Shown: piece after piece, positions 1-64,000 of the stretch | How positions within the stretch are numbered: the first letter of the stretch is position 1 | Layout of the letters: each line of letters opens with the position of its first letter | NCBI GenBank assembly: GCA_040757775.1 | Contig: JBFLWQ010000001.1 | Location: 58,917 to 122,916, forward strand | From: Thermodesulfobacteriota bacterium | GTDB taxonomy: Bacteria > Desulfobacterota > UBA8473 | DNA: 64,000 nt | Reading direction: 5' to 3' | Program-made: the position numbers and the translations under genes | The notes under the pieces: model-generated | What the model was told of the DNA's origin: nothing | Database searches by the model: none | Seen by the model: the letters and a program-made list of their open reading frames with translations, nothing else

Positions 1-985
1 TTACGCCGTTCTCCGTTGCAAAGTACTTTGCCATACTGGTCTCCAGGGTATTACGCCGTCCCTGGTCTTTCTGAACAGCACACCTGTAAGTCAGTAACCT
101 GGCGGCTTCAGTCCCCACAACCATGTCGGCTATTACCTCTTGGTTCATCTGAAAGTTACCGATAAGCTGCCCGAACTGTTCCCTCTCATTGCAGTATTTT
201 ACACAGGCATCTATACATGCCTGAGCAACTCCAACTGCCCCAGCAGCACAGCTCAGGCGAGTACAGTCGAGGTCAGCCATAACTATAGCAAAACCCTGGC
301 CTATTTTTCCCAGCAGGTTTTCTTTTGGAACCTTTACATCTTCCATAATAACCTCGCCTGTAGGACAGGCATGCCATCCAAACTTATCAGCAATTTCAGG
401 GGTTGAAATACCTGGAGACTTCATATCCATTACAAATGCAGACATGCCTTTGTGTTTAAGGCTCCTGTCTGTATAGGCGAACATCACGGCTACATCCGCA
501 ACCGTAGCATAGGTAATCCATGTCTTTGTGCCATTTAGAACAAAATGATCTCCTTTTTCCACAGCAGTTGTCTTCATTGATGCCACATCTGACCCTGCAT
601 TTGGTTCAGTAATGGCAAAGGCACCTAACCATTCGGCGCTCACCAATTTGGGAATATACTTCTTCTTCTGTTCCTCATTTCCAAACTTCAGTATTGTCAT
701 AGAAGTACCCATGGTTTGCATATTAAAAGGGGCTCTCAGGGAACCGCTGACTCTCGCAATCTCCTCTGTTACTATGGCATGCCCCAAAAATCCTACACCG
801 GAACCACCGTACTCCTCAGGAATAGGACAGCCCAAGAACCCCAACTCCCCCATCTTTCTTACAATCTCCCTCTGAAACCTGTGGGCTTTTTCATCAGCAT
901 CAACCACAGGTGCAATCTCTTTCTCTGCAAAGTCTCTTGCCAATTTCTGCATCGCCAACTGTTCTTCCGTAAGATCAAAATCCAT
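1..985 (-). CDS. acyl-CoA dehydrogenase (C-terminus outside the window)
   Basis: Reverse translation from ATG 983-985 gives MDFDLTEEQ... then ...FAITEPNAGSD...; strong RBS (aagggggggaaataATG). The ORF runs off the window at position 1, so it is absent from the track. Confidence 0.8.
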   Translation of the reverse strand, partial: MDFDLTEEQLAMQKLARDFAEKEIAPVVDADEKAHRFQREIVRKMGELGFLGCPIPEEYGGSGVGFLGHAIVTEEIARVSGSLRAPFNMQTMGTSMTILKFGNEEQKKKYIPKLVSAEWLGAFAITEPNAGSDVASMKTTAVEKGDHFVLNGTKTWITYATVADVAVMFAYTDRSLKHKGMSAFVMDMKSPGISTPEIADKFGWHACPTGEVIMEDVKVPKENLLGKIGQGFAIVMADLDCTRLSCAAGAVGVAQACIDACVKYCNEREQFGQLIGNFQMNQEVIADMVVGTEAARLLTYRCAVQKDQGRRNTLETSMAKYFATENGV

Positions 986-1170
986 TATTTCCCCCCCTTA
1001 AGAATTGTGTAACCGTTCACGGTTCTCAGTTTACAGTTTGTGTTCTAGTAACCGTTAACTGCAAACCGTAAACTGTGAACTCTTACTCTTACTGAATAAC
1101 CATTCATTTTAACGATTAACATACAGGTACTGTTTTGTCAAGGTTTTTAGTAGAATCATAGACAAAACTG

Positions 1171-2655
1171 TCATGCAGCAATTTGCCCTGTTAATCTATC
1201 AGAGAGTGCCATGAGGTCTTTAGACACTTCATTGTCTGTTTTTATCATGTGGAAAGGTATTGCATACTCCCTTCCTGAAAGTACAGCCGGCATTAACCGG
1301 GAGGTGCCAACCTTTAAATAGGAAGCAACATTGTAAGCCATTCTTTGGGCGAGCGTAATGTCCTGATTATTAGGTGCTGCACCCCTGATGTCTCTTGAGA
1401 AAGGCTCACACACCACTCTTTTATTGATCTTTATACCTGTCTGTTTCAGTTCCTCGTAAAAATATTCTGCTGCATTCATCTTTTCCCCTTTTGCTTCCCT
1501 TTCATCCCTCTTATAGCCCTCAGCTACAACAATTACGCACTCTTCTCTCTTATTAATTGCATCTGCTACCTTTTTATGGTCTATTTCGCTACTGGGAAGA
1601 ACAGCCAGGTGGGCACGTGCTCCAAGGCAAGAATTCAAAGCATGGAATCCGCCTCGGGCGCCCATCATCTCTACAATGTAAACTCTTTTATGGGTTCTTG
1701 CATCTGCCATATATGACCTTATCTTTTCAGAACCAACCTCTATCCCTGTATGCTGTCCTATACAATCGGTTCCGGATAAATCACTATCGATTGTTACTGG
1801 GATAAAAAATGTTTGAACAGAAGCCGGAATAAACTCGCACAGTGAGCACAACCCTTTAAGCGTACCATCGCCGCCAATGGCAATTATGCTTTTTGCCTTT
1901 TTCTTTTTGACTGTTATGGCAGCTTTTTCTGCCATCCCTTTATTTTTAAACTCATTGTATCGCTCACTCCTCAACATTGCACCCCTGGCTTCAGAAAGGG
2001 GAGCCGCATGGTAAACTCCAGTGACATGATCCAGTTTCTTGAAAAGAACAGGGTCATACACTAAGCGTATAAAATCATCGTCCCCTCCCAGTACCAATGA
2101 TTTAAAGCCTTCCCTGGCAGCATAGACTTCTCTTCCCTGATCTTCCAGATGTTGGGTTATAAAAGCAGTAACAGAATTATATCCCGGGGCACATCCGCCG
2201 TCCTGTATAAGCAAAACATCAAACTCAGAGAACATCTTTTTCCATTCAAAGGCTGACTTTTTAATCTTAGATATCACCTTCTGAGCTATCCTAAGCCTTA
2301 CTTGAAGCTCCCCGGCATCAACTGGCTTAGTTAAATAGTCATCTGCTCCTTCGTTCATAAATTTAATCATCTCCCCCTTCTCCTCTAAGGGGGCTGTTAC
2401 TATGAAATATATCCCGGAATACGGGGAATCAGGATCGTCTTTCAAACGTTTGCACAAGTCTCTTGCGTCTATTCCTGGCATTTTAAGAGAGCAGATAACA
2501 ATATCGGGGACTGCCTTTTCCGATATCTTTACTGCCTCTTTACTACTCTTTGCTTCCCATAATAAGTAATCCTTTTTTTTTCCAAGTTGATTCATATACA
2601 TTTTTCGTGTTTCTACATCATTTTCCACCACTAAAATGCGACACTTTTCTATCAT
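1171..2655 (-). CDS. receiver-like domain fused to a phosphofructokinase-family (PFK-A) domain
   Basis: N-terminal ~120 aa is CheY-like (VVENDV, conserved Lys in YLTKP), but the phospho-acceptor position reads ICSLKMPG, i.e. Ser in place of Asp. C-terminal ~370 aa carries PFK-A motifs: DGGCAPGYN, IAIGGDGTL, PVTIDSDLSGTD, EMMGARGG. Confidence 0.6.
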   Translation of the reverse strand: MIEKCRILVVENDVETRKMYMNQLGKKKDYLLWEAKSSKEAVKISEKAVPDIVICSLKMPGIDARDLCKRLKDDPDSPYSGIYFIVTAPLEEKGEMIKFMNEGADDYLTKPVDAGELQVRLRIAQKVISKIKKSAFEWKKMFSEFDVLLIQDGGCAPGYNSVTAFITQHLEDQGREVYAAREGFKSLVLGGDDDFIRLVYDPVLFKKLDHVTGVYHAAPLSEARGAMLRSERYNEFKNKGMAEKAAITVKKKKAKSIIAIGGDGTLKGLCSLCEFIPASVQTFFIPVTIDSDLSGTDCIGQHTGIEVGSEKIRSYMADARTHKRVYIVEMMGARGGFHALNSCLGARAHLAVLPSSEIDHKKVADAINKREECVIVVAEGYKRDEREAKGEKMNAAEYFYEELKQTGIKINKRVVCEPFSRDIRGAAPNNQDITLAQRMAYNVASYLKVGTSRLMPAVLSGREYAIPFHMIKTDNEVSKDLMALSDRLTGQIAA

Positions 2656-2947
2656 TTATATCCTCCTTTCAATAAATGTTCTGACAGGTAAGACACCTGT
2701 CCTACTGATTGATTTCTGTTTTTCATATTATGTTTCTGTTTTTCATAAAGCTTTTGAGATTACCATTTCAATCGTATTGTCAAAACCTCCCAAGAATCGG
2801 CACTGACTTCCTCTAATTTCCCCCTCCCCTCAATCCCCTCCCACCAAGGGAGGGGATATTTTAGTTGACTGGATAGTCTTTTTTTGTTATTCTTACAGCC
2901 CGTGTTAATTCATTGATAAATTATTTATATCCCTGAGGTAAAAAACA

Positions 2948-3844
2948 ATGATGAAGGAACCAAAATACCTATTAGGGCCAATGCGCTTCCCTTTTCTTAT
3001 CTTAACACCAGCCTGCGTTTTTTTGGGGTTTGGAACTGCCATCTGGAGAACCCATGAGGTAAACATCTTTTACCTTGTTTTAGCCTTAGTTGGGGCTGTT
3101 TGTGCACACATCAGTGTCAATGCTCTTAATGAATACTTTGATTTCAGGAGTGGTTTAGACTTCAAAACAGAGCGAACTCCCTTCAGCGGCGGCAGCGGAA
3201 CCCTGCCTGAAAAGCCTGACATGGCACGTTCAGCTTTGAAGACAGGACTGATAACCTTTACCATTACAGGCATGATTGGGGTATACTTTGTTTATATAAG
3301 GGGTTTATTGCTTTTACCATTGGGCATTCTTGGACTGATAACCATATTTACCTATACTATCTGGATTACCCGTTATCCAATTTTGTGCCTGATTGCCCCG
3401 GGGTTGGGCTTTGGGACGTTTATGGTAATGGGTACGGACTTTGTCCTTACAGGCCAATATTCATGGACAGCGTTTATTGCCTCACTCGTGCCATTCTTTT
3501 TGGTAAGCGACCTCTTGCTTTTGAACCAATTCCCCGACACCGAGGCAGATCAGAGCATAGGCAGAAAACACTTTCCCATTCTTGTTGGCAGACAAACCAG
3601 CAGCCTTATCTACGGGATATTTCTCCTGTCAGCATATCTGTCTATCATATTTGGTGTTAACCTTGGATACCTGCCCAAAATCAGCCTCGTAGGGCTTGCT
3701 ACAATTGTTATAGCTGTGCCTGCCTTTGTTGGTGCATTTCGACATGCTGAAGACATAAAGAAGCTAACGCCTTATATGGGTTTGAACGTGATCATAAACA
3801 TAGCAACGCCGGTACTGGTTGCTACAGGACTGTTTATTGGATAG
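2948..3844 (+). CDS. UbiA-family polyprenyltransferase (MenA/UbiA-like membrane protein)
   Basis: 298 aa, multi-pass hydrophobic, Asp-rich motif NALNEYFDFRSGLD typical of UbiA prenyltransferases. Confidence 0.65.
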   Translation: MMKEPKYLLGPMRFPFLILTPACVFLGFGTAIWRTHEVNIFYLVLALVGAVCAHISVNALNEYFDFRSGLDFKTERTPFSGGSGTLPEKPDMARSALKTGLITFTITGMIGVYFVYIRGLLLLPLGILGLITIFTYTIWITRYPILCLIAPGLGFGTFMVMGTDFVLTGQYSWTAFIASLVPFFLVSDLLLLNQFPDTEADQSIGRKHFPILVGRQTSSLIYGIFLLSAYLSIIFGVNLGYLPKISLVGLATIVIAVPAFVGAFRHAEDIKKLTPYMGLNVIINIATPVLVATGLFIG

Positions 3845-3878
3845 GCGCTTAAAACAGAAGATGCAGGGCAGTCATCCA

Positions 3879-4748
3879 CTATCCTATCAGCTCCCTATAT
3901 GCCTTAGCTATACTTTTATATATCGGACCGGGGCTGCCGTCCTTTATCTTTTTATTATTTACTTCAACAACCGGCATTACTTCCATTATAGAATTTGTCA
4001 AGAATACCTCATCCGAGGTGAAGAGTTCATATGGTACAATTTTCTTTTCAGCTACCTCGAGGTTTAATTCATGAATAATACCCAGTACTGCCTTCCTTGT
4101 TACACCAGGTAATAAATGGCTTGAAACAGGGGGGGTAAAAATCTTCTCAGACTTTACTGTAAAGACATTGCTTGTAGCACCCTCTGTTACTTCTCCCTCA
4201 GAATTCAATAAGATAGCTTCAAATGCCCCTTTTATTCTGGCTTCTTCCTTTGCCAGGATGTTGTTAAGGTAGCTCAAGGATTTATGCTGGGGCAAAGGAG
4301 AAAATGAATTCTGTCTGATGCCTGATATTATTACATTAACACCTTGAGTATAGTATTCTTGAGGATATGGGGAGATTTCCTTTGCCATGATGACAACAGT
4401 GGGGTCATAGCTGTCATTGAAAGTCAGAGTGTCACGGTGGAGCCCCCTGGACACAGTAAGTCTTATATAGGCATCGGATAAGCGGTTGAGTTCTATCAAT
4501 CTGTCTATATCCGATTTCAGTTCTTCTTTATCCTTCCTGAGAGGAATCCGTAGCTTATCAAGGGAGTCGAATAATCGTGAGAGATGTCCGTCCAGCATAA
4601 AGACCCTGCCCGAATATGCCCTCATAGTCTCAAATAATCCATCTCCGTATAAAAATCCCCTGTCGAACACAGAGATTTTAGCTTCTTCCTTTGACACAAA
4701 ATCCCCGTTCAGATATACGTAATTGTTCATAATAACGATTCTCCGCAA
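3879..4748 (-). CDS. pabC: class IV PLP enzyme, probable aminodeoxychorismate lyase
   Basis: 289 aa; fold-type IV aminotransferase-like N-terminus (VFDRGFLYGDGLFET). Lies immediately downstream of the pabA/pabB-like genes on the same strand. Confidence 0.5.
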   Translation of the reverse strand: MRRIVIMNNYVYLNGDFVSKEEAKISVFDRGFLYGDGLFETMRAYSGRVFMLDGHLSRLFDSLDKLRIPLRKDKEELKSDIDRLIELNRLSDAYIRLTVSRGLHRDTLTFNDSYDPTVVIMAKEISPYPQEYYTQGVNVIISGIRQNSFSPLPQHKSLSYLNNILAKEEARIKGAFEAILLNSEGEVTEGATSNVFTVKSEKIFTPPVSSHLLPGVTRKAVLGIIHELNLEVAEKKIVPYELFTSDEVFLTNSIMEVMPVVEVNNKKIKDGSPGPIYKSIAKAYRELIG

Positions 4749-4969
4749 GACCTGAAAAACTATTTAGTTGGCACTGAAAAATTCCCTTTTCCGCTCTCTG
4801 GTGCAGGTTTTTTGACCCATCTATGACTTGCTCCAGGCATTTTCAGGAACTCTCCGCCTACGGCGGATCAAATCCGCCAAAGGCGGACTTATCTTCCGCT
4901 TCGTCAAGATGGGTACCCCAAAAATCCTGCTCATATTCGCTCCAAAGGAAATTTTTCGATGAACTATCT

Positions 4970-6409
4970 TCAACTGGTCAGGGCTTCAATCAATGCCTTT
5001 GCCTTATCCAGGGTTTCATCAAATTCCCCTTCCAGGGTAGAATCAGCAACTATCCCCCCGCCTACCTGGAAATAGACATCATCCCCCTTTATAAGGAAGG
5101 TACGAATAGCGATATTCAGGTCTATATGATTATTAAAGCCCAGATATCCGATAGACCCTGTATATACGCTTCTGGCAGTAGGTTCCAGCTCATCTATTAT
5201 CTCCATTGCCCTAATCTTCGGAGCACCTGTTATAGAACCTCCGGGGAAACATGCCTTTAACAAATCTATGTAATTATACCTGGGGAGCAACGTTCCTTCT
5301 ACTGTTGAAACCAGGTGAAAAACCGTAGCATAGGTCTCAGCAATAGCATGCTCCGTTACTCTGACTGAGCCATAGTCACATACCCGTCCCAGGTCATTTC
5401 GTTCCAAATCCACAATCATATTTAGCTCTGCCCTGTCTTTTTCGCTTTTTATAAGTTCTTCTTTCAACCTCTCGTCTTCACCATGGTCTTTTCCCCTTGG
5501 CCGGGTACCTTTTATCGGTCTTGTCTGGACCCTATCACCTTCTACTTTCAGGAACCTCTCCGGAGAAGAGCTGACTATTGTCACATCACTTAAGTTCAGG
5601 TAGCAGGCAAAAGGGGCTGGATTGACACTGCGGAGTTTCTTATACAATTGATAATGCCCCATGGGAAGCTTTGCATGAAACCTCTGAGACAGGTTCACCT
5701 GGTATATATCCCCGGCAAAGATATACTCTTTGGCCTTTTCTATAGCCTTTAAATAGTTTTCTCTCGTGAAGTTTGATTCAAGGGCCACTTTGGGTCTTGT
5801 TGCATTCATGGGATTTGATGGGTTTACCCCAGTATTTTTTAGCACAACCAATATCTCCTCTTCAAACTTTCTTATCCTGTCTTCAGTCGTCTTTTTTGTC
5901 ATAAAATCCTGGGTCCCATCAAAACGAGTCAAGCAGATATACCATCTGTTCTCCTGATGGTCATAGGCTAATATCCTATCATAGAAGCAGAAATAACAAT
6001 CTGGGAGGCTCAGGTCATCAACCACAGTTTTTGGTAACCTTTCAATAAAATGGCAGAGGTCATACGAAAAATAGCCAACCCCTCCACCGATAAAGGGAGG
6101 ATTGGCAAGGTCAGATTTAATCTTATAGCGCCTGATGATGCTATCAATGATATGGAATGGGTTACCCGTTATGGTATACTTATCGCCCCCAATGGCAATT
6201 TCTATCCTGTTACCTTTGCTCTTCAATATTAAAAAAGGGGCATACCCCATGAAGGAATATCTTCCAAGTTTGTACCTGTCCATGCCGCTGTCCAGAAAGA
6301 AACTGAAAGGCATTGAGTGAATCCTGTCGAAAACAGATTCAGGTGGTAAAAAGATGTTAAGCTCTCTTACTACAGGTCTCCCAATTTTTACCCCATTTAA
6401 AAAATTCAC
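4970..6409 (-). CDS. pabB: aminodeoxychorismate (or anthranilate) synthase component I
   Basis: 479 aa chorismate-binding enzyme (GGGVGYFSYD; PGGSITGAPK; ...SIGY). Operon context with a glutamine amidotransferase and a class IV lyase. Confidence 0.6.
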   Translation of the reverse strand: MNFLNGVKIGRPVVRELNIFLPPESVFDRIHSMPFSFFLDSGMDRYKLGRYSFMGYAPFLILKSKGNRIEIAIGGDKYTITGNPFHIIDSIIRRYKIKSDLANPPFIGGGVGYFSYDLCHFIERLPKTVVDDLSLPDCYFCFYDRILAYDHQENRWYICLTRFDGTQDFMTKKTTEDRIRKFEEEILVVLKNTGVNPSNPMNATRPKVALESNFTRENYLKAIEKAKEYIFAGDIYQVNLSQRFHAKLPMGHYQLYKKLRSVNPAPFACYLNLSDVTIVSSSPERFLKVEGDRVQTRPIKGTRPRGKDHGEDERLKEELIKSEKDRAELNMIVDLERNDLGRVCDYGSVRVTEHAIAETYATVFHLVSTVEGTLLPRYNYIDLLKACFPGGSITGAPKIRAMEIIDELEPTARSVYTGSIGYLGFNNHIDLNIAIRTFLIKGDDVYFQVGGGIVADSTLEGEFDETLDKAKALIEALTS

Positions 6410-6419
6410 AGATATGCCT

Positions 6420-7004
6420 CTAAAGGTCTATAAAGTTCCTGACAATCTTCTTCCCCTCACCGGTAAGAAACGATTCCGGATGAAACTGCACCCCTTCTAT
6501 TGTATAATCCCTGTGCCTTGTGCCCATTATAATGCTATCCTCTGTCCTTGCTGTAATCTCAAGACAGGGAGGGAATTCATCGTTTGACACAATAAGAGAA
6601 TGATACCTGGTGGCCTCAAAAGGATTTTCAACTCCCCTATAGACACCCTTTCCATCATGATAGATCATGGAGGTTTTGCCGTGCATAACTACATCTGCCC
6701 TTTTAACCTTACCTCCAAAAACTTCTCCTATGCATTGATGGCCCAGACAGACACCAAGTATACATTTCTTTTCTCCAAAATACCTGATGACGTCTTTCGA
6801 TATGCCAGCATCGTCCGGTGTACATGGACCAGGGGAGATGACTATCTTGTCCGGGTTTATATCTTCTATACCTTCCAGGGTTATCTTATCGTTCCTTATC
6901 ACCTTGAGTGTCACTCCAAGCTCACCGAAGTGCTGGACAAGGTTATAGGTAAAGGAATCGTAATTGTCTATCATCAGTATAAGCATCTTTTTCCCCTGGT
7001 GCAC
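6420..7004 (-). CDS. pabA: glutamine amidotransferase component II (PabA/TrpG type)
   Basis: 194 aa, MLILMIDNYDSFTYNLVQ, class-I GATase Cys in GVCLGHQ, and HPESF near the C-terminus. Confidence 0.7.
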   Translation of the reverse strand: MHQGKKMLILMIDNYDSFTYNLVQHFGELGVTLKVIRNDKITLEGIEDINPDKIVISPGPCTPDDAGISKDVIRYFGEKKCILGVCLGHQCIGEVFGGKVKRADVVMHGKTSMIYHDGKGVYRGVENPFEATRYHSLIVSNDEFPPCLEITARTEDSIIMGTRHRDYTIEGVQFHPESFLTGEGKKIVRNFIDL

Positions 7005-7125
7005 AACTATACCATTTCTTCTTAAGGTTTTCCAGTGGTTTTATAAAAAGAGCGCTAAAATACAAAAAAGGCTGGATTTTACCCAGTAATTGAGGTATAT
7101 CTATTTCTCGTAACTGGAGGATATT

Positions 7126-8493
7126 ATGATGCCCGTCAAACCAACCTATGAAGAGTTGGAGCAAAGAATAAAAGAATTAGAAACAGAAGCTATTAAACAT
7201 AAGAATATAGACAGGGCATTTAGGGAGAGTGAAGAACGGTTCCGAACCCTGTCGGAGGCTACTTTTGAAGGAATAGCAATCCATGAAGGGGGTGTACTTC
7301 TTACAGCAAATGAACAATACTTTCGGATGTTTGGGTATGATCCGCAAGAACTGATCGGGCAGCAGGTAATACCATTGACAGTGGCTCCTTTGTCCAGAGA
7401 ATTTATTGAAAAACAGATTAAATCTGGAGTCACAGGATCTCATGAGATTATGGGGCTTAAGAAAGACGGGACAGAGTTTCCGATAGAGACTAATGTGAAG
7501 TCTATGGAATATCAGGGACGTTTGGTCAGGGTAGTAGCAATCAGAAATATTTCTGAACGTAATCGAACCGATAAAGAACTGATAGAGGGCGAAGAGAGAT
7601 ATCGTACAATTTTAGATTCTAATCCTGATCCAGCGGTTATTTATGACATGGATGGCAAAGTAGTCTATCTTAATCCTGCATTTACAAGCGTGTTCGGGTG
7701 GACACAGGAGGAACGTCTGGGGAAAAAAATGGACAACTTTATCCCGGAGGAAGAATGGCCCATACTCCAAAAATTATTCGAAGAAGGCAATACCAATGCA
7801 TGTTTCCTGGATGTCGAGAGTAGAAGATATACCAAGGAAGGTAAAATTCTTGATGTCAGTATAAGCGGAGCATTTTTTAAGGATTCTAAAGGAATGCCGG
7901 CAGGAAGCTATGTTACTTTACGAAACATAACTGAAAATAAGAAGATGGAGAAGGCTTTGCGGGAAAGCGAGGAGAAATTTAGACGTCTTTCCTACATGGA
8001 TGATTTGACAGGTGTGGCAAATCGGCGTTATTTTGAAGAGATCTTTAATGTAGAGTGGGGACGTGGAGCACGTGACAGGTCTCCAATGTCACTGATCATG
8101 TGCGACATCGATTTTTTCAAGGCTTATAATGACAGACTGGGGCATCAAAGTGGTGATGATGCTCTGAAACAGGTAGCAGACTTATTGAGAAGTACGCTCC
8201 GCCGCCCCGGAGACATGGCGGCACGTTATGGCGGTGAGGAATTTGTGGTTGTGCTGCCGGATACGGATAAAAAGGGAGCTGCTCTTGTGGCAGAGCTATT
8301 GCGGGCTAATGTGGAGGTTTCAGGAATTGCACACCCTGACTCACCAATCTGTAAATCAGTAACCATCAGTATAGGGGTTGCCACTACAATCCCAGGTGGT
8401 AGGCATAAACCTGCTTCACTGATTTCAAAAGCAGACCATGCTATGTATCAGGCAAAAAAAGAAGGGCGTAACAGGGTTAAAATATCTGATTAA
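7126..8493 (+). CDS. PAS/PAC sensor diguanylate cyclase (GGDEF)
   Basis: 455 aa; two PAS-like segments followed by a GGDEF domain with active-site RYGGEEF. RBS ggagga lies upstream of the ATG pair at 7126/7129. Confidence 0.8.
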   Translation: MMPVKPTYEELEQRIKELETEAIKHKNIDRAFRESEERFRTLSEATFEGIAIHEGGVLLTANEQYFRMFGYDPQELIGQQVIPLTVAPLSREFIEKQIKSGVTGSHEIMGLKKDGTEFPIETNVKSMEYQGRLVRVVAIRNISERNRTDKELIEGEERYRTILDSNPDPAVIYDMDGKVVYLNPAFTSVFGWTQEERLGKKMDNFIPEEEWPILQKLFEEGNTNACFLDVESRRYTKEGKILDVSISGAFFKDSKGMPAGSYVTLRNITENKKMEKALRESEEKFRRLSYMDDLTGVANRRYFEEIFNVEWGRGARDRSPMSLIMCDIDFFKAYNDRLGHQSGDDALKQVADLLRSTLRRPGDMAARYGGEEFVVVLPDTDKKGAALVAELLRANVEVSGIAHPDSPICKSVTISIGVATTIPGGRHKPASLISKADHAMYQAKKEGRNRVKISD

Positions 8494-8577
8494 CGCGTAG
8501 TTTATAGAGGGCATCGCCACAGGAAACTTCAAACACAGGAACCCTTTGCCTATGGCAGGTCAACTTATATAAAATAT

Positions 8578-8606
8578 TTGACAAACCATATTGAAGGTGT
8601 TAATAA
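8578..8606 (+). promoter_or_regulatory. sigma70-like promoter for the tRNA (TTGACA-17 nt-TAATAA)
   Basis: TTGACA at 8578-8583, 17-nt spacer, TAATAA at 8601-8606, about 28 nt upstream of the tRNA 5' end. Confidence 0.4.
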
Positions 8607-8634
8607 AACATCCTCGAAATCATTAAATAACCGA

Positions 8635-8711
8635 GCCCCCGTAGCTCAGGTGGATAGAGCAAGGGATTCCTAATCCCTGTGCCGCGTGTTCGAGTCACGC
8701 CGGGGGCACCA
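8635..8711 (+). tRNA. tRNA-Arg (anticodon CCT), 77 nt with encoded CCA
   Basis: Cloverleaf read by hand: acceptor GCCCCCG/CGGGGGC, D-arm GCUC/GAGC, anticodon stem AGGGA/UCCCU with loop UUCCUAA (anticodon CCU), T-arm GCGUG-UUCGAGU-CACGC, discriminator A, then CCA. Confidence 0.85.
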
Positions 8712-8763
8712 TCCCATCAATAATTTCCTACGTTTTATTCAATAGTTAGCTTGTTTACCCATT

Positions 8764-8790
8764 TTCCACACTGTTCCACAGAATTCCAAA
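8764..8790 (+). repeat. three direct heptamer repeats at exact 10-bp phasing (TTCCACA, TTCCACA, TTCCAAA)
   Basis: Copies at 8764-8770, 8774-8780 and 8784-8790, about 55 nt 3' of the tRNA. Same-face spacing suggests a protein-binding array. Confidence 0.4.
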
Positions 8791-8890
8791 AAGTCGCATA
8801 TTTTTGACAAAGTTTTGGGTCAGGATTGGGTCAAAAAAATTATGCCTTAAAACCGCCACTGTAATTGTTGAATTAACTGGAAGGAAATTT

Positions 8891-9919
8891 ATGGAGAGAA
8901 CAGTAATTTATTGTCCAAGGGACAAACAGAGAAAGTTTTTGGTGATCTGTATACAAACGTGTAAGTCTAAGTCCGGGTGCGAAAGTATAAGAAATATTTC
9001 TCAAGAAACAATCGACGGAGAGCTGGAGGACTACAAAGGAAAAGAGGAAACTGTCAATGCCGTGAGGCAGGAATGCTCTCTTGAAAAGGATGAAAATGGT
9101 ATCTGCTCTCACCTGTGGGGAATGTCGTCTTGTATTGAAAGAGTAAAGTGCTGTTGTGAGTGTGAAAAGGAATTCTGTAACTCTCGATGTAGCAACTCTG
9201 AACCGAAAAAAGCAACGGTACCTGCCGTGATGGAAAAAGGTACAGATATAGAGAGGTCTGTTTATTGCAAGGAAAAGGCAGAGGAACTTTGCAATCGGAT
9301 CGAGGATAGTTATTATGAGTTGGCAATGATCCTGCGCGAGATTGAGAAGGAACAGTATTACATGAATTGGGGATATTCAGGCTTTGTGGAGTACGTAAAG
9401 GAGTGTTTAGGTTTTAAGGAGCGAAAGGCAAGATATTTGATAGCGATTGCGGATATGTGCCAGCGGTATAATATCACGAAGGATGAAAGAATAGGAATTG
9501 AGTGGTCAAAACTTAAGGAGTTACCTGGAGTAATCAATGAGGAAAATAAAGAAGAATGGCTTGGCAAAGCCCGGGAGAGTACTACAACCAATTTACAGGA
9601 TGAGGTAAGAAAGGCACGTGGGATTAGTCCAGGTGAAATGAAGTCGTTTATTACTTTTTCCCTTGCAGAAGGGCAAAAGCTGGTGGTTGAGAGTGCGTTG
9701 GACCTGGCAGGAAAATTAACTGGATCTGAGGTAAGGTCATATCTTCTTGAGGTCATATGCCAGGAGTTTGTCGGTACCTATATGAATATGGACGAACTTG
9801 CAATTAAAGCATTTGAGAGGTCTCATGGACTACAAGAAGATGAAGTTCCCGAAACAGGGGAAAGTGGTATTAAAAGGTATAGACTACGTGAGGTTCAAAA
9901 GATGGATTCACGAGCGTGA
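8891..9919 (+). CDS. hypothetical Cys-rich protein (first gene of the phage-like region)
   Basis: The track starts at a TTG at 8804; ATG 8891 has RBS ggaaggaaa. The N-terminal half is Cys-rich (CxxC/CCCEC clusters). No integrase motifs are present. Confidence 0.4.
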   Translation: MERTVIYCPRDKQRKFLVICIQTCKSKSGCESIRNISQETIDGELEDYKGKEETVNAVRQECSLEKDENGICSHLWGMSSCIERVKCCCECEKEFCNSRCSNSEPKKATVPAVMEKGTDIERSVYCKEKAEELCNRIEDSYYELAMILREIEKEQYYMNWGYSGFVEYVKECLGFKERKARYLIAIADMCQRYNITKDERIGIEWSKLKELPGVINEENKEEWLGKARESTTTNLQDEVRKARGISPGEMKSFITFSLAEGQKLVVESALDLAGKLTGSEVRSYLLEVICQEFVGTYMNMDELAIKAFERSHGLQEDEVPETGESGIKRYRLREVQKMDSRA

Positions 9920-10130
9920 TAGATGGACGTGTAAAAACCCATTCTGTAGATCGAGAAAGAATCTGACCCTAGCTCATTATGTGCCCAGGTCGAAATTAAG
10001 GCTTGATACACAGGAAAACTGTTACACGCTCTGCGTTGAGTGCCATGAACTCGAGGAGAGAGGAGATCTCATTGTTGAAAAGGTTGGACGTAACATGTAC
10101 CGATTTTGCTATAGAAACAGGAATAAATGA
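9825..10130 (+). CDS. HNH endonuclease (free-standing)
   Basis: CKNPFCRSRKNLTLAHYVPRS...NCYTLCVECHELEE is an HNH/zinc-finger nuclease motif. The start is uncertain (ATG 9825, 9840 or 9903); it overlaps the end of the upstream gene. Confidence 0.55.
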   Translation: MDYKKMKFPKQGKVVLKGIDYVRFKRWIHERDRWTCKNPFCRSRKNLTLAHYVPRSKLRLDTQENCYTLCVECHELEERGDLIVEKVGRNMYRFCYRNRNK

Positions 10131-10230
10131 GATGTAACTTATTGATATTGTTGATATTTTATACTTGACAACCTGATCCCCATTCTGTATAATATCCTCA
10201 TAAATCCATAAAATGTAAGGGAGGGATATA

Positions 10231-11121
10231 ATGGTTAATTTAGAGTTTGGAATGAGCAAGGAAGAGGTTAAAAAGGAACTGCAGGAAGAACAAAAGAAGG
10301 CCAAGTATGAGACGATGGGCTATAACCAAAAAGATGTTATTAGTGCTCTTATAAAGGAAATGAGGCTTGGTAACGTTGAGAATGCTCTATATTGGCTTCA
10401 AGTAACACAAGAAGCAGGAGATAGCTGGTGGTATATAGGCAGAAGACTTCTCATTTTTACGTATGAGGACTGTTTCGGGGTAGAAGCAGCTATCTACTCT
10501 AATGCTGCGTGGCAGGCTCTCAATTTTACGAAAGACTCAGAGAATATCCTCTTTGCCTGGGTAGAAAGGCTGTGTAAGCTCACAAAGTTTTGGGAAGTCG
10601 AGGATGGTCAGGAGAGGGAATGGGCATGGCATCGTGGAAGGAAGGATATAGAAAGTGGTAAGTACAGACCAATTCCATCCTACGCAAAGGATCGTCACTC
10701 CAAATCGGGTTGGGATGAAGTTAAGGCTGGTGGGAGTTTTGATGAGAGGTTTAGCGGAACGCTCAGTGGGCGAATAAATATGATAAAGCAATTTAAGTTG
10801 AATGGTTGTTTACTGTCTGCAAGTTCAAACGAAAGTCCGGAGAAAGAACGTAATGAGAGACCTGACGACATAGAATTGTTTAGTCCAAAGGAAATTAATG
10901 GAAGATATCGTCCTCGCATAGTAGTTGACAATAGACCAGGAATTTACAGCGTTGAAAGTGAAACAACAAATGATGTGACCTATATTGTAGACCTAAACGA
11001 ACCAAGTTGTGAGTGCCCCCACCACCAGACAAGGAAAGCGATATGCAAGCACTTGAGGGCTGTTGATGGAGCGATCAGGAGAAAAGAGCTTGAGGATACA
11101 AGGAAAGGGAGGCTTGTATGA
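10231..11121 (+). CDS. SWIM zinc-finger protein
   Basis: C-terminal CECPHHQTRKAICKHL matches the SWIM CxCxnCxH pattern; RBS aagggaggg precedes the ATG. Confidence 0.5.
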   Translation: MVNLEFGMSKEEVKKELQEEQKKAKYETMGYNQKDVISALIKEMRLGNVENALYWLQVTQEAGDSWWYIGRRLLIFTYEDCFGVEAAIYSNAAWQALNFTKDSENILFAWVERLCKLTKFWEVEDGQEREWAWHRGRKDIESGKYRPIPSYAKDRHSKSGWDEVKAGGSFDERFSGTLSGRINMIKQFKLNGCLLSASSNESPEKERNERPDDIELFSPKEINGRYRPRIVVDNRPGIYSVESETTNDVTYIVDLNEPSCECPHHQTRKAICKHLRAVDGAIRRKELEDTRKGRLV

Positions 11122-11306
11122 GTTATGATGTTGGGATGAAACTTTTTATGAGGTATGGAAAGGATGTACTTGTGCATATGGCTAATCAATATGGTATCTG
11201 TCCAGATGGCTCTAAGAAAGATCTGGCGAAGCGAATAGCACAAGAAGAGGACAAGAGGTTTGATGAAAAGTGGCGCAAGATTATTAAGCCTCACGAAATA
11301 TATTGA
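11118..11306 (+). CDS. hypothetical small protein
   Basis: ATGA start/stop overlap with the upstream gene; 62 aa. Confidence 0.3.
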   Translation: MSYDVGMKLFMRYGKDVLVHMANQYGICPDGSKKDLAKRIAQEEDKRFDEKWRKIIKPHEIY

Positions 11307-11498
11307 TGGTGGAATATTTTTTTTACAAAGAGTACTTAGTAATTTATATGTTACTACCAAGTTGTTGGGAAGCAGAGGGATGTGGGAATGATGACAGACT
11401 CAAGGAGGGCTAACGATAGAGCTAACGCGCCGGAGCGTAGCGGAGGTCGCCGTTGAGCGATTTGTTATGCACGGCCTTTCATTCATTAAGGAGGATTT

Positions 11499-11894
11499 AT
11501 GAAATTGTATGATTATGTTTCAGCCTATGCAGAAAGGGGAGCTTGTACCTGTGGAAGATGCTATGATGCACCAGAGAACCCCGAAGAAACACAACCGGAC
11601 GGCCATACCGTTGACTTGACCTTCTTCAAGGTGGCAGCAAAGGGTGGCGACAAAGACACGTTTTTGTCTTTGGTTCGTGCTGAACATCCCGGCTGGCTGG
11701 ACGGCAAAGAACACAGCTATATTCATGTAGGCGCCGAGATGGGAGATCAGGGGATTGCCTTGATGACGATAGGGCTCGGTCATCTTTTGGGCGCATGGAA
11801 GGCCCTTTCACCGGATACGATGATGCCGTTTCTTCCTTCTGACTTAAAGCAGCAGATGGCAGGACGCGGCATGGTGAGTTTGCAGAGTGCATAA
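11499..11894 (+). CDS. hypothetical protein (locally GC-richer gene)
   Basis: RBS aaggagg + ATG; 131 aa; composition differs from neighbouring genes. Confidence 0.35.
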   Translation: MKLYDYVSAYAERGACTCGRCYDAPENPEETQPDGHTVDLTFFKVAAKGGDKDTFLSLVRAEHPGWLDGKEHSYIHVGAEMGDQGIALMTIGLGHLLGAWKALSPDTMMPFLPSDLKQQMAGRGMVSLQSA

Positions 11895-12109
11895 CAAGGA
11901 GTTAAGTTGCGAGCGAAGCGAGACAATCTTGAACGATTAGTTAGCGTTTGCACTGCCTATGTTAAAAATAAGGATGGTACAGCTATCATCGCAGAATATA
12001 GACTGCAACATGGTTTACGGTTTACATTATATGAAATGAAACAATGGATATTGCAGAATCCTAAAGTTGAAAGCGTGAAATTTTTAAAACGCTAACCAGG
12101 AGTTTAGAC

Positions 12110-12796
12110 ATGACCGAACTGTTTAGGAAATGCATGGTTATTGTCCCTCACTGTGATGACGAATGCATCTCCGTAGCTGGAACGATTGCGAAAATAAAGG
12201 AGGTTGGTGGAGAGGTCTCCGTTATTGTTCTGGTTGCAGGAGATATATTTTTTTGTCACGCGGAGGAGAAGGTGACTGCAGAGACAAGAATCAGAGAGTT
12301 TGAAAATGCTATGAAGTATCTTGGAGTGGATTATTATGATGTTCTGTATCGGACAGGAGACCTAGAGTCTAGGTTGGATACGATTCCGATAAGGGATATT
12401 GTTCACCGAATTGATCGACTGATTGTAGAGCATCAAGCAAGCACTGTGTTTATTCCAAGAAAGTCATTCCACCAGGACCATATCGTAGCTCATCAGGCTG
12501 CCTTCGCTGCTTGTAGACCAAGCCCGGATAAAGCTACACCACGGTATGTTCTGGAACACGAGTATCCGGCTAGCACATGGAATCTGTCTGGAGAAGATAG
12601 TTGGGCAAACTTCTTCGTTGATATAGAGGACTATATCGAAAAAAAAGTGAAGGCAATAGAATACCACCAGTCACAGTTGAGAAGTAATCTCCACACTATA
12701 AGTATTGAAACGTGTGTACTTTGGGCTAAAACAAGAGGGCGAATTGTTGGGATTGAGTACGCCGAAGCGTTTCGGCTATTGAGGTATGTAGGATGA
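12110..12796 (+). CDS. PIG-L/LmbE-family sugar N-deacetylase
   Basis: VIVPHCDDECISVAGTI... (PHxDDE motif) plus HQDHIVAH; RBS aggag. Confidence 0.65.
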   Translation: MTELFRKCMVIVPHCDDECISVAGTIAKIKEVGGEVSVIVLVAGDIFFCHAEEKVTAETRIREFENAMKYLGVDYYDVLYRTGDLESRLDTIPIRDIVHRIDRLIVEHQASTVFIPRKSFHQDHIVAHQAAFAACRPSPDKATPRYVLEHEYPASTWNLSGEDSWANFFVDIEDYIEKKVKAIEYHQSQLRSNLHTISIETCVLWAKTRGRIVGIEYAEAFRLLRYVG

Positions 12797-13479
12797 GGGT
12801 AACCATAAATCAGCCGTTGTTTTTTCAGAGATTGCACATGTTTAATCGTATTGCGGAATGCGATATCGCAGTGGTACTTCATTCCGCACAATTCGTGAGG
12901 AATGGAGACCAGCCTAAGCTGTTTCTGAAGTCTGCAAACCGTTTGCAGGAAATGAAGGTCCCTACCCTTCACGACGGAAGACAGTCAATAAAAGATACCA
13001 GGATTGATTACGGTCAGCAGTGGCAAAGAAAGATGATAAGGACAATAGAAATGAATTATGGAAAAACACCCTTCTTCTCTACCTACTTCGATGCGATTAA
13101 AAAGATTATATGTCAAACATACGCCTCTATAGGCGAATTAAACATTGCAACCCTCAGGTATGGCATGGCGGTCCTTGGCATCGACGTTAAGCTTGTACTA
13201 GATGATGAGCTTGATATTGATCCGTATGACAATCCGTCAGATTGGATGTTAAATATCTGCAAGGCACTCCACGCAACTGAATACCATTGTGGGAAGGTTG
13301 CTGCTGACAAGTACCTGGATTACGACAGGTTTCGTAAGGTAGGAATAAAGGTTTTTCCACAGGACTGGACAGCACGGGAGTACGAACAACCGTATAAGCC
13401 GTTTATTGGGAATCTGTCTGTAATTGACCTGCTGATGAATGTTGGCGGAGGAGATGCAGGAAAGGAGATGTTAAGGTGA
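12793..13479 (+). CDS. WbqC-like family protein (O-antigen-cluster associated)
   Basis: MRVTINQPLFFQRLHMFNRIAECDIAVVLHSAQF matches the WbqC-like N-terminus; ATGA overlap with the upstream gene. Confidence 0.55.
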   Translation: MRVTINQPLFFQRLHMFNRIAECDIAVVLHSAQFVRNGDQPKLFLKSANRLQEMKVPTLHDGRQSIKDTRIDYGQQWQRKMIRTIEMNYGKTPFFSTYFDAIKKIICQTYASIGELNIATLRYGMAVLGIDVKLVLDDELDIDPYDNPSDWMLNICKALHATEYHCGKVAADKYLDYDRFRKVGIKVFPQDWTAREYEQPYKPFIGNLSVIDLLMNVGGGDAGKEMLR

Positions 13480-14069
13480 ATAAATCGTGGGATATAGGAT
13501 ACTTGTATGATGAGGTCTTTGAAAAGGAAGGAGATAGCTACAAGTCACTGTTGTGGGGAGGACAGAACCGACAGTTTGTAACGTATAGGACAATCTGTCA
13601 GGAGATCGATTTCAACGGTACTTCGATATTGGATGTCGGCTGTGGATTTGGTGACTTCTACGAGTTTTTGTATGAAAGGACTGGATGGTTGAAACGGTAT
13701 GTAGGGATAGACATTAAAAAGGAGTTTGTGGATATTGCCCGAAAACGATACTGTACAGGCCCGGAGTTAATGTTTGCCTGCTGTGATATTGACTCAATGC
13801 CTAAAGTAAAGGTTGATTATGCCCTTGCGATAGGAACGCTGGCAACGAAAGATATATTTGATGATTTGATACCTAAAATGTGGAAGATCGCCGATCTTGG
13901 AATCGTTTTTACGTGCCTGAGTGATATAGATTATAAAGGATCACTGGTTTCGTACCATCCCGACAGGATCCTTGCGACCTGTTTTGTGCTGTCACCCCAT
14001 GTGGTAATGAGGCATGATTATGGGGAACAGGAAGCAACCTTTTTTGTATTTAGAAAAGAAAGACGTTAG
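13476..14069 (+). CDS. class I SAM-dependent methyltransferase
   Basis: Motif I ILDVGCGFGDF; GTGA start/stop overlap (GTG start). Confidence 0.6.
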   Translation: MNKSWDIGYLYDEVFEKEGDSYKSLLWGGQNRQFVTYRTICQEIDFNGTSILDVGCGFGDFYEFLYERTGWLKRYVGIDIKKEFVDIARKRYCTGPELMFACCDIDSMPKVKVDYALAIGTLATKDIFDDLIPKMWKIADLGIVFTCLSDIDYKGSLVSYHPDRILATCFVLSPHVVMRHDYGEQEATFFVFRKERR

Positions 14070-14287
14070 TCAAAACAAGCTTACAAAAGGGAAAAACATT
14101 GTTTATACGTGTATTTTATGATGGAAAAGAAACTCGATATTGAAACAAATAGACAAAAACTACTGATTTTTTGTAATATTTAATAATATCAAGCACTTAA
14201 GGAACGCACACAATCGCCTACAATGATTTTTTTTATCGAACCTCTTATTATCCCATTCACTGGATACGACTTGAGGAGGTAAACTGA

Positions 14288-14881
14288 ATGGAAGTGATCA
14301 CAGCACCGCCAAGGGCATCTAGTAGGACGGCAGTTTTTCAGAAGATGTTTGATATATGCAAGTCTGTAAAAGCGGCAGGACCTTACCTGATTGTTGAGAT
14401 AGGAACATTCAGGGGAGATTTTGAGGGAGATGGAGGCAGCACTTATTTTTTTGCTAAGTGGCTTTCTGAAAATGGAGGTGGGAAACTTCACAGCGTAGAC
14501 AATAACCCACAAGCAATTGAGATTTCCAGAAACGTATGCAAAGAATTTGATCGGTACATTGAATGGCACAACATGAGGTCTGAGGATTTTTTGAGAACAT
14601 TTCATGAGCATATTGACATGGTTTACCTCGATAGTATCGGATGGCGTAAGGATGGTGTAGATCAGTTTACGTGCCAGTATCAGCATTTGAAGGACTGGAT
14701 GCTTGTAAAGGATCGGTTGAATGGAGCGTTAGGGATTGATGATACCGATGGACTAAAGTATGGAAAAGGAGCGCAGATTGTAGCGTATTTGAACGGGAAA
14801 GGAGTGCCATGGCAGACCGTATACTGTGTCGAGCATGGAAAATGGCCTTGTGGAGTGGTTGCGGAATGGAGGTATAGATGA
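14288..14881 (+). CDS. SAM-dependent O-methyltransferase-like (family 3/TylF-like)
   Basis: LIVEIGTFRGD ... MVYLDS resembles class I O-methyltransferase motifs; RBS gaggagg. Confidence 0.45.
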   Translation: MEVITAPPRASSRTAVFQKMFDICKSVKAAGPYLIVEIGTFRGDFEGDGGSTYFFAKWLSENGGGKLHSVDNNPQAIEISRNVCKEFDRYIEWHNMRSEDFLRTFHEHIDMVYLDSIGWRKDGVDQFTCQYQHLKDWMLVKDRLNGALGIDDTDGLKYGKGAQIVAYLNGKGVPWQTVYCVEHGKWPCGVVAEWRYR

Positions 14882-15078
14882 GGAGAATAAGGAGGATAGA
14901 GATGAAAAGCAAAGATTCAAAAAGAAAGGTCTCAAAAATGATTAAGCCAAAGTTTCGGAAGTATCAGGAGCTTACAGTTGAACAACGAACTGATCCTGAT
15001 TATCGGGTAAAGGAGTTAATGAAGCTCAGTGGAGATGAATCCTTCATTGGATGTACCAAGTGCCATCATTGCCGATAG
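14878..15078 (+). CDS. small basic hypothetical protein
   Basis: 66 aa, Lys/Arg-rich, C-terminal CTKCHHC. Confidence 0.25.
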   Translation: MRRIRRIEMKSKDSKRKVSKMIKPKFRKYQELTVEQRTDPDYRVKELMKLSGDESFIGCTKCHHCR

Positions 15079-15098
15079 AGAAAAGGAAGATGAACTAA

Positions 15099-16535
15099 GT
15101 GAGACTGTTGCTAGTGCCCCATACAGGGCTAAGAAATATCCATAGCGACTCGAACTATCTGTTGTTTCTGGACCTGGCTCGTTACCTTACCGAAAGTGGT
15201 CATTGGTGCTACATGCTGGTACCAGGCTTTGCTAAAGAAAAGGTATACAGAATGAAAAGGTTGATGTACGTATTCCATGACTTCATTCGATATGATTATT
15301 ACACGGCATACAATCTGATCGATGAGGATTGGTTGATAAAGACGTTTTCGAGAAGGTATGGGAGCGAGATCATAGATGCGATTATCACATCTAAAGCATC
15401 AGTTGTCCCACAGTGGCAGGCGATCCTTTCTGATTATGTACGGTGCAGGGATATTGAGTGTTGTATAATTGAACCAGGAGTTTTCGACCGGGAAAGTGGT
15501 GGAGCATTACGTGGGGACATCGGACTTGCACTGATGAGTCTTGGCTATTCTCAAGCAACGACAGTATTTTTGACCGAGTACGAGAGGGAGCGGGCAAAGA
15601 AACTTGCGTCGGAGTATGTATCGGCTGCACGTATCAAGAAGATCCACGAACAGGCAGTTGTGAGGTCTGTTGGAATCGATACTGAATATATTGATAAGAA
15701 GACTGAAGGGATCACAAGAGCGAAAAAATTCACACTCATATATGCGGCTAGGCTAAATTCGGTGAAGAAACCGGATAGGATTCTGGAGCTGTATGACACG
15801 ATGTACCGGAGCGGAAGGAATGTGAATATCGTTGTAACTACCGGGACTCAGCAGCTTCCTGTCAAACGACGTATGGATAAAATTCTGAAAGGAAGACCTG
15901 AAATTGTGGTTCATTACGGATGTCCAAAGGATGACTACCTTAAGATTGCCAAATCAGCTCATGCTTTCGTATGCTGGAGTGAATCGGAAGGCTTCCCTGT
16001 AGGGTATTACGAGCAGATGTATTTAGGCGCGGTAGGAATTTTCCCCAAAAAGAAGTGGGCTTTGAAGCAGTTGCCGCCTGAGTATAAATGGATGTTCTCG
16101 AGAAAAGAAGAAGCATACTCGATGCTCATGGAGATATACGACCACTATGACAAGATTTCGCAGGAAATGGATTGGATGAAGGAATTCATTGCCAAAAGTT
16201 ATGGATATAGAGAGGTATATTCGATACTCGAAAAGGCAGTATCTGGCAGGTTGAAATTGAAGAACTCGTATATCAGGCCGAATGGAATCAGGCAACTGCT
16301 CGACACGATTGTCCCAAGTCTACCGGATGAGTTCAGCCTCGATCTGGTAATCAGGTCTCTCGGCAAATACGGCAGGTGCTTTCTTGAAGACAGGTATGCG
16401 AGAGGAGGAACGTTCAGGTATCCGTCTGACTATGATATCCACCGAATGTTGACGGATGAATATGGATGTATCGACCTGTGCAATAGAAACAGACCAGTTT
16501 ATAGAAAAGGAGACATATATGGCAAGAAAGGCTAA
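15099..16535 (+). CDS. GT-B fold glycosyltransferase-like protein (GT4-like)
   Basis: 478 aa; an E-x7-E motif near the C-terminal lobe (SESEGFPVGYYEQ); GTG start. Confidence 0.4.
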   Translation: MRLLLVPHTGLRNIHSDSNYLLFLDLARYLTESGHWCYMLVPGFAKEKVYRMKRLMYVFHDFIRYDYYTAYNLIDEDWLIKTFSRRYGSEIIDAIITSKASVVPQWQAILSDYVRCRDIECCIIEPGVFDRESGGALRGDIGLALMSLGYSQATTVFLTEYERERAKKLASEYVSAARIKKIHEQAVVRSVGIDTEYIDKKTEGITRAKKFTLIYAARLNSVKKPDRILELYDTMYRSGRNVNIVVTTGTQQLPVKRRMDKILKGRPEIVVHYGCPKDDYLKIAKSAHAFVCWSESEGFPVGYYEQMYLGAVGIFPKKKWALKQLPPEYKWMFSRKEEAYSMLMEIYDHYDKISQEMDWMKEFIAKSYGYREVYSILEKAVSGRLKLKNSYIRPNGIRQLLDTIVPSLPDEFSLDLVIRSLGKYGRCFLEDRYARGGTFRYPSDYDIHRMLTDEYGCIDLCNRNRPVYRKGDIYGKKG

Positions 16536-17286
16536 AAAGGATAACGAGACTCCTGTTGGAAAGATAGATCATCCCCATCCAGAGACGATATTGATAGATG
16601 TCGGCATGATAGACAGAGCTGAGTGGAACCCTAACGTAATGAAGGACAGAAAGTTTAATAAACTGGTTGAACAGATTAGGGAAGTGGGGATTCTCGAAAA
16701 TATTGTGGTGAGAAAAACTGAGAAGGATAGGTATGAGGTGGTAAGCGGACATTGGAGATATGATGCTGCGAAAGTCGCAGGTTATGAAAAAGTCCCATGT
16801 GTTATAAGAGAAGATTGGGATGATGATAAAGCAAAGATACAGAATATGAGGTTTAATGTCCTCAAAGGAGATATAGACCCGCTCAAGTTCAGTAAGATGT
16901 GGGACGACATAGCGAAGAGCTATGATAATGAAGAGCTTAAGGCGTTGATGGGATTTGTGGAAGACAGAGAATTTGAGAGACTGTATATTGACATCAAAAA
17001 ATCGTTACCAGACGAAGTAGCTGGTAAGCTTGATAAGGCTAAGAATGAAATCAAGACAGTAGACGATCTGTCCAATATCGTTAACGAGTTGTTTACGAAG
17101 CACGGAGATACATTGGACAGGTCATATATGATATTCAGCTATGGAGGCAAGGAGCATCTGTATATTGTGATGGGCAAGGAGTTACGAAAGAAAATGGAGT
17201 TTGTGAAGGAAAAAAGCTCTGCGGAGGATAGGGATATTAACGAAGTAATGCTTGAAATGATGAGGGACGGAGGAACTGGACAATGA
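16519..17286 (+). CDS. ParB-like nuclease domain protein
   Basis: ATG 16519 with RBS aaaggag (the track's 16456 start lies inside the upstream gene). ILIDVGMIDRAEWNPN...VVSGHWRYDAAKVAGYEKVPCVIRE matches the ParB/Srx N-domain. Confidence 0.55.
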   Translation: MARKAKKDNETPVGKIDHPHPETILIDVGMIDRAEWNPNVMKDRKFNKLVEQIREVGILENIVVRKTEKDRYEVVSGHWRYDAAKVAGYEKVPCVIREDWDDDKAKIQNMRFNVLKGDIDPLKFSKMWDDIAKSYDNEELKALMGFVEDREFERLYIDIKKSLPDEVAGKLDKAKNEIKTVDDLSNIVNELFTKHGDTLDRSYMIFSYGGKEHLYIVMGKELRKKMEFVKEKSSAEDRDINEVMLEMMRDGGTGQ

Positions 17287-17480
17287 ACTGGATATATTTT
17301 GTGGTTTCGTTATGTATTGCTTTTGTGCTGGGAGGTGTCGTTGAATGGTTGACTGGAGGAGAGAGGTACTGTCCGAACTGCAGAAGCAGGATGACGTCAT
17401 ACTGTCCAGAATGTCTGAAGGATAGGATAATAAAAGGACAGATCAGGAGGAAGCAGGAGAAAATAGAAGAGGAGAAGTAG
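17283..17480 (+). CDS. small membrane protein with zinc ribbon
   Basis: One TM helix followed by CPNC...CPEC. Confidence 0.3.
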   Translation: MNWIYFVVSLCIAFVLGGVVEWLTGGERYCPNCRSRMTSYCPECLKDRIIKGQIRRKQEKIEEEK

Positions 17481-17482
17481 GC

Positions 17483-17659
17483 ATGGACATCGACAGAGCG
17501 GAAAGGATAATCCACTACCTTGAGGACTTCACCGAACAGATGAGCAAGTGGGAACAGAAGTTTTATGCAAACATGTGCAGAAGAGTAGAGGAACTGAATC
17601 AGGAGCCTACCGATGCACAGATGGGTGCACTTGAACGACTCTATGATAGGTTTCTATAA
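17483..17659 (+). CDS. hypothetical small protein (not in ORF track)
   Basis: MDIDRAERIIHYLEDF...; 58 aa; tightly packed between neighbours. Confidence 0.25.
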   Translation: MDIDRAERIIHYLEDFTEQMSKWEQKFYANMCRRVEELNQEPTDAQMGALERLYDRFL

Positions 17660-17668
17660 GACAGTAAA

Positions 17669-18280
17669 ATGGCAAGAAAACGTAAAAAAAGGAAGAAGTA
17701 CAAAAGTTTTGTAAGGCTGAAAAAGTTGAAGTGTTTTTCTGAGGTTGACGTTCGTTTGCGTTGTGGAGCATCGCCAGAAAAGGTAGCCAGTTTTATCCAG
17801 CAGGAAATGAATGAATACGAAGACGTTAAATGGGTGTCGCTTGTCAGGCAACTGTACAAGTACAAGAAATCGATACCTGTAACCCAGGTTCTTAGCCCAA
17901 CGTATATTGATAGAGCGGTAAAACAGATAGAGATGTACATAGATATTGCCAATGATGAAGCAAAGTTGATTCAGTACCAGAAAATAAGATTAGCGTACTA
18001 CGGACAAAGAGAAGAAGTCATGAACGTACCCATTCACGAACAAAGTCGGAATATCGAATTGCTTGCGAATCTGTTGAAACAGCATCGGGATACGCTAATC
18101 GAGCTAGGAATCGTCAAGAGACAGCCAATTGAAATCGAAGAGAGGGTTGCTGGAAGGCTTGAACTTGAGCACAAGCATAAGCTATCGCCCCAAGAGACTC
18201 AAAGAGTGACATCAGAGGCACGAAAACTTCTGAAGTTATTAAAGGGTGGTAAGGATGAACGTGAGAGAAATACCGCCTAG
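17669..18280 (+). CDS. putative terminase small subunit
   Basis: 203 aa, basic N-terminus (MARKRKKRKKYK). Sits immediately upstream of and overlapping the large terminase; assigned on position only. Confidence 0.3.
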   Translation: MARKRKKRKKYKSFVRLKKLKCFSEVDVRLRCGASPEKVASFIQQEMNEYEDVKWVSLVRQLYKYKKSIPVTQVLSPTYIDRAVKQIEMYIDIANDEAKLIQYQKIRLAYYGQREEVMNVPIHEQSRNIELLANLLKQHRDTLIELGIVKRQPIEIEERVAGRLELEHKHKLSPQETQRVTSEARKLLKLLKGGKDERERNTA

Positions 18281-20186
18281 TTATGAATACGCTGTAACTG
18301 AGACACTGGCGAATCTGAGGTCAGAACAAGAGAAGGAATACCTCATCAAAATTCTTGAAGAGGTATCGACGAGGGGTGAGTCGCAAACACTTCATGAGCT
18401 GGAGGAAATAAAGTACATTGAGCGACCGGTTGACATTGAGACATTCGTAACAGAACCGTATTATCTCGGTACCCATGGCGTTGACCTCTATCCAAAGCTG
18501 AAGGATGATCTTATTGAGTTGTTTGAAGGAAAGTATAATATAGTTATTTTAAGTGGTTCTATTGGCTGGGGAAAGGACTTCTTTACGTCATTTGTAATTT
18601 CGAGGCTTCTGTATGAGGTAAGTTGTCTAAGAAACCCGCAGAGAACGTATGGCTTGGCACAGGATTCGTCCCTTGTCTTTTTGAATCTCTCCATCAATGC
18701 TACAAAGGCTAGAAAGGTACTGTTTAAGGAAATTGCTACGAAGATAAAAGCATCCCAATACTTTAAGGAAAAGTTTCCGTATGAATCGCACATCATGTCT
18801 GAACTGCGCTTCCCGAAGGATGTTAGAGTTGAGCCCGGTAACTCTCTTGAGACGTCGATTATAGGAGAGAACGTATTCGGGACGGCAATCGATGAGGTCA
18901 ACTTCATGGCTTATGTAGAAGGTAGCAAAATGGCCAGAGGCAGGAAGGTTTATGACCAGGCTGAACTGTTGTTTAGTGCTGCACAGAGGAGAATGAAATC
19001 CAGACTGCCACTTGGGGACCCACCAGGCATGTTGATTGCTCTCTCGTCTAAGCAGTACCCGGATGATTTTATCGAACGTAAAAAAGATGAGTTAAGAGAC
19101 GACCCAAAGGTGTTTGTTAGAGAATATGCAGAATGGGAGACCAAACCTGCTTCGAGGTATTTAGGTAAAACGTTTAAGGTGGAGGTATCTGGCAGGCATG
19201 GTATGTCGAGGGTCCTTGTTGGAAATGAAGAGAACATTGAAGGTAAGGTAATAGATGTTCCGATTGAATATAGGCACGACTTTGAAACTGATCTTGAAGG
19301 ATCGATCAGGGATATTGCAGGAATTTCTGTCCTTTCGGTGGAGCCGTTTATTATGCAACGAAATAAGATATATGACTGCATTCAGAATGAGAGAGAGCAC
19401 CCCTTCACCATGGTAGAAAGCACGCTACAGGACGGTGGAAGTATAAGGCGTGAAATATTGTGTGAGCATGATGAGGAACTGGGAAGGTGGACGCCAAGGA
19501 TGAATCCTGAAGCACGACGGTTTATTCATATTGATCCGTCTTTGTCTGGAGATGCGACCGGTTTCGCAATGGGCCATGTTTATAAGTATGTGAATGTGGT
19601 TAGAACTGGAAGGGTCAGACAACCTAATGAGGATGAGCAGGAATCTAGTAGGTCTGAGATTCACGTTGAGTTTGCCCCTGTCATCTATATTGATTTTATG
19701 CTGCGGATCATCCCACCGCCTGGTGGGGAAATTATACTTGGTGATGTAAGGACTCTCGTATATGAACTGAGCGTTCTTGGGTTCAAGATACATACGGTAA
19801 GCCTTGATTCCTTTCAGTCAGCGGACAGCCTTCAGCAGCTTGGACAAAAAGGTTATAATACCGAATTGCTAAGTGTTGATACTGATATTACCCCATACTC
19901 AATGACGAAAATGGCATTGTATGAGGATCGGTTGATGCTCTACAACTATGAGTGGGTGAGATATGGAAGAACGTATGGTATTGTTGAGGAGTTGAAGAGG
20001 CTAGAACATAATAAGAAGAAAAGGAAGGTAGATCACCCTGCCCAGTATTGGAAGGATCTCGGAGATTCGCTTGCTGGTGTGGTGTATCATTGCGAAACGA
20101 AACGTCACGATGAACCAGTTGGGCCAAGTAAGGGGTACACCGATGATGAGAGAGGAGTAGAGTTCCTTGAAAGAAAGCATAGATAG
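18255..20186 (+). CDS. terminase large subunit
   Basis: About 640 aa; ATPase Walker-A-like ILSGSIGWGKD near the N-terminus and nuclease-like acidic residues in the C-terminal half. Followed downstream by the portal gene. Confidence 0.6.
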   Translation: MNVREIPPSYEYAVTETLANLRSEQEKEYLIKILEEVSTRGESQTLHELEEIKYIERPVDIETFVTEPYYLGTHGVDLYPKLKDDLIELFEGKYNIVILSGSIGWGKDFFTSFVISRLLYEVSCLRNPQRTYGLAQDSSLVFLNLSINATKARKVLFKEIATKIKASQYFKEKFPYESHIMSELRFPKDVRVEPGNSLETSIIGENVFGTAIDEVNFMAYVEGSKMARGRKVYDQAELLFSAAQRRMKSRLPLGDPPGMLIALSSKQYPDDFIERKKDELRDDPKVFVREYAEWETKPASRYLGKTFKVEVSGRHGMSRVLVGNEENIEGKVIDVPIEYRHDFETDLEGSIRDIAGISVLSVEPFIMQRNKIYDCIQNEREHPFTMVESTLQDGGSIRREILCEHDEELGRWTPRMNPEARRFIHIDPSLSGDATGFAMGHVYKYVNVVRTGRVRQPNEDEQESSRSEIHVEFAPVIYIDFMLRIIPPPGGEIILGDVRTLVYELSVLGFKIHTVSLDSFQSADSLQQLGQKGYNTELLSVDTDITPYSMTKMALYEDRLMLYNYEWVRYGRTYGIVEELKRLEHNKKKRKVDHPAQYWKDLGDSLAGVVYHCETKRHDEPVGPSKGYTDDERGVEFLERKHR

Positions 20187-20460
20187 AAAAAGTATTGATA
20201 CTGAGATTAAGAAACTGATAAACCAATCCAATGATCTGGAAAGGCAATGGAAAGAAACAGCAGTTGTTGAGCGTAAGCGGGAGATTCAGAGGGAAATTGA
20301 TAGAATTGACCGAAAAATAGACAGGCTCAAGCAAAAGAAGATGGATGAAGAGAAGAATGCAAAACGAGAGTTGGAAAACAACGAACTTGATGATGAGCTT
20401 GTTGAGTACGAGCCGGGGAAGTTTATAAAACGGAGAGAGTATGACTGGTTAATGGAGTAA
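20167..20460 (+). CDS. hypothetical coiled-coil protein
   Basis: 97 aa, highly charged KE/R-rich repeats. Confidence 0.3.
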   Translation: MKESIDRKSIDTEIKKLINQSNDLERQWKETAVVERKREIQREIDRIDRKIDRLKQKKMDEEKNAKRELENNELDDELVEYEPGKFIKRREYDWLME

Positions 20461-20484
20461 AAAGAATAGAAGAGGAGGAATGAA

Positions 20485-20769
20485 ATGGGAGGGAAAACTG
20501 ACGATACTGATAAGAGTGTCGAAGCTGCTGAGAAGGATGAGGAAGAGATAAGTATAGTAATACAGATCGGGATACGGAGGAAGGATGGAGGCATGGCGGT
20601 GTCGTCGGCGTTGCCTTTGAATGTATGTCAAATGTATCTCGATCAGGCAGCTAGAATGATAACGACTAAGATTGTTGCTGGTGAGGTAGCAAATATGCTT
20701 ATGAGGTCAGAAAGGAAGCAACCGCTTGTCGCCGTACCGTCAAGGTTCGGGCGTATTGCTGATATGTGA
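20485..20769 (+). CDS. hypothetical protein
   Basis: RBS gaggagg + ATG; 94 aa. Confidence 0.25.
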   Translation: MGGKTDDTDKSVEAAEKDEEEISIVIQIGIRRKDGGMAVSSALPLNVCQMYLDQAARMITTKIVAGEVANMLMRSERKQPLVAVPSRFGRIADM

Positions 20770-20776
20770 GCTGAAT

Positions 20777-20998
20777 ATGATTGAGAGCAACAGGTTTCTA
20801 TATGTTTATACAGTGGCTAAAACGCTTGCGTGCAGTCCTGGATTGGTCTATCAGCTTGTCAAACGTGGTGAATTGGATGCTATAAAGGTAGGGAAAAGAG
20901 GGATACGAATTAGTAGGAATAGTCTTGAACTGTACATCGAACGAAATTTATTACGCACAGAGCGCACAGAGCGCATGGAGTGTCGTGGAGGAAGTTGA
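20777..20998 (+). CDS. helix-turn-helix DNA-binding protein (excisionase/MerR-like HTH)
   Basis: ATG 20777 (the track's TTG at 20726 is probably spurious). YVYTVAKTLACSPGLVYQLVKRGELDAIKVGKRGIRI is an Xis-family HTH. Confidence 0.5.
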   Translation: MIESNRFLYVYTVAKTLACSPGLVYQLVKRGELDAIKVGKRGIRISRNSLELYIERNLLRTERTERMECRGGS

Positions 20999-21088
20999 AA
21001 TTATGTTGTTGTGCTGGTATGCTTGTGTTGAGGTATACGTAAGGACTTGGGAGTCCTTTGTCACATATCTGTTATGGTCTGCTTGAAG

Positions 21089-21122
21089 CCAAAGGACTTG
21101 TTGTCCTTTGGCTTTTCTGTTT
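21089..21122 (+). terminator. rho-independent terminator-like hairpin
   Basis: CCAAAGGAC-ttgtt-GTCCTTTGG (perfect 9-bp stem) followed by CTTTTCTGTTT. The track's TTG start for the portal (21108) lies inside this hairpin. Confidence 0.45.
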
Positions 21123-21137
21123 GAAAGGTACTCAGGC

Positions 21138-24100
21138 ATGTGGTTGATAGATAGAATTACTGATCTTCTGACGAAGGCCAAGTACGATCCGTCCGGAGTT
21201 GATGGTCCTGGAACTACGAGAACTGGTAATGAGCAGAACGGATGGTATTATAATCTGATAAAGCTCGAGGAGACACGAAAGGCACGATACAAAGATTATG
21301 ACACGATGGATGATGAGTTCCCGGAAATATCCTGTGTTACAGGAGACACAATAGTTCACTGTTTAGATGGAGATTTTACGATTAAGGAATTGACAGAGAA
21401 CAAGAAAGATGAAATGTTCTTGGTTTACAGTTGCGATGGGAATAGAATAGTTTTTGATGAAGCGTATGCTCCACGACTCTCAGGTAGAAAAGTAAAAGTT
21501 ATTCGCGTAAGGTACAGAAGCAACAACCGATGGACCCATGAACTACGAGTTACTGGCGACCATAAATTTATGATGAGGGACGGTAGCATGAAAATGGCTG
21601 GAAAGTTAAGGTCAGGAGATAGCCTAATGCCGTTCAACGCTCAGTATGTAAATGATAGGCGGGTCATTAAAGATTTGGATGGTAGGAAGGTCTATGCGTC
21701 CCATCTGGTATTTGAGCAATACGCCAATAGAGCAGTTGATCTTGGCAAAGTGATTCACCACATTGATGGGAACCGGAGAAACGACAATCCACTAAATTTG
21801 CATGAATTATCGCTTGAAGAACATTGCCGTAAGCATAGCATGGGGAATCAGCATACATTGGGAATGATATGGAACGATGATACTGAACGAGTGGAAAAGC
21901 ATAGAAAGCGGATGCTTGGGAATAAGCATAAAAAGGGGAAGGCCAATAGTATAGAAACACGAATGAAGATGAGGAAAGCTCATGCTGAAAGACGACTGCT
22001 AGGGCTAAAACGAAACAGAGAATATGGAAAGCCATGGAACAAGATACAAATTACGCCGGAAGATTTGGTAAATGCTGTTGAAAGAACGAATGATTATAGA
22101 GAAGCAAGCGAACTGTTAGGAATTTCAGTTCCTGTGTTTTTCAGGCGTGTGAAGGATTTTGGTTTAAGGGGAGCTGTTGATTATAATCATGTGGTAGTAG
22201 GTATCGAAGATGGAGGGTTTGAGGATGTTTATGATTTGACGACACGGCGTACTCATAAGTTTGCTGCGAATCACCTAATTATATCGAATTCGAGTATCGA
22301 TATATATTCAGACAATGCGACACAGTCGGTTGATGGAACGCATGAGTCGTTTTGGATAGAATCCGAAGACCAGAAAGTAAAGGATGTTCTGACCAGGATT
22401 AACGAGGAGACTGGACTGCAAGATTCGATTTGGTCTATTGGGCGAAATCTGGTTAAGTATGGAGATGATTTTGAGGAAATAGTATTAAACTCAAGTATGT
22501 TCGTAGTAGATATAAAAGGATTGCCCTGTGAGCAGATGTACAGGAATGAGGATGAATACGGCAGGTTGCTAGAGGATGGTGCGTTCACGCAGAGAGACGT
22601 AAGCACAAACAAGGAGCTTGCAGAGTTTAAGAGCTGGCAGATCGTCCATTTCAGAAATGTGGTGAAGAGAGGGACGAAATACGGGAGGAGTTTACTGTAT
22701 CCTGCAAGAAAGGTATTCAAACAGTTACAGATGATGGAAGACGGTATGGTGATTGCGAGGCTGACCAGGAGCAACATGAGGTACAAGTGGAAAATCGATG
22801 TCGGCAATATGTCTGCAAATGAGGCACGTACATTCCTGAGAGATGTCAAGATGGAGCTCAGAAAGAAGCGCGTTATTGACCCTGCTACGGGCAAGTTTAA
22901 ACTGACCGATAATCCATTAAAAGATGAGGAAGATTTTTTTGTGGCTGTAAGGGATGGATCTCCGGCTGACGTTGATGCCATACAAGGTTCTGCAACGCTT
23001 GGTACTATTGGTGATGTAGAGTATTTTCAGAATAAGCTGTTTTCGATGCTGAAGGTACCGAAGGCGTATCTTGGATTGGAGAGAGATGTGAATGCTAAAT
23101 GTTTGGCTGGCGATACCCCGATATGTCTTGCAAATGGGAAAGATATGCCGATTCGTGAATTAGTAAAGCTTTATAGTAATGGGCAAAGGTTTTACGTGTA
23201 TTCATGCCGTAGAGATGGTGAGATAGTAATAGCAGAAGCACATTCCCCAAGGATAACAAGAAGAAATGCCGAAATGGTAAAAGTGACGCTCGATAGTGGG
23301 GTGAGCTTCAGGTGTACACCTGACCATCCGATAATGTTGCGCTCAGGTTCTTTTTGTCAGGCGAAAGATATTAAGAATGGCACAAGCATTATGCCTTTGT
23401 ATAGAAAGATCTCCGAGAAACCTGAGAATAGTATTAGCGGATACGAGTTACATAGAAATCCACGAACGGGCCAATGGAGATATACGCATAGGCTTGTTGG
23501 AAGACATCTTCCCAGGCCGATCGGTGAAAAGCGTTGGGTCATGCACCATGTTGATTTTGATAAGAGAAATAACTCGCCAGACAACCTTGTTCTCATGACG
23601 TGGGACGATCATGTAAAGCTACACATGGCTTTTGTAGCGTTGTTGCATACCGAAGAAGTTAAGAAGCGTAGCAGAGAGGGCGTTTTGAAATCTGCAAAAT
23701 TCAAAAAAAGACTGTTGAGCATGAATAGCAGCCTTTGGAAGAGAGCGAAGTCTAGCAAGACATTGAGACGATTGTATGCTGAAGGCGTTATGAATGTAAA
23801 GGGTGTCCTAAATCCAAGATACAGAAAGGATGTCACGGTTGAAAGTATAGCGAATGCAGCTCGAGAAGCAAAATGTTCATCTGCAAAAGAGATACAAGAA
23901 AAAACTGGAATTAATTATTCGTTGTTAAGAAGACGACTTGACAAGTTGGGACTAAGTTATCAAGAGTTTGCAGATAAAGTTTTGGAAGCGGGGTATAGAA
24001 AAACTGGATGGCATCGCCCTGACTTAAGTCTTGAAAAAATAGGTGAAGCCATCGCTTCCTTCGCAACAGTAAAAGAGGCAGCAGAAAAATTAGGTGTTAA

Positions 24101-24752
24101 CCGGCCTGACCTTTACCAGATATGTAAAAGAAGAGGGACGACTGTTCAGGAATTGCGGGCATCCAACCATAAAGTAGTGAGCGTTGAACCCGACGGCGTG
24201 GATGCCGAAACGTACGACTTAACTGTAGATAACTATCATACGTTTGCAATAGGGTGTGGTATCTTTGTTCATAATAGCACCCTGACCGTACAGGATGTAC
24301 AATTCGCAAGGACTGTCCGTAGGTATCAGAAGATATTAACGAATCAGATAAGATCGATATACAATCTAGGGCTAATCTTGCAATCATTGGATCTTGCGAA
24401 GTCTCCGTATTATGTTTTCTTTCCACCTATAAATACTGTTGATGAGCTTGCTAGGTGGCAAACCGAAAAGGTAAAGGCTGAGATAGCAAAGATTTACGGG
24501 ATTGATATTAACTGCGTGTCTGAGGAATTTATTCTGTCCTATTATCTTGGACTGACTGACAATGAGATTAAGGATGTTTCAGGACAGACGAAACCGGTAC
24601 GGCAGGGCAAGGAGCAGCAGGTAGTAGAAACGATCACGACTTCCAACATCGAACCGCATGAGCTACTAGAGCTTGGAAATCTACTGGAAGCTCTGAGAGA
24701 CCTTGTTGAAATTGAACTGGAGAAGAAGGAACAAGAACGATGGGAGCATTAG
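21138..24752 (+). CDS. portal protein interrupted by two HNH-type inteins
   Basis: First ATG after the hairpin. Removing the two inteins leaves an extein of about 500 aa, typical for a portal, in the position after the terminase. Confidence 0.55.
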   Translation: MWLIDRITDLLTKAKYDPSGVDGPGTTRTGNEQNGWYYNLIKLEETRKARYKDYDTMDDEFPEISCVTGDTIVHCLDGDFTIKELTENKKDEMFLVYSCDGNRIVFDEAYAPRLSGRKVKVIRVRYRSNNRWTHELRVTGDHKFMMRDGSMKMAGKLRSGDSLMPFNAQYVNDRRVIKDLDGRKVYASHLVFEQYANRAVDLGKVIHHIDGNRRNDNPLNLHELSLEEHCRKHSMGNQHTLGMIWNDDTERVEKHRKRMLGNKHKKGKANSIETRMKMRKAHAERRLLGLKRNREYGKPWNKIQITPEDLVNAVERTNDYREASELLGISVPVFFRRVKDFGLRGAVDYNHVVVGIEDGGFEDVYDLTTRRTHKFAANHLIISNSSIDIYSDNATQSVDGTHESFWIESEDQKVKDVLTRINEETGLQDSIWSIGRNLVKYGDDFEEIVLNSSMFVVDIKGLPCEQMYRNEDEYGRLLEDGAFTQRDVSTNKELAEFKSWQIVHFRNVVKRGTKYGRSLLYPARKVFKQLQMMEDGMVIARLTRSNMRYKWKIDVGNMSANEARTFLRDVKMELRKKRVIDPATGKFKLTDNPLKDEEDFFVAVRDGSPADVDAIQGSATLGTIGDVEYFQNKLFSMLKVPKAYLGLERDVNAKCLAGDTPICLANGKDMPIRELVKLYSNGQRFYVYSCRRDGEIVIAEAHSPRITRRNAEMVKVTLDSGVSFRCTPDHPIMLRSGSFCQAKDIKNGTSIMPLYRKISEKPENSISGYELHRNPRTGQWRYTHRLVGRHLPRPIGEKRWVMHHVDFDKRNNSPDNLVLMTWDDHVKLHMAFVALLHTEEVKKRSREGVLKSAKFKKRLLSMNSSLWKRAKSSKTLRRLYAEGVMNVKGVLNPRYRKDVTVESIANAAREAKCSSAKEIQEKTGINYSLLRRRLDKLGLSYQEFADKVLEAGYRKTGWHRPDLSLEKIGEAIASFATVKEAAEKLGVNRPDLYQICKRRGTTVQELRASNHKVVSVEPDGVDAETYDLTVDNYHTFAIGCGIFVHNSTLTVQDVQFARTVRRYQKILTNQIRSIYNLGLILQSLDLAKSPYYVFFPPINTVDELARWQTEKVKAEIAKIYGIDINCVSEEFILSYYLGLTDNEIKDVSGQTKPVRQGKEQQVVETITTSNIEPHELLELGNLLEALRDLVEIELEKKEQERWEH
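21333..22289 (+). mobile_element. intein 1 (319 aa) with HNH homing-endonuclease domain
   Basis: Begins ...PEIS|CVTGDTIVHCLDG (block A); block B TGDHKF; HNH core HHIDGNRRNDNPLNLHEL...EEHCRKH; ends VYDLT...THKFAANHLIISN|S (blocks F/G, Ser+1). Confidence 0.5.
23100..24275 (+). mobile_element. intein 2 (392 aa) with HNH homing-endonuclease domain
   Basis: Begins ...NAK|CLAGDTPICLANG; HNH core HHVDFDKRNNSPDNLVLMTWDDHVKLH; ends TYDLTVDNYHTFAIGCGIFVHN|S (canonical HN + Ser+1). Confidence 0.6.
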
Positions 24753-25891
24753 CACAACTAGGTATCGAGGACCTAAGAAAACTGAAAGAGATGACGGGAA
24801 CTGCACTTGGAGCGGTATATGGTCTTGAGGAAGGCAAGGTATATGGCACGAGACGTTCTGTATCTCAGGTAAAGGCTTCGTTGGCTACGACAGGAAGACA
24901 AATTTCTCCATCACAAAGAAAGTTCCAGAAAAAGGCAAAGAGGGATTTTGAAAGGATAAAGACTGAATTTAGCTCTAAAATGTTCAACGGAATAAATGAT
25001 TTTGCTGCTGACAAGATAACTCACACGCAGGCTTCGATGATATTAAAGGATGCTATACGAATCGGTTATGAGAACGCATACGTAGCCGGGATGGAAGCCG
25101 TAGGTAATTTCCAAGGATTGTATCCTGAGGATATTGCCTGGCTGAAAGGAGCCAGGCAGCAAGAGTTTCGATACCTGAACAGGTTTATTGACGATGTTAA
25201 GTCAGGCAATCTGAAAATGCCCCTTGAAGATAGAATGCAAATGTACGTTGATACGCTCAATTTTACATATGACCATGCTCGAGTCGAGAGTTCGCCTGAC
25301 AATGTGATGATAGTATGGAACCTGCAATCGTTTAACCCATGTCCTGATTGTATTGAAAGAGCTAGTGGGAGCCCATATACGAAGGAAACACTGCCGTCTG
25401 TTCCTCGGGATGGAAGTACACGATGCCTGTCAAGATGTTACTGCTCATTGACTATAAGAACCGTTCCAATTGATAAGATGCCCCCTGCTGTTGTAAAAAG
25501 GCCCACTTCTGTACCTGCTGTATCGCCTGTGAAGACTGCAAAGATTCCTTCCGGCTATAAGAAGCCGAGTGTTGACCAGTTGGCCAAAATTGACGCTATG
25601 ATAATGTCAGCTAGGTTCTATCGAGAAATGGTTAGACAGGTATCGGCGGCAGAGAGGGTGAGTATTGTAGCTATGAGAAAGAAAGTCACTGATGAACTCG
25701 CAGATTATGTTCAGGATAACATGCTGTTTGTTCCTCCACGAGTGACGTCTGCGGATGTGGCTGTGGATATGGAGACAAGAAAACGGATAGTAAGACGTTC
25801 GTTGACTGGAGCTGCCTTAATTGCTATGACTGTAAAGGAGTTTGACAGATACCTTGAGAGCATTGATGAGGAAGGGTACGCGGAGGAGTAA
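24740..25891 (+). CDS. head morphogenesis / minor capsid protein (SPP1 gp7 / Mu F-like)
   Basis: Located directly after the portal; a CPDC...G-containing C-terminal region resembles the Mu-F/SPP1 gp7 family. Confidence 0.4.
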   Translation: MGALAQLGIEDLRKLKEMTGTALGAVYGLEEGKVYGTRRSVSQVKASLATTGRQISPSQRKFQKKAKRDFERIKTEFSSKMFNGINDFAADKITHTQASMILKDAIRIGYENAYVAGMEAVGNFQGLYPEDIAWLKGARQQEFRYLNRFIDDVKSGNLKMPLEDRMQMYVDTLNFTYDHARVESSPDNVMIVWNLQSFNPCPDCIERASGSPYTKETLPSVPRDGSTRCLSRCYCSLTIRTVPIDKMPPAVVKRPTSVPAVSPVKTAKIPSGYKKPSVDQLAKIDAMIMSARFYREMVRQVSAAERVSIVAMRKKVTDELADYVQDNMLFVPPRVTSADVAVDMETRKRIVRRSLTGAALIAMTVKEFDRYLESIDEEGYAEE

Positions 25892-26161
25892 GTGTTACGA
25901 ATATACTATTACAGGATGCTTGATATGAGGAGCCTGTTCCGAGGTTTCAAGGCAATCGCCAGGTTTGTCCGTGAAAAGAAGGTTAAGGATGTAATGCTTG
26001 GCCCTGGTGATAGCGAAATGCTGATTGACCACGGTATCTGGATTGAAGGAGAAGAAAAGGTAGTTAGTTGGCTGTTGAAGGAAATTGAACAGATCTTTGA
26101 TAGGATGAAGATTGTGTGGGTGAGAGGTCAATGGAAGGAAGGAGCTACTACGAATGAATGA
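25892..26161 (+). CDS. hypothetical protein
   Basis: GTG start after RBS ggaggag; 89 aa. Confidence 0.25.
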   Translation: MLRIYYYRMLDMRSLFRGFKAIARFVREKKVKDVMLGPGDSEMLIDHGIWIEGEEKVVSWLLKEIEQIFDRMKIVWVRGQWKEGATTNE

Positions 26162-26426
26162 TAGGGATGCTCGCAATGTTCGATCTCTGGTTGATGTTGA
26201 GGAGATAAAGAGGTTGGCTATCAGGCAACTACGAAGGAGTGACTGCAAGGGGAACATAAGTGTTCCAACGTCAGGCAAAAAGGTCGGACAGATAAAACTG
26301 GAATTGTTCATTGATTTGAAGGATGGAGGGACTCACGATAAAGGCTGGAGAAATGACGGAAGGACTGGCACACGTCTCCTTATGGAAGGAAAAAAGGAAG
26401 ATACAAGGAATTACAATGAATTTTAA
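26154..26426 (+). CDS. hypothetical protein
   Basis: Overlapping start; 90 aa. Confidence 0.25.
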   Translation: MNDRDARNVRSLVDVEEIKRLAIRQLRRSDCKGNISVPTSGKKVGQIKLELFIDLKDGGTHDKGWRNDGRTGTRLLMEGKKEDTRNYNEF

Positions 26427-26505
26427 CAGGCGCATATTGGTCTGGTAATATCTTCCACTTAAAATTAATACTGCAAGCGGTTTGCAGGCGGGTAATAGTA
26501 ATGAC

Positions 26506-26556
26506 TAGCCCGGTTGATTTGCTATCTGTGTATAGCAATTAACCGGGCTTTTTTAT
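26506..26556 (+). terminator. rho-independent terminator
   Basis: TAGCCCGGTT...AACCGGGCT stem followed by TTTTTTATT. Confidence 0.5.
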
Positions 26557-26559
26557 TGG

Positions 26560-27144
26560 ATGGATAGTATGCCCTACCCTAATGAACATTCAGCGAGGAT
26601 TGAGGATCCAAGTAATTTTAAAAAAGATAGTTTTAGAACAAAGGAAATTGCCCCTGGGGTAACAATAATTATTGCGAAACGCACCGGAGATAAAAATGGA
26701 TCGATGATTACCCAGGCTTACAGGTTTGATAAGACTAAGTTTACGGTCAAACAGGCAAAGGACTGGTTAAAGAAGTACAAGGTTAAGTACATTATGTTTG
26801 AACCGGCTAAGGAGGAGGAAAGCATTATGAAAAATGATATGTTATCAGAGCAAAGGATTGAAGGGAGCTTTGAAAAGTTACGGGATGATCTTACCATTAT
26901 TGCTAAGAACAGTGGTAAGTTCGGAAAGTATCCTTGGATTGTTGCAACGTTTCCGAAGTATTTCATCATTAAGGATGACGAGTTTGAAAAGACGTATAGA
27001 GTTGACTGGACTTTGACTGATGGGCAGTACGTTCTTGGAGATGTCGTTCAGGTAACTGAAAAGACGCAGTACGTTAAGGTCGAATCGCTTGGTCAGGTGC
27101 GGGATCTTGTTAAACAACAGGTTCTCAAAGAACTTAGAATATGA
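26560..27144 (+). CDS. hypothetical protein
   Basis: 194 aa; ATG directly after the terminator. Confidence 0.35.
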   Translation: MDSMPYPNEHSARIEDPSNFKKDSFRTKEIAPGVTIIIAKRTGDKNGSMITQAYRFDKTKFTVKQAKDWLKKYKVKYIMFEPAKEEESIMKNDMLSEQRIEGSFEKLRDDLTIIAKNSGKFGKYPWIVATFPKYFIIKDDEFEKTYRVDWTLTDGQYVLGDVVQVTEKTQYVKVESLGQVRDLVKQQVLKELRI

Positions 27145-27153
27145 GGTGATGTT

Positions 27154-28446
27154 ATGGAATGGCTAATTGAGACTTTGCCCGCTCGCCTCGAGATCGTTGA
27201 AGAGGCGACTGAGGCAAACGGTGGAAGGATGAAGGTTCGTGGCAAGTTCCAGGAAGCCGACGTGATAAATGGCAATGGTAGGGTTTATCCACGAAAGATA
27301 TTGAAAAGGGAAGTGGAAAGGTTGAAGCAGGACGTAGCTGAGCGGAGAGCGTTTGGAGAAGGAGACCACCCAAAAGATGGGAGGTCCACGATTTCTGGAA
27401 CGGTAAGTATCCTGACAGATATTGACATGCCTGACAATGAGGTATTCGGAGAGGCTATAATCCTGAATACCGCAAAGGGCAAAGACCTTCAGGAGATAAT
27501 TCGAGCCGGTGGTCGAGTTGGTGTGTCTAGCAGGGGCAGTGGAACAACAAAGAGAGGTAGATGGAATGGAGAAATGGCCGATGAGGTGGGGGAAGACTTT
27601 AGACTGAAAACGTTTGATTTTGTGATAGGCGCAAGCGTCAAAGGTGCTGAGGTGGGTTCATACACAGAACAGCAGCTTGATGTAATAAACATTCTCTCTG
27701 ATAGCCAGCGTGAGTTGGGAGAGGAGCAAAAAGGGGAAAAGGAGGAGGTTATGAAACTAGGAGAATTGAAGGAAAAGTATCCAGAGCTGGTGAAGCAACT
27801 GGATGAGGAGGTCACTGCTAGAGTGACTGATGAAATCACCAAGAAGGTAACCGAGGAAGTCACGAAAAGACTGTCCGATGACTTTGATAAGAAAGTCACC
27901 GAGGCAATTGATCAGCAAAGACAGGAGATTGTGAAACAGGTACGAGTGGAAATAGAGGGGTCGCCTGAGTTCAAAGCTGGTAATGACGTGCTTCGCAAGA
28001 TAATCGAATCGGTGAAACCACTACTCGGAGAAAACAAAGCAGATGATACCGATGATGAGAATAAGAAGATTATCGAGGGCTTGAAGGCATCCATTGAGGA
28101 GCAGGAAAAGAAGATTGAGAAGTTAGATAACCAGGTTAAGTCGCTGACTGGCCAGCTCTCTGAGGAAAAGTCTAAGGTTGAGGTAAAGGCATACATCGAG
28201 GAGAAGACCAAGGGCGAGGTTTTACGAAATAGCCTGATGGAGCGACTTGGTGACTGCAAGACAAAGGAAGAGGTTGATGAGCGGTTGCCCAAGGAAAAGG
28301 AAGCTATCAAGAAGGTAATCGATGAGTCCAAGCGTCCCCCAGGACATGGTAAAGTGCTGGATGAAGATAAGGAAGAGAAAGGGCTTACGGAAAACCAGAA
28401 AAGGCAACGTAGGGCTGCCGGTATCAAGGAGAAGTCCGACAAGTAG
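27154..28446 (+). CDS. prohead protease-like domain fused to a coiled-coil scaffolding domain
   Basis: N-terminal ~130 aa resemble the HK97-type (S78/U35) prohead protease (VRGKFQEADVINGNGRVYP; GEGDHPKDG; VGVSSRGSG). The C-terminal ~300 aa are E/K-rich heptad coiled coil. Lies upstream of the capsid gene. Confidence 0.45.
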   Translation: MEWLIETLPARLEIVEEATEANGGRMKVRGKFQEADVINGNGRVYPRKILKREVERLKQDVAERRAFGEGDHPKDGRSTISGTVSILTDIDMPDNEVFGEAIILNTAKGKDLQEIIRAGGRVGVSSRGSGTTKRGRWNGEMADEVGEDFRLKTFDFVIGASVKGAEVGSYTEQQLDVINILSDSQRELGEEQKGEKEEVMKLGELKEKYPELVKQLDEEVTARVTDEITKKVTEEVTKRLSDDFDKKVTEAIDQQRQEIVKQVRVEIEGSPEFKAGNDVLRKIIESVKPLLGENKADDTDDENKKIIEGLKASIEEQEKKIEKLDNQVKSLTGQLSEEKSKVEVKAYIEEKTKGEVLRNSLMERLGDCKTKEEVDERLPKEKEAIKKVIDESKRPPGHGKVLDEDKEEKGLTENQKRQRRAAGIKEKSDK

Positions 28447-28488
28447 TAACGTTTGAACGAGAAGAATATAAATAAGGAGGTTCAAATC

Positions 28489-29592
28489 ATGAAAGAGAGG
28501 AAACGATTATCACTGCCAGGTGTTGCACCTGCGTGGTTGAATGAGGATGAGGAAAGAAGGGAAAGATGGGCGTATCTGACAGAAGATATAAAGGATGATC
28601 TGCTAAGACGACAGGTCGAGACGATGTTGGATAACGAAGCATGGTACATGGATTATCTTGAAGAGACATCGCAGACCTCTAACGTAGGTACGTTTACTAC
28701 GTTTGCGTTCCCGCTCGTCAGAAGGATTTATCCAAAGCTGATCGCAACAGAGCTGGTTTCGGTTCAACCCATGACCCAGCCTACAGGCAAAATCTTCTAC
28801 CTGGATTTCAAGTACAATACCGGAGGTCAGAGAATCGACACGAATCCAGATAAGACCTATGCCAATGCAACCGAGGGCGGTGCAGTAAAGGAGATTAACT
28901 TTGATATCACCTCTGTGACTGTTGAGGCAGGAGAAAAGAAGCTCAAGGCAAAATGGACTATCGAGGCTCAGCAAGACTTGATGGCGTACCATGGCCTTGA
29001 TGCTGAAACTGAGTTAATGGGCGTCTGTGGAGATGAAATTACAAGAGAGATTGACAGAGACATCATAGACGATGTTGTTGCTCAGGCTTCTGCTGGTAAC
29101 GTCAACTGGTCAAAGACGATTCCGACAACTGCGCCATGGAACGTATTGGATCCAAAGGTCTACAAGGAAACCTTGTACGATGCGATCATCGATGCGAACA
29201 ACATGATTTTCAAGAAGAGGTATAGGAATGCTTCCTGGATTGTGGCCGACCCCGATACCTGTACCAGATTTGAGAAGCTCGAGAAATTCAAGTTGTTCGA
29301 AGGGGCTGATGACGCCACAATGAATATGGGAGTGATCAGATTCGGTACCCTTGCTAACAAGTATCGAGTCTATAAAGATCCGTGGTTCGCTGCCGACAAG
29401 ATACTGTTAGGTTACAAGGGGCCTACGTGGTTGGAGACAGGGTACGTCTATGCGCCGTACATTCCGTTGTACGTGACGCCTTTGATAATCGACCCTAATG
29501 ATTTCATACCAAGACGAGGGATGATGAGTCGGTTTGCCAAGAAGGTAGTTAGTGGCGACTTCTTCGCAACGGTAACGCTGACCGGGTCATAA
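28489..29592 (+). CDS. major capsid protein (putative)
   Basis: ATG 28489 with RBS aaggagg (the track's TTG at 28453 rejected). About 367 aa, following the scaffold/protease. Confidence 0.5.
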   Translation: MKERKRLSLPGVAPAWLNEDEERRERWAYLTEDIKDDLLRRQVETMLDNEAWYMDYLEETSQTSNVGTFTTFAFPLVRRIYPKLIATELVSVQPMTQPTGKIFYLDFKYNTGGQRIDTNPDKTYANATEGGAVKEINFDITSVTVEAGEKKLKAKWTIEAQQDLMAYHGLDAETELMGVCGDEITREIDRDIIDDVVAQASAGNVNWSKTIPTTAPWNVLDPKVYKETLYDAIIDANNMIFKKRYRNASWIVADPDTCTRFEKLEKFKLFEGADDATMNMGVIRFGTLANKYRVYKDPWFAADKILLGYKGPTWLETGYVYAPYIPLYVTPLIIDPNDFIPRRGMMSRFAKKVVSGDFFATVTLTGS

Positions 29593-29593
29593 A

Positions 29594-30631
29594 ATGCTGA
29601 TGTGGAATTGGACTCCTGTACCTCAAGTCTTCTATGACGAGGTACAGGAGCCGTTCGCCGTGCTGCCCGGATTTTGCATCGACCACCAACTGGTACGAAA
29701 TGCAGAAAGCGAATATCTCCGACCTGCCCCCGTTCTAGCCAAGTTTCTTGCAAGTCGGAAGACTGCCAGTGTGTGTCTTGTAAGAGGGTATGCACTCGGC
29801 GACCTGATAATGCTAACACCCGTCATTGAACAGTTGAAGGAAGACTATCCTGGAGTCAAGATTTCGCTGGTAGTACAGGATAGGTACAAGGAACTGTTTC
29901 GGTATTATCGTAGCGTTGAGGACGTACTGGACTACAAAAGGGTCGGATCAAGGACGTTTGACTATGGGGTAATGCTGGATGGTGTTTTGGAGGTTGACCA
30001 TAGGAAAAGCTGTAAGAATAGGTCTCATAGAAGTGACATGTATGCAAGGTTTCTTGGTATGACGCTCATGAAGCACGTATTTCGACTTCCGATTTCTGAC
30101 CTTGACCGAAAGTGGGCTTTTAGGTTTCTTGCTGAGGCGGGAGTTGGCAAGGATGAACGGATCGTTGCTATACAAATCAAAGGGTCTACACCTGTTAAGA
30201 CGCTGCCGAAAGAAAAGGTAGTAAGGATATGTAAGGCGATTGTCGCTCTTGGTGCAAAGGTACTACTCATCGACCATGATAGAAACACTGGCTGGGAAGG
30301 AACTGGAATAATCAATGCCTGTGGGAAAACGAATGTACATCGGCTAGTAGCATTGCTTGAAAGAAGCAATCTCGCTGTTTGTATGGATAGTGGAGTGCTG
30401 CACCTGACTCACTGTACTGGGACCCCCACCGTAGCTTTGCTCGGAGCGACAAGGCCTCAAGATCGAACGGTATACCATCCTGATTGTGTAGCTGTTGAGC
30501 TAAATAAGGAAATAGGATGCGAGTCATGTTTTGAGGCGATGAGTGCATGTGGAGGTAGGGCAAATTGCATGGTTGCTGCAAATGAGAAAACAATTATACA
30601 GGCAATCGAAAGGAGAATTGCTAATGATTGA
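29594..30631 (+). CDS. glycosyltransferase family 9 (ADP-heptose heptosyltransferase-like)
   Basis: N-terminal GYALGDLIMLTPVIEQLKEDYPGVKISLVV; C-terminal NLAVCMDSGVLHLTHCTGTPTVALLGAT; terminal CxxC...C cluster. Confidence 0.65.
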   Translation: MLMWNWTPVPQVFYDEVQEPFAVLPGFCIDHQLVRNAESEYLRPAPVLAKFLASRKTASVCLVRGYALGDLIMLTPVIEQLKEDYPGVKISLVVQDRYKELFRYYRSVEDVLDYKRVGSRTFDYGVMLDGVLEVDHRKSCKNRSHRSDMYARFLGMTLMKHVFRLPISDLDRKWAFRFLAEAGVGKDERIVAIQIKGSTPVKTLPKEKVVRICKAIVALGAKVLLIDHDRNTGWEGTGIINACGKTNVHRLVALLERSNLAVCMDSGVLHLTHCTGTPTVALLGATRPQDRTVYHPDCVAVELNKEIGCESCFEAMSACGGRANCMVAANEKTIIQAIERRIAND

Positions 30632-31007
30632 AATGATGCAAGCTGTAGCGCCGGTTGTCAATTTTTCGCTCGTTATTGTCCTTGTAGCTTATATATGGAA
30701 GGCCAGGTCTCAAGGAATTGATGCCATGCAGCAAAAGATCGATATGGCAGCGACCCGCACCGAACTTGATAAGGTTGAGACCAGGCTTGGCGATTATGCC
30801 AGAAAGCAGGACTTGGATATGGTAATCAAGACGCTGGAAACGCTGGATGAAAAATGGGAACGAAGAGAGGAACGAATTATGACACGTCTTGATGATGGCA
30901 ACAAGGAGTTCAGGAAGATTGGTGAATGCATTGCTAGTCTTGACACACTGACAGACCTGTTGAAGAGGCAGGTAAACAGTATAACTGGAGCAAGAACTTG
31001 TGGTTAG
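30624..31007 (+). CDS. membrane-anchored coiled-coil protein
   Basis: ATG 30624 with RBS aaggaga (the track's 30543 start is inside the GT gene). One N-terminal TM helix followed by coiled coil. Confidence 0.3.
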   Translation: MIEMMQAVAPVVNFSLVIVLVAYIWKARSQGIDAMQQKIDMAATRTELDKVETRLGDYARKQDLDMVIKTLETLDEKWERREERIMTRLDDGNKEFRKIGECIASLDTLTDLLKRQVNSITGARTCG

Positions 31008-31041
31008 GTGGGTTAAATAACGAAAGAAAAAAGGGGGAAGT

Positions 31042-31239
31042 ATGCAGGTACAGACCGTAAAGATTAAGAACCATAGCAGAATTGACCAGATCGTTTACGA
31101 CAGGGCTTTTGATCCGACCATTGTCAGGCCTGGCGATACCGTTGAAGGAGAGTTTTTTGTCGAGAAGACGAAGGGACTGACCATAACAAAGGTCAAGAGT
31201 TCCGATGTGAAGATGAGGCAGAAAAAAGAAGAGGAATAG
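31042..31239 (+). CDS. hypothetical small protein
   Basis: RBS aaggggga + ATG; 65 aa. Confidence 0.3.
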   Translation: MQVQTVKIKNHSRIDQIVYDRAFDPTIVRPGDTVEGEFFVEKTKGLTITKVKSSDVKMRQKKEEE

Positions 31240-31242
31240 AAT

Positions 31243-31860
31243 ATGGCATACTGTACTGAGGATATTGTGTCTCTATGGGTAAGCCTGACCGGAAAGTCCA
31301 CTACTGTCAAAAACGTCCTGATGGAGGCAGCAACTGAGTATGTTGATAATGCTACAGGAGACAAGTTTGTAAAAGAGGACGGGGCAGCAAAGCTGTTTGA
31401 CGGAATGGGCAGTGAGGTTCTGAAAGTCTGGCCCAAGCTCAGGTCGATTACCAAACTTGAGGTTATGGATGATGCTGGTGATTGGGAAGAGGTGTCAAGT
31501 GATGAGTACAGGATTGCTGACAACTGGATTGAGCGTACTGATGGGACATTCCCGAATGGAATTGACAATGTGAGGGTTACTGGTAATTGGGGCTGGACCT
31601 CTACGCCGAACATAATAAAGCTGGTGACCGGCAGAATTGCTGCGGTAATGCTGGAGCAGAAAGGACAGATAACGAGTGAGACGATTGGAGCGTATTCTGT
31701 GACCACCGGAAAGGATGGAGCGATCACTGTTGAGCAGGTATTGAATATGTACAGACTTCACGCTCCTGTTGATATGGGAACGATACCGTTTAGGAGAGAG
31801 ATTGAACTCGCTGATGAGACTATTGACGATTTTTACAGGGACATATTGAGAGGACTGTGA
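31243..31860 (+). CDS. hypothetical virion protein (possible head–tail connector)
   Basis: 205 aa in the late structural module; no motif recognised. Confidence 0.3.
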   Translation: MAYCTEDIVSLWVSLTGKSTTVKNVLMEAATEYVDNATGDKFVKEDGAAKLFDGMGSEVLKVWPKLRSITKLEVMDDAGDWEEVSSDEYRIADNWIERTDGTFPNGIDNVRVTGNWGWTSTPNIIKLVTGRIAAVMLEQKGQITSETIGAYSVTTGKDGAITVEQVLNMYRLHAPVDMGTIPFRREIELADETIDDFYRDILRGL

Positions 31861-32855
31861 TGATTGGGATTGACCAAATAGACTACGATTTGAGGACAAT
31901 GGAGCCTATCATCAGGCGTGCACAGCCGGTGAAAAAACCGGAGGGGTCTAAAGGAGTTAGTCCTATTGATGATGGACATATGTTCTACCCGCGTGTGGCA
32001 TGGGTTCAGGACTGGTCGACGACAGGTGGTGCTGAGCTAAGTAATCTCGAAGTTATCCGAGTCGGTAGACTGCTTGGGTTTAGTATTCAGCAGATAACAC
32101 CTAAGAATTTTGATCTGAAATGGCTCAGGAGTGCCGACCTGATAGTAATCAATAATTTTTTCCAGTTCAAGGATGACCAGGCGAAGAAAGTACTCGAGCT
32201 GATATTTGAAAAGAATGTCCCGTATGTCAAGTACGAACATGACCACAGGGAGATAGAAAGGCTTGGGCTATCCAGACGACTCTTTGGAAAATCGAGGCTG
32301 AACGTGTTTATTTCCCCACTACAGGAGAAAGGTCATAGGAAAGTTATCGAGGTGGATCCCTGTATCGTGCTGCCTCTCGCATACGATACGCACAGGTTTT
32401 GCAATGGTGGAGAGGACGTAAGGAAAAAGAACACTGTTGTGTCAACGACCGGCAAGCTATGGAATAGTAAAGGACTGATGAATATCTACGCATTTGTAAT
32501 GAATAGGCCTGATTTGATCTTCGATGTGTACTCGATAAAGAACGATATTATTTCCCAGTTGCTTGGGAACAAGAAGAATGTGAGGCTGCATGAGCCAATT
32601 CCGATTGAGCAAATGCCCAATGTTTACAGACAGGCTGAATATGTAATTCACCTACCAACGTATCCAGAAGCATGTGGGAGGAGTGTTGTTGAAGGTGTCC
32701 TATGTGGATGTAAGCCAGTAGTTAATGAGCTATGTGGCGTTGCTTCTTACGATTGGTGGGGAGATAGAAAGAAACTCGTTGATGCTGTCAAAAAGGCTCC
32801 GTATAAGTTTTGGAAAGCTATTGACAGCATAGAAAGGTGGAAGTCATGCACATGA
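31857..32855 (+). CDS. GT-B glycosyltransferase (GT4-like)
   Basis: EACGRSVVEGVLCGCKPVV is an E-x7-E retaining-GT motif; ATGA overlap with the upstream gene. Confidence 0.5.
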   Translation: MMIGIDQIDYDLRTMEPIIRRAQPVKKPEGSKGVSPIDDGHMFYPRVAWVQDWSTTGGAELSNLEVIRVGRLLGFSIQQITPKNFDLKWLRSADLIVINNFFQFKDDQAKKVLELIFEKNVPYVKYEHDHREIERLGLSRRLFGKSRLNVFISPLQEKGHRKVIEVDPCIVLPLAYDTHRFCNGGEDVRKKNTVVSTTGKLWNSKGLMNIYAFVMNRPDLIFDVYSIKNDIISQLLGNKKNVRLHEPIPIEQMPNVYRQAEYVIHLPTYPEACGRSVVEGVLCGCKPVVNELCGVASYDWWGDRKKLVDAVKKAPYKFWKAIDSIERWKSCT

Positions 32856-33460
32856 AAGAGTATTGGATCAGTAGATTCAAGTCACAAGGTCCGACTATGG
32901 TTGAGGGGACTCCAAGCGAGTATGAGACCAGAACGAAACAGAAGGTTGCCCTGCTTAGTGGGCTGATCAAGATGCACTTCACAAAGAAGTCGTTGCTGCT
33001 TGACTATGGATGTTGTAACGGAAGACTTGCGCATCCGTTGTCGGAGCTGGTGCAAAAGGTGTACGGAGTGGATATCGTGCCGGATGCGATAGCGATGGCG
33101 AAAGCTGTGGACAATAAGAAAGCAGATTTTTTTCTACTTGAGGAAGGTCCCCTACCCTTCCGAACAGGGTTCTTCAGTGGTGCGTATGCGATCACTACGC
33201 TTGCACATGTCCCACATGATGAAATAGGACAGGTAGCTCAGGAAATAAAGAGGGTTGTGCGGAAAAACGGGATTATGATTCTCTACGAGAATGTCTCGTA
33301 CTGGATTGAGAAACCAAAGAGCCATATGTTTTTCAGATCTGTTAAAAAGTATGCCGAGCTTTTTGGACCCTGTGAGGTAATCGAAGGGGTTGATAAACCA
33401 CGACCGGATGACCTCATGAAAGAAGAACACGTAGTAATGATATTCAGGAACTTGAAGTGA
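32846..33460 (+). CDS. class I SAM-dependent methyltransferase
   Basis: Motif I LLLDYGCCNGRLA. Start ATG 32846 or 32852, overlapping the upstream stop. Confidence 0.6.
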   Translation: MHMKEYWISRFKSQGPTMVEGTPSEYETRTKQKVALLSGLIKMHFTKKSLLLDYGCCNGRLAHPLSELVQKVYGVDIVPDAIAMAKAVDNKKADFFLLEEGPLPFRTGFFSGAYAITTLAHVPHDEIGQVAQEIKRVVRKNGIMILYENVSYWIEKPKSHMFFRSVKKYAELFGPCEVIEGVDKPRPDDLMKEEHVVMIFRNLK

Positions 33461-34389
33461 GAACAGATCAGGTAAGGAAAATAGCGGTTCACTTCCAGAA
33501 TGGCATAGGGAACTGGATCATGTTCACTCCATCAGTGCAGGCTCTGAAATCACTGTACCCGAATGCTACCATGACAGTGGTCCTTGACTCTGGTTGGCAG
33601 GATAATAGAAAGAATGCTATCAGAGAGCTTGTTGGATCCCTGGATGTCGTTGATAAGGTAATAGAGTACCCGAAACAATCAGTTGACGGATACGATCTGT
33701 ACTTTGCGAATAATTGGGGAGAGCCATGTGATACACACAGGCTTTTTGTGGAGAAAGGATTCAAACAAAGGCAGCCTGAATGGAGAACAAGACTGATTCA
33801 TGAAACTGAGTTTTACATGGAAGATGTGTACGCTCTTGGCTATCGAGGCCCAATGCCGAAACAGCATGTGTCTGTTGCTGCTATGCCTGTAGTGAAAAAG
33901 AATGGGATGAGAATAGGTCTTTGTAATGGTTACTTTAAGGATAGTGGTAGATGGAACTGGAAGAGGAAGGCATGGGACAAATTTCCCGAGCTTGCAAGTG
34001 TACTGAAGTTGTATTTTGATGCCGAAATAGTCCTGTTCGGCAATGCGGATGAGCTTGAAGGAGTGGAAGGAGATATTGATTATAGGGGTAAGCTGAAAAT
34101 AACCGAGACGGCAAAGGCAATATCTCAGTGCGACCTGATGGTAAGTAGTGATAGTGGGCTTATGCACGTAGCTGATGCGTTGGAGGTACCGCTTGTAGCC
34201 ATTTTTGGGGCCACGCTGTGTTCAAAGAATGGGCCGATACAGACCAAGAATGTTGTAGTGAGGTCTCCTGTTGCATGTGCTCCATGTCAGTTTACGTTTG
34301 TATTCAGGGCGTGCAGTGATTTCGTGTGTATGAGAGCTATTCAGGTAGGGGATGTTATGGCTGCTGTCCGCCAGTTGATTAAGGATTAG
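33457..34389 (+). CDS. glycosyltransferase family 9 (heptosyltransferase-like), second copy
   Basis: KIAVHFQNGIGNWIMFTPSVQALKSLYPNATMTVVLD; SSDSGLMHVADALEVPLVAIFGAT; terminal CAPC; GTGA overlap with the upstream gene. Confidence 0.65.
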   Translation: MRTDQVRKIAVHFQNGIGNWIMFTPSVQALKSLYPNATMTVVLDSGWQDNRKNAIRELVGSLDVVDKVIEYPKQSVDGYDLYFANNWGEPCDTHRLFVEKGFKQRQPEWRTRLIHETEFYMEDVYALGYRGPMPKQHVSVAAMPVVKKNGMRIGLCNGYFKDSGRWNWKRKAWDKFPELASVLKLYFDAEIVLFGNADELEGVEGDIDYRGKLKITETAKAISQCDLMVSSDSGLMHVADALEVPLVAIFGATLCSKNGPIQTKNVVVRSPVACAPCQFTFVFRACSDFVCMRAIQVGDVMAAVRQLIKD

Positions 34390-34393
34390 AGCT

Positions 34394-34723
34394 ATGAGTT
34401 TTGGATCTCTGTTGAACATGAAAGGGACAATAACACGGTATACAGTGACGTATCCTGAAGACAAAATGGGAGCTGCAACCAAGACCCCAACCCCAACAGT
34501 AATTGCAACTGATGTTCCATGTACGATACAGCCTAAGAGTGGCAGGCTGAGGGCTATAGAGTATGGTCAGACGCTCCAAGCAATGTATATCGGATTCTTC
34601 CTTATTGGAACAGACCTTCAGGAGGCTGATGAGGTAGAGGTTAATAGTGTAGTGTACAAGGTCAAGTTTGTGAGTGATGCGGCTGGTAGAAGTCACCATA
34701 TTGAAGCAGACCTATCGAGGTAG
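34394..34723 (+). CDS. head–tail adaptor-like small protein
   Basis: 109 aa; RBS aaggatta; position between the glycosyltransferase block and the gp10-like gene. Confidence 0.3.
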   Translation: MSFGSLLNMKGTITRYTVTYPEDKMGAATKTPTPTVIATDVPCTIQPKSGRLRAIEYGQTLQAMYIGFFLIGTDLQEADEVEVNSVVYKVKFVSDAAGRSHHIEADLSR

Positions 34724-34725
34724 AT

Positions 34726-35121
34726 ATGGCATTTGATAAGACGAAGACTATGGTTGACATCGAACGGGAACTTGAGAAGCGGTGCATTCTCGGTGCGAAG
34801 AAACTCTCCGAAATGCTTGAGTACGAACAGAAGGTGCCTGCTAGGGTCAAAACCGGAAGAATGAAACATAGCGTTGCAGGGAATTACACCGGAAGTGGCA
34901 TTACAAGGACGAAGGTATTTCAGGGTGAGGTTGTCACCGTTGTACCTGAACCGAAGGAAGGGAAGTATGTATTTACGGCTATAAGCGATACGCAGGTGTA
35001 CTATGCTAAGTTTGTGGAGTTTGGTACGAGAAGAAGCAGGCCGTACCCGTTTATGAGGCCCGGGTATGAAAAGGTTAGACAACAGGCTAATAGAATTTGG
35101 ACCGAGGCATTACGAGGATGA
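34726..35121 (+). CDS. HK97 gp10-family head–tail joining protein
   Basis: AKFVEFGTRRSRPYPFMRPGYEKV is the characteristic gp10-family C-terminal motif. Confidence 0.55.
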   Translation: MAFDKTKTMVDIERELEKRCILGAKKLSEMLEYEQKVPARVKTGRMKHSVAGNYTGSGITRTKVFQGEVVTVVPEPKEGKYVFTAISDTQVYYAKFVEFGTRRSRPYPFMRPGYEKVRQQANRIWTEALRG

Positions 35122-35552
35122 AGGAGATTAAGGATTTTCTATATAAGTTGATTAGAAATGATGCAACGTTTAAGAGTTTGACCGGCGCGGACAGCAAGGA
35201 TCCACGAATATACTTTTTCTATCCACCTGATGACGTTGTGGTATCGGATGAAAAGCCATGCTATGTGACGTATTACCTCGGAGCAGGAGCCGGGCTGCCG
35301 GATCCACACGTTAACAGTGTTCAAAGGCCGGATGAAGTATACACGTTTGATATATGGGGTAAGGATATTGATGTTATTGAGGATGTTTTTGAGCGGATTG
35401 ATGCGTTGTTCTTTGAAACGAATCGATTCGAAACGAGTGGATACAGGATATTGCGGGCCTCGAGAGAGAGACAAAACGATTTGCCAGATCCTGACGATGA
35501 GTTCCGACGTAAGATAGTGGAATATCGGATCGGGCATATTATGAAAAAGTAA
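35118..35552 (+). CDS. tail completion/terminator-like protein
   Basis: ATGA overlap start; 144 aa; assigned on position only. Confidence 0.3.
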   Translation: MKEIKDFLYKLIRNDATFKSLTGADSKDPRIYFFYPPDDVVVSDEKPCYVTYYLGAGAGLPDPHVNSVQRPDEVYTFDIWGKDIDVIEDVFERIDALFFETNRFETSGYRILRASRERQNDLPDPDDEFRRKIVEYRIGHIMKK

Positions 35553-35579
35553 CGAAGTTAAAAGTAAAGGAGGTTTGAA

Positions 35580-36077
35580 ATGGGAGCTGAGAACATTGAA
35601 TTGGGGTATTGTGAGGCAAAGTATAACAATATAGACCTCGGTCTGACAAAGGGTGGGTGTGTAGTAACCATAACTCCGAATCTGTACGAGATCACCGTAG
35701 ACAAGTATGGGAAGACTCCGATAGATGATAGGGACCTAGGCTATAGTGTTAAAGCTACGGTACCGTTGGTAGAAAAGACGCTATCGAACCTGAAGGTTGC
35801 ATTCCCGTTCGGAGATCTGTCAGGTGGGAAGCTAAAGTTGGGTGGTAAGCTTGGAGGAAGCATAGCAAAGTACGAACTGAATCTCCATCCTGCAGAGATG
35901 GATGCTGGAGATAAGTCTAGGGATGTCACCATCTACAAGGCTGCATCGGTCAATGAAGTTGCTATCGGACATACTAACGAAGGTGAGAGAATAATTCAGG
36001 TCACGTTCAAAGGATACATTGACACGACACGACCGAAGGGTGACCAGCTTGTAAGGTTTGGATTGGATGGCAGTTAG
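35580..36077 (+). CDS. major tail (tube) protein
   Basis: 165 aa immediately before the chaperone G/GT pair and the tape-measure gene; RBS aaggagg. Confidence 0.5.
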   Translation: MGAENIELGYCEAKYNNIDLGLTKGGCVVTITPNLYEITVDKYGKTPIDDRDLGYSVKATVPLVEKTLSNLKVAFPFGDLSGGKLKLGGKLGGSIAKYELNLHPAEMDAGDKSRDVTIYKAASVNEVAIGHTNEGERIIQVTFKGYIDTTRPKGDQLVRFGLDGS

Positions 36078-36112
36078 TGTTAAGCCTTAACAATTAAATA
36101 ATTGGAGGATCT

Positions 36113-36523
36113 ATGCCTGTTAGAGATTACGACCAGTTAGTAGGCAAGAGTACGTACGTCAAACTGTTTGGAAAAGAGTATGAGGTTTCAGTGCCAACGC
36201 TTGATGCAGTGCTGAAGTTTGAGGAACTGTCAAATGAACTCAGGACGCCTGAAGTTATTAAAAGCGTAAAGGCTAGTGTTGAAACCACTATCAGAGCGAT
36301 TAAGACGATCTACAGTGAAATCCCTGACGAAGACTTCAGGCGTCTTACAATAGAACAGTTGGGACAGATGGCTAAAGATGTTGCGACGCTCATATACAGT
36401 TCGCTTTTGCTTAGTGGACCTGGGTCTGAAAAGGAAGGGGATAAGCCAGGAGTGCCGAAAAAAAAAGTGGCGAAGCCGAAGGGAAAAGTAAGCACACCTT
36501 CGGCTGGTACTGCTCACGCCTAG
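36113..36523 (+). CDS. tail assembly chaperone (G product)
   Basis: 136 aa, upstream of the tape-measure gene; RBS ggagga. Contains a slippery A9 run near its 3' end. Confidence 0.55.
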   Translation: MPVRDYDQLVGKSTYVKLFGKEYEVSVPTLDAVLKFEELSNELRTPEVIKSVKASVETTIRAIKTIYSEIPDEDFRRLTIEQLGQMAKDVATLIYSSLLLSGPGSEKEGDKPGVPKKKVAKPKGKVSTPSAGTAHA

Positions 36524-36798
36524 CACGGTTCTATGGATGGACACACTCTCAGATAATGTCATTAACTCCAGGGCAGTATCGGTTTTACCTGTCTGGTATG
36601 GACAGACTTAATGCTAGTGAACGCCTTGAGGAAATTGTTGTTCATTCAATTCCATATCTTAGTTCTGGAAGTAGAGCTGGTATTGTTCAAAGGTATCGAA
36701 ATGAACTTATGAACGATCTATGCGAACCATACGAACCATGTCTCGATGAAACTGCTTTTTTAAATATAAAAAGACGACTGCCTAGAGGACGTGCATAA
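36458..36798 (+). CDS. tail assembly chaperone -1 frameshift extension (GT product, 36113..36466 joined to 36466..36798)
   Basis: Slippery A_AAA_AAA at 36460-36466 (within the A9 run 36458-36466). The -1 frame is open from the slip site through the 36556 ORF to 36798, where ATGA couples to the tape-measure start. Confidence 0.5.
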
Positions 36799-39700
36799 TG
36801 TTTGACGCTGGTAGTTTAGTTTCTAAGCTCACGCTTGATGCGACTGAATATTTCAAAAAGCTTGGTGAAGCCTTGTCCAAGTTTGAAGGACTTGGTACGT
36901 CTATCGGCAAAGAAATGGATAAAATCCAAAAGGATGGACAGATTGCAGCCGATAAGATGGCTAGCTCCTGGAATAAGGCACTGAAGGACATTGAAAAGAA
37001 TTCCGATATGTTCAAGAGCATCGGAATGAAGATAAGTGCTATCGCTGCGGCTGGTACTGCTGGACTAACAGCGACTGTTATGGCGTCGTCGAAATTCGAG
37101 GCGTCCCTTGCTAATGTGTCTACTCTGGTTAATACGAGTGAAGTCAGCATGGCAAAGCTAAAGCAAGGTATCATGGATTTGCCTCCTGAACTTGGGCGGG
37201 CAACCATGTTGAGTGAAGGCTTGTATCAGGCGTTGTCTGCTGGAGTAAAGCCTGCTGAGGCGATAGGTTTTGTCACTGCTGCGGCTAAGGCGGCAAAGGC
37301 AGGTTTGACTGATGCGTTTACCGCTGTCGATGCTGGAACAACGATCCTGAACGCGTTTGGAATGCAGACTTCCGACGCTGGCATAGCTTTTGATCAGATG
37401 TTCAAGACTGTTGAGCTTGGCAAGGTCACATTTGAAGGTTTGGCAGTAACGGTTGGAAATGTAGCACCTACGTTTGCCACTGCAAAGCTGTCCACCGAAG
37501 AGATGTTCGCCGCCATAGCGACCTTGACTGCTGGCGGTATTGACGCTGCACGTGCTACTACGTCATTGAACAGTGTAGTTTTAAATATAATCAGGCCACA
37601 GGAAAATGCTATTGAAGTTGCACGACAGTACGGGATTGATTTGAGCCTGGCTGGACTACAGGCGAAGGGGTTCAGTGGATTTTTGAAAGAGCTTCAGGAT
37701 AAAGTTGGAGGTAATACTGAGGCACTCGTTAAGATTATACCCAACATCGAAGCCTTACGAGCTATCCTGCCGTTGGTTGGAACACAGGCTAATATGTTTG
37801 GAGAAGCCCTGGACGCTATCGGAGCGAAATCAAAAGGTGCTATTGACAAAGCTTTCTTAAAACAGATGGACACAACTAAGGAGTCATTTGCTGCTCTTGG
37901 AGTTAGTGTTGAAAAGTTTGCGATTGCTATTGGAGACAAGCTTGCACCTGTCATAAGGGTTGTAACAGAGCGTGTAACGGATATGGTTAAATGGTTCAAT
38001 GACTTGAACGATGGATGGAAAACTGCCATCGGTCTCTCGGTAGCTCTTGGTACTGGACTGGCTGCTATTACTGGTCCTGCACTTCTGCTGATAGGATACC
38101 TTCCACGAATAGCGGAAGGTATTGCGATGATAGGTACTTTTATTGCTGCGCACCCGATCGGGCTGGCGATCACTGGGATTGCTGCAGCGATAGGTGCGCT
38201 TACTATTGCGTTTTTGTCATATAAAGCAGCCCTAGCCGATGTGACCCCATTTCAGGAATATTCACATAATCTTGCCGTTGTAGATAAAGAGCTAGAAAGA
38301 TTGAGGGGACGAGTTGAGACCCTAGAAAAACAACCATGGATTTTCGGACCAACGAAGGGCATGATTCAGGAGACACTGGATCGGATTAAAGAACTGGAAG
38401 AGAAAAGGCAACAGATCATACGTGACTTTGCCAAGATAGGAGACAAAGAAGAGGAGGATAGGAAGAAGGCAAAAGAGGAAAAAGAGAAGCTGGAAAAGGA
38501 GAAAAAGAGAATAGAGGAGCAAGAGGAAAGGAATAGACGAAAGCAATTAAAGTCGCAAGCAGATGATGAGGCAAGAAAGGAACGAGTGAAGCTCAACCGT
38601 GAACTAGAGTTGTCTCTTATGAACGAGAAGGAAAAAGCCATTGCCATAATGAATGAAAAGGTTGAGGCGTTCAGGAAGGCTGGTCTGGATGAGACTAAGA
38701 TTCAGGGATATATTGATCAGGAAAAGCTTGAAATTGAGCAAAAGTATACAGGGTTGACACAAAAAGAGTACGATAAGCTCGTGGAACACTGGAGGCAGGC
38801 TAATAAGTACAAGGCAGAACTGGCTGGGAAGGCCCTTGAAGAAGAACTCAGAGAGACTGATAATGCTATTAACCAGCAGGAAGCCATGTATCGTGATTTG
38901 TTCTACAAGTCAGGTCAATATGCTAAGGAATATACATACTTTAGAGAGCTTCAAATCGATATTGAAACCGATGACTTGATAGAGTCCCTGACAAAGAATG
39001 TTCGAAGCATAGAAGAAGCTAATGAAATCATCTTGCTTATAGAACAGCAAGCGGTAGAAAAGAAGAGACAACTCCATCTAGAAACCAATAAGGCAATGCT
39101 TCAGTATTCAAATGATTTTGTTATGGGGTGGAGTATAGGACTGGATGAAATGCTAGCAAAGCAATACACCTGGGGACAGGCGGGCTATGATGTGTTCAAA
39201 GCCTTTACGGATGGTGCAAAGACTATGTTCTCCAGTATGTTTATGGACTTTTTCACGAGCGATCTCAAGACGTTTGGGGATTACTGGGAGTCGTTTTGGA
39301 ACTCTATGCAAAGAAAGTTCTCGGAAATTTTGTCACAGATGCTGGTGGAATGGATGATGACGCAAGGAAGGATGCAATATGCCACAGGCGGCGGATATAC
39401 ACAGACTGGAGCAGGAGGACAGGTCGTACAGACCAGCTATGGGATGTTGTCAGGGGCAGCATTGGCTGGGATTCCTGCAGGTTCCGAGGTTGCGTTCGTG
39501 CCTCTATCCGAATTGTCTCAGGCAGAAATCACGGCGGCCGTGCAGCAGGGGGCGAACATTACCACCACATCAGAGGGTGTCCAGGGGCTTGCGGTGACAA
39601 AAGTTGCGGAGGCTGGGTTCTGGCAATACGCCGGGACGGCGGGTATTAGCTATATGGGGTCTAATCTTGTTGCTTCTCTTTTGGGAACGGAAAAGGGAAG

Positions 39701-40193
39701 TGCTGAAGACCTGGCAACAAGAGCTTTGTCAGGAGCAGCAACAGGGGCTGCTTGGGGCACATGGGTAATGCCTGGTGTAGGTACAGGCATAGGTGCAATC
39801 ATAGGAGGGATTACAGGACTGCTCGGTGGTTTGTTCCATGAGGGTGGCATCATCAAGGCTCATGGAGGGCTGAAGATAGGAAGTGCTATCTCCGATATGA
39901 TGTCATCTGTTTTTAAGCCAAGAGAAAAGCTAGTCCTTACTGAAGTTGGCGAAGGGATCCTACCTGTTCCAGTCATGGATAGACTTGGTGACATAGGTTT
40001 TGAGAGCCTACGGAGTGGGAACTTTGAGATTAAATCCGAACGTAGCTCTGTATCAGGAACTGGAAACCATTTCTATATTGATAAGTTGGTAGCGATTGAA
40101 GGTGACTACCACGTGTTTGATGATAGGTTTATTGAAAATCTGACCAGAAAGGTAAGAACTGAATTACAAAATCTTGCAGAACTGAGGCACTAA
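36798..40193 (+). CDS. tail tape-measure protein
   Basis: 1131 aa; N-terminal TP901-type region, long EK-rich coiled coil, Gly-rich hydrophobic C-terminal segments. Confidence 0.8.
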   Translation: MFDAGSLVSKLTLDATEYFKKLGEALSKFEGLGTSIGKEMDKIQKDGQIAADKMASSWNKALKDIEKNSDMFKSIGMKISAIAAAGTAGLTATVMASSKFEASLANVSTLVNTSEVSMAKLKQGIMDLPPELGRATMLSEGLYQALSAGVKPAEAIGFVTAAAKAAKAGLTDAFTAVDAGTTILNAFGMQTSDAGIAFDQMFKTVELGKVTFEGLAVTVGNVAPTFATAKLSTEEMFAAIATLTAGGIDAARATTSLNSVVLNIIRPQENAIEVARQYGIDLSLAGLQAKGFSGFLKELQDKVGGNTEALVKIIPNIEALRAILPLVGTQANMFGEALDAIGAKSKGAIDKAFLKQMDTTKESFAALGVSVEKFAIAIGDKLAPVIRVVTERVTDMVKWFNDLNDGWKTAIGLSVALGTGLAAITGPALLLIGYLPRIAEGIAMIGTFIAAHPIGLAITGIAAAIGALTIAFLSYKAALADVTPFQEYSHNLAVVDKELERLRGRVETLEKQPWIFGPTKGMIQETLDRIKELEEKRQQIIRDFAKIGDKEEEDRKKAKEEKEKLEKEKKRIEEQEERNRRKQLKSQADDEARKERVKLNRELELSLMNEKEKAIAIMNEKVEAFRKAGLDETKIQGYIDQEKLEIEQKYTGLTQKEYDKLVEHWRQANKYKAELAGKALEEELRETDNAINQQEAMYRDLFYKSGQYAKEYTYFRELQIDIETDDLIESLTKNVRSIEEANEIILLIEQQAVEKKRQLHLETNKAMLQYSNDFVMGWSIGLDEMLAKQYTWGQAGYDVFKAFTDGAKTMFSSMFMDFFTSDLKTFGDYWESFWNSMQRKFSEILSQMLVEWMMTQGRMQYATGGGYTQTGAGGQVVQTSYGMLSGAALAGIPAGSEVAFVPLSELSQAEITAAVQQGANITTTSEGVQGLAVTKVAEAGFWQYAGTAGISYMGSNLVASLLGTEKGSAEDLATRALSGAATGAAWGTWVMPGVGTGIGAIIGGITGLLGGLFHEGGIIKAHGGLKIGSAISDMMSSVFKPREKLVLTEVGEGILPVPVMDRLGDIGFESLRSGNFEIKSERSSVSGTGNHFYIDKLVAIEGDYHVFDDRFIENLTRKVRTELQNLAELRH

Positions 40194-40196
40194 CTG

Positions 40197-41276
40197 ATGG
40201 GTAGTTGTAGGTTCATGTACCAAAACGAAATCACTGATGCGTCACTGATAACGGTATCATCCTTGCTGTATGGAACTATAGGTGGGGTTTTTGCGGAACA
40301 GTTGGGGTCTGCAACGGTTCAGAATGGTGGTGTGTACTCTGGTAATATTGATCGTCAATTTGTTGTTGAGATAGATAGCGTTGCTGGAGGCAAAGAGGTT
40401 GGTCAGGCAACGTTCAAGTGGTCTGATACAGGAGGGGTGACATGGAATGAAACAGGAGTGTTGACGCAGACCGATCCGTACTTGATGAGTTATGGTGTTA
40501 CGGTTAAGTTTACTACCGGAAGTGGAGATGACTTTGAACTCGAAGACAGGTGGTCATGGATATGCTCGAATAATTATGGTACGCAGAAATTGATAGACCT
40601 GGATAGGGAGTATTGGTATCAGTCTCGGTCTCTCGATAACCCCAACACGATTACGGTGGATTTAGGTAGTGCTAAGAATATTAAGGCATGTGAGATTTTC
40701 GACCATAACTTCTCTTCCGTAGCAGTAATTACGTTAATGGCTAATGATGCTGATTCATGGGGTTCCCCCTCTTATTCACGTGTCCTGACATGGAATGACG
40801 AAAAGATTGGTGTGTACCTTGATGAGACGTATAGGTATTGGAGATTGCAAGTTTCTAACCAGACTAACCCTGATGGATATATCAGGGTGGGAGAATTGTA
40901 TCTTGGATCCTATATGGAACTGTCACGCAACTTCGAGCTGGGACGTGGACAGAAAACCGTTGCATCGGAAAGCAGTCAACGGTCTAAAGCAGGAATTGAA
41001 AGAAGAGAGCTTAACTATCTTCAGGAGGTATTTGGTATTACGTTTAAGGACCTTGTTGAGAATGACATAACTCTTCTGTTAGCAATGTTTAAGCAATTGA
41101 AGAGCGTGTCTCAAAGAAAAAGTTTACCGTTTTTTTTCAATGTAGACTGCGAGAATCCAAACGATACGTTTTTAGTTCATATTGAGAAAGAACTTGATCG
41201 GTCGAATATACGGCAGTACCTAGACCTGTACGATGTTAGTATGACATTAACGGAGGTAAGTAAGTCAAGTGCATAA
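40197..41276 (+). CDS. distal tail protein (Dit-like)
   Basis: 359 aa directly after the tape-measure gene. Confidence 0.4.
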   Translation: MGSCRFMYQNEITDASLITVSSLLYGTIGGVFAEQLGSATVQNGGVYSGNIDRQFVVEIDSVAGGKEVGQATFKWSDTGGVTWNETGVLTQTDPYLMSYGVTVKFTTGSGDDFELEDRWSWICSNNYGTQKLIDLDREYWYQSRSLDNPNTITVDLGSAKNIKACEIFDHNFSSVAVITLMANDADSWGSPSYSRVLTWNDEKIGVYLDETYRYWRLQVSNQTNPDGYIRVGELYLGSYMELSRNFELGRGQKTVASESSQRSKAGIERRELNYLQEVFGITFKDLVENDITLLLAMFKQLKSVSQRKSLPFFFNVDCENPNDTFLVHIEKELDRSNIRQYLDLYDVSMTLTEVSKSSA

Positions 41277-41331
41277 TAGGTCTCTAGCGTTTGCTACAAG
41301 ACAAAACAGAGGGGAGCGGGAAGTAGTTGTT

Positions 41332-41781
41332 ATGCGGATTACTAACACTGCTGGACTACGTATATTCTCGGAAAGACGTCCACCAGAAAACATAGTTCAA
41401 GTAACTGAAATTGCGCTCTTCGATGGAAGCTATACGTTCAACGGTGACATACTTTACGGAGATGGATATGAAGCAATATTGGACTTTGGTGGACGTGTAC
41501 TGAACTGGGGAGAGTTACGAAATACCCTATTGCCCGGTGGTAATGACCTTTTTTCGAGTCTGCAGTCACAGGAAATATCCACCATCTCAATTAGTATGGA
41601 CAACACGGATAAGTATTTCTCCAAAATCCTTGGAACTGAAAATCTGCTGTCTGCTGGTGTTGAGGTACTAGTTGGGTTTGATGGTATTGCCAGGGATGAA
41701 TTTATAAAACAGTTCACAGGAATAGTTCAGAAAGTCTCTCTTGGTGATGGAAAAACTACTCTTAACCTTCGTGCTGTATAG
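41332..41781 (+). CDS. hypothetical tail-associated protein
   Basis: ATG 41332 with RBS aggggagcggg (the track's GTG at 41269 overlaps the upstream gene). Confidence 0.3.
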   Translation: MRITNTAGLRIFSERRPPENIVQVTEIALFDGSYTFNGDILYGDGYEAILDFGGRVLNWGELRNTLLPGGNDLFSSLQSQEISTISISMDNTDKYFSKILGTENLLSAGVEVLVGFDGIARDEFIKQFTGIVQKVSLGDGKTTLNLRAV

Positions 41782-41790
41782 GATTTAGTA

Positions 41791-43839
41791 ATGAGCATCA
41801 ATTTGCAAGAAACGTTTAAGCTAGGTCATGCGTGGCGGTACAGTAATCCCCGCACTCCGACTGATTATTTGCCTTTGGTTTACGGATACATGAAAGGTGG
41901 GAGCAAAGGAATATGGAATTGTCCATGTATTGATACTGTGAATTTCTACTACCTCATCTCTGATAGCACGATACTGAGTGCAGGAGATGGGAATAGCTTT
42001 ACGGTTTACGACAAGGATGGAAATGTTATTGACCCTGCAGATTACACCATTGTTGACGACCACACCGATGAGAATGGTAAGCATATAGCAATCATTGATT
42101 TTGTTGCAGACCAGGCTACGAAAGAGCCTATATCAATTAGATGTAAGGGTAAGAATAGTAGTTCATCGCTCATAGAGAATCCGATTGAGGTCATAGAAGA
42201 TTTTGTTGTTAATGTTGTTGGTGGTGCATCCTCAGATTTCGATGCCTTTGCTTTGCAGAAGGCAAAGGATATCTGTAGCGGATACGAATGTGCTGGGTTA
42301 ATAAATGGAGACAGGTCTATAGGTACTACGCTGTCCGAGATTCTCTATTCTTTTAATGGTGAGTGGTGGAAGAATAACGTTGGTAAAATAGTAATATTGA
42401 TTAATACCATCAACCAGGTGTTTGACCATAAGGGCGAAGTATTCGAGAAGTATGTAAGTAATCTGGTGGCTACACAAGATGAGAAAAATCTCTGCAACCA
42501 GGCAGAAGTTCTCTATGCCTATAACTACAGGCTGAATACGTATGAGGAAGGAGATGATGGTAACTCCACTAAGGATCAGTTATCGCAGAGTATACACGGA
42601 GCCAAGATTAAGACGTGTGAATTTAAATGGTGCAGGGACTTAAGTACGGCAAATGCTGTTCAGTCGGTTATAGTTGATAGGTTTAAAGACTCTGTATGGA
42701 TGATCAGTTTTGATGATGCTACGCTGAGGAATGTTCATTTTGAGACAGGAGACTTTGTTCTGTTTAGCCACTCTGAGCTTTATGATAAGACACGAAGTCC
42801 GTTTCAGAATAGAATTGTTCAGGTGATGTCGAAAGTTGTTAGTCTCAATGAGGGGTTCGTCTCGTTTGAGGTTGTTGATAAGAATGTATCTTATCACAGC
42901 TTTGAGGAGACGTTTGAAGACGTTGTTAATGTTTCGGAACTAATCTCAAAGACTTTTGGCAAGGGTGCGTTTGAGCAGATTGGCATATCAGAGCTTATTG
43001 CGATGGCGGTTACTAAGGTAGCGGCCGATGGAGTATCTATAAGTGAGGCAGTAGCTAAGGATGTCCATAAGATAGGAAGAAATGTTGTTACCTCTCTTGG
43101 TTCTATTACTTGTAACCTATCCCTAGTCAATGGGGTTGCCTTTGTAACCAATCCGTCAGTGGACTTAACTCCTTATATTGGAAAGTTACTTACCTTGAAG
43201 GCAGGAGGTAAAACTCTAACGGGCTGGATCAAGGCGGCAGGGACTGGGGAAACATATGGTTCAGAAACACTTTCAAATCCAGAATTCATTGATGCGAGTG
43301 CATGGAATACTGTATTGACTGGATGGACATTAGGGGGAGGAGTTGCCACATATGCACCCGGAGACGTGTATGCACATATATATCAGGCTACATCTCCATC
43401 TGTGGGCAGTCTGATGAGAGTAGTTGTTATCGCTAATTCAGTTTCTGCAGGTTGGTTCATTCTGGATTGGCCGGTTTCGTATTTTTATAATACGGCAGGC
43501 ACTAAAATTATTTATGGGGTTGCTACGGGTGGGTTAGATAATAAACTGATAGCATATTATAGTTTGATAGCGGAATTTGAGAGTTATTCAGTTAAACAAG
43601 TTTTAACCCCTTCGCCTACAGGTGTTACGATAGTATCTACCAAGGGTGGGTCAGTATATAACTGGGCATCAAATGACGGTATAGACCCTAATGCAGTAGC
43701 TTTTGATGCTTATATTGGAGATGAAGCAGAGAAGGTTTGGCTCTCTGAGCAGGCATGGAAAAACTGGTTCAAGTATGATGGGGTGTATGACCATAATGGA
43801 GCAATCTATTACGGAAAGGATTATGGGGTGCTGGTATGA
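41791..43839 (+). CDS. tail-associated lysin/baseplate (Tal-like) or fibre protein
   Basis: 682 aa; largest baseplate-region gene. Confidence 0.4.
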   Translation: MSINLQETFKLGHAWRYSNPRTPTDYLPLVYGYMKGGSKGIWNCPCIDTVNFYYLISDSTILSAGDGNSFTVYDKDGNVIDPADYTIVDDHTDENGKHIAIIDFVADQATKEPISIRCKGKNSSSSLIENPIEVIEDFVVNVVGGASSDFDAFALQKAKDICSGYECAGLINGDRSIGTTLSEILYSFNGEWWKNNVGKIVILINTINQVFDHKGEVFEKYVSNLVATQDEKNLCNQAEVLYAYNYRLNTYEEGDDGNSTKDQLSQSIHGAKIKTCEFKWCRDLSTANAVQSVIVDRFKDSVWMISFDDATLRNVHFETGDFVLFSHSELYDKTRSPFQNRIVQVMSKVVSLNEGFVSFEVVDKNVSYHSFEETFEDVVNVSELISKTFGKGAFEQIGISELIAMAVTKVAADGVSISEAVAKDVHKIGRNVVTSLGSITCNLSLVNGVAFVTNPSVDLTPYIGKLLTLKAGGKTLTGWIKAAGTGETYGSETLSNPEFIDASAWNTVLTGWTLGGGVATYAPGDVYAHIYQATSPSVGSLMRVVVIANSVSAGWFILDWPVSYFYNTAGTKIIYGVATGGLDNKLIAYYSLIAEFESYSVKQVLTPSPTGVTIVSTKGGSVYNWASNDGIDPNAVAFDAYIGDEAEKVWLSEQAWKNWFKYDGVYDHNGAIYYGKDYGVLV

Positions 43840-44282
43840 AAAGTACGATAAAGATCAAGGGTAAGGTAAAGATAGAATTGTTTGATAAAGATGGCAAGCT
43901 GAAGGATGTCAGGGATATCGCTGGCAATCTAGTTGTGGATGATGGACTTAGTCATATAGCTGACCAGATGAGTGACCAGGGGGAGGCGCAGATGTCGCAC
44001 ATGGCGATTGGAGTAGGAACGACTGCCCCTGATCCTAGCGATACGGCTCTTGAATCAGAACTCGATAGGAATGCACTAACGTCTGTAACCCAAACAGATA
44101 ATGAAGTCGAGTATATCGGTGATTGGGCTGCTGGTGACGGAACCGGTGCAATAACCGAAGCTGGAATTTTCAACGATCCGGCTGCAGGAACAATGCTTGC
44201 CAGAATAACTTTTGCCGTAATCAACAAAGCTGCCAATGATCAGCTCAGGATAACCTGGACGCATACATATAGTGCAGCATAG
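43836..44282 (+). CDS. tail fibre-associated protein
   Basis: ATGA overlap; 148 aa. Confidence 0.3.
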   Translation: MKSTIKIKGKVKIELFDKDGKLKDVRDIAGNLVVDDGLSHIADQMSDQGEAQMSHMAIGVGTTAPDPSDTALESELDRNALTSVTQTDNEVEYIGDWAAGDGTGAITEAGIFNDPAAGTMLARITFAVINKAANDQLRITWTHTYSAA

Positions 44283-44293
44283 GAGAATAGAAT

Positions 44294-45160
44294 ATGGAAA
44301 CTCCATCTTGGATACAATATACAGAATCAGTGGTAGGAGAGAATCATCCCTCACTGGCTGATGTTGCCAACAGGCCGGCAAAGACGATACACACAAATCA
44401 CTTGAGTTTGCTTCTTGGGCTAAGAATCAAGCATTCCATCCTGAAATATGTCGATGATGATGAATTTAAAGTTTCGTTTCCTTTCACACCACCTGGTGAA
44501 TCGGCTTGGTCAGATGTCACCCTGAAGCTTGCCCTTGTTGCAGGTGGTGGACAACTTAAGGCAGGTGATGCAGTCACAGCCCATGAGTTTTATGTCGTCT
44601 ATATTGCTAACACCGTAACCGAACAGCCCATTGCTGGTGATTTTGTTATACGAGAGGGGCAGACGACTACCGAATCAGGTTACGCAAAGATTGGAGTAAT
44701 CTACAACACCCAAGTAACAAATGCAGTTATCAGAGCGTTTGACATGGCTGAGCACAATGTATATATGTGGCGGGATGGAAAAGATCTTAGACCATTGGAT
44801 ACTGGTGCTCAAACGAGCTGGACAGATGTTGATCTTGATCCCGCTGTAGGGTCAACACGTTATGCTCCATCAACGGCTCGGCAAGCAATCATGTTTGCTG
44901 TTTTGGTAATTAGAGTTACTGATTATCAATATGGAATAGCATGGGCTCGAAAAGATGGTGGGGCTGGTAATGGAAGATATGTAGCCTTTGCTCAGCAAAA
45001 TAGTAATGGAGATATAGCTAGGGATGCTAATGAGTTTAGAATTGAATTGGTTAATGGAGTTTTTGAGTATAAGCTTTCAGGAGATGCAGCAACTTTATTA
45101 ACAGTTGATATATATTGCCACGGTTTTGTGGATTCAGACAGCGTAAGCGTAAGTGATTAG
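44294..45160 (+). CDS. tail fibre / receptor-binding candidate
   Basis: 288 aa; RBS aggaga. Confidence 0.3.
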   Translation: METPSWIQYTESVVGENHPSLADVANRPAKTIHTNHLSLLLGLRIKHSILKYVDDDEFKVSFPFTPPGESAWSDVTLKLALVAGGGQLKAGDAVTAHEFYVVYIANTVTEQPIAGDFVIREGQTTTESGYAKIGVIYNTQVTNAVIRAFDMAEHNVYMWRDGKDLRPLDTGAQTSWTDVDLDPAVGSTRYAPSTARQAIMFAVLVIRVTDYQYGIAWARKDGGAGNGRYVAFAQQNSNGDIARDANEFRIELVNGVFEYKLSGDAATLLTVDIYCHGFVDSDSVSVSD

Positions 45161-45168
45161 GAGGCAAT

Positions 45169-45375
45169 ATGGCAGTACATTGGGGGTATGTAGAAAAAAG
45201 ACTGGCTGACGGAAAAATAGTTGGGTGGATATGCTCTCCCAAACCACCAGAGGCAAGAAAAGGGTACGACTGGGTGGAGGTGGAAGATCAACCCGTGGTT
45301 GAGGGAGAAACACTACTGGTTAGGGATAAAAAGGTTGGAGAACGGGTGAGTTCTGATGAATTAAAGGTTATATGA
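45169..45375 (+). CDS. hypothetical small protein
   Basis: RBS aggagg + ATG; 68 aa. Confidence 0.3.
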   Translation: MAVHWGYVEKRLADGKIVGWICSPKPPEARKGYDWVEVEDQPVVEGETLLVRDKKVGERVSSDELKVI

Positions 45376-45397
45376 ATGATTTAAGCTTAGAAAGAAA

Positions 45398-45799
45398 GTG
45401 ATACGAATTATGAAAACAAAGATAGTTAGACTTGAAGAAAGTACTCAGGGAGCCTTGGGGGTATTGCTAATTGATGATGTTATCTTCTGTTTTACATTAG
45501 AACCAGACAGAAATGAAAAAGGAAAGTTATATATCCCACAAGGAGAATATCATTGTAAGAGATTTCACGGTACAAAGTGGAAGAATACCTTTGAGATAGT
45601 AGTACCTGGTCATACAGCAGTTTTATTCCATTCAGGAAATACCGAAGCCGATACTCTGGGTTGTATTCTTCTTGGTGCCACTACTGGTAAACTAAAGGGG
45701 AATAGGGCTGTTTTAAATAGTGGAGAGACGTTTAAAAACTTCTTAGACAGAACCAAAGATGTTAATGAGTTTCCTCTTATTATTGAAGATAGCTATTAA
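45398..45799 (+). CDS. L,D-transpeptidase-fold (YkuD-like) protein, candidate cell-wall hydrolase
   Basis: HSGNTEADTLGCILLG resembles the His...(S/T)xGC(I/V) catalytic signature of YkuD domains. Weak, motif-level only. Confidence 0.3.
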   Translation: MIRIMKTKIVRLEESTQGALGVLLIDDVIFCFTLEPDRNEKGKLYIPQGEYHCKRFHGTKWKNTFEIVVPGHTAVLFHSGNTEADTLGCILLGATTGKLKGNRAVLNSGETFKNFLDRTKDVNEFPLIIEDSY

Positions 45800-45967
45800 A
45801 CATTGGGTAAGCTATGTATGTGAGGGGCTGGAAGATTAGAAGTGCATGGTATTGGAGCGAGTTAAAGATTGGTATTGTCATTGATATTAGTCGCAACCGA
45901 ATAGAAATCGAACTCCAGCCTTTTCCTTGTTGGTGTATTTCAGTATGGAAAAGACGGAAATCACATA

Positions 45968-46336
45968 ATGGAGGTTGAGCCAATGGAAGGATTTGGTCGT
46001 CATTTTACTTTTGATGGAGTAATCAAGGATATAAGTTTGATTGAACCAGAAAGGGTAAGAGATTTTCTTAATAAATGCCCTGATGAAATAGAGATGACCA
46101 AGATTACACTTCCATCGGTGTATGAAATAGGCGGTAAAGTTATTGGGATGGTTATTATAGCTGAAAGCCATATAAGTTTTCATGGAAACCTGAACACAGG
46201 ATTAATAAATATTGATGTATTTTCCTGCATGTTTTTCAGTTTTAAAACAGCCTTTGATACAGCAGAAAAATATTTCCCTTGCAACAGGGTTAAAACCAAT
46301 TTTATTGAAAGAGGTTTAGAATTTGTAAGAACCTAG
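45968..46336 (+). CDS. S-adenosylmethionine decarboxylase-like pyruvoyl enzyme (small SpeH/SpeD class 1a type)
   Basis: 122 aa; ...GKVIGMVIIAESHISFHGNLNTGLINIDVFSC aligns with the AdoMetDC proenzyme core (ESH self-cleavage site ... DVFTCG). Confidence 0.55.
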   Translation: MEVEPMEGFGRHFTFDGVIKDISLIEPERVRDFLNKCPDEIEMTKITLPSVYEIGGKVIGMVIIAESHISFHGNLNTGLINIDVFSCMFFSFKTAFDTAEKYFPCNRVKTNFIERGLEFVRT

Positions 46337-46349
46337 AAAGGAGGACAAT

Positions 46350-46901
46350 GTGGATTGGTCAGATGTAGTCGATGTCATAAAGAAGGTAGCTCCAACAGCA
46401 GAGGGATTATTGTCTGCTTTTGGAGGTCCACCAGGGATGATAGCTGCGGGGGCGATTAAGGCAGCAGCGATGGCTTTTGGATTATCCGAGACCGCTAAGC
46501 CAGATGAGTTAGTTTCAGCAATAGCTAATGATCCTCAAGCCGCTTTAAAACTTGCGCTAGCCGATCAGGATTTCAAGCTGAAAATGAGAGAGCAGGATAT
46601 TGAAGAGATAAAGACTAAGCTTGTGGATGTTCAAAATGCTCGTAATATGAATGTTGAAGGAGTTAAAGCGACTGGAAAAAGAGATGTGGAAGATAAAGTT
46701 TTTGACTGGTTCCTCATTATTGGTTTCTTTACAATACTTGGACTTATGCTTTGGTTAAAGCCGCCTGAAAGTACCAATCTAGGATTAATGATAGGGGCGG
46801 TTATTATGGCATTCGGACAAGTAGTCAATTTTAGGAAGGGAACAACAGTAAATAGTTCGAGAAAAACAGAATTGCTTGCGAAAGCGGAACCAATATTTTA
46901 A
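46350..46901 (+). CDS. membrane protein (holin-like candidate)
   Basis: GTG start after RBS aaggagg; two C-terminal TM helices (FDWFLIIGFFTILGLMLWL; LGLMIGAVIMAFG). Confidence 0.35.
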   Translation: MDWSDVVDVIKKVAPTAEGLLSAFGGPPGMIAAGAIKAAAMAFGLSETAKPDELVSAIANDPQAALKLALADQDFKLKMREQDIEEIKTKLVDVQNARNMNVEGVKATGKRDVEDKVFDWFLIIGFFTILGLMLWLKPPESTNLGLMIGAVIMAFGQVVNFRKGTTVNSSRKTELLAKAEPIF

Positions 46902-47119
46902 CTAAGAAAACTAAGAAATTTATCGATAAAAAAAGGATTACAACGCTTTTTATCGCTTTACGTAGTATCAACAGTAAAGCATCTGTAAAAATATCGGGGC
47001 TTTTCTGAAAACATCAATAACATTAACTACTTACATGATGTCTAAAAACGCCTACAATGAATTTTCTTTTTTAAACCCATATAAACCTACCTTTGTTTGA
47101 CATCCATTGATTTTGTTCC

Positions 47120-47240
47120 AGATCAATACCATCAACTGTTTACCGATTCAACAATATCAATACTTCACCGTCCATAGTCACCGAATCAATAAAATCAAGC
47201 CTTTACCGATTCAATAATATCAAGTATTTACCGTCAAGAA
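47120..47240 (+). repeat. iteron-like direct repeat array (TCAAYAAYATCAA core, >=4 copies)
   Basis: TTTACCGATTCAACAATATCAA at 47139-47160 and TTTACCGATTCAATAATATCAA at 47202-47223 (21/22 identical), with degenerate copies at ~47121, ~47178 and another ~46987. Confidence 0.45.
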
Positions 47241-47277
47241 AAACGGCATAAGTACTTAAAATCATTGCATTTTTTTC

Positions 47278-47306
47278 TTGACACCAGTTTATCTGTATGC
47301 TAGAAT
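47278..47306 (+). promoter_or_regulatory. sigma70-like promoter P1 (TTGACA-17-TAGAAT) with conserved leader
   Basis: TTGACA at 47278-47283, 17-nt spacer, TAGAAT at 47301-47306; downstream leader GAAATCATAAAACATAAATCACAAAGG, then RBS + ATG 47346. Confidence 0.55.
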
Positions 47307-47345
47307 GAAATCATAAAACATAAATCACAAAGGGGGAAAAAGGAG

Positions 47346-47555
47346 ATGCCAAGCCAGGAAGCAATTGAGGAGATTGAGAACATAACCGAGTATCTCATAA
47401 GGTTCGCAACCAGGCCCCCAAAGGGCTCCCTTACACCTTACCTAATCGGTACTAAGCTCCTAAATGAGGGATTGAACAACCCTTCAAATCTCGCAATAGT
47501 AATGGCTGATCTTAAGAAAGCAGGAGTAAAGATTCAATCTGCCAGAAGGTATTAA
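47346..47555 (+). CDS. hypothetical early protein
   Basis: RBS aaaaaggag + ATG; 69 aa. Confidence 0.35.
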   Translation: MPSQEAIEEIENITEYLIRFATRPPKGSLTPYLIGTKLLNEGLNNPSNLAIVMADLKKAGVKIQSARRY

Positions 47556-47556
47556 G

Positions 47557-47733
47557 ATGATGGAAATAGAAAGAAGTATAGTCAAGAAAAAATTGATGGA
47601 CGCTGAAGGATACTTCCTTGATAGGAAAATGATAGCGTTCGATGGAACTGGAGACCTTCATATTCAGTGGCTACTGGCAATAGTGAAATTAATAGTGGCA
47701 GGAAAGCTAACCCTAAAAGGAGAATTAGAATGA
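47557..47733 (+). CDS. hypothetical small protein (not in ORF track)
   Basis: 58 aa; ATGA coupling to the next gene. Confidence 0.25.
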   Translation: MMEIERSIVKKKLMDAEGYFLDRKMIAFDGTGDLHIQWLLAIVKLIVAGKLTLKGELE

Positions 47734-47951
47734 GGTCAATTGAAGAAATTGTTGAAAGTGTTCTTATGGAAGAAAAGAAATTGTTTCCACAGGAGTCTGA
47801 CACAGAGAGGCTAAAAGCAACAAAGCATCTCTGCAAAAGATGCGAATCCCCTGTTATCAATGGACGCATTATCTGTCCAAGGCTCGAAAGGGAGATAGCA
47901 CTTGAAGGATGCAACCGCATTTATGGAGGTAACTGTGCACCAGTTTTATAA
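47730..47951 (+). CDS. zinc-ribbon small protein
   Basis: ATG 47730 with RBS aaaaggag (the track's GTG at 47667 rejected); CKRCESP...CPRLE. Confidence 0.3.
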   Translation: MRSIEEIVESVLMEEKKLFPQESDTERLKATKHLCKRCESPVINGRIICPRLEREIALEGCNRIYGGNCAPVL

Positions 47952-48420
47952 CGAAATTGAAGGATGGTTAACTGATTCAAAATTGAAGGTAAATGGCTGC
48001 CCGGACTTCCCGAGAAAGATCGCTCTTGATTGTTTGGTGTTAGGAGGTCCTGAAAAATATGGAGTTGCCAAGAAAATGTGGCGAAGTGCTTATGAGAACG
48101 TGAGACATCTTCTCACCGATGAAGCCTTTGCTGATTTTGCTTCCGTTGGATTAACAGTTTGGATAGCGGAGCAAGGACTTGATGGAACGCTGACCGAATT
48201 CATAATGGACTATGTTGCTTACCTGGTTGAGAAAGACCTAGAGGTTGAGATCAAGGGAAATACGACATCGAAGAAATCAATGGGGGTTAGAATTAGAGGC
48301 AAAACCCCTGAAATTGCAAATTTAGTATATCAGAAAATGATGGATGGTGCTTTGAAACTGGTTGGGAGCATCGATGAGGTATTTGCTAATCTTCTCAATA
48401 CCATAATTCTAGCAAGATAA
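47902..48420 (+). CDS. hypothetical protein
   Basis: 172 aa, no motif recognised. Confidence 0.3.
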   Translation: MKDATAFMEVTVHQFYNEIEGWLTDSKLKVNGCPDFPRKIALDCLVLGGPEKYGVAKKMWRSAYENVRHLLTDEAFADFASVGLTVWIAEQGLDGTLTEFIMDYVAYLVEKDLEVEIKGNTTSKKSMGVRIRGKTPEIANLVYQKMMDGALKLVGSIDEVFANLLNTIILAR

Positions 48421-48430
48421 GGAGAAATGT

Positions 48431-48811
48431 ATGAAAAAAGGTACGTACTATATAGGGGATCCAGGTTACGTCTTCGATGAGTCTTGGGAAGATTTTTTAG
48501 AAGAAACGGAATACTGCGAAGATGGGATATATGAATATACAGGGGAAATGGTATGTGTTGGCAAAACGGCTTATGGAGATGGTGCTTACTATGATATGCA
48601 GAGAAGGAGGTATGCGGTTGACTCTGGTTCGTTGGGTATTTTACCAGTTTCTTTGCTAGAGATGGATAATATAGAGACCGTTGAAAGTATCAAAAGCAAA
48701 TGCTTTTCCCATATCGTAGAAATGAAAGAAGATTTTGATTGCAACGTAAAAAATGGGGTTTTTAGGTTTGGAAATATTGTAATTGATACAAAAGATGATG
48801 GAGAAGAATAA
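48431..48811 (+). CDS. hypothetical protein
   Basis: 126 aa; YIGDPGYVF...GDGAYYD...VDSGSLG motifs, family unknown. Confidence 0.3.
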   Translation: MKKGTYYIGDPGYVFDESWEDFLEETEYCEDGIYEYTGEMVCVGKTAYGDGAYYDMQRRRYAVDSGSLGILPVSLLEMDNIETVESIKSKCFSHIVEMKEDFDCNVKNGVFRFGNIVIDTKDDGEE

Positions 48812-48821
48812 GGAGGAAGTT

Positions 48822-49049
48822 ATGGCTTACGATCCGGACTTAGATAAGGTGGTGAAGGAGTTTACGCATGAGAATGGTCTCTGTGTATCGATAAACCGCT
48901 ACAATGGTGGAGACGAGAAGGTACAGATAGGACCAAGGGTTATTGGAAAGGGGACTATCGCCGAAAAAAAAGTGAAGGCTGGAAGGCTGTCTAAGGAAGA
49001 GTTTGAATGGGTTTGCTCATTGAGAGAGAAGATAGAGAAGTGTTTGTAG
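48822..49049 (+). CDS. hypothetical small protein
   Basis: ATG 48822 with RBS aaggagg (the track's TTG at 48783 rejected). Confidence 0.3.
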   Translation: MAYDPDLDKVVKEFTHENGLCVSINRYNGGDEKVQIGPRVIGKGTIAEKKVKAGRLSKEEFEWVCSLREKIEKCL

Positions 49050-49092
49050 TCATTGCAAACTGATTGCAGGATGATAGATGAAAGGAGACAAA

Positions 49093-50505
49093 ATGGCTAC
49101 AGGTGATAATTGGCTTGAGGTTTCAAGAAGTGGCCTCAGAGAGTTACAGGAAGGTAAGCCGAAGCACTTTATTGTCCGGGAACTTGTGCAGAACGCTTGG
49201 GATGAAAAGGTAACGTACTGCAAGCTGACCACAAGTTGGAATAAAGGTGTTGCTAAGATTGAGGTTGAAGATGATAGCCCGGAAGGATTCAGAGATTTAT
49301 CGGATGCCTTTACGTTGTTTTCCCATACATACAAGAGGTCTGATCCTGAGAAGCGTGGTAGGTTTAATCTTGGCGAGAAGGAAGTTCTAGCGATGTGTGA
49401 TTATGCCTTGATACGGACTACGAAAGGGACCCTAGTTTTTGATAATAACGGGAGGCATAGGTCTGGTCGAAAGCGGATAGCTGGTACGGTTATAATGGTA
49501 CATGTCAAGATGAAGAAGTTCGAGTACGATGATATGCTGAAGGCACTACGAAAGTACATGGTGCCTGATGGAATCAGGTTTAGTGTCAACGGAGAAGAGG
49601 TCTTGTATCGTCGACCGTTCAAGGTATTTGAGGCTACGCTTCCTACAGAATACGTAGTGAATGGTGTGTTTACAAGGACAAGAAGAAAGACTCGAATCCA
49701 TGTTATGCATCGTAACCCTGAAAGCGGTGCAATGTTGTATGAATTAGGAATCCCGGTCTGTGAGATTGAGTGTCTATACGACATTGATGTTCAGCAGAAG
49801 GTTCCGCTGTCAACCGACAGGAGTATGGTTCCCGAAAGCTATTTGTCAAACGTCTATGCGGAAGTGCTCAATGCGGTATACGAGGTTGTGCCTGAAGAGT
49901 GTGCATCTGAGCAATGGATTAGAGAGGCGATTGGGAATAGCAGAATAGGACGTGAGGCACTCAAGGATGTTATTGAAAAGAGATTTGGAGACAAGGTTGT
50001 AGTTGCCAACCAGTGGGATAGAACGTCTATTGATAGAGCTGTTTCGGAAGGATATAGAGTAATTAGGGGGCAGGATCTCTCAAAGGCTGAATGGACGAAT
50101 GTACATCAGTATGAACTGATTAAGTCATCGAGCGTTCTGTTCGGTACGAGGTTTGTAGGATTCACGGAAGTGGACCCCGATGATAACATGAGGAAGGTAG
50201 CCGAGCTTGCCCGAAAGATTGCGAAAGGATATCTTGGGGTGGATATTCTGGTTAAGTTTGCTCGATGGGAAGGGAATACAGGAGCAGAGTATGGCAATAA
50301 GGAGTTGTCGTTTAATGTTGCATGTCTTGGCGTGGGTTTTTTCAATCCACCACTGTCCGAAAAGGTAATAGATCTGATTGTTCACGAAATATGTCACGAG
50401 CGTGGTTTGCACACGCAGGCAAGTTATCATAATGCACTGACTGGGGTTTGTGGAATGCTGGTTATGATTGCTTTGAAGGAACCTGAATTCTTTGAAGTTG
50501 ATTAA
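49093..50505 (+). CDS. GHKL/HATPase-like ATP-binding domain protein with C-terminal HExxH motif
   Basis: ATG 49093 with RBS aaaggagac. N-terminus FIVRELVQNAWDE...IEVEDDSPEGF...GRFNLGEKEV matches a Bergerat-fold N-box/G1/G2 layout of the sacsin/HATPase_c_3 type; C-terminus LIVHEICHERGLH. Confidence 0.45.
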   Translation: MATGDNWLEVSRSGLRELQEGKPKHFIVRELVQNAWDEKVTYCKLTTSWNKGVAKIEVEDDSPEGFRDLSDAFTLFSHTYKRSDPEKRGRFNLGEKEVLAMCDYALIRTTKGTLVFDNNGRHRSGRKRIAGTVIMVHVKMKKFEYDDMLKALRKYMVPDGIRFSVNGEEVLYRRPFKVFEATLPTEYVVNGVFTRTRRKTRIHVMHRNPESGAMLYELGIPVCEIECLYDIDVQQKVPLSTDRSMVPESYLSNVYAEVLNAVYEVVPEECASEQWIREAIGNSRIGREALKDVIEKRFGDKVVVANQWDRTSIDRAVSEGYRVIRGQDLSKAEWTNVHQYELIKSSSVLFGTRFVGFTEVDPDDNMRKVAELARKIAKGYLGVDILVKFARWEGNTGAEYGNKELSFNVACLGVGFFNPPLSEKVIDLIVHEICHERGLHTQASYHNALTGVCGMLVMIALKEPEFFEVD

Positions 50506-50529
50506 ACAGATAGTAAAGGAGGTGAAAAG

Positions 50530-50778
50530 ATGTTTTGTAAAAAATCGGATCACCAGTACGCTGAGAAGGAATGCCCGCAGTGTGGACAGGAGTTTTGCTA
50601 CGCCTGTTGTAACGGGACAAACGTAGACCAGGAAGGAAATTATGACCCTGATTACATGAACTGTCCCTATTGTGGAGCAGACTACTACGGAGCAGATTAC
50701 TACACTCCTGTCCGTGATATAGCAGGGCAAATTGTAAACGGATTGCAAAAAAGCTCGGTACCCCACCCCAAACGTTAA
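50530..50778 (+). CDS. zinc-ribbon protein
   Basis: CPQCGQEFCYACC...CPYCGADYYGADYY; RBS aaggaggtg. Confidence 0.35.
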   Translation: MFCKKSDHQYAEKECPQCGQEFCYACCNGTNVDQEGNYDPDYMNCPYCGADYYGADYYTPVRDIAGQIVNGLQKSSVPHPKR

Positions 50779-50795
50779 AGGAAGGAGAATGAGAA

Positions 50796-51005
50796 GTGGA
50801 AATAACAAAAGAAGCAATGGAACAATATGAGAAAGTTAGGGCAAGCGGGATTTGTAATATGTTTGATATGAATTGTGTCGCTACGGTATCCAAGAAGCTG
50901 AAATTCAAAGAATTATACAAGATAGTTCAAAGCAGGAAAGAATATGGAAATTTATTGGAGAATTTCAGCGTTCTAATGAAAAAATATGGAATAAAACAGA
51001 GATAA
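50796..51005 (+). CDS. hypothetical small protein
   Basis: GTG start after RBS aaggaaggagaa. Confidence 0.3.
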   Translation: MEITKEAMEQYEKVRASGICNMFDMNCVATVSKKLKFKELYKIVQSRKEYGNLLENFSVLMKKYGIKQR

Positions 51006-51078
51006 GAGGTAAGCCCATGGTAAACCAAACATAGGGTGCAAAAATTTGCTAAGTATTTGATATTACGTCATTTTTTAT

Positions 51079-51107
51079 TTGACAACTAAATTTTTTTCTG
51101 CTAGAAT
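51079..51107 (+). promoter_or_regulatory. sigma70-like promoter P2 (TTGACA-17-TAGAAT), near-identical module to P1
   Basis: TTGACA at 51079-51084, 17-nt spacer, TAGAAT at 51102-51107; leader GAATCATAAACCACAAATCATAAGG parallels the P1 leader. Confidence 0.55.
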
Positions 51108-51154
51108 GAATCATAAACCACAAATCATAAGGCAATGGAAGGAAGGTGAGCGAA

Positions 51155-51568
51155 ATGGCATTGGTTAAGCAAACTGGAACATTGGAAGAAGTGGTTGATA
51201 ATGCAAGGATTGATATTGAAGAACTGCGTGATGAAATGGAAAGTTGGCGGGACAATATATCCGGGACTGGACTGGAATCTACCGAGAAGTATGAAAGAGT
51301 CGACGATACTGCTGATACACTTGATAGAATTGTTGATGCCCTGAATGATATTACATGGATGGATATTAGGGAAAGTGAGGTTAAGTTTCAAGTTGATCAA
51401 AGGAAAAAGGCTCCACGATGGCTTAGACTACAGAATTCGGTATCTGCTCTTAATGCGGCATCTGAGGTTATTGACAATATTATTGAAAACCTTAACGATA
51501 TTAAAGAGAGTCTTGATACTGCAGTCTCCGAGGCAGATGGTGTTGATTTCCCCACAATGTACGGTTAG
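51155..51568 (+). CDS. hypothetical acidic protein
   Basis: ATG 51155 with RBS aggtga; 137 aa. Confidence 0.3.
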   Translation: MALVKQTGTLEEVVDNARIDIEELRDEMESWRDNISGTGLESTEKYERVDDTADTLDRIVDALNDITWMDIRESEVKFQVDQRKKAPRWLRLQNSVSALNAASEVIDNIIENLNDIKESLDTAVSEADGVDFPTMYG

Positions 51569-51579
51569 GAGGTGCTTGA

Positions 51580-51945
51580 ATGGCAATGGATAAGGAAATA
51601 TGTGCCGAGTGTGGCAAAAGTGTGGCTCCTGGTTCGGGAAGGTTTGTTAATAGGATATTTGTATCAGATAATTATGAATATCGAAAAGAGATGGGATATC
51701 CATTCCCTGATGGAGAGCATATCTGTGAGGAATGCGAAGATGAGGTCTGTTGTGAAAGCAATGAGATGGAGGGGAACAGTGTTCGGGATGTAATGAAGGA
51801 TAGCATTAGAGAGGTTCTGGCGCAAAACTACAATATTTCCACAGAAGAGGTTGATACCGACCTCGTTGCTCATTTGGCTGATGAGGCGTTTCGTGTCTGT
51901 GGTATCGGCGATAAAGAGCAGGACGAACTCTGGAAGAAGGAATAA
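51580..51945 (+). CDS. zinc-ribbon protein
   Basis: CAECGKS...CEECEDEVC; RBS aggagg. Confidence 0.35.
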   Translation: MAMDKEICAECGKSVAPGSGRFVNRIFVSDNYEYRKEMGYPFPDGEHICEECEDEVCCESNEMEGNSVRDVMKDSIREVLAQNYNISTEEVDTDLVAHLADEAFRVCGIGDKEQDELWKKE

Positions 51946-51954
51946 GGAGGAGTC

Positions 51955-52566
51955 ATGGGATGGTATATAGAAATTAGTGGTACCGTAACTGGCTTATCTG
52001 AAAAAGCATGGCTGTTTATTCAAGATAAAGTTGAGAACAGATTCGAGACAGTAGAGTGGACACCTGAAAATGGTGGCACACTTGAGGTTGATACATATGG
52101 AAAATGGGATATGTTAAACGATAAGGATTTCTTGAAGATGTTGGCATTCTCTCTATCTGAAGGTGGTTGGGGGGAGTTTACGTTGAGTGACGACGATGGA
52201 AAGAGCTGTGTGTTCATTGGAGCCCCTACGAAGGATGATCCGTATGGAAAGGTTGTTGTTGATTTTGTCAGGGAAGTGTGGCCTGAAAATCCATTCCGAA
52301 AAGGAAGGCTCTTCGCTTTCACGCTAGAAGAGAGGAATGGAGAGCAAGAATACAGCTATGACCATCTGGTGAGGGCTGGTAGCATTGAAGAGGCAATACA
52401 AAAGGCTGAAGACTACGCTAGTAGGTTCTATGGGGTTGAGGGTGATGATGAAGATGGAGGGTATTACTTCTTTGGTGGTTGCCTGTTTGTTAAGGTAAGG
52501 GATGTCCGGGAGATGAACGAGAGCGACTGGTGTCTTGAGATGTACCGTAAGTGCTCGATTGATTGA
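51955..52566 (+). CDS. hypothetical protein
   Basis: RBS aaggagga + ATG; 203 aa. Confidence 0.3.
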   Translation: MGWYIEISGTVTGLSEKAWLFIQDKVENRFETVEWTPENGGTLEVDTYGKWDMLNDKDFLKMLAFSLSEGGWGEFTLSDDDGKSCVFIGAPTKDDPYGKVVVDFVREVWPENPFRKGRLFAFTLEERNGEQEYSYDHLVRAGSIEEAIQKAEDYASRFYGVEGDDEDGGYYFFGGCLFVKVRDVREMNESDWCLEMYRKCSID

Positions 52567-52596
52567 GGGGAATGGCATAAGTAAAGGAGGGGTGTA

Positions 52597-53016
52597 ATGC
52601 CAAGGATGAAGAAAGTTGTAGAAGAAATCCTTACGAACCATGGGCTGATAGATAAGTTTAGAAAGGATGAGTTTTTCCATGCAAGAATTGAAAGTCCTGG
52701 GTTTATGAGACTTGTGATTGAAAGATTGGGTGGAGGACGGGTATCTGTTGCTCACTACTACGAGCAGAACGGTGACCTCATGGCGGACCCTGACATCGTG
52801 TTTGATATGATGGATCATGATTGGGTACCAGTGGAGTACACACAGCATAATCTTGGGATTTATCAAAGAGTTGTACATGATAAAGGTGGTCAGGAGTTTG
52901 TAGACATAAAATTGCAGAAAAGTATTGCAAGTTTTGCGAATGGTCTATGGGCAAAGAACTTGAAACATCAAGGCTTCGCTGATCCTAAGCAATCAGTAGT
53001 AGCGGAGAGGTTGTGA
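52597..53016 (+). CDS. hypothetical protein
   Basis: RBS aaggagggg + ATG; 139 aa. Confidence 0.3.
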   Translation: MPRMKKVVEEILTNHGLIDKFRKDEFFHARIESPGFMRLVIERLGGGRVSVAHYYEQNGDLMADPDIVFDMMDHDWVPVEYTQHNLGIYQRVVHDKGGQEFVDIKLQKSIASFANGLWAKNLKHQGFADPKQSVVAERL

Positions 53017-53020
53017 GATT

Positions 53021-55138
53021 ATGGGAATAGAAAAGATAAGAGAGGAAATGAGGAAAGACTTTGTTGAACGGTCTGAGCTTGTTGATGGATGCCTTGTTGC
53101 TGTGTTGGCAAAACAGCACTTATTGATGATAGGTCCTCCAGGAACGGCTAAGAGTTTGCTCTGCAATGATCTCTGTCTCAGGGTGGATGGTGCCGTGTAT
53201 TTCCAGTGGCTACTCACGAAGTTCAGTACACCGGAAGAGATATTTGGGCCGATTTCGCTAAGCCACCTGGAGAAGGATGAGTACAAAAGGATAACTGCAG
53301 GGAAGTTACCGGAAGCTCATATTGGGTTCTTGGACGAAGCTCTTGACTTGGATACTCCACTAGCAACGCAGGAAGGATGGAGCACGGTAGGACAGGTTAA
53401 AATAGGAGATACGATCTTCGGAGCAAATGGAAGTCTAGTCAATGTAATAGGCATGACGGAGATAGCAGCAAATAGAGACTGTTATAAAGTGACTTTACAG
53501 AATGGAGAGTCTATTGTAGCTGATGCTGGGCATAACTGGCTATGTCGAAGAGGTAGAGGTCATCATAGGGTTCCTTTCAAGGTTAGAACGACTTTGGAAA
53601 TGGCAAATGAACTTAAGAAGAACGGATTCTTGCAGCTTCCACTTCCTAAGCCTGTCCAGCTACCGGAGCAAGACTTACCAATAGACCCGTATGTTTTAGG
53701 GCTATGGTTGGGTAATGGTAATTCGTGGAACGGTGAAATTTTAATGCGGAGAGAGTGGGCCGATGCTGCTCTAGCAGAGATACGGAAGTCACTGCCAAAG
53801 GCAAGAATAGTTGAAAGGGCAAATTGTTCCAAACAGTTGAGAACTATTTCCGTGGGAGATACTGGCTTACGATCCAAATTGGGAGATGCAGGATTGCTGC
53901 TTTCCAGAAGTGTTTACAGGGGGAGTGGCAAGAGCGTCCCGTTGGTATATTTACGTAGCTCGCTTGGTCAGCGCTTGCGATTAGTACAGGGGTTAATGGA
54001 TACGGATGGATATATGCAAAAGGGAGGAACATGTACGTTTAGCAATACGAATGAGAACATCGTTGACGGCATAGTTGAACTGCTTAATAGCTTAGGAATC
54101 AGGTGTTCAAAAAGGCTAACCAACGATAAAAGGGTAGGAGCTAAAGGGCGGCATAAGAGATGTTGGAAGGTAAATTTTAGGGCAACGCCGGGTATGCCTC
54201 CGTTTCTGGCTAGGAAAGTTTATATTCCCCCTTTGAAACAGCGACGCCATATCAGAGTTGTGTCTGTCAAAAAGGTAAAGTCACGTCCGGTAAGATGTAT
54301 TGCGGTTGACTCAAAGGATCATCTGTTTTTGGCTGGCAGAGTGATGGTGGTTACGCATAACTGTTTCAAGGCAAACTCGGCCATCCTGAATAGCTTACTG
54401 AGCATCGTAAACGAGCGTGTTTACCACAACGACTCGAAGCCAATGCCTGTTCCACTGTTCTCGTTGTTTGGTGCTAGCAACGAGTTACCCCATGGAGAGG
54501 AGCTTGGAGCACTGTACGATAGGTTTCTGCTTCGGTATGAGGTTGGATACATAGGAGAGGATTCAGGCTTCAAGGAGATGCTGCTGTTGGAAGAAAGACC
54601 TACGAAGGAGATGATGAGCCTTCAGGAGTTGGAAAAACTACAGGCCGAGGTTGTGAAAGTTGAAATCCATGATGATTTGATTGAAATGGTTATCAAGCTA
54701 CGTGGTGAATTGAAGAAGGAAGGTATCATCGTATCCGATCGTAGGTGGAAGCATAGCCTGACATGTCTTCAGGCGTTTGCACTGTTGAATGGGCGTAGCA
54801 AGGTTGTTGAAGAGGACCTTGAAATTCTACATCACATTCTGTGGTCGTACCCTGAACAGAAAAAGGTTGTAACCAGGATTGTTAACTCGATTGCAAATCC
54901 GTTGAACCAGAGAGCAATGGAAATATTGGACCAGGCTACCGAAATCTACAACGATGCAGTGGTTAATGGCACAACAGAGCTTGGGATCGAGGCAAATGCA
55001 AAACTGAAGAAACTAAGAGCTGAGATCGATAGTCTGATTAAGAACGCAACTGGTGGTATGACAAAGGCTGAAGAAGTACGAGAGAAGGTGAAGGAGTTCA
55101 ACAAGGTCATAGTCCAGAAGTGCCTCGGTCTCGAATAG
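53021..55138 (+). CDS. MoxR-type AAA+ ATPase interrupted by an intein
   Basis: Walker A MIGPPGTAKSLL; Walker B HIGFLDE, then a 341-aa insertion, then CFKANSAILNSLLSIVNER (MoxR sensor region). The extein is about 364 aa. Confidence 0.6.
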   Translation: MGIEKIREEMRKDFVERSELVDGCLVAVLAKQHLLMIGPPGTAKSLLCNDLCLRVDGAVYFQWLLTKFSTPEEIFGPISLSHLEKDEYKRITAGKLPEAHIGFLDEALDLDTPLATQEGWSTVGQVKIGDTIFGANGSLVNVIGMTEIAANRDCYKVTLQNGESIVADAGHNWLCRRGRGHHRVPFKVRTTLEMANELKKNGFLQLPLPKPVQLPEQDLPIDPYVLGLWLGNGNSWNGEILMRREWADAALAEIRKSLPKARIVERANCSKQLRTISVGDTGLRSKLGDAGLLLSRSVYRGSGKSVPLVYLRSSLGQRLRLVQGLMDTDGYMQKGGTCTFSNTNENIVDGIVELLNSLGIRCSKRLTNDKRVGAKGRHKRCWKVNFRATPGMPPFLARKVYIPPLKQRRHIRVVSVKKVKSRPVRCIAVDSKDHLFLAGRVMVVTHNCFKANSAILNSLLSIVNERVYHNDSKPMPVPLFSLFGASNELPHGEELGALYDRFLLRYEVGYIGEDSGFKEMLLLEERPTKEMMSLQELEKLQAEVVKVEIHDDLIEMVIKLRGELKKEGIIVSDRRWKHSLTCLQAFALLNGRSKVVEEDLEILHHILWSYPEQKKVVTRIVNSIANPLNQRAMEILDQATEIYNDAVVNGTTELGIEANAKLKKLRAEIDSLIKNATGGMTKAEEVREKVKEFNKVIVQKCLGLE
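53339..54361 (+). mobile_element. intein (341 aa) with LAGLIDADG homing-endonuclease motifs, Ala at position 1
   Basis: Starts FLDE|ALDLDTPLAT (block-A-like with Ala1); LAGLIDADG-like YVLGLWLGNGN and RLVQGLMDTDGYM; ends VMVVTHN|C (HN + Cys+1), inserted at Walker B. Confidence 0.55.
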
Positions 55139-55169
55139 AAAAAAAGAGGCTGTAGGTTTGTTGGAGAAG

Positions 55170-56672
55170 ATGATGGATAAAAATAATGGAGAGTTTGTAA
55201 TCAGAAATGATGCTTACGATAGGCTGTCCTTTGGTTCGATTAAGGAAGAGTCGAAAGAGTTGAAACGGCTTGAAGAGGATGGTAGTGCGTTCTTTTCGAC
55301 GTTCAGCCCACTCATGCAGGATTTCTACTCTGCGCTGTACAAGATAACACCACGGATGTCTGAGGAACTGTTTCCCGCATACGAGCTGAATAGGGTGCTG
55401 CTTGAGGAAGCCATGGGAACGCAAGAGTTTAGGAACCTAAAAGAATTTACGAAGCTTGATGATTTTAATTCTGCTATGGGGGTGCTAAGCGTTGGAGGCA
55501 AGGTGTTGTCGCAACTTCCCGAAGATGTCACTGATGAAACAAATATGATGATGAAAGCTCAGAGGTTTCTTGAAGGTATGATGACAGAAGTTGATAGCTT
55601 GGATGACCTATCAAGTCAGGCTAAAGGCAAGAAAAAGCAGAAGTACCATGGAATGATTGAAAACTTGAATAAGCAGATTAATGAGGTAGAAGCCTTAGTA
55701 AGAAATCATGGAGAGAAAATTGAAAAGTTACTCGATGGCAAAAAGGACGATATTAGACGAATAATGAGAAAGGTGTGTCAGGAAGCTATGAATGACGTGC
55801 AGGAGACATCTGAGTTCCTGGACACATGGGGGTCTGAGCCGGGTAAGCCTTGCCTGTTACCTGTTGACCAGAAGCTCGAATTGGGCAGGGAGATTATGAG
55901 ATCGAATAAGCTGAAACAGATTGCGAAGATAGCTGGACGATTTCAGAGGATTGCTTTGCATAAGCAGGCTACGAAGACGAAGCATGGAGTTGATGAGATA
56001 GTTGAGCTTGAAATTGGGAATGATCTTGGAAGAATTGTTCCTTCTGAACTGGTAAGGCTTGCCCACCCTATTCTTAAGATGGACTTCATGAGGAAGTACC
56101 ACGAACGACAGCTCTTGCAGTACCGAATGGAAGGAGTTGAAAAGAAAGGAAGAGGTCCGATAGTCTTCTGTTGTGATAGCAGTGGTTCTATGGAAGGAGC
56201 GAATGAGATATGGAGCAAGGCTGTTATGCTAGGGCTTTTGACTATTGCTCGCAAGGAAAAACGTAATATGGCTGTTATCCATTTTGGAAACAAGGATCAG
56301 ATTAAGACGTTCGAGTTTGTTAATGGACAGACTGACCCACATATTGTTGTTGAAGCTGCATCGTGGTTTTTCGGTGGTGGTACTGATTTTGAAGCTCCGC
56401 TTCATAAATCGATGGACTTGATCAGTCAATCTGAATGGAACAAGGCTGATATCGTATTCTGTACTGATGGTGAATGTGGTGTTAGCGAAGAGTTTCTTGC
56501 CGAGTATCTGGAGATTAAGAAAAGCAAGGAGTTTAAGTGCTTCTCGATTTTGCTCAATGTCGGTATTAACCCGAATAGCGATTACACACTGAAGTTGTTC
56601 TCTGATGATGTTGCGACACTGACGGATTTGTCAAGGGATGGTGAAGCAATTGATCTGGCGTTCACAATATAA
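55170..56672 (+). CDS. von Willebrand factor A (VWA) domain protein, MoxR partner
   Basis: MIDAS motif IVFCCDSSGSMEG in the C-terminal third; directly downstream of the MoxR ATPase. Start ATG 55170/55173 (the track's TTG at 55158 rejected). Confidence 0.6.
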   Translation: MMDKNNGEFVIRNDAYDRLSFGSIKEESKELKRLEEDGSAFFSTFSPLMQDFYSALYKITPRMSEELFPAYELNRVLLEEAMGTQEFRNLKEFTKLDDFNSAMGVLSVGGKVLSQLPEDVTDETNMMMKAQRFLEGMMTEVDSLDDLSSQAKGKKKQKYHGMIENLNKQINEVEALVRNHGEKIEKLLDGKKDDIRRIMRKVCQEAMNDVQETSEFLDTWGSEPGKPCLLPVDQKLELGREIMRSNKLKQIAKIAGRFQRIALHKQATKTKHGVDEIVELEIGNDLGRIVPSELVRLAHPILKMDFMRKYHERQLLQYRMEGVEKKGRGPIVFCCDSSGSMEGANEIWSKAVMLGLLTIARKEKRNMAVIHFGNKDQIKTFEFVNGQTDPHIVVEAASWFFGGGTDFEAPLHKSMDLISQSEWNKADIVFCTDGECGVSEEFLAEYLEIKKSKEFKCFSILLNVGINPNSDYTLKLFSDDVATLTDLSRDGEAIDLAFTI

Positions 56673-56698
56673 TAAACCACAATAGAGGAGGTAACAAG

Positions 56699-57625
56699 AT
56701 GGAGAAAAGATTTGAGCTAGAAAAGGTAAAAGGGCAGTATCAAAATTTCCCAAAGATTGGTGACATAGTCTGGTGGTCGTTAAGTAACATAAAGGTTAGG
56801 AGAGATGATATTGAGAATATGTTCAGGCAGGTTGGCCTCGGGGAAAACTACTTGCCGGCGGTAATAACGAATGATTCCGCTTACAGGAAGGCAATCAAGT
56901 ACAATCGAAAAGTATCTGATCCGCAGCTTCTCAGGTTGATCTTGGACGATAGTGACATAATCGTCCACGGCATTGTCAACGAAAAGGCCGATATGGAAAA
57001 CATGAACCTCGACTATGCGCTTGAGGCAAGGGTGTCTCTGGACAAAGGAACTGGAGTATTCCACAGTACGACTGAGACAGATAAAACCAAGAAGATCCAT
57101 GAAGACTATGACTTTTACATGCTGTATTACACAACGGATGATGTCAGGAGTATAGTCGTCCGGGTGATAAGGAGCCTGAACCCAACAGTAATCCGGGAAG
57201 GCGGTGGTGTCTACTTTGTGCCTGTTACGTATGAGGATACCGTCAAGAAACTTGAGCAGTTGATCCCAATGATGTCGTGGTCTTCTGTCGTGTATTCGCT
57301 CCCTATTATTGACACGGAGAAGACAAGGAAGAACATCTTTGCGGTTTATACGACCCAAGTTGAGAAGGAGATAGAAAGAGTTGTAGCTGAACTTGAAGGG
57401 TTCGATAACCCCACTGTTGATGTATTGAAAAACAGGGTTGAGAAATTTAATGCTATTCGTTTAAAGGCGGAAATGTACGAGGATCTGATAAAGATGTCAG
57501 CAGATGGGATTAGGTCCAGAATAGATTCGGCTGTTGATGCTGTGACGAAAATAATGTTGGGAACAAAAGGCGATGCGGAGCAATGTAGTCTCAGTATTGG
57601 CAACGTTGCAGGAGGAGCACTATGA
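56699..57625 (+). CDS. hypothetical protein co-transcribed with MoxR–VWA
   Basis: RBS gaggaggt + ATG; 308 aa; no motif recognised. Confidence 0.35.
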   Translation: MEKRFELEKVKGQYQNFPKIGDIVWWSLSNIKVRRDDIENMFRQVGLGENYLPAVITNDSAYRKAIKYNRKVSDPQLLRLILDDSDIIVHGIVNEKADMENMNLDYALEARVSLDKGTGVFHSTTETDKTKKIHEDYDFYMLYYTTDDVRSIVVRVIRSLNPTVIREGGGVYFVPVTYEDTVKKLEQLIPMMSWSSVVYSLPIIDTEKTRKNIFAVYTTQVEKEIERVVAELEGFDNPTVDVLKNRVEKFNAIRLKAEMYEDLIKMSADGIRSRIDSAVDAVTKIMLGTKGDAEQCSLSIGNVAGGAL

Positions 57626-57795
57626 CACTAGCCGAGATGGGGGAAAAGATACTTGCTAGCGATCTGGATGATGAAACGAAAGCTGAGTTGCTTGAGGTGT
57701 TGTGTGAGTATTCACGAAGGGCAAAGGAAGAATGGCATGGGTATGACGATAATTGTACATGCAAGGCGTGTCAGGCTGAACAGACTGGACCATAG
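57622..57795 (+). CDS. hypothetical small protein (not in ORF track)
   Basis: RBS ggagga, ATGA-type coupling; 57 aa, C-terminal CTCKAC. Confidence 0.3.
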   Translation: MTLAEMGEKILASDLDDETKAELLEVLCEYSRRAKEEWHGYDDNCTCKACQAEQTGP

Positions 57796-57893
57796 GGTTT
57801 TCTTACCGATGAAAATTCCTGACTCTAAATGACAAAACAAAGGAAAAACAGGAGGGTAAACTCTTACCCCCTACCCTACCATTCCCCCAACTT

Positions 57894-57908
57894 TGCAAAC
57901 GGTTTGCA
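57894..57908 (+). promoter_or_regulatory. perfect palindrome TGCAAAC-G-GTTTGCA upstream of the clamp gene (candidate operator)
   Basis: 7-bp inverted arms around a single nt; followed by TAGAATGAAAATAAG (57931-57945), a -10/leader resembling P1/P2. Confidence 0.35.
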
Positions 57909-57966
57909 GCTAAAATAATTTGACATTGGATAGAATGAAAATAAGTTAAGGAAAACGAGGTGATAG

Positions 57967-59043
57967 ATGAAAATTAAAATTGGAAGAAAGGAATTAAAAG
58001 GCAAATTGCCTATGCTTAAAAAGGTAGCTGGTAGTAAAGCATCGCTGTCTATCCTTACGCATAGTCTTCTTGAGGTTAAAGATGATGGCATATTCATTAT
58101 TGCGACAAACCTTGAAACAGGTATGTGCATAAAGTTAAGAAATGTTGAGGTGCATGAAAAAGGACAGGTAGTTTTAGATCATGCTATGTTATTGAAAATC
58201 GCTACAAACGTTAATAGTGAATATCTTGAAGTCGAAACAGGTGATGACTGTGCTCATGTTCATGCCGGGACATATAAGGCTAAGATGCCTATAAACTTTA
58301 CACCTGAGGACTTTCCGAAAATGCCTGATATGCCAGAAGATTGCATGAAACCTATACTGAAAAGTGAGTTTCTAGAGGCAGTCGGGAAGGTCATGCATGC
58401 ACTTCCTTCAGATGCATACTACGCTAATGTTAGGTTTAATGGTGTTTATGTTGGTAAGGATGTGGTTGCTATGGATGGTCATAGAATGGCAGTGGTTAGA
58501 AAGGATTTTGGTTTGGGAAATATTCTTGTTCCCAAAGACTTTATGGATAATCTCCAGTGGTTAGAAGACGAGGAAGGCGATGAGATAAAAGTTACAGTTA
58601 ATAAAGGTACGATAGTTTTTGAGTGTGGTGACATTATATTGTTTGGAAGATTGATAGAGGGGGAATACCCTGATTATGAAAGCATTGTCTCAGATGAAAC
58701 TACGAAAACCGTAGTTTTTGAGAGAAGAGAACTGGCAAGAACTATAAAAATGTTAAAGGCTGTAGGATCGTTCAGCAGGATCGTGATTGAGTTTGGAGAT
58801 GGTGATATGGGTAGCGTTAATATAAGGTCATTTGATAATTCTGGCGTAGGAACAAATGAAATCCCTGTCACATATATTGGCAATGAATCGTTGGCGATAG
58901 CGTTCAACGGCAAGTATCTTCTGGATATGCTTAATGTTGGAAATGGAAAGGAAGAGTTTGTTGTAAAGATGAGCGATAATAGGTCTGTTGTCATCGTTGA
59001 GGAAGAAGATGCAGTATTTTGCATAATGCCTATGTCTCTGTAA
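57967..59043 (+). CDS. dnaN: DNA polymerase III beta subunit (sliding clamp)
   Basis: 358 aa; N-terminus MKIKIGRKELKGKLPMLKKVAGSKASLSILTHSLLEV... parallels DnaN; three-domain length. Confidence 0.6.
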   Translation: MKIKIGRKELKGKLPMLKKVAGSKASLSILTHSLLEVKDDGIFIIATNLETGMCIKLRNVEVHEKGQVVLDHAMLLKIATNVNSEYLEVETGDDCAHVHAGTYKAKMPINFTPEDFPKMPDMPEDCMKPILKSEFLEAVGKVMHALPSDAYYANVRFNGVYVGKDVVAMDGHRMAVVRKDFGLGNILVPKDFMDNLQWLEDEEGDEIKVTVNKGTIVFECGDIILFGRLIEGEYPDYESIVSDETTKTVVFERRELARTIKMLKAVGSFSRIVIEFGDGDMGSVNIRSFDNSGVGTNEIPVTYIGNESLAIAFNGKYLLDMLNVGNGKEEFVVKMSDNRSVVIVEEEDAVFCIMPMSL

Positions 59044-59061
59044 GAATAATTGGAGAATAAA

Positions 59062-59496
59062 ATGGAGATTCAAATAAAAGAGGGAATGAAAATAACCAAA
59101 CCTCAAAAAGTAGCAAAAGTACTTCAATTGATTTTAAACGGAGAGAACGATTTAGATCAAGACAAGGAACACTTTTGGGTAGTAGGGCTCACTGCAGCTA
59201 GCTGCATTAAATATGTCGAATTGGTAACTCTTGGCATATTAAACCAAAGCGTAGTACATCCTCGGGAAATTTTTAGAATGGCGATCCTCAAAAGTGTTGT
59301 TGCACTAATTGTTGGACATAACCATCCATCAGGAAAAGTAGCTCCATCTGATACTGATAAACGTATAACAGAGGTGATAGCGTCTGCTGGTGATATAATT
59401 GGTATTAAGCTGGTAGATCACATAATAATTGGCAATAACACAAAAAGATATTACTCGTTTAAGGAGGATGGTTTTGAAGATAATAGGCAGACATAA
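59062..59496 (+). CDS. RadC-like JAB/MPN domain protein
   Basis: GHNHPSGKVAPSDTDKRIT is the JAB HxHPxG...PSxxD signature. ATG 59062 with RBS tggag (the track's TTG at 59050 rejected). Confidence 0.7.
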   Translation: MEIQIKEGMKITKPQKVAKVLQLILNGENDLDQDKEHFWVVGLTAASCIKYVELVTLGILNQSVVHPREIFRMAILKSVVALIVGHNHPSGKVAPSDTDKRITEVIASAGDIIGIKLVDHIIIGNNTKRYYSFKEDGFEDNRQT

Positions 59497-59731
59497 ATGT
59501 GTAGCAGGAGCCACTATCACAGAAAGCTATGATGAAAAAAGAGAAGGATACAAGGACATATTATATAGACGTTTCACTGCCACTATACGAGGCTGGCAAA
59601 ACTGGAAACTTTTCGAGGGGTATATAGAAGAAGATACCTTTGAAAAAGTAGTAAATAAGGCAATAGAAATTCGAGTTCGTATAGATAGCGGAGATGAAAC
59701 CGTTTTTGAACACAAGGGATTTTGGCTATAA
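59468..59731 (+). CDS. hypothetical protein
   Basis: ATG after aaggagg; start ambiguous (the track's 59429 start overlaps the RadC-like gene). Confidence 0.25.
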   Translation: MVLKIIGRHKCVAGATITESYDEKREGYKDILYRRFTATIRGWQNWKLFEGYIEEDTFEKVVNKAIEIRVRIDSGDETVFEHKGFWL

Positions 59732-59760
59732 GCAGGAAAGTGAAGGAGGTTAGGATAGCT

Positions 59761-60006
59761 ATGGATATTTATGACTTGGATCACAACAAGATGGTTGTTC
59801 ACGCTCCAACAACGGACGTTCTTGACATGCTTCACGCACGTGCCTACAAGAGGACTGTCTTCTGCCTGGATATGGATGACGTTGAATGGCTAAAGGAAGA
59901 ACATGAAAGTGCCGATGGAATGACAAAGGGGCAAATTGATCTGATCCTGAAGGCTCTTGAGGGGATAAATGATGGTTTTGCGTTTCTTAACCTGATGGTT
60001 GAATGA
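59761..60006 (+). CDS. hypothetical protein
   Basis: ATG 59761 with RBS gaaggaggt. Confidence 0.3.
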   Translation: MDIYDLDHNKMVVHAPTTDVLDMLHARAYKRTVFCLDMDDVEWLKEEHESADGMTKGQIDLILKALEGINDGFAFLNLMVE

Positions 60007-60061
60007 TTATGATGGACAGAACCAAGAACAATATGGTTTGCTATGAGAAAGGAAATAACCC

Positions 60062-61636
60062 ATGATAAATGATACTTTTTATCCTACTCCAAGACCATTA
60101 ATAGAAAAGATGGTAGGCAAAATAACACGAAAAAGCGGATTAATGATCCTCGAACCTAGTGCCGGAAAAGGGGATATTGTTGAATATTTACAAAACAACT
60201 GGGATTATAGGGGTATTCAAATTGACGCTATAGAGATAGATGAGACCCTACGAGCTACATTGTGGGGGAAATATATTAATGTAGTTGATAGTGATTTTCT
60301 TAACTTTGTTGGGCTAGATAAATACGATGTAATAATAGCAAATCCTCCCTTTGATGAAGGGGATAAACATTTACTCAAAGCTATTGAGATAATGTATTGT
60401 GGGGAGATAATTTTTCTCTTGAATGCAGAAACCATTAAAAACCCATATACAAATACTAGAAAAGAACTTGTAAAGCAGTTAAATAAATTAGGGGCAGAGA
60501 TTGAATATATCCAAAATGGTTTTATGGACGCAGAGAAAAAAACCGGTGTTGAGGTAGCTTTGGTTTATATCAAGATAGTAAAGAGTGTTGAAGAAGATTT
60601 ATTTGAGGGAGCAAATGATAAAGCCAAGGATACGCAAGAAACGATAGAGACCCCTTATGAAATAGCAACGCTGAACAATATACAAAACATGGTGGATGAT
60701 TTCAACAGAGTTGTTTCCGTGGGAAGTGAAACCCTGATTAACTACTACAAAAACTACAAACACATATCGAAGTTCATAAAGTTAGCCAGCAAAGATGGAA
60801 AATGCCAGGAATACTATAATGATGAAACCTTAACTCAGATCATGCAAGACAAGCTAAATGTTTTTTTAAGAGAGGTAAGAAAGTCGTATTGGGAAGAGGT
60901 GTTAAATCTCGACGTAATTAAAAATAGACTGACCAGAGCAAAAAGAGATATTTTTTATCATCAGTTAAAGGCTCGGTCTTATATGGATTTTACAGAAAAC
61001 AATATTAGGACTTTTGTCCTCAATATAATTAATGGATTTGGGAAGACCCTCACAGAGGCAGTTGTCGAGCTATTTGACATGATGACAATAAAGCATTCAT
61101 GGGATAAGAATAAACTTTACGAAGAAAACATCCATTATTTTAATGGATGGCAAACCAATAAAGCCTTTTATGTAAATCAGAAAGTCATTTTGCCCTATTT
61201 CTATTTTTGGGACAATATATTCAATAAGTGGAGAATGGGCTATGATACAGAGCGAAAGTTAAGTGATATTGATGTGGTTATGAATTATTTTGATGGTATG
61301 AATAATCGTTATTTGTCAATAGCTCAAGCATTAAGAGGGGCTTTTGATAGGGGACAAACCAAGAAAGTGCTATCTACCTATTTTGAGATTACGGTCTATA
61401 AAAAGGGGACAATACATCTGGTTTTTAGGAATGAAGGAATGAGGCGTAGATTTAATATTACTGCTTGTAAAGGCAAACATTGGCTCCCTGCAGATTATGG
61501 GGTTAAGCCTTTTGAACAACTGCCGGCTCCTGAGCAAGAAATAGTAATGTCGTTTGAAGGGAAAGAAACTTATGATAAAAATGTTGGTGATTGTTTTTAT
61601 ATTCCTACGATAGAATCTAATCTGTTAACAATATAA
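60062..61636 (+). CDS. N6-adenine DNA methyltransferase
   Basis: Motif I LEPSAGKGDIV, motif IV IIANPPF; 524 aa (extra C-terminal region likely target recognition). Confidence 0.7.
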   Translation: MINDTFYPTPRPLIEKMVGKITRKSGLMILEPSAGKGDIVEYLQNNWDYRGIQIDAIEIDETLRATLWGKYINVVDSDFLNFVGLDKYDVIIANPPFDEGDKHLLKAIEIMYCGEIIFLLNAETIKNPYTNTRKELVKQLNKLGAEIEYIQNGFMDAEKKTGVEVALVYIKIVKSVEEDLFEGANDKAKDTQETIETPYEIATLNNIQNMVDDFNRVVSVGSETLINYYKNYKHISKFIKLASKDGKCQEYYNDETLTQIMQDKLNVFLREVRKSYWEEVLNLDVIKNRLTRAKRDIFYHQLKARSYMDFTENNIRTFVLNIINGFGKTLTEAVVELFDMMTIKHSWDKNKLYEENIHYFNGWQTNKAFYVNQKVILPYFYFWDNIFNKWRMGYDTERKLSDIDVVMNYFDGMNNRYLSIAQALRGAFDRGQTKKVLSTYFEITVYKKGTIHLVFRNEGMRRRFNITACKGKHWLPADYGVKPFEQLPAPEQEIVMSFEGKETYDKNVGDCFYIPTIESNLLTI

Positions 61637-61663
61637 TTGTAAAGGACATGGGGTGGTGGATTA

Positions 61664-61843
61664 ATGAAGCGCAAGTTAAAGGTGATAGAAAGGTACTACG
61701 ATAACGAATTTCGAGGTGGGGGTCACTCTGAAATCAGGCTAAAGGGTAAATGGCTTTTGAAGTTTGGGTTCAAGCCAGGAGCTAAGGTGGAAGTGGTGCC
61801 TGAGGATGGTAGGTTGGTTATTCAGTTGATAAAAGATGGTTGA
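61664..61843 (+). CDS. SymE-like / AbrB-fold small protein (not in ORF track)
   Basis: 59 aa; IRLKGKWLLKFGFKPGAKVEVVPEDGRLVIQLI resembles the SymE-family core (LxGxWLxxxGFxxGxxVxV...GxLxI); RBS ggggtggtgga. Confidence 0.35.
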   Translation: MKRKLKVIERYYDNEFRGGGHSEIRLKGKWLLKFGFKPGAKVEVVPEDGRLVIQLIKDG

Positions 61844-61912
61844 TGTTTCCGATAGATTCCACTTGACATAAAGTATAAAACATATTACCTTCTGTTGCAG
61901 GAGGTAATTAGA

Positions 61913-62380
61913 ATGCGGAGGATGCGAATGTATGGTAATCCAAAGGTACTAGCGGAGAGGTTAAATGCGGTTTATGGTAATATGGAGTCTCCTGTCTATC
62001 TAAGAATTAAAGTGAAAGGGTTTTCTGATGTTCTTGTTTTGAAGGCTCGCTCTAATAGTTCCTGGATGGTCTCTAACGAAAGTATGGCTCCTGATATGTT
62101 CAAGGATTATGATAATTCTGAATTTTCTGGATATGATGAGAATGAGGTAATATTACAGCTTGAGGATCGAATTAGCCGAATATGGTTGGATGACAAGACA
62201 GTGTTTAGTACCTGGGCTGACTTTATTGACTGGCTTGATGATCTTGATGTCCGTGAACCAGAGTTCAGGACCACGGTTCACCTGCCCATGTCTGTTACTG
62301 TTGCACTGAGAGCATTGAAGGATAAGACCGGTAAGGATATGAGGCATATAATCTGTGATGCTGTAAAAGCGTACTTGTAG
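61913..62380 (+). CDS. hypothetical protein
   Basis: ATG 61913 with RBS gcaggaggt (the track's TTG at 61895 rejected). Confidence 0.35.
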   Translation: MRRMRMYGNPKVLAERLNAVYGNMESPVYLRIKVKGFSDVLVLKARSNSSWMVSNESMAPDMFKDYDNSEFSGYDENEVILQLEDRISRIWLDDKTVFSTWADFIDWLDDLDVREPEFRTTVHLPMSVTVALRALKDKTGKDMRHIICDAVKAYL

Positions 62381-62393
62381 AGGGGAAAGGAAT

Positions 62394-62654
62394 ATGGATT
62401 CTAATAAAATTTATCGTTTAAATTATATTATTGAAAAAAACATTAAGATTCCTGAAATACAGGAGTTTCAATTCCCTTTCACTAAGATGGAAATTGATGA
62501 TTCTTTTTTTATTCCATTACTTGATTGGGTATCTATGGGGGTGGTAAATAGGCGGAGTGGTTTTTGGGAATGCGTACAAAAATATTCGCCTAAAGGCAGA
62601 GAATATGAAGTGAGAACTGTCGATGGTGGATTTAGAGTATGGAGAATAAAATAA
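62394..62654 (+). CDS. hypothetical protein
   Basis: RBS gggaaagga + ATG; 86 aa. Confidence 0.3.
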   Translation: MDSNKIYRLNYIIEKNIKIPEIQEFQFPFTKMEIDDSFFIPLLDWVSMGVVNRRSGFWECVQKYSPKGREYEVRTVDGGFRVWRIK

Positions 62655-62675
62655 GGAAGAAAAGAAACGATTAAA

Positions 62676-63002
62676 ATGGTAAGAGATAGCCTGTGCTACG
62701 AGGTTGTTGAGCAGAAGGATATAAGTTATGCCGGGACACCACGAATAGCGCTCAAGGCTGTTGTTCAGGCAGATGGTATTCCAAGCAAAGAGCAGCTAGA
62801 ACAAACAGCTAGTCAGATATATCGCCAGTGTATCAAGAAGATGAAGGTACGCAAAAAGAAGCGTGATGAAGTAGAGGTGACTGTATTTATATATCTGCCT
62901 GATATGGATACGGCTTGGTCCGCCTACGGAGTGGCAGAATTCAAGGAGACTGATGGTCTTAAGAAATTTTGGATTAATGATAGTGTGCTTATCTCTCTCT
63001 GA
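62676..63002 (+). CDS. hypothetical protein
   Basis: 108 aa. Confidence 0.3.
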   Translation: MVRDSLCYEVVEQKDISYAGTPRIALKAVVQADGIPSKEQLEQTASQIYRQCIKKMKVRKKKRDEVEVTVFIYLPDMDTAWSAYGVAEFKETDGLKKFWINDSVLISL

Positions 63003-63028
63003 TAGGTCCTGACTCTTATATTTCACCG

Positions 63029-63235
63029 TTACCTCTTTTTAATCCTGTCTATCTCACCTTTTAGCATCTTTTCCTTTACAGCCTGTATTTCCTCAAGTAC
63101 TTCTGCTTTGGTGATTATGCCTTTCCTATCTAGAACGTTTATAAGTGCCTCGGTTGTTACCATTTCTGACACCAAAAGGTCTTCAGTACTCACCATTTCT
63201 CGAATGTCTAATTTTTCTGCCATGGGGTACCTCAT
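63029..63235 (-). CDS. hypothetical small protein (minus strand)
   Basis: 68 aa; RBS (revcomp) precedes ATG at 63233-63235; strand switch relative to the upstream phage genes. Confidence 0.35.
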   Translation of the reverse strand: MRYPMAEKLDIREMVSTEDLLVSEMVTTEALINVLDRKGIITKAEVLEEIQAVKEKMLKGEIDRIKKR

Positions 63236-63320
63236 TTATCAGAAAAGTAGGAGTGCCTGATGTCTATCAAACTTTCCGTTAGAGTAACACAAACTCTTGA
63301 TTCTTGTTCCCCCGTTACGT

Positions 63321-63938
63321 TTATTTATCAAGAACATTTGCGATTAATATTATTCCAGGATAGTAGCAACCCTTATATTCTAGTTGACGCACAATCTTGG
63401 GAAAACACCAAGCAATTGCATGATCTTGTCTTGGAAGAATCATATTTATGAAGGCTTGGATATCATTGTCCAGGTTTGTTGCTTCCTCTTTTTTGATACA
63501 GGGTTCAATGAAAGCAACACCGACCCCAATACCACCATTGCAACGGACACGTTTAATGTCATCAATTGCTTTAAGGATTGTCTTTTCTATCTGACTCGAA
63601 GCCTGTAAAGTCTTTAAATTAACTCCATCGTACTTCGTTTCAATAGACCACTCTTCCTCACTGGTGCCTATCCATAAATCGACTCTTCCCTTATAGATTT
63701 CTTCTGATTCAGCAGTCACCTTTTTTTCATCCGAATATGCCTCTACGGCCACAAAGCCTGAACGCCAAGCTGCAGCAGCAAGCATACTAGTATTTGCTCT
63801 TTCATTGTACCAGTAAGGTGCATCACCTTTACAAACTGTTACATATTTCTCAACTACCCAAATCCAGTCTTTCAAAAGAAAACCCCAAGGCTCTAACGAT
63901 GCATTATTAATAAGATAACCATCAATTGATTGAACCAT
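63321..63938 (-). CDS. hypothetical protein (minus strand)
   Basis: 205 aa; RBS aggaggtag (revcomp of 63939-63950) upstream of the start. Confidence 0.4.
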   Translation of the reverse strand: MVQSIDGYLINNASLEPWGFLLKDWIWVVEKYVTVCKGDAPYWYNERANTSMLAAAAWRSGFVAVEAYSDEKKVTAESEEIYKGRVDLWIGTSEEEWSIETKYDGVNLKTLQASSQIEKTILKAIDDIKRVRCNGGIGVGVAFIEPCIKKEEATNLDNDIQAFINMILPRQDHAIAWCFPKIVRQLEYKGCYYPGIILIANVLDK

Positions 63939-64000
63939 GGAAACTACCTCCTATTTTCGTTTCCTATGTTTCCCCCACAACCCCAACCCCTTTTCCCTCG

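Follow-up and report, generated by a model that had tools for sequence, protein, structure and literature searches.

Class 3 inteins are defined by a WCT triplet (PMC2807308, PMC7891396), and their splicing route has been worked out on three inteins, MP-Be DnaB, Msm DnaB-1, and Bvi IcmO. A total of 1,701 class 3 inteins have been counted, 82.5% of them with LAGLIDADG domains (PMC7891396), and a phage origin has been proposed for the class (PMC5050341). KlbA inteins lack the WCT triplet, have Asp at block F position 4, and splice with Ala1 and Cys+1 (PMC2807308). Here, we describe an insert that is very probably a class 3 intein with a PI-SceI-type double-LAGLIDADG domain, located just after the Walker B Asp-Glu of a phage MoxR/RavA-like ATPase. 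The gene lies in a 64,000-nucleotide stretch of a Thermodesulfobacteriota assembly (GCA_040757775.1, contig JBFLWQ010000001.1, positions 58,917 to 122,916), which we call the window.

The prototype class 3 intein is MP-Be DnaB of mycobacteriophage Bethlehem (Tori et al. 2010, PMC2807308). Both it and the MoxR intein are 341 aa long with a LAGLIDADG endonuclease, and both lack a position-1 nucleophile, are phage-borne, and reside in a P-loop ATPase (PMC2807308). Compared by the residue numbers given in that paper, they also share the numbering of His65, Trp67, Cys320, Thr339, His340, and Asn341 (PMC2807308). MP-Be DnaB differs in having Pro1, Thr+1, and a DnaB-like helicase host, whereas the MoxR intein follows the Walker B motif of an AAA+ protein. 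The closest solved structures are the Msm and M. chimaera DnaB-1 mini-inteins (PDB 6bs8, 6own, 6rix, 6riy; E about 1e-22, TM 0.81-0.87). These begin ALALDTPL... and have ADAxHxW (block B), VRC (block F), THN (block G), and Cys48 in common with the MoxR intein, but they are bacterial, lack an endonuclease domain, and occupy a P-loop (GK|S) site in DnaB with Lys at -1 and Ser+1. In M. smegmatis DnaBi1, Cys48 is needed for splicing, and under oxidative stress it forms a reversible disulfide with the catalytic block F Cys that stalls splicing (PMC6195587). The Bvi IcmO intein of Burkholderia vietnamiensis is likened to the MoxR intein by its class and its Cys+1, but is a mini-intein of only 142 aa that interrupts an IcmO gene on a plasmid (PMC5222942). 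Because of its Cys+1, both of its branched intermediates are thioesters, yet the block F Cys is required first (PMC5222942). Finally, class 3 inteins also occupy mycobacteriophage terminase large subunits (Kelley et al. 2016, PMC5050341). One of these, the Nebkiss/Gaia TerL intein, is full length, likewise 341 aa long, and 36% identical to the MoxR intein, with a WCT triplet and a LAGLIDADG domain. It too follows a Glu at -1 (IILNE|ALALDTP), but it has a terminase host, Ser+1, and a first LAGLIDADG motif that keeps its Asp (WLGDG).

Outside class 3, the best full-length structural match is PI-SceI, the yeast VMA1 intein (Foldseek 5.5e-17), which has the same two-domain architecture and two LAGLIDADG motifs that both align with those of the MoxR intein. 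We take Asp218 and Asp326 of PI-SceI to be its catalytic acidic residues, one closing each LAGLIDADG motif. PI-SceI differs in being a class 1 (Cys1), eukaryotic intein of 454 aa that has both of these Asp residues, where the MoxR intein has Asn126 in place of the first. Class 1 also includes the cyanobacterial DnaX (Pol III gamma/tau) intein, which lies in another host. Likened to the MoxR intein by its insertion point alone, it provides a precedent for a site directly after an AAA+ Walker B motif (Novikova et al. 2016, PMC4760082).

Results

The features of the locus, with the methods that support them, are as follows.

53021-55138, + strand: precursor ORF, 705 aa (79 kDa), intein-interrupted MoxR/RavA-like AAA+ ATPase (ORF list, Pfam, Foldseek)
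53021-53338, + strand: N-extein, aa 1-106, from Walker A GPPGTAKS to Walker B GFLDE with Asp105 and Glu106 (alignment)
53339-54361, + strand: very probable class 3 intein, 341 aa (38 kDa), Ala1-Asn341 (translation, phmmer, alignment, AlphaFold2, Foldseek)
53339-53638, + strand: N-terminal splicing (HINT) part, about intein 1-100 (approximate boundary), containing block A, ALDLDTP (phmmer, model beta-strand pattern)
53531-53533 and 53537-53539, + strand: His65 and Trp67 of block B, ADAGH65NW
53639-54238, + strand: LAGLIDADG homing-endonuclease domain, about intein 101-300 (approximate; Pfam, sequence and fold match to PI-SceI)
53684-53722, + strand: first LAGLIDADG motif (block C), DPYVLGLWLGNGN, intein 116-128 (HMMER alignment to PI-SceI)
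53714-53716, + strand: Asn126, at the position of PI-SceI Asp218 (HMMER alignment)
53990-54013, + strand: second LAGLIDADG motif (block E), GLMDTDGY, intein 218-225
54005-54007, + strand: Asp223, aligned with PI-SceI Asp326
54239-54361, + strand: C-terminal splicing part, about intein 301-341 (phmmer of residues 305-341 against class 3 DnaB inteins)
54296-54298, + strand: Cys320, predicted nucleophile, in block F, RPVRCIAVD (...HLFLAG)
54353-54361, + strand: Thr339-His340-Asn341 of block G, VVTHN
54362-55138, + strand: C-extein, aa 448-705, with Cys+1 (54362-54364), then FKANSAILNSLLSIVNER, the remaining AAA+ core, the lid domain, and a helical tail (alignment)
55158-56672, + strand: gene for a vWA-domain protein (504 aa), partner of MoxR, outside the intein (Pfam, PHROG)

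The interrupted gene appears in the ORF list as a single 705-aa reading frame, open for 705 codons without a break. The host protein matches the Pfam profiles bpMoxR (PF20030, 4e-50), AAA_lid_8 (PF17868, 4e-20), and AAA_5 (PF07728, 3e-18), and in structure the extein most resembles RavA (3nbx/4upb; Foldseek, about 1e-15). An AAA+ core with Walker A and Walker B motifs, a lid domain, MoxR profiles, and an adjoining vWA gene place it in the MoxR family. Assignment as a RavA equivalog was rejected, at 194.6 bits against the NF010054 cut-off of 681. The vWA protein matches VWA_2 (1.5e-8) and VWA_CoxE (3e-6) in Pfam and PHROG 24053 (2e-72), and adjacent MoxR and vWA genes recur in a related locus (L001). 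With a MoxR product and an adjoining vWA gene, the interrupted gene thus belongs to a MoxR-vWA pair. The database record of the identical protein, which comes from a MAG contig of 266,592 bp, is labelled just "AAA family ATPase". Megablast of the gene against deposited phages found no close relative at the nucleotide level, so the phage is one without a close sequenced relative. We rejected MoxR-vWA as a known anti-phage defence, as PADLOC matched neither the spliced MoxR nor its vWA partner, nor the neighbours DUF6744 and DUF6908.

Translation of 53339-54361 (+) yields 341 aa, ALDLDTP...VVTHN. At the left junction, GAA (Glu106) ends at 53338 and GCT (Ala1, 53339-53341) begins at 53339; at the right junction, AAC (Asn341) ends at 54361 and TGT (Cys+1) begins at 54362. 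When the protein is aligned with nine intein-free and 14 intein-containing homologues, the gap falls exactly between FLDE and [C/I]FKANS, and Asp105 and Glu106 are invariant. The 14 intein-containing homologues, all metagenomic, carry the same insert at an identical site, while 101 intein-free homologues read FLDE-[I/V/C]-FKANS continuously, without a gap. The intein-free homologues include ones in Moorella phage MTATph1 and viral locus L083. Without the intein, the site in the present gene would read CCGGAAGCTCATATTGGGTTCTTGGACGAA|TGTTTCAAGGCAAACTCGGCCATCCTGAAT. The segment is therefore an in-frame insertion that is missing from close homologues and whose removal restores the host Walker B motif. 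A sequence-only reading of this DNA had proposed that 53339-54361 encodes an intein that begins with Ala and immediately follows the acidic Walker B pair of a MoxR ATPase. Codon positions and the homologue alignment agree that these boundaries are right to the base, the alignment bears out the insertion site, and translation together with homology confirms the Ala-first intein.

Block annotation, which that reading had suggested as a check, finds blocks A, B, F, and G all present. Position 1 carries no Cys, Ser, or Thr nucleophile; it is Ala here and in all 15 MoxR inteins. The WCT triplet is complete, comprising Trp67 (B:12), Cys320 (F:4), and Thr339 (G:5), and is likewise kept in 15/15. The same 15 inteins retain AL..., GHxW, (R/K)C, and T(H/S)N|C, one of them having TSN. 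The intein C-terminal model TIGR01443 scores 17.4 bits against a cut-off of 15.6. In a phmmer search of the PDB, intein residues 1-72 and 305-341 align as separate segments with the class 3 Msm/Mch DnaB-1 inteins (E = 5e-23 to 3e-22), and PI-SceI matches the stretch between them. The HINT fold is evident from Foldseek TM scores (target-normalised) of 0.81-0.87 to class 3 DnaB-1 intein structures. The AlphaFold2 model of the precursor has a mean pLDDT of 92, with values below 50 only at residues 106-108 and 449-451, which are the two splice junctions. Taken together, the profile, PDB, and model results for extein and insert go far beyond chance.

At the +1 position, class 3 inteins typically have Ser or Thr, a feature that is not strictly defining, whereas the MoxR intein is followed by Cys. 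Cys+1 is present in 15/15 intein-containing homologues versus 2/92 readable intein-free ones (I 72, V 17, E 1), and it also occurs in all RuvB-like members. That Cys+1 is fixed with the intein and rare without it is expected if this residue is needed for splicing. Given the precedent of Bvi IcmO, we treat the MoxR intein as a class 3 variant that is atypical of its class in this residue. The present lineage, along with others from a larger search, shows that the combination of class 3 and Cys+1 is more widespread than one mini-intein.

The middle of the insert matches the Pfam families Hom_end (1e-6) and LAGLIDADG_3 (3e-5), and it matches PI-SceI in sequence (2.5e-5) and in fold (Foldseek 5.5e-17, TM 0.64). 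The two LAGLIDADG-like blocks noticed in the initial reading are real (GLWLGNGN, intein 121-128, and GLMDTDGY, 218-225); two LAGLIDADG helices in one chain with a PI-SceI-like fold make this a PI-SceI-type domain. Only the second motif ends in an acidic residue, Asp223, and the first has Asn126. WLGNG is found in 15/15 MoxR inteins and in two RuvB-like inteins, compared with W[LI][GA]DG in 52 of 54 other parsed relatives; the remaining two have no recognisable motif. We considered whether Asn126 is unique to the MoxR/RuvB-like lineage and rejected this, as the larger search finds WLGNG in a few other inteins of the Walker B type, whose +1 residue is Ser or Thr. The same search finds WLGDG in some Cys+1 inteins. 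Given these exceptions, WLGNG and Cys+1 are lineage-enriched traits that are not strictly linked. We also considered a conserved Glu eight residues past the first motif (GNGNxxxGE) as a stand-in for the lost Asp; by analogy with I-CreI, this residue would lie in a DNA-contacting strand and not in the active site.

In a neighbour-joining (NJ) tree of inteins (34 taxa, 100 replicates), the MoxR inteins group together in 93/100 bootstraps, the MoxR and RuvB-like Walker B inteins join in 96/100, and the Nebkiss terminase intein, with Glu at -1, joins the MoxR and RuvB-like clade in 93/100. The larger search found further DE|AL...HN|CH inteins in other ATPases. Inteins are more similar than their exteins in 104/105 pairs (47.8% versus 33.6% identity), and intein-containing MoxR alleles are interspersed among intein-free ones in an extein tree. 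That tree is a quick NJ tree of sequences picked by similarity to the query, so the patchy distribution could also mean repeated loss rather than gain. GC content is 0.43-0.49 and does not differ between intein and flanks, and there is thus no sign of recent arrival. A lineage HMM matched only this gene in the window, revealing no second class 3 intein.

How common are such elements? Of 114 confirmed MoxR loci in IMG/VR, 80 were kept, and only one of these carries the intein; we detected no MoxR intein in 50,697 deposited phage genomes. By tblastn, however, full-length relatives of the intein are present in 457 deposited phage genomes. Among the matches listed, most interrupt genes for the terminase large subunit and one lies in a DnaB-like helicase; the single relative read, the Nebkiss TerL intein, begins Ala-Leu and carries the WCT triplet. 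The initial claim that Ala-1 inteins are uncommon in phage genes is contradicted by these relatives, by the 1,701 class 3 inteins already counted (PMC7891396), and by the phage origin proposed for the class (PMC5050341).

Discussion

By homology with class 3 inteins whose route has been established, we propose the following pathway for the MoxR intein. The gene would be translated into a 79-kDa precursor in which the intein separates Walker B from the next strand and helix of the ATPase core. Because the core is split at Walker B, the precursor ATPase should be inactive. Cys320, helped by His65, Trp67, and Thr339, would attack the Glu106-Ala107 bond to give a thioester-branched intermediate, after which trans-thioesterification would move the N-extein to Cys+1 (residue 448). 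Cyclisation of Asn341 would then free the 38-kDa intein, and an S-to-N acyl shift would yield a 364-aa (41-kDa) MoxR reading ...GFLDE-CFKANS..., with Walker B restored. This mature MoxR could then work with the adjoining vWA protein.

Could the 341-aa segment instead be a native accessory domain of this MoxR subfamily? Its presence at the same site in 14 other MoxR proteins would suit such a domain. However, an alignment with MoxR homologues, named in advance as the test that might overturn the intein, went against this reading: 101 close relatives lack the segment and have seamless flanks, and the segment is not a native domain because these intein-free relatives join FLDE directly to xFKANS. 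Moreover, the same element occurs in unrelated proteins, including terminases, dCTP deaminases, PD-(D/E)XK nucleases, and RuvB-like ATPases. We give a native domain virtually no credence. A closer contender is a class 2 (KlbA-type) intein in which Cys320 has no nucleophilic role. Ala1 and Cys+1 are the residues that KlbA inteins use (PMC2807308), direct attack by Cys+1 is compatible with the sequence alone, and Cys+1 has been reported as exceptional among class 3 inteins (PMC5222942). Nevertheless, block F position 4 is Cys where KlbA inteins have Asp, the whole WCT triplet is kept in all 15 homologues, and the homology found is to class 3 DnaB inteins, with no KlbA structure among the PDB matches of the insert at E<=1 in phmmer. 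These features make a class 2 mechanism highly improbable. The element had originally been likened to "class-2/3" inteins such as the KlbA type; the class 3 part of that description holds, and the KlbA part falls to the WCT triplet, the homology to class 3 DnaB inteins, and the lack of a KlbA match.

The insert might also be a decayed, non-splicing remnant, which would leave MoxR a pseudogene or a permanently interrupted protein. Homing-endonuclease genes often degenerate, and activity is found in only about 10% of surveyed LAGLIDADG genes (PMC13405050); here, one endonuclease catalytic residue is Asn. Decay is difficult to reconcile with 705 codons in an open frame, with an AlphaFold2 model that is confident throughout, or with splicing residues that are all intact and conserved over 15 diverged homologues (42-59% intein identity). 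Conservation in the splicing and endonuclease regions is at least as high as in the AAA+ core (45-52% versus 39-42%), and a phage is unlikely to retain an intact MoxR-vWA pair with a dead ATPase. We therefore consider a dead remnant very unlikely and favour a splicing-competent class 3 intein.

This class 3 intein belongs to a clade whose target is the codons just past the Walker B "DE|" of phage P-loop ATPases of several types, namely terminase, RuvB-like, clamp-loader-like, and MoxR proteins; it presumably spread via endonuclease-mediated homing. With Asn126 in place of Asp, the endonuclease may fail to cut both strands or may have lost cleavage altogether, which sits awkwardly with the apparent mobility of the lineage. 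Membership of the LAGLIDADG fold stands; judged from its residues, double-strand cleavage by the present-day domain is in doubt. Why keep such a domain? It is conserved like the splicing domain, yet its Asn is fixed; on the speculative and unlikely reading set out next, it could have been kept for something other than cleavage, serving as a nickase, a DNA-binding module, or a structural element.

Three cysteines, Cys48, Cys320, and Cys+1, are kept in the lineage at or near the active site; Cys48 lies in the N-terminal part of the HINT domain. In DnaBi1, the block F Cys that pairs with Cys48 also binds zinc. One speculative reading, which we regard as unlikely, is that the intein is more than a passive parasite and acts as a conditional cysteine-based switch on a phage MoxR-vWA chaperone; the redox or metal state of the cell during infection would then set when the ATPase becomes active.

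Class 3 inteins are well known and common in phages, and MoxR is an undescribed host: we found no description of a MoxR intein in the literature searched. The mildly new elements are the MoxR host, Cys+1, and Asn126 in place of the first catalytic Asp. The lineage provides natural full-length class 3 inteins with Cys+1, a combination known in the literature from a single mini-intein, and such inteins would be useful for engineering inteins at Cys junctions. With its fixed Asn126, the lineage could also serve to test whether such endonucleases are nickases, inactive, or domesticated. In related viral MoxR genes, Walker A is interrupted by a class 1 intein and Walker B is followed by a group I intron. 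Together with the class 3 inteins, these insertions show that mobile elements of several kinds share a hot spot at the catalytic codons of this gene. For annotation, the mature protein should be read as 364 aa rather than 705, with a middle of about 1 kb that is a mobile element. Our findings add MoxR-vWA genes to the phage ATPases colonised by class 3 inteins.

An intein at Walker B of a phage MoxR ATPase

The sequence-only reading proposed an Ala-1 LAGLIDADG intein at Walker B of a MoxR ATPase. We found this to be right, from the bases at both junctions, an alignment gap and the presence of both LAGLIDADG motifs. Leu-Asp-Glu106 (TTG GAC GAA) finishes at 53338 and Ala (GCT) starts at 53339; Asn (AAC) finishes at 54361 and Cys (TGT) starts at 54362. 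The proposed coordinates and flanking peptides are therefore exact. In-frame translation of 53339-54361 gives 341 aa, ALDLDTPLATQEGW...LAGRVMVVTHN.

Precursor and neighboring gene
53021-55138, +, precursor ORF, one open frame, 705 aa
55158-56672, vWA-domain protein gene, next after the precursor ORF

Combined, the two flanks form a MoxR/RavA-type AAA+ ATPase (Pfam bpMoxR, PF20030, 4e-50, matched in two pieces; AAA_lid_8, 4e-20; AAA_5, 3e-18). The host protein matches NCBIfam RavA at 3e-57, yet scores far under the equivalog cut-off, and structurally the extein matches RavA best (Foldseek on the model). Because the vWA gene adjoins the MoxR gene, the two make a MoxR-vWA pair; such pairs have been noted in jumbo phages, with a proposed role in virion assembly (PMC7824862). 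The genes around the intein-bearing MoxR are phage genes.

Phage genes in the window
21108-24752, +, T4-type portal
27154-28446, prohead protease
28453-29592, gp23-like major capsid protein
36798-40193, tape-measure protein
57967-59043, sliding clamp

An identical precursor protein is on record from a contig of 266,592 bp that bears a Thermodesulfobacteriota MAG label, and the phage region is either a jumbo phage or a prophage. A DUF6908 gene (52597-53016) directly precedes MoxR and a DUF6744 gene (56699-57625) lies directly downstream of the vWA gene; PADLOC gave no match for either. In three related loci (L001, L003 and L004), a DUF6744 gene lies 0.04-5 kb upstream of the phage MoxR. Elsewhere, the window holds one tRNA-Arg (anticodon CCT; 8635-8711, +) and a 524-aa protein (60062-61636, +) with a methyltransferase-like N-terminal region and DUF4942 (PHROG 32703, 1e-45; PHROG matches annotated as DNA methyltransferase). 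At the edge of the phage-like region, a gene at 1171-2655 (-; Pfam PFK 7e-49, Response_reg 9e-16) encodes a phosphofructokinase whose N-terminus is a response-regulator receiver domain; it may be an auxiliary metabolic gene or belong to flanking host DNA.

Could the 341-aa segment be a native MoxR domain? A search of 5.8 billion proteins returned 14 further clusters with the insert (705-767 aa) and many MoxR proteins of ~390 aa without it. All nine aligned intein-free proteins run from ...FLDE directly into [I/C][F/W]KA[N/S]S, leaving a gap that coincides with the proposed boundaries to the residue. The Walker B junction is likewise uninterrupted in 101 intein-free matches, in the MoxR of Moorella phage MTATph1 and in the viral locus L083. 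Since these relatives join the flanks without a gap, a native domain is ruled out. In an AlphaFold2 model of the precursor (mean pLDDT 92), pLDDT falls below 50 solely at residues 106-108 and 449-451, the two splice junctions.

A class 3 intein with an atypical Cys+1

Class 3 inteins lack a nucleophile at position 1 and carry Trp at block B:12, Cys at block F:4 and Thr at block G:5 (PMC2807308, PMC7891396). The window intein has Ala1, His65, Trp67, Cys320, Thr339, His340 and Asn341, the same catalytic residue numbers as the 341-aa MP-Be DnaB prototype (PMC2807308). All 15 MoxR inteins keep the class 3 residues, one with TSN instead of THN. Among solved structures, the insert matches the M. smegmatis and M. 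chimaera DnaB-1 inteins, both class 3 (E = 5e-23 to 3e-22), in two pieces, residues 1-72 and 305-341; the middle has no DnaB-1 match and instead matches the endonuclease part of PI-SceI. Foldseek on the model returned PI-SceI (5.5e-17, TM 0.64), the TliVMA intein and class 3 DnaB inteins (TM 0.81-0.87). The triplet is absent from KlbA-type class 2 inteins, in which block F position 4 is Asp (PMC2807308), and the PDB matches of the insert (E ≤ 1) include no KlbA structure. The insert is thus, by sequence, a class 3 intein; of the earlier "class-2/3" assignment, the WCT triplet and DnaB-1 homology sustain the class 3 part, while class 2 and the comparison with KlbA fall away.

By homology, splicing would begin with attack of Cys320 on the Glu106-Ala107 bond, forming a thioester branch. 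The N-extein would then be transferred to Cys+1, Asn341 would cyclize, and an S-to-N shift would yield a 364-aa, 41-kDa MoxR containing ...GFLDECFKANSAILN... and a free 38-kDa intein.

Cys+1 is atypical for class 3. In the 2010-2016 literature, Bvi IcmO is the sole such case, and there the block F Cys is still obligatory, with Cys+1 no substitute for it (PMC5222942); class 3 chemistry is therefore preferred over class 2 here. The +1 residue is Cys in 15/15 intein-containing alleles, whereas intein-free alleles have mostly Ile (72) or Val (17) at the equivalent position and Cys in only 2, a pattern that supports a functional requirement. One of those two, P0017, adjoins a DUF6744 gene, as phage alleles do; it represents either a permissive site that is empty or a precise intein loss.

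Cys48 is also conserved in 15/15 MoxR inteins and aligns with Cys48 of M. smegmatis DnaBi1, a residue that is required for splicing and, under H2O2, pairs reversibly with the catalytic block F Cys in a disulfide; that block F Cys also binds zinc (PMC6195587). Given this behavior, it is possible, if speculative, that splicing of phage MoxR is conditional.

A conserved endonuclease domain with an unusual Asn

Both LAGLIDADG motifs align with those of PI-SceI. The first, GLWLGN126GN, places Asn126 at the position of Asp218, and the second keeps Asp223, aligned to Asp326; Asp218 and Asp326 are the catalytic residues of PI-SceI. The first-motif Asn is fixed in the 15 MoxR and 2 RuvB-like inteins, and Asp occupies this position in 52 of 54 other parsed relatives (the remaining two lack a recognizable motif). 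Exceptions exist: Asn also occurs in a few Walker-B-type inteins outside these two sets, and Asp in some inteins with Cys+1. Among MoxR alleles, the endonuclease region averages 48% pairwise identity, on a par with the splicing regions (45-52%) and above the AAA+ core (39-42%), so the region is, judged by conservation, not decaying. With Asn126, the endonuclease may be a nickase, inactive or Asn-tolerant. The majority of surveyed natural LAGLIDADG genes are inactive (PMC13405050).

Patchy distribution among MoxR alleles

This intein occupies only one of the 80 IMG/VR MoxR loci kept (114 confirmed) and has no counterpart in MoxR of deposited phages; among 1.84 billion representatives, it accounts for just 9 clusters at the 50% identity level. 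Intein identity exceeds extein identity in 104 of 105 pairs of MoxR alleles (47.8% vs 33.6%; r = 0.55). Carriers are no closer kin to one another by extein (33.6%) than to intein-free alleles (35.8%), and a quick extein tree puts intein-containing exteins in ten separate groups. This patchiness fits either horizontal spread or repeated loss, which the trees are too crude to tell apart.

Other mobile elements occur in the window and in related MoxR genes. The portal gene (1,214 aa; Pfam Portal_T4 8e-51, Intein_splicing 2e-25, HNH_3) appears to contain two further inteins, both apparently class 1 (Cys1) and equipped with endonuclease domains of the HNH type, not LAGLIDADG, which would bring the window to three in 64 kb.

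Apparent portal inteins
~21333-22286, +, intein A, ~aa 76-393, PEIS|CVTGDT...HLIISN|SSIDIY
~23100-24275, +, intein B, ~aa 665-1056, DVNAK|CLAGDT...GIFVHN|STLTVQ

A viral MoxR gene at L025:3001-5127 (IMGVR_UViG_3300033141_003168) has another intein at another catalytic site: its Walker A is split by a LAGLIDADG intein of class 1 (Cys1; GPPGTGK|CYGKNTP...FTVSHN|SLQTEL), and its Walker B is uninterrupted (RIDEIWKGNSS). Another, at L060:3306-4093 (IMGVR_UViG_3300029288_000205), has a group I intron (Rfam RF00028, 52 bits, E 3.8e-12) that immediately follows its Walker B motif, AFIDE, and its second exon continues in another frame with ...YKGSSAIANTLL. At our best-guess splice sites (3315-4101), this intron would lie 2 nt away from where the intein inserts. 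Inside the intron, on the opposite strand, is a 174-aa ORF judged HNH-like by eye only. L060 comes from the same source metagenome as the intein-containing locus L001/L007.

A clade of Walker-B-targeting inteins

The sequence-only reading called an Ala-1 intein in a phage gene uncommon. That expectation was not borne out: tblastn with the intein matched 457 deposited phage genomes, 409 at ≥80% coverage, and 1,701 class 3 inteins have been tallied in the literature, LAGLIDADG domains being present in 82.5% of them (PMC7891396). A phage origin has been proposed for the class (PMC5050341). Among the 40 records listed, matches fall mostly in terminase large-subunit genes and once in a DnaB-like helicase. 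At 341 aa, the Nebkiss terminase intein equals ours in length; it starts ALALDTP after ...IILNE and ends THN|S. Metagenomic relatives, nearly all with WCT and a non-nucleophilic residue 1, lie in dCTP deaminases (EGK|AL...THN|SS), PD-(D/E)XK nucleases (DWK|GL...THN|T), terminases and others.

In a neighbor-joining tree, the MoxR inteins group together (bootstrap 93/100), then with inteins that occupy the homologous Walker B position in RuvB-like ATPases (96/100; junctions LFIDE|AL...TSN|CHKL), then with the Nebkiss intein (93/100). An exhaustive HMMER search found further "hhhhDE|AL...HN|CH" inteins in other ATPases. Class 3 inteins that target Walker B thus make up a clade here, with MoxR one host among several. 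Cyanobacterial DnaX, with an intein directly after its AAA+ Walker B, offers a precedent for the site (PMC4760082).

In the RuvB-like ATPases P0049, P0057 and P0231, the sister intein is inserted at the Walker B position used in MoxR, and an intein-free RuvB-like AAA+ ATPase (L003:3908-4801) lies ~4 kb from an intein-containing MoxR on the same phage contig. Having both ATPase genes in one phage would offer a chance of intein transfer between them. Altogether, this kind of class 3 intein is well known; MoxR is a new host gene for it, and Cys+1 and Asn126 are its two atypical residues.
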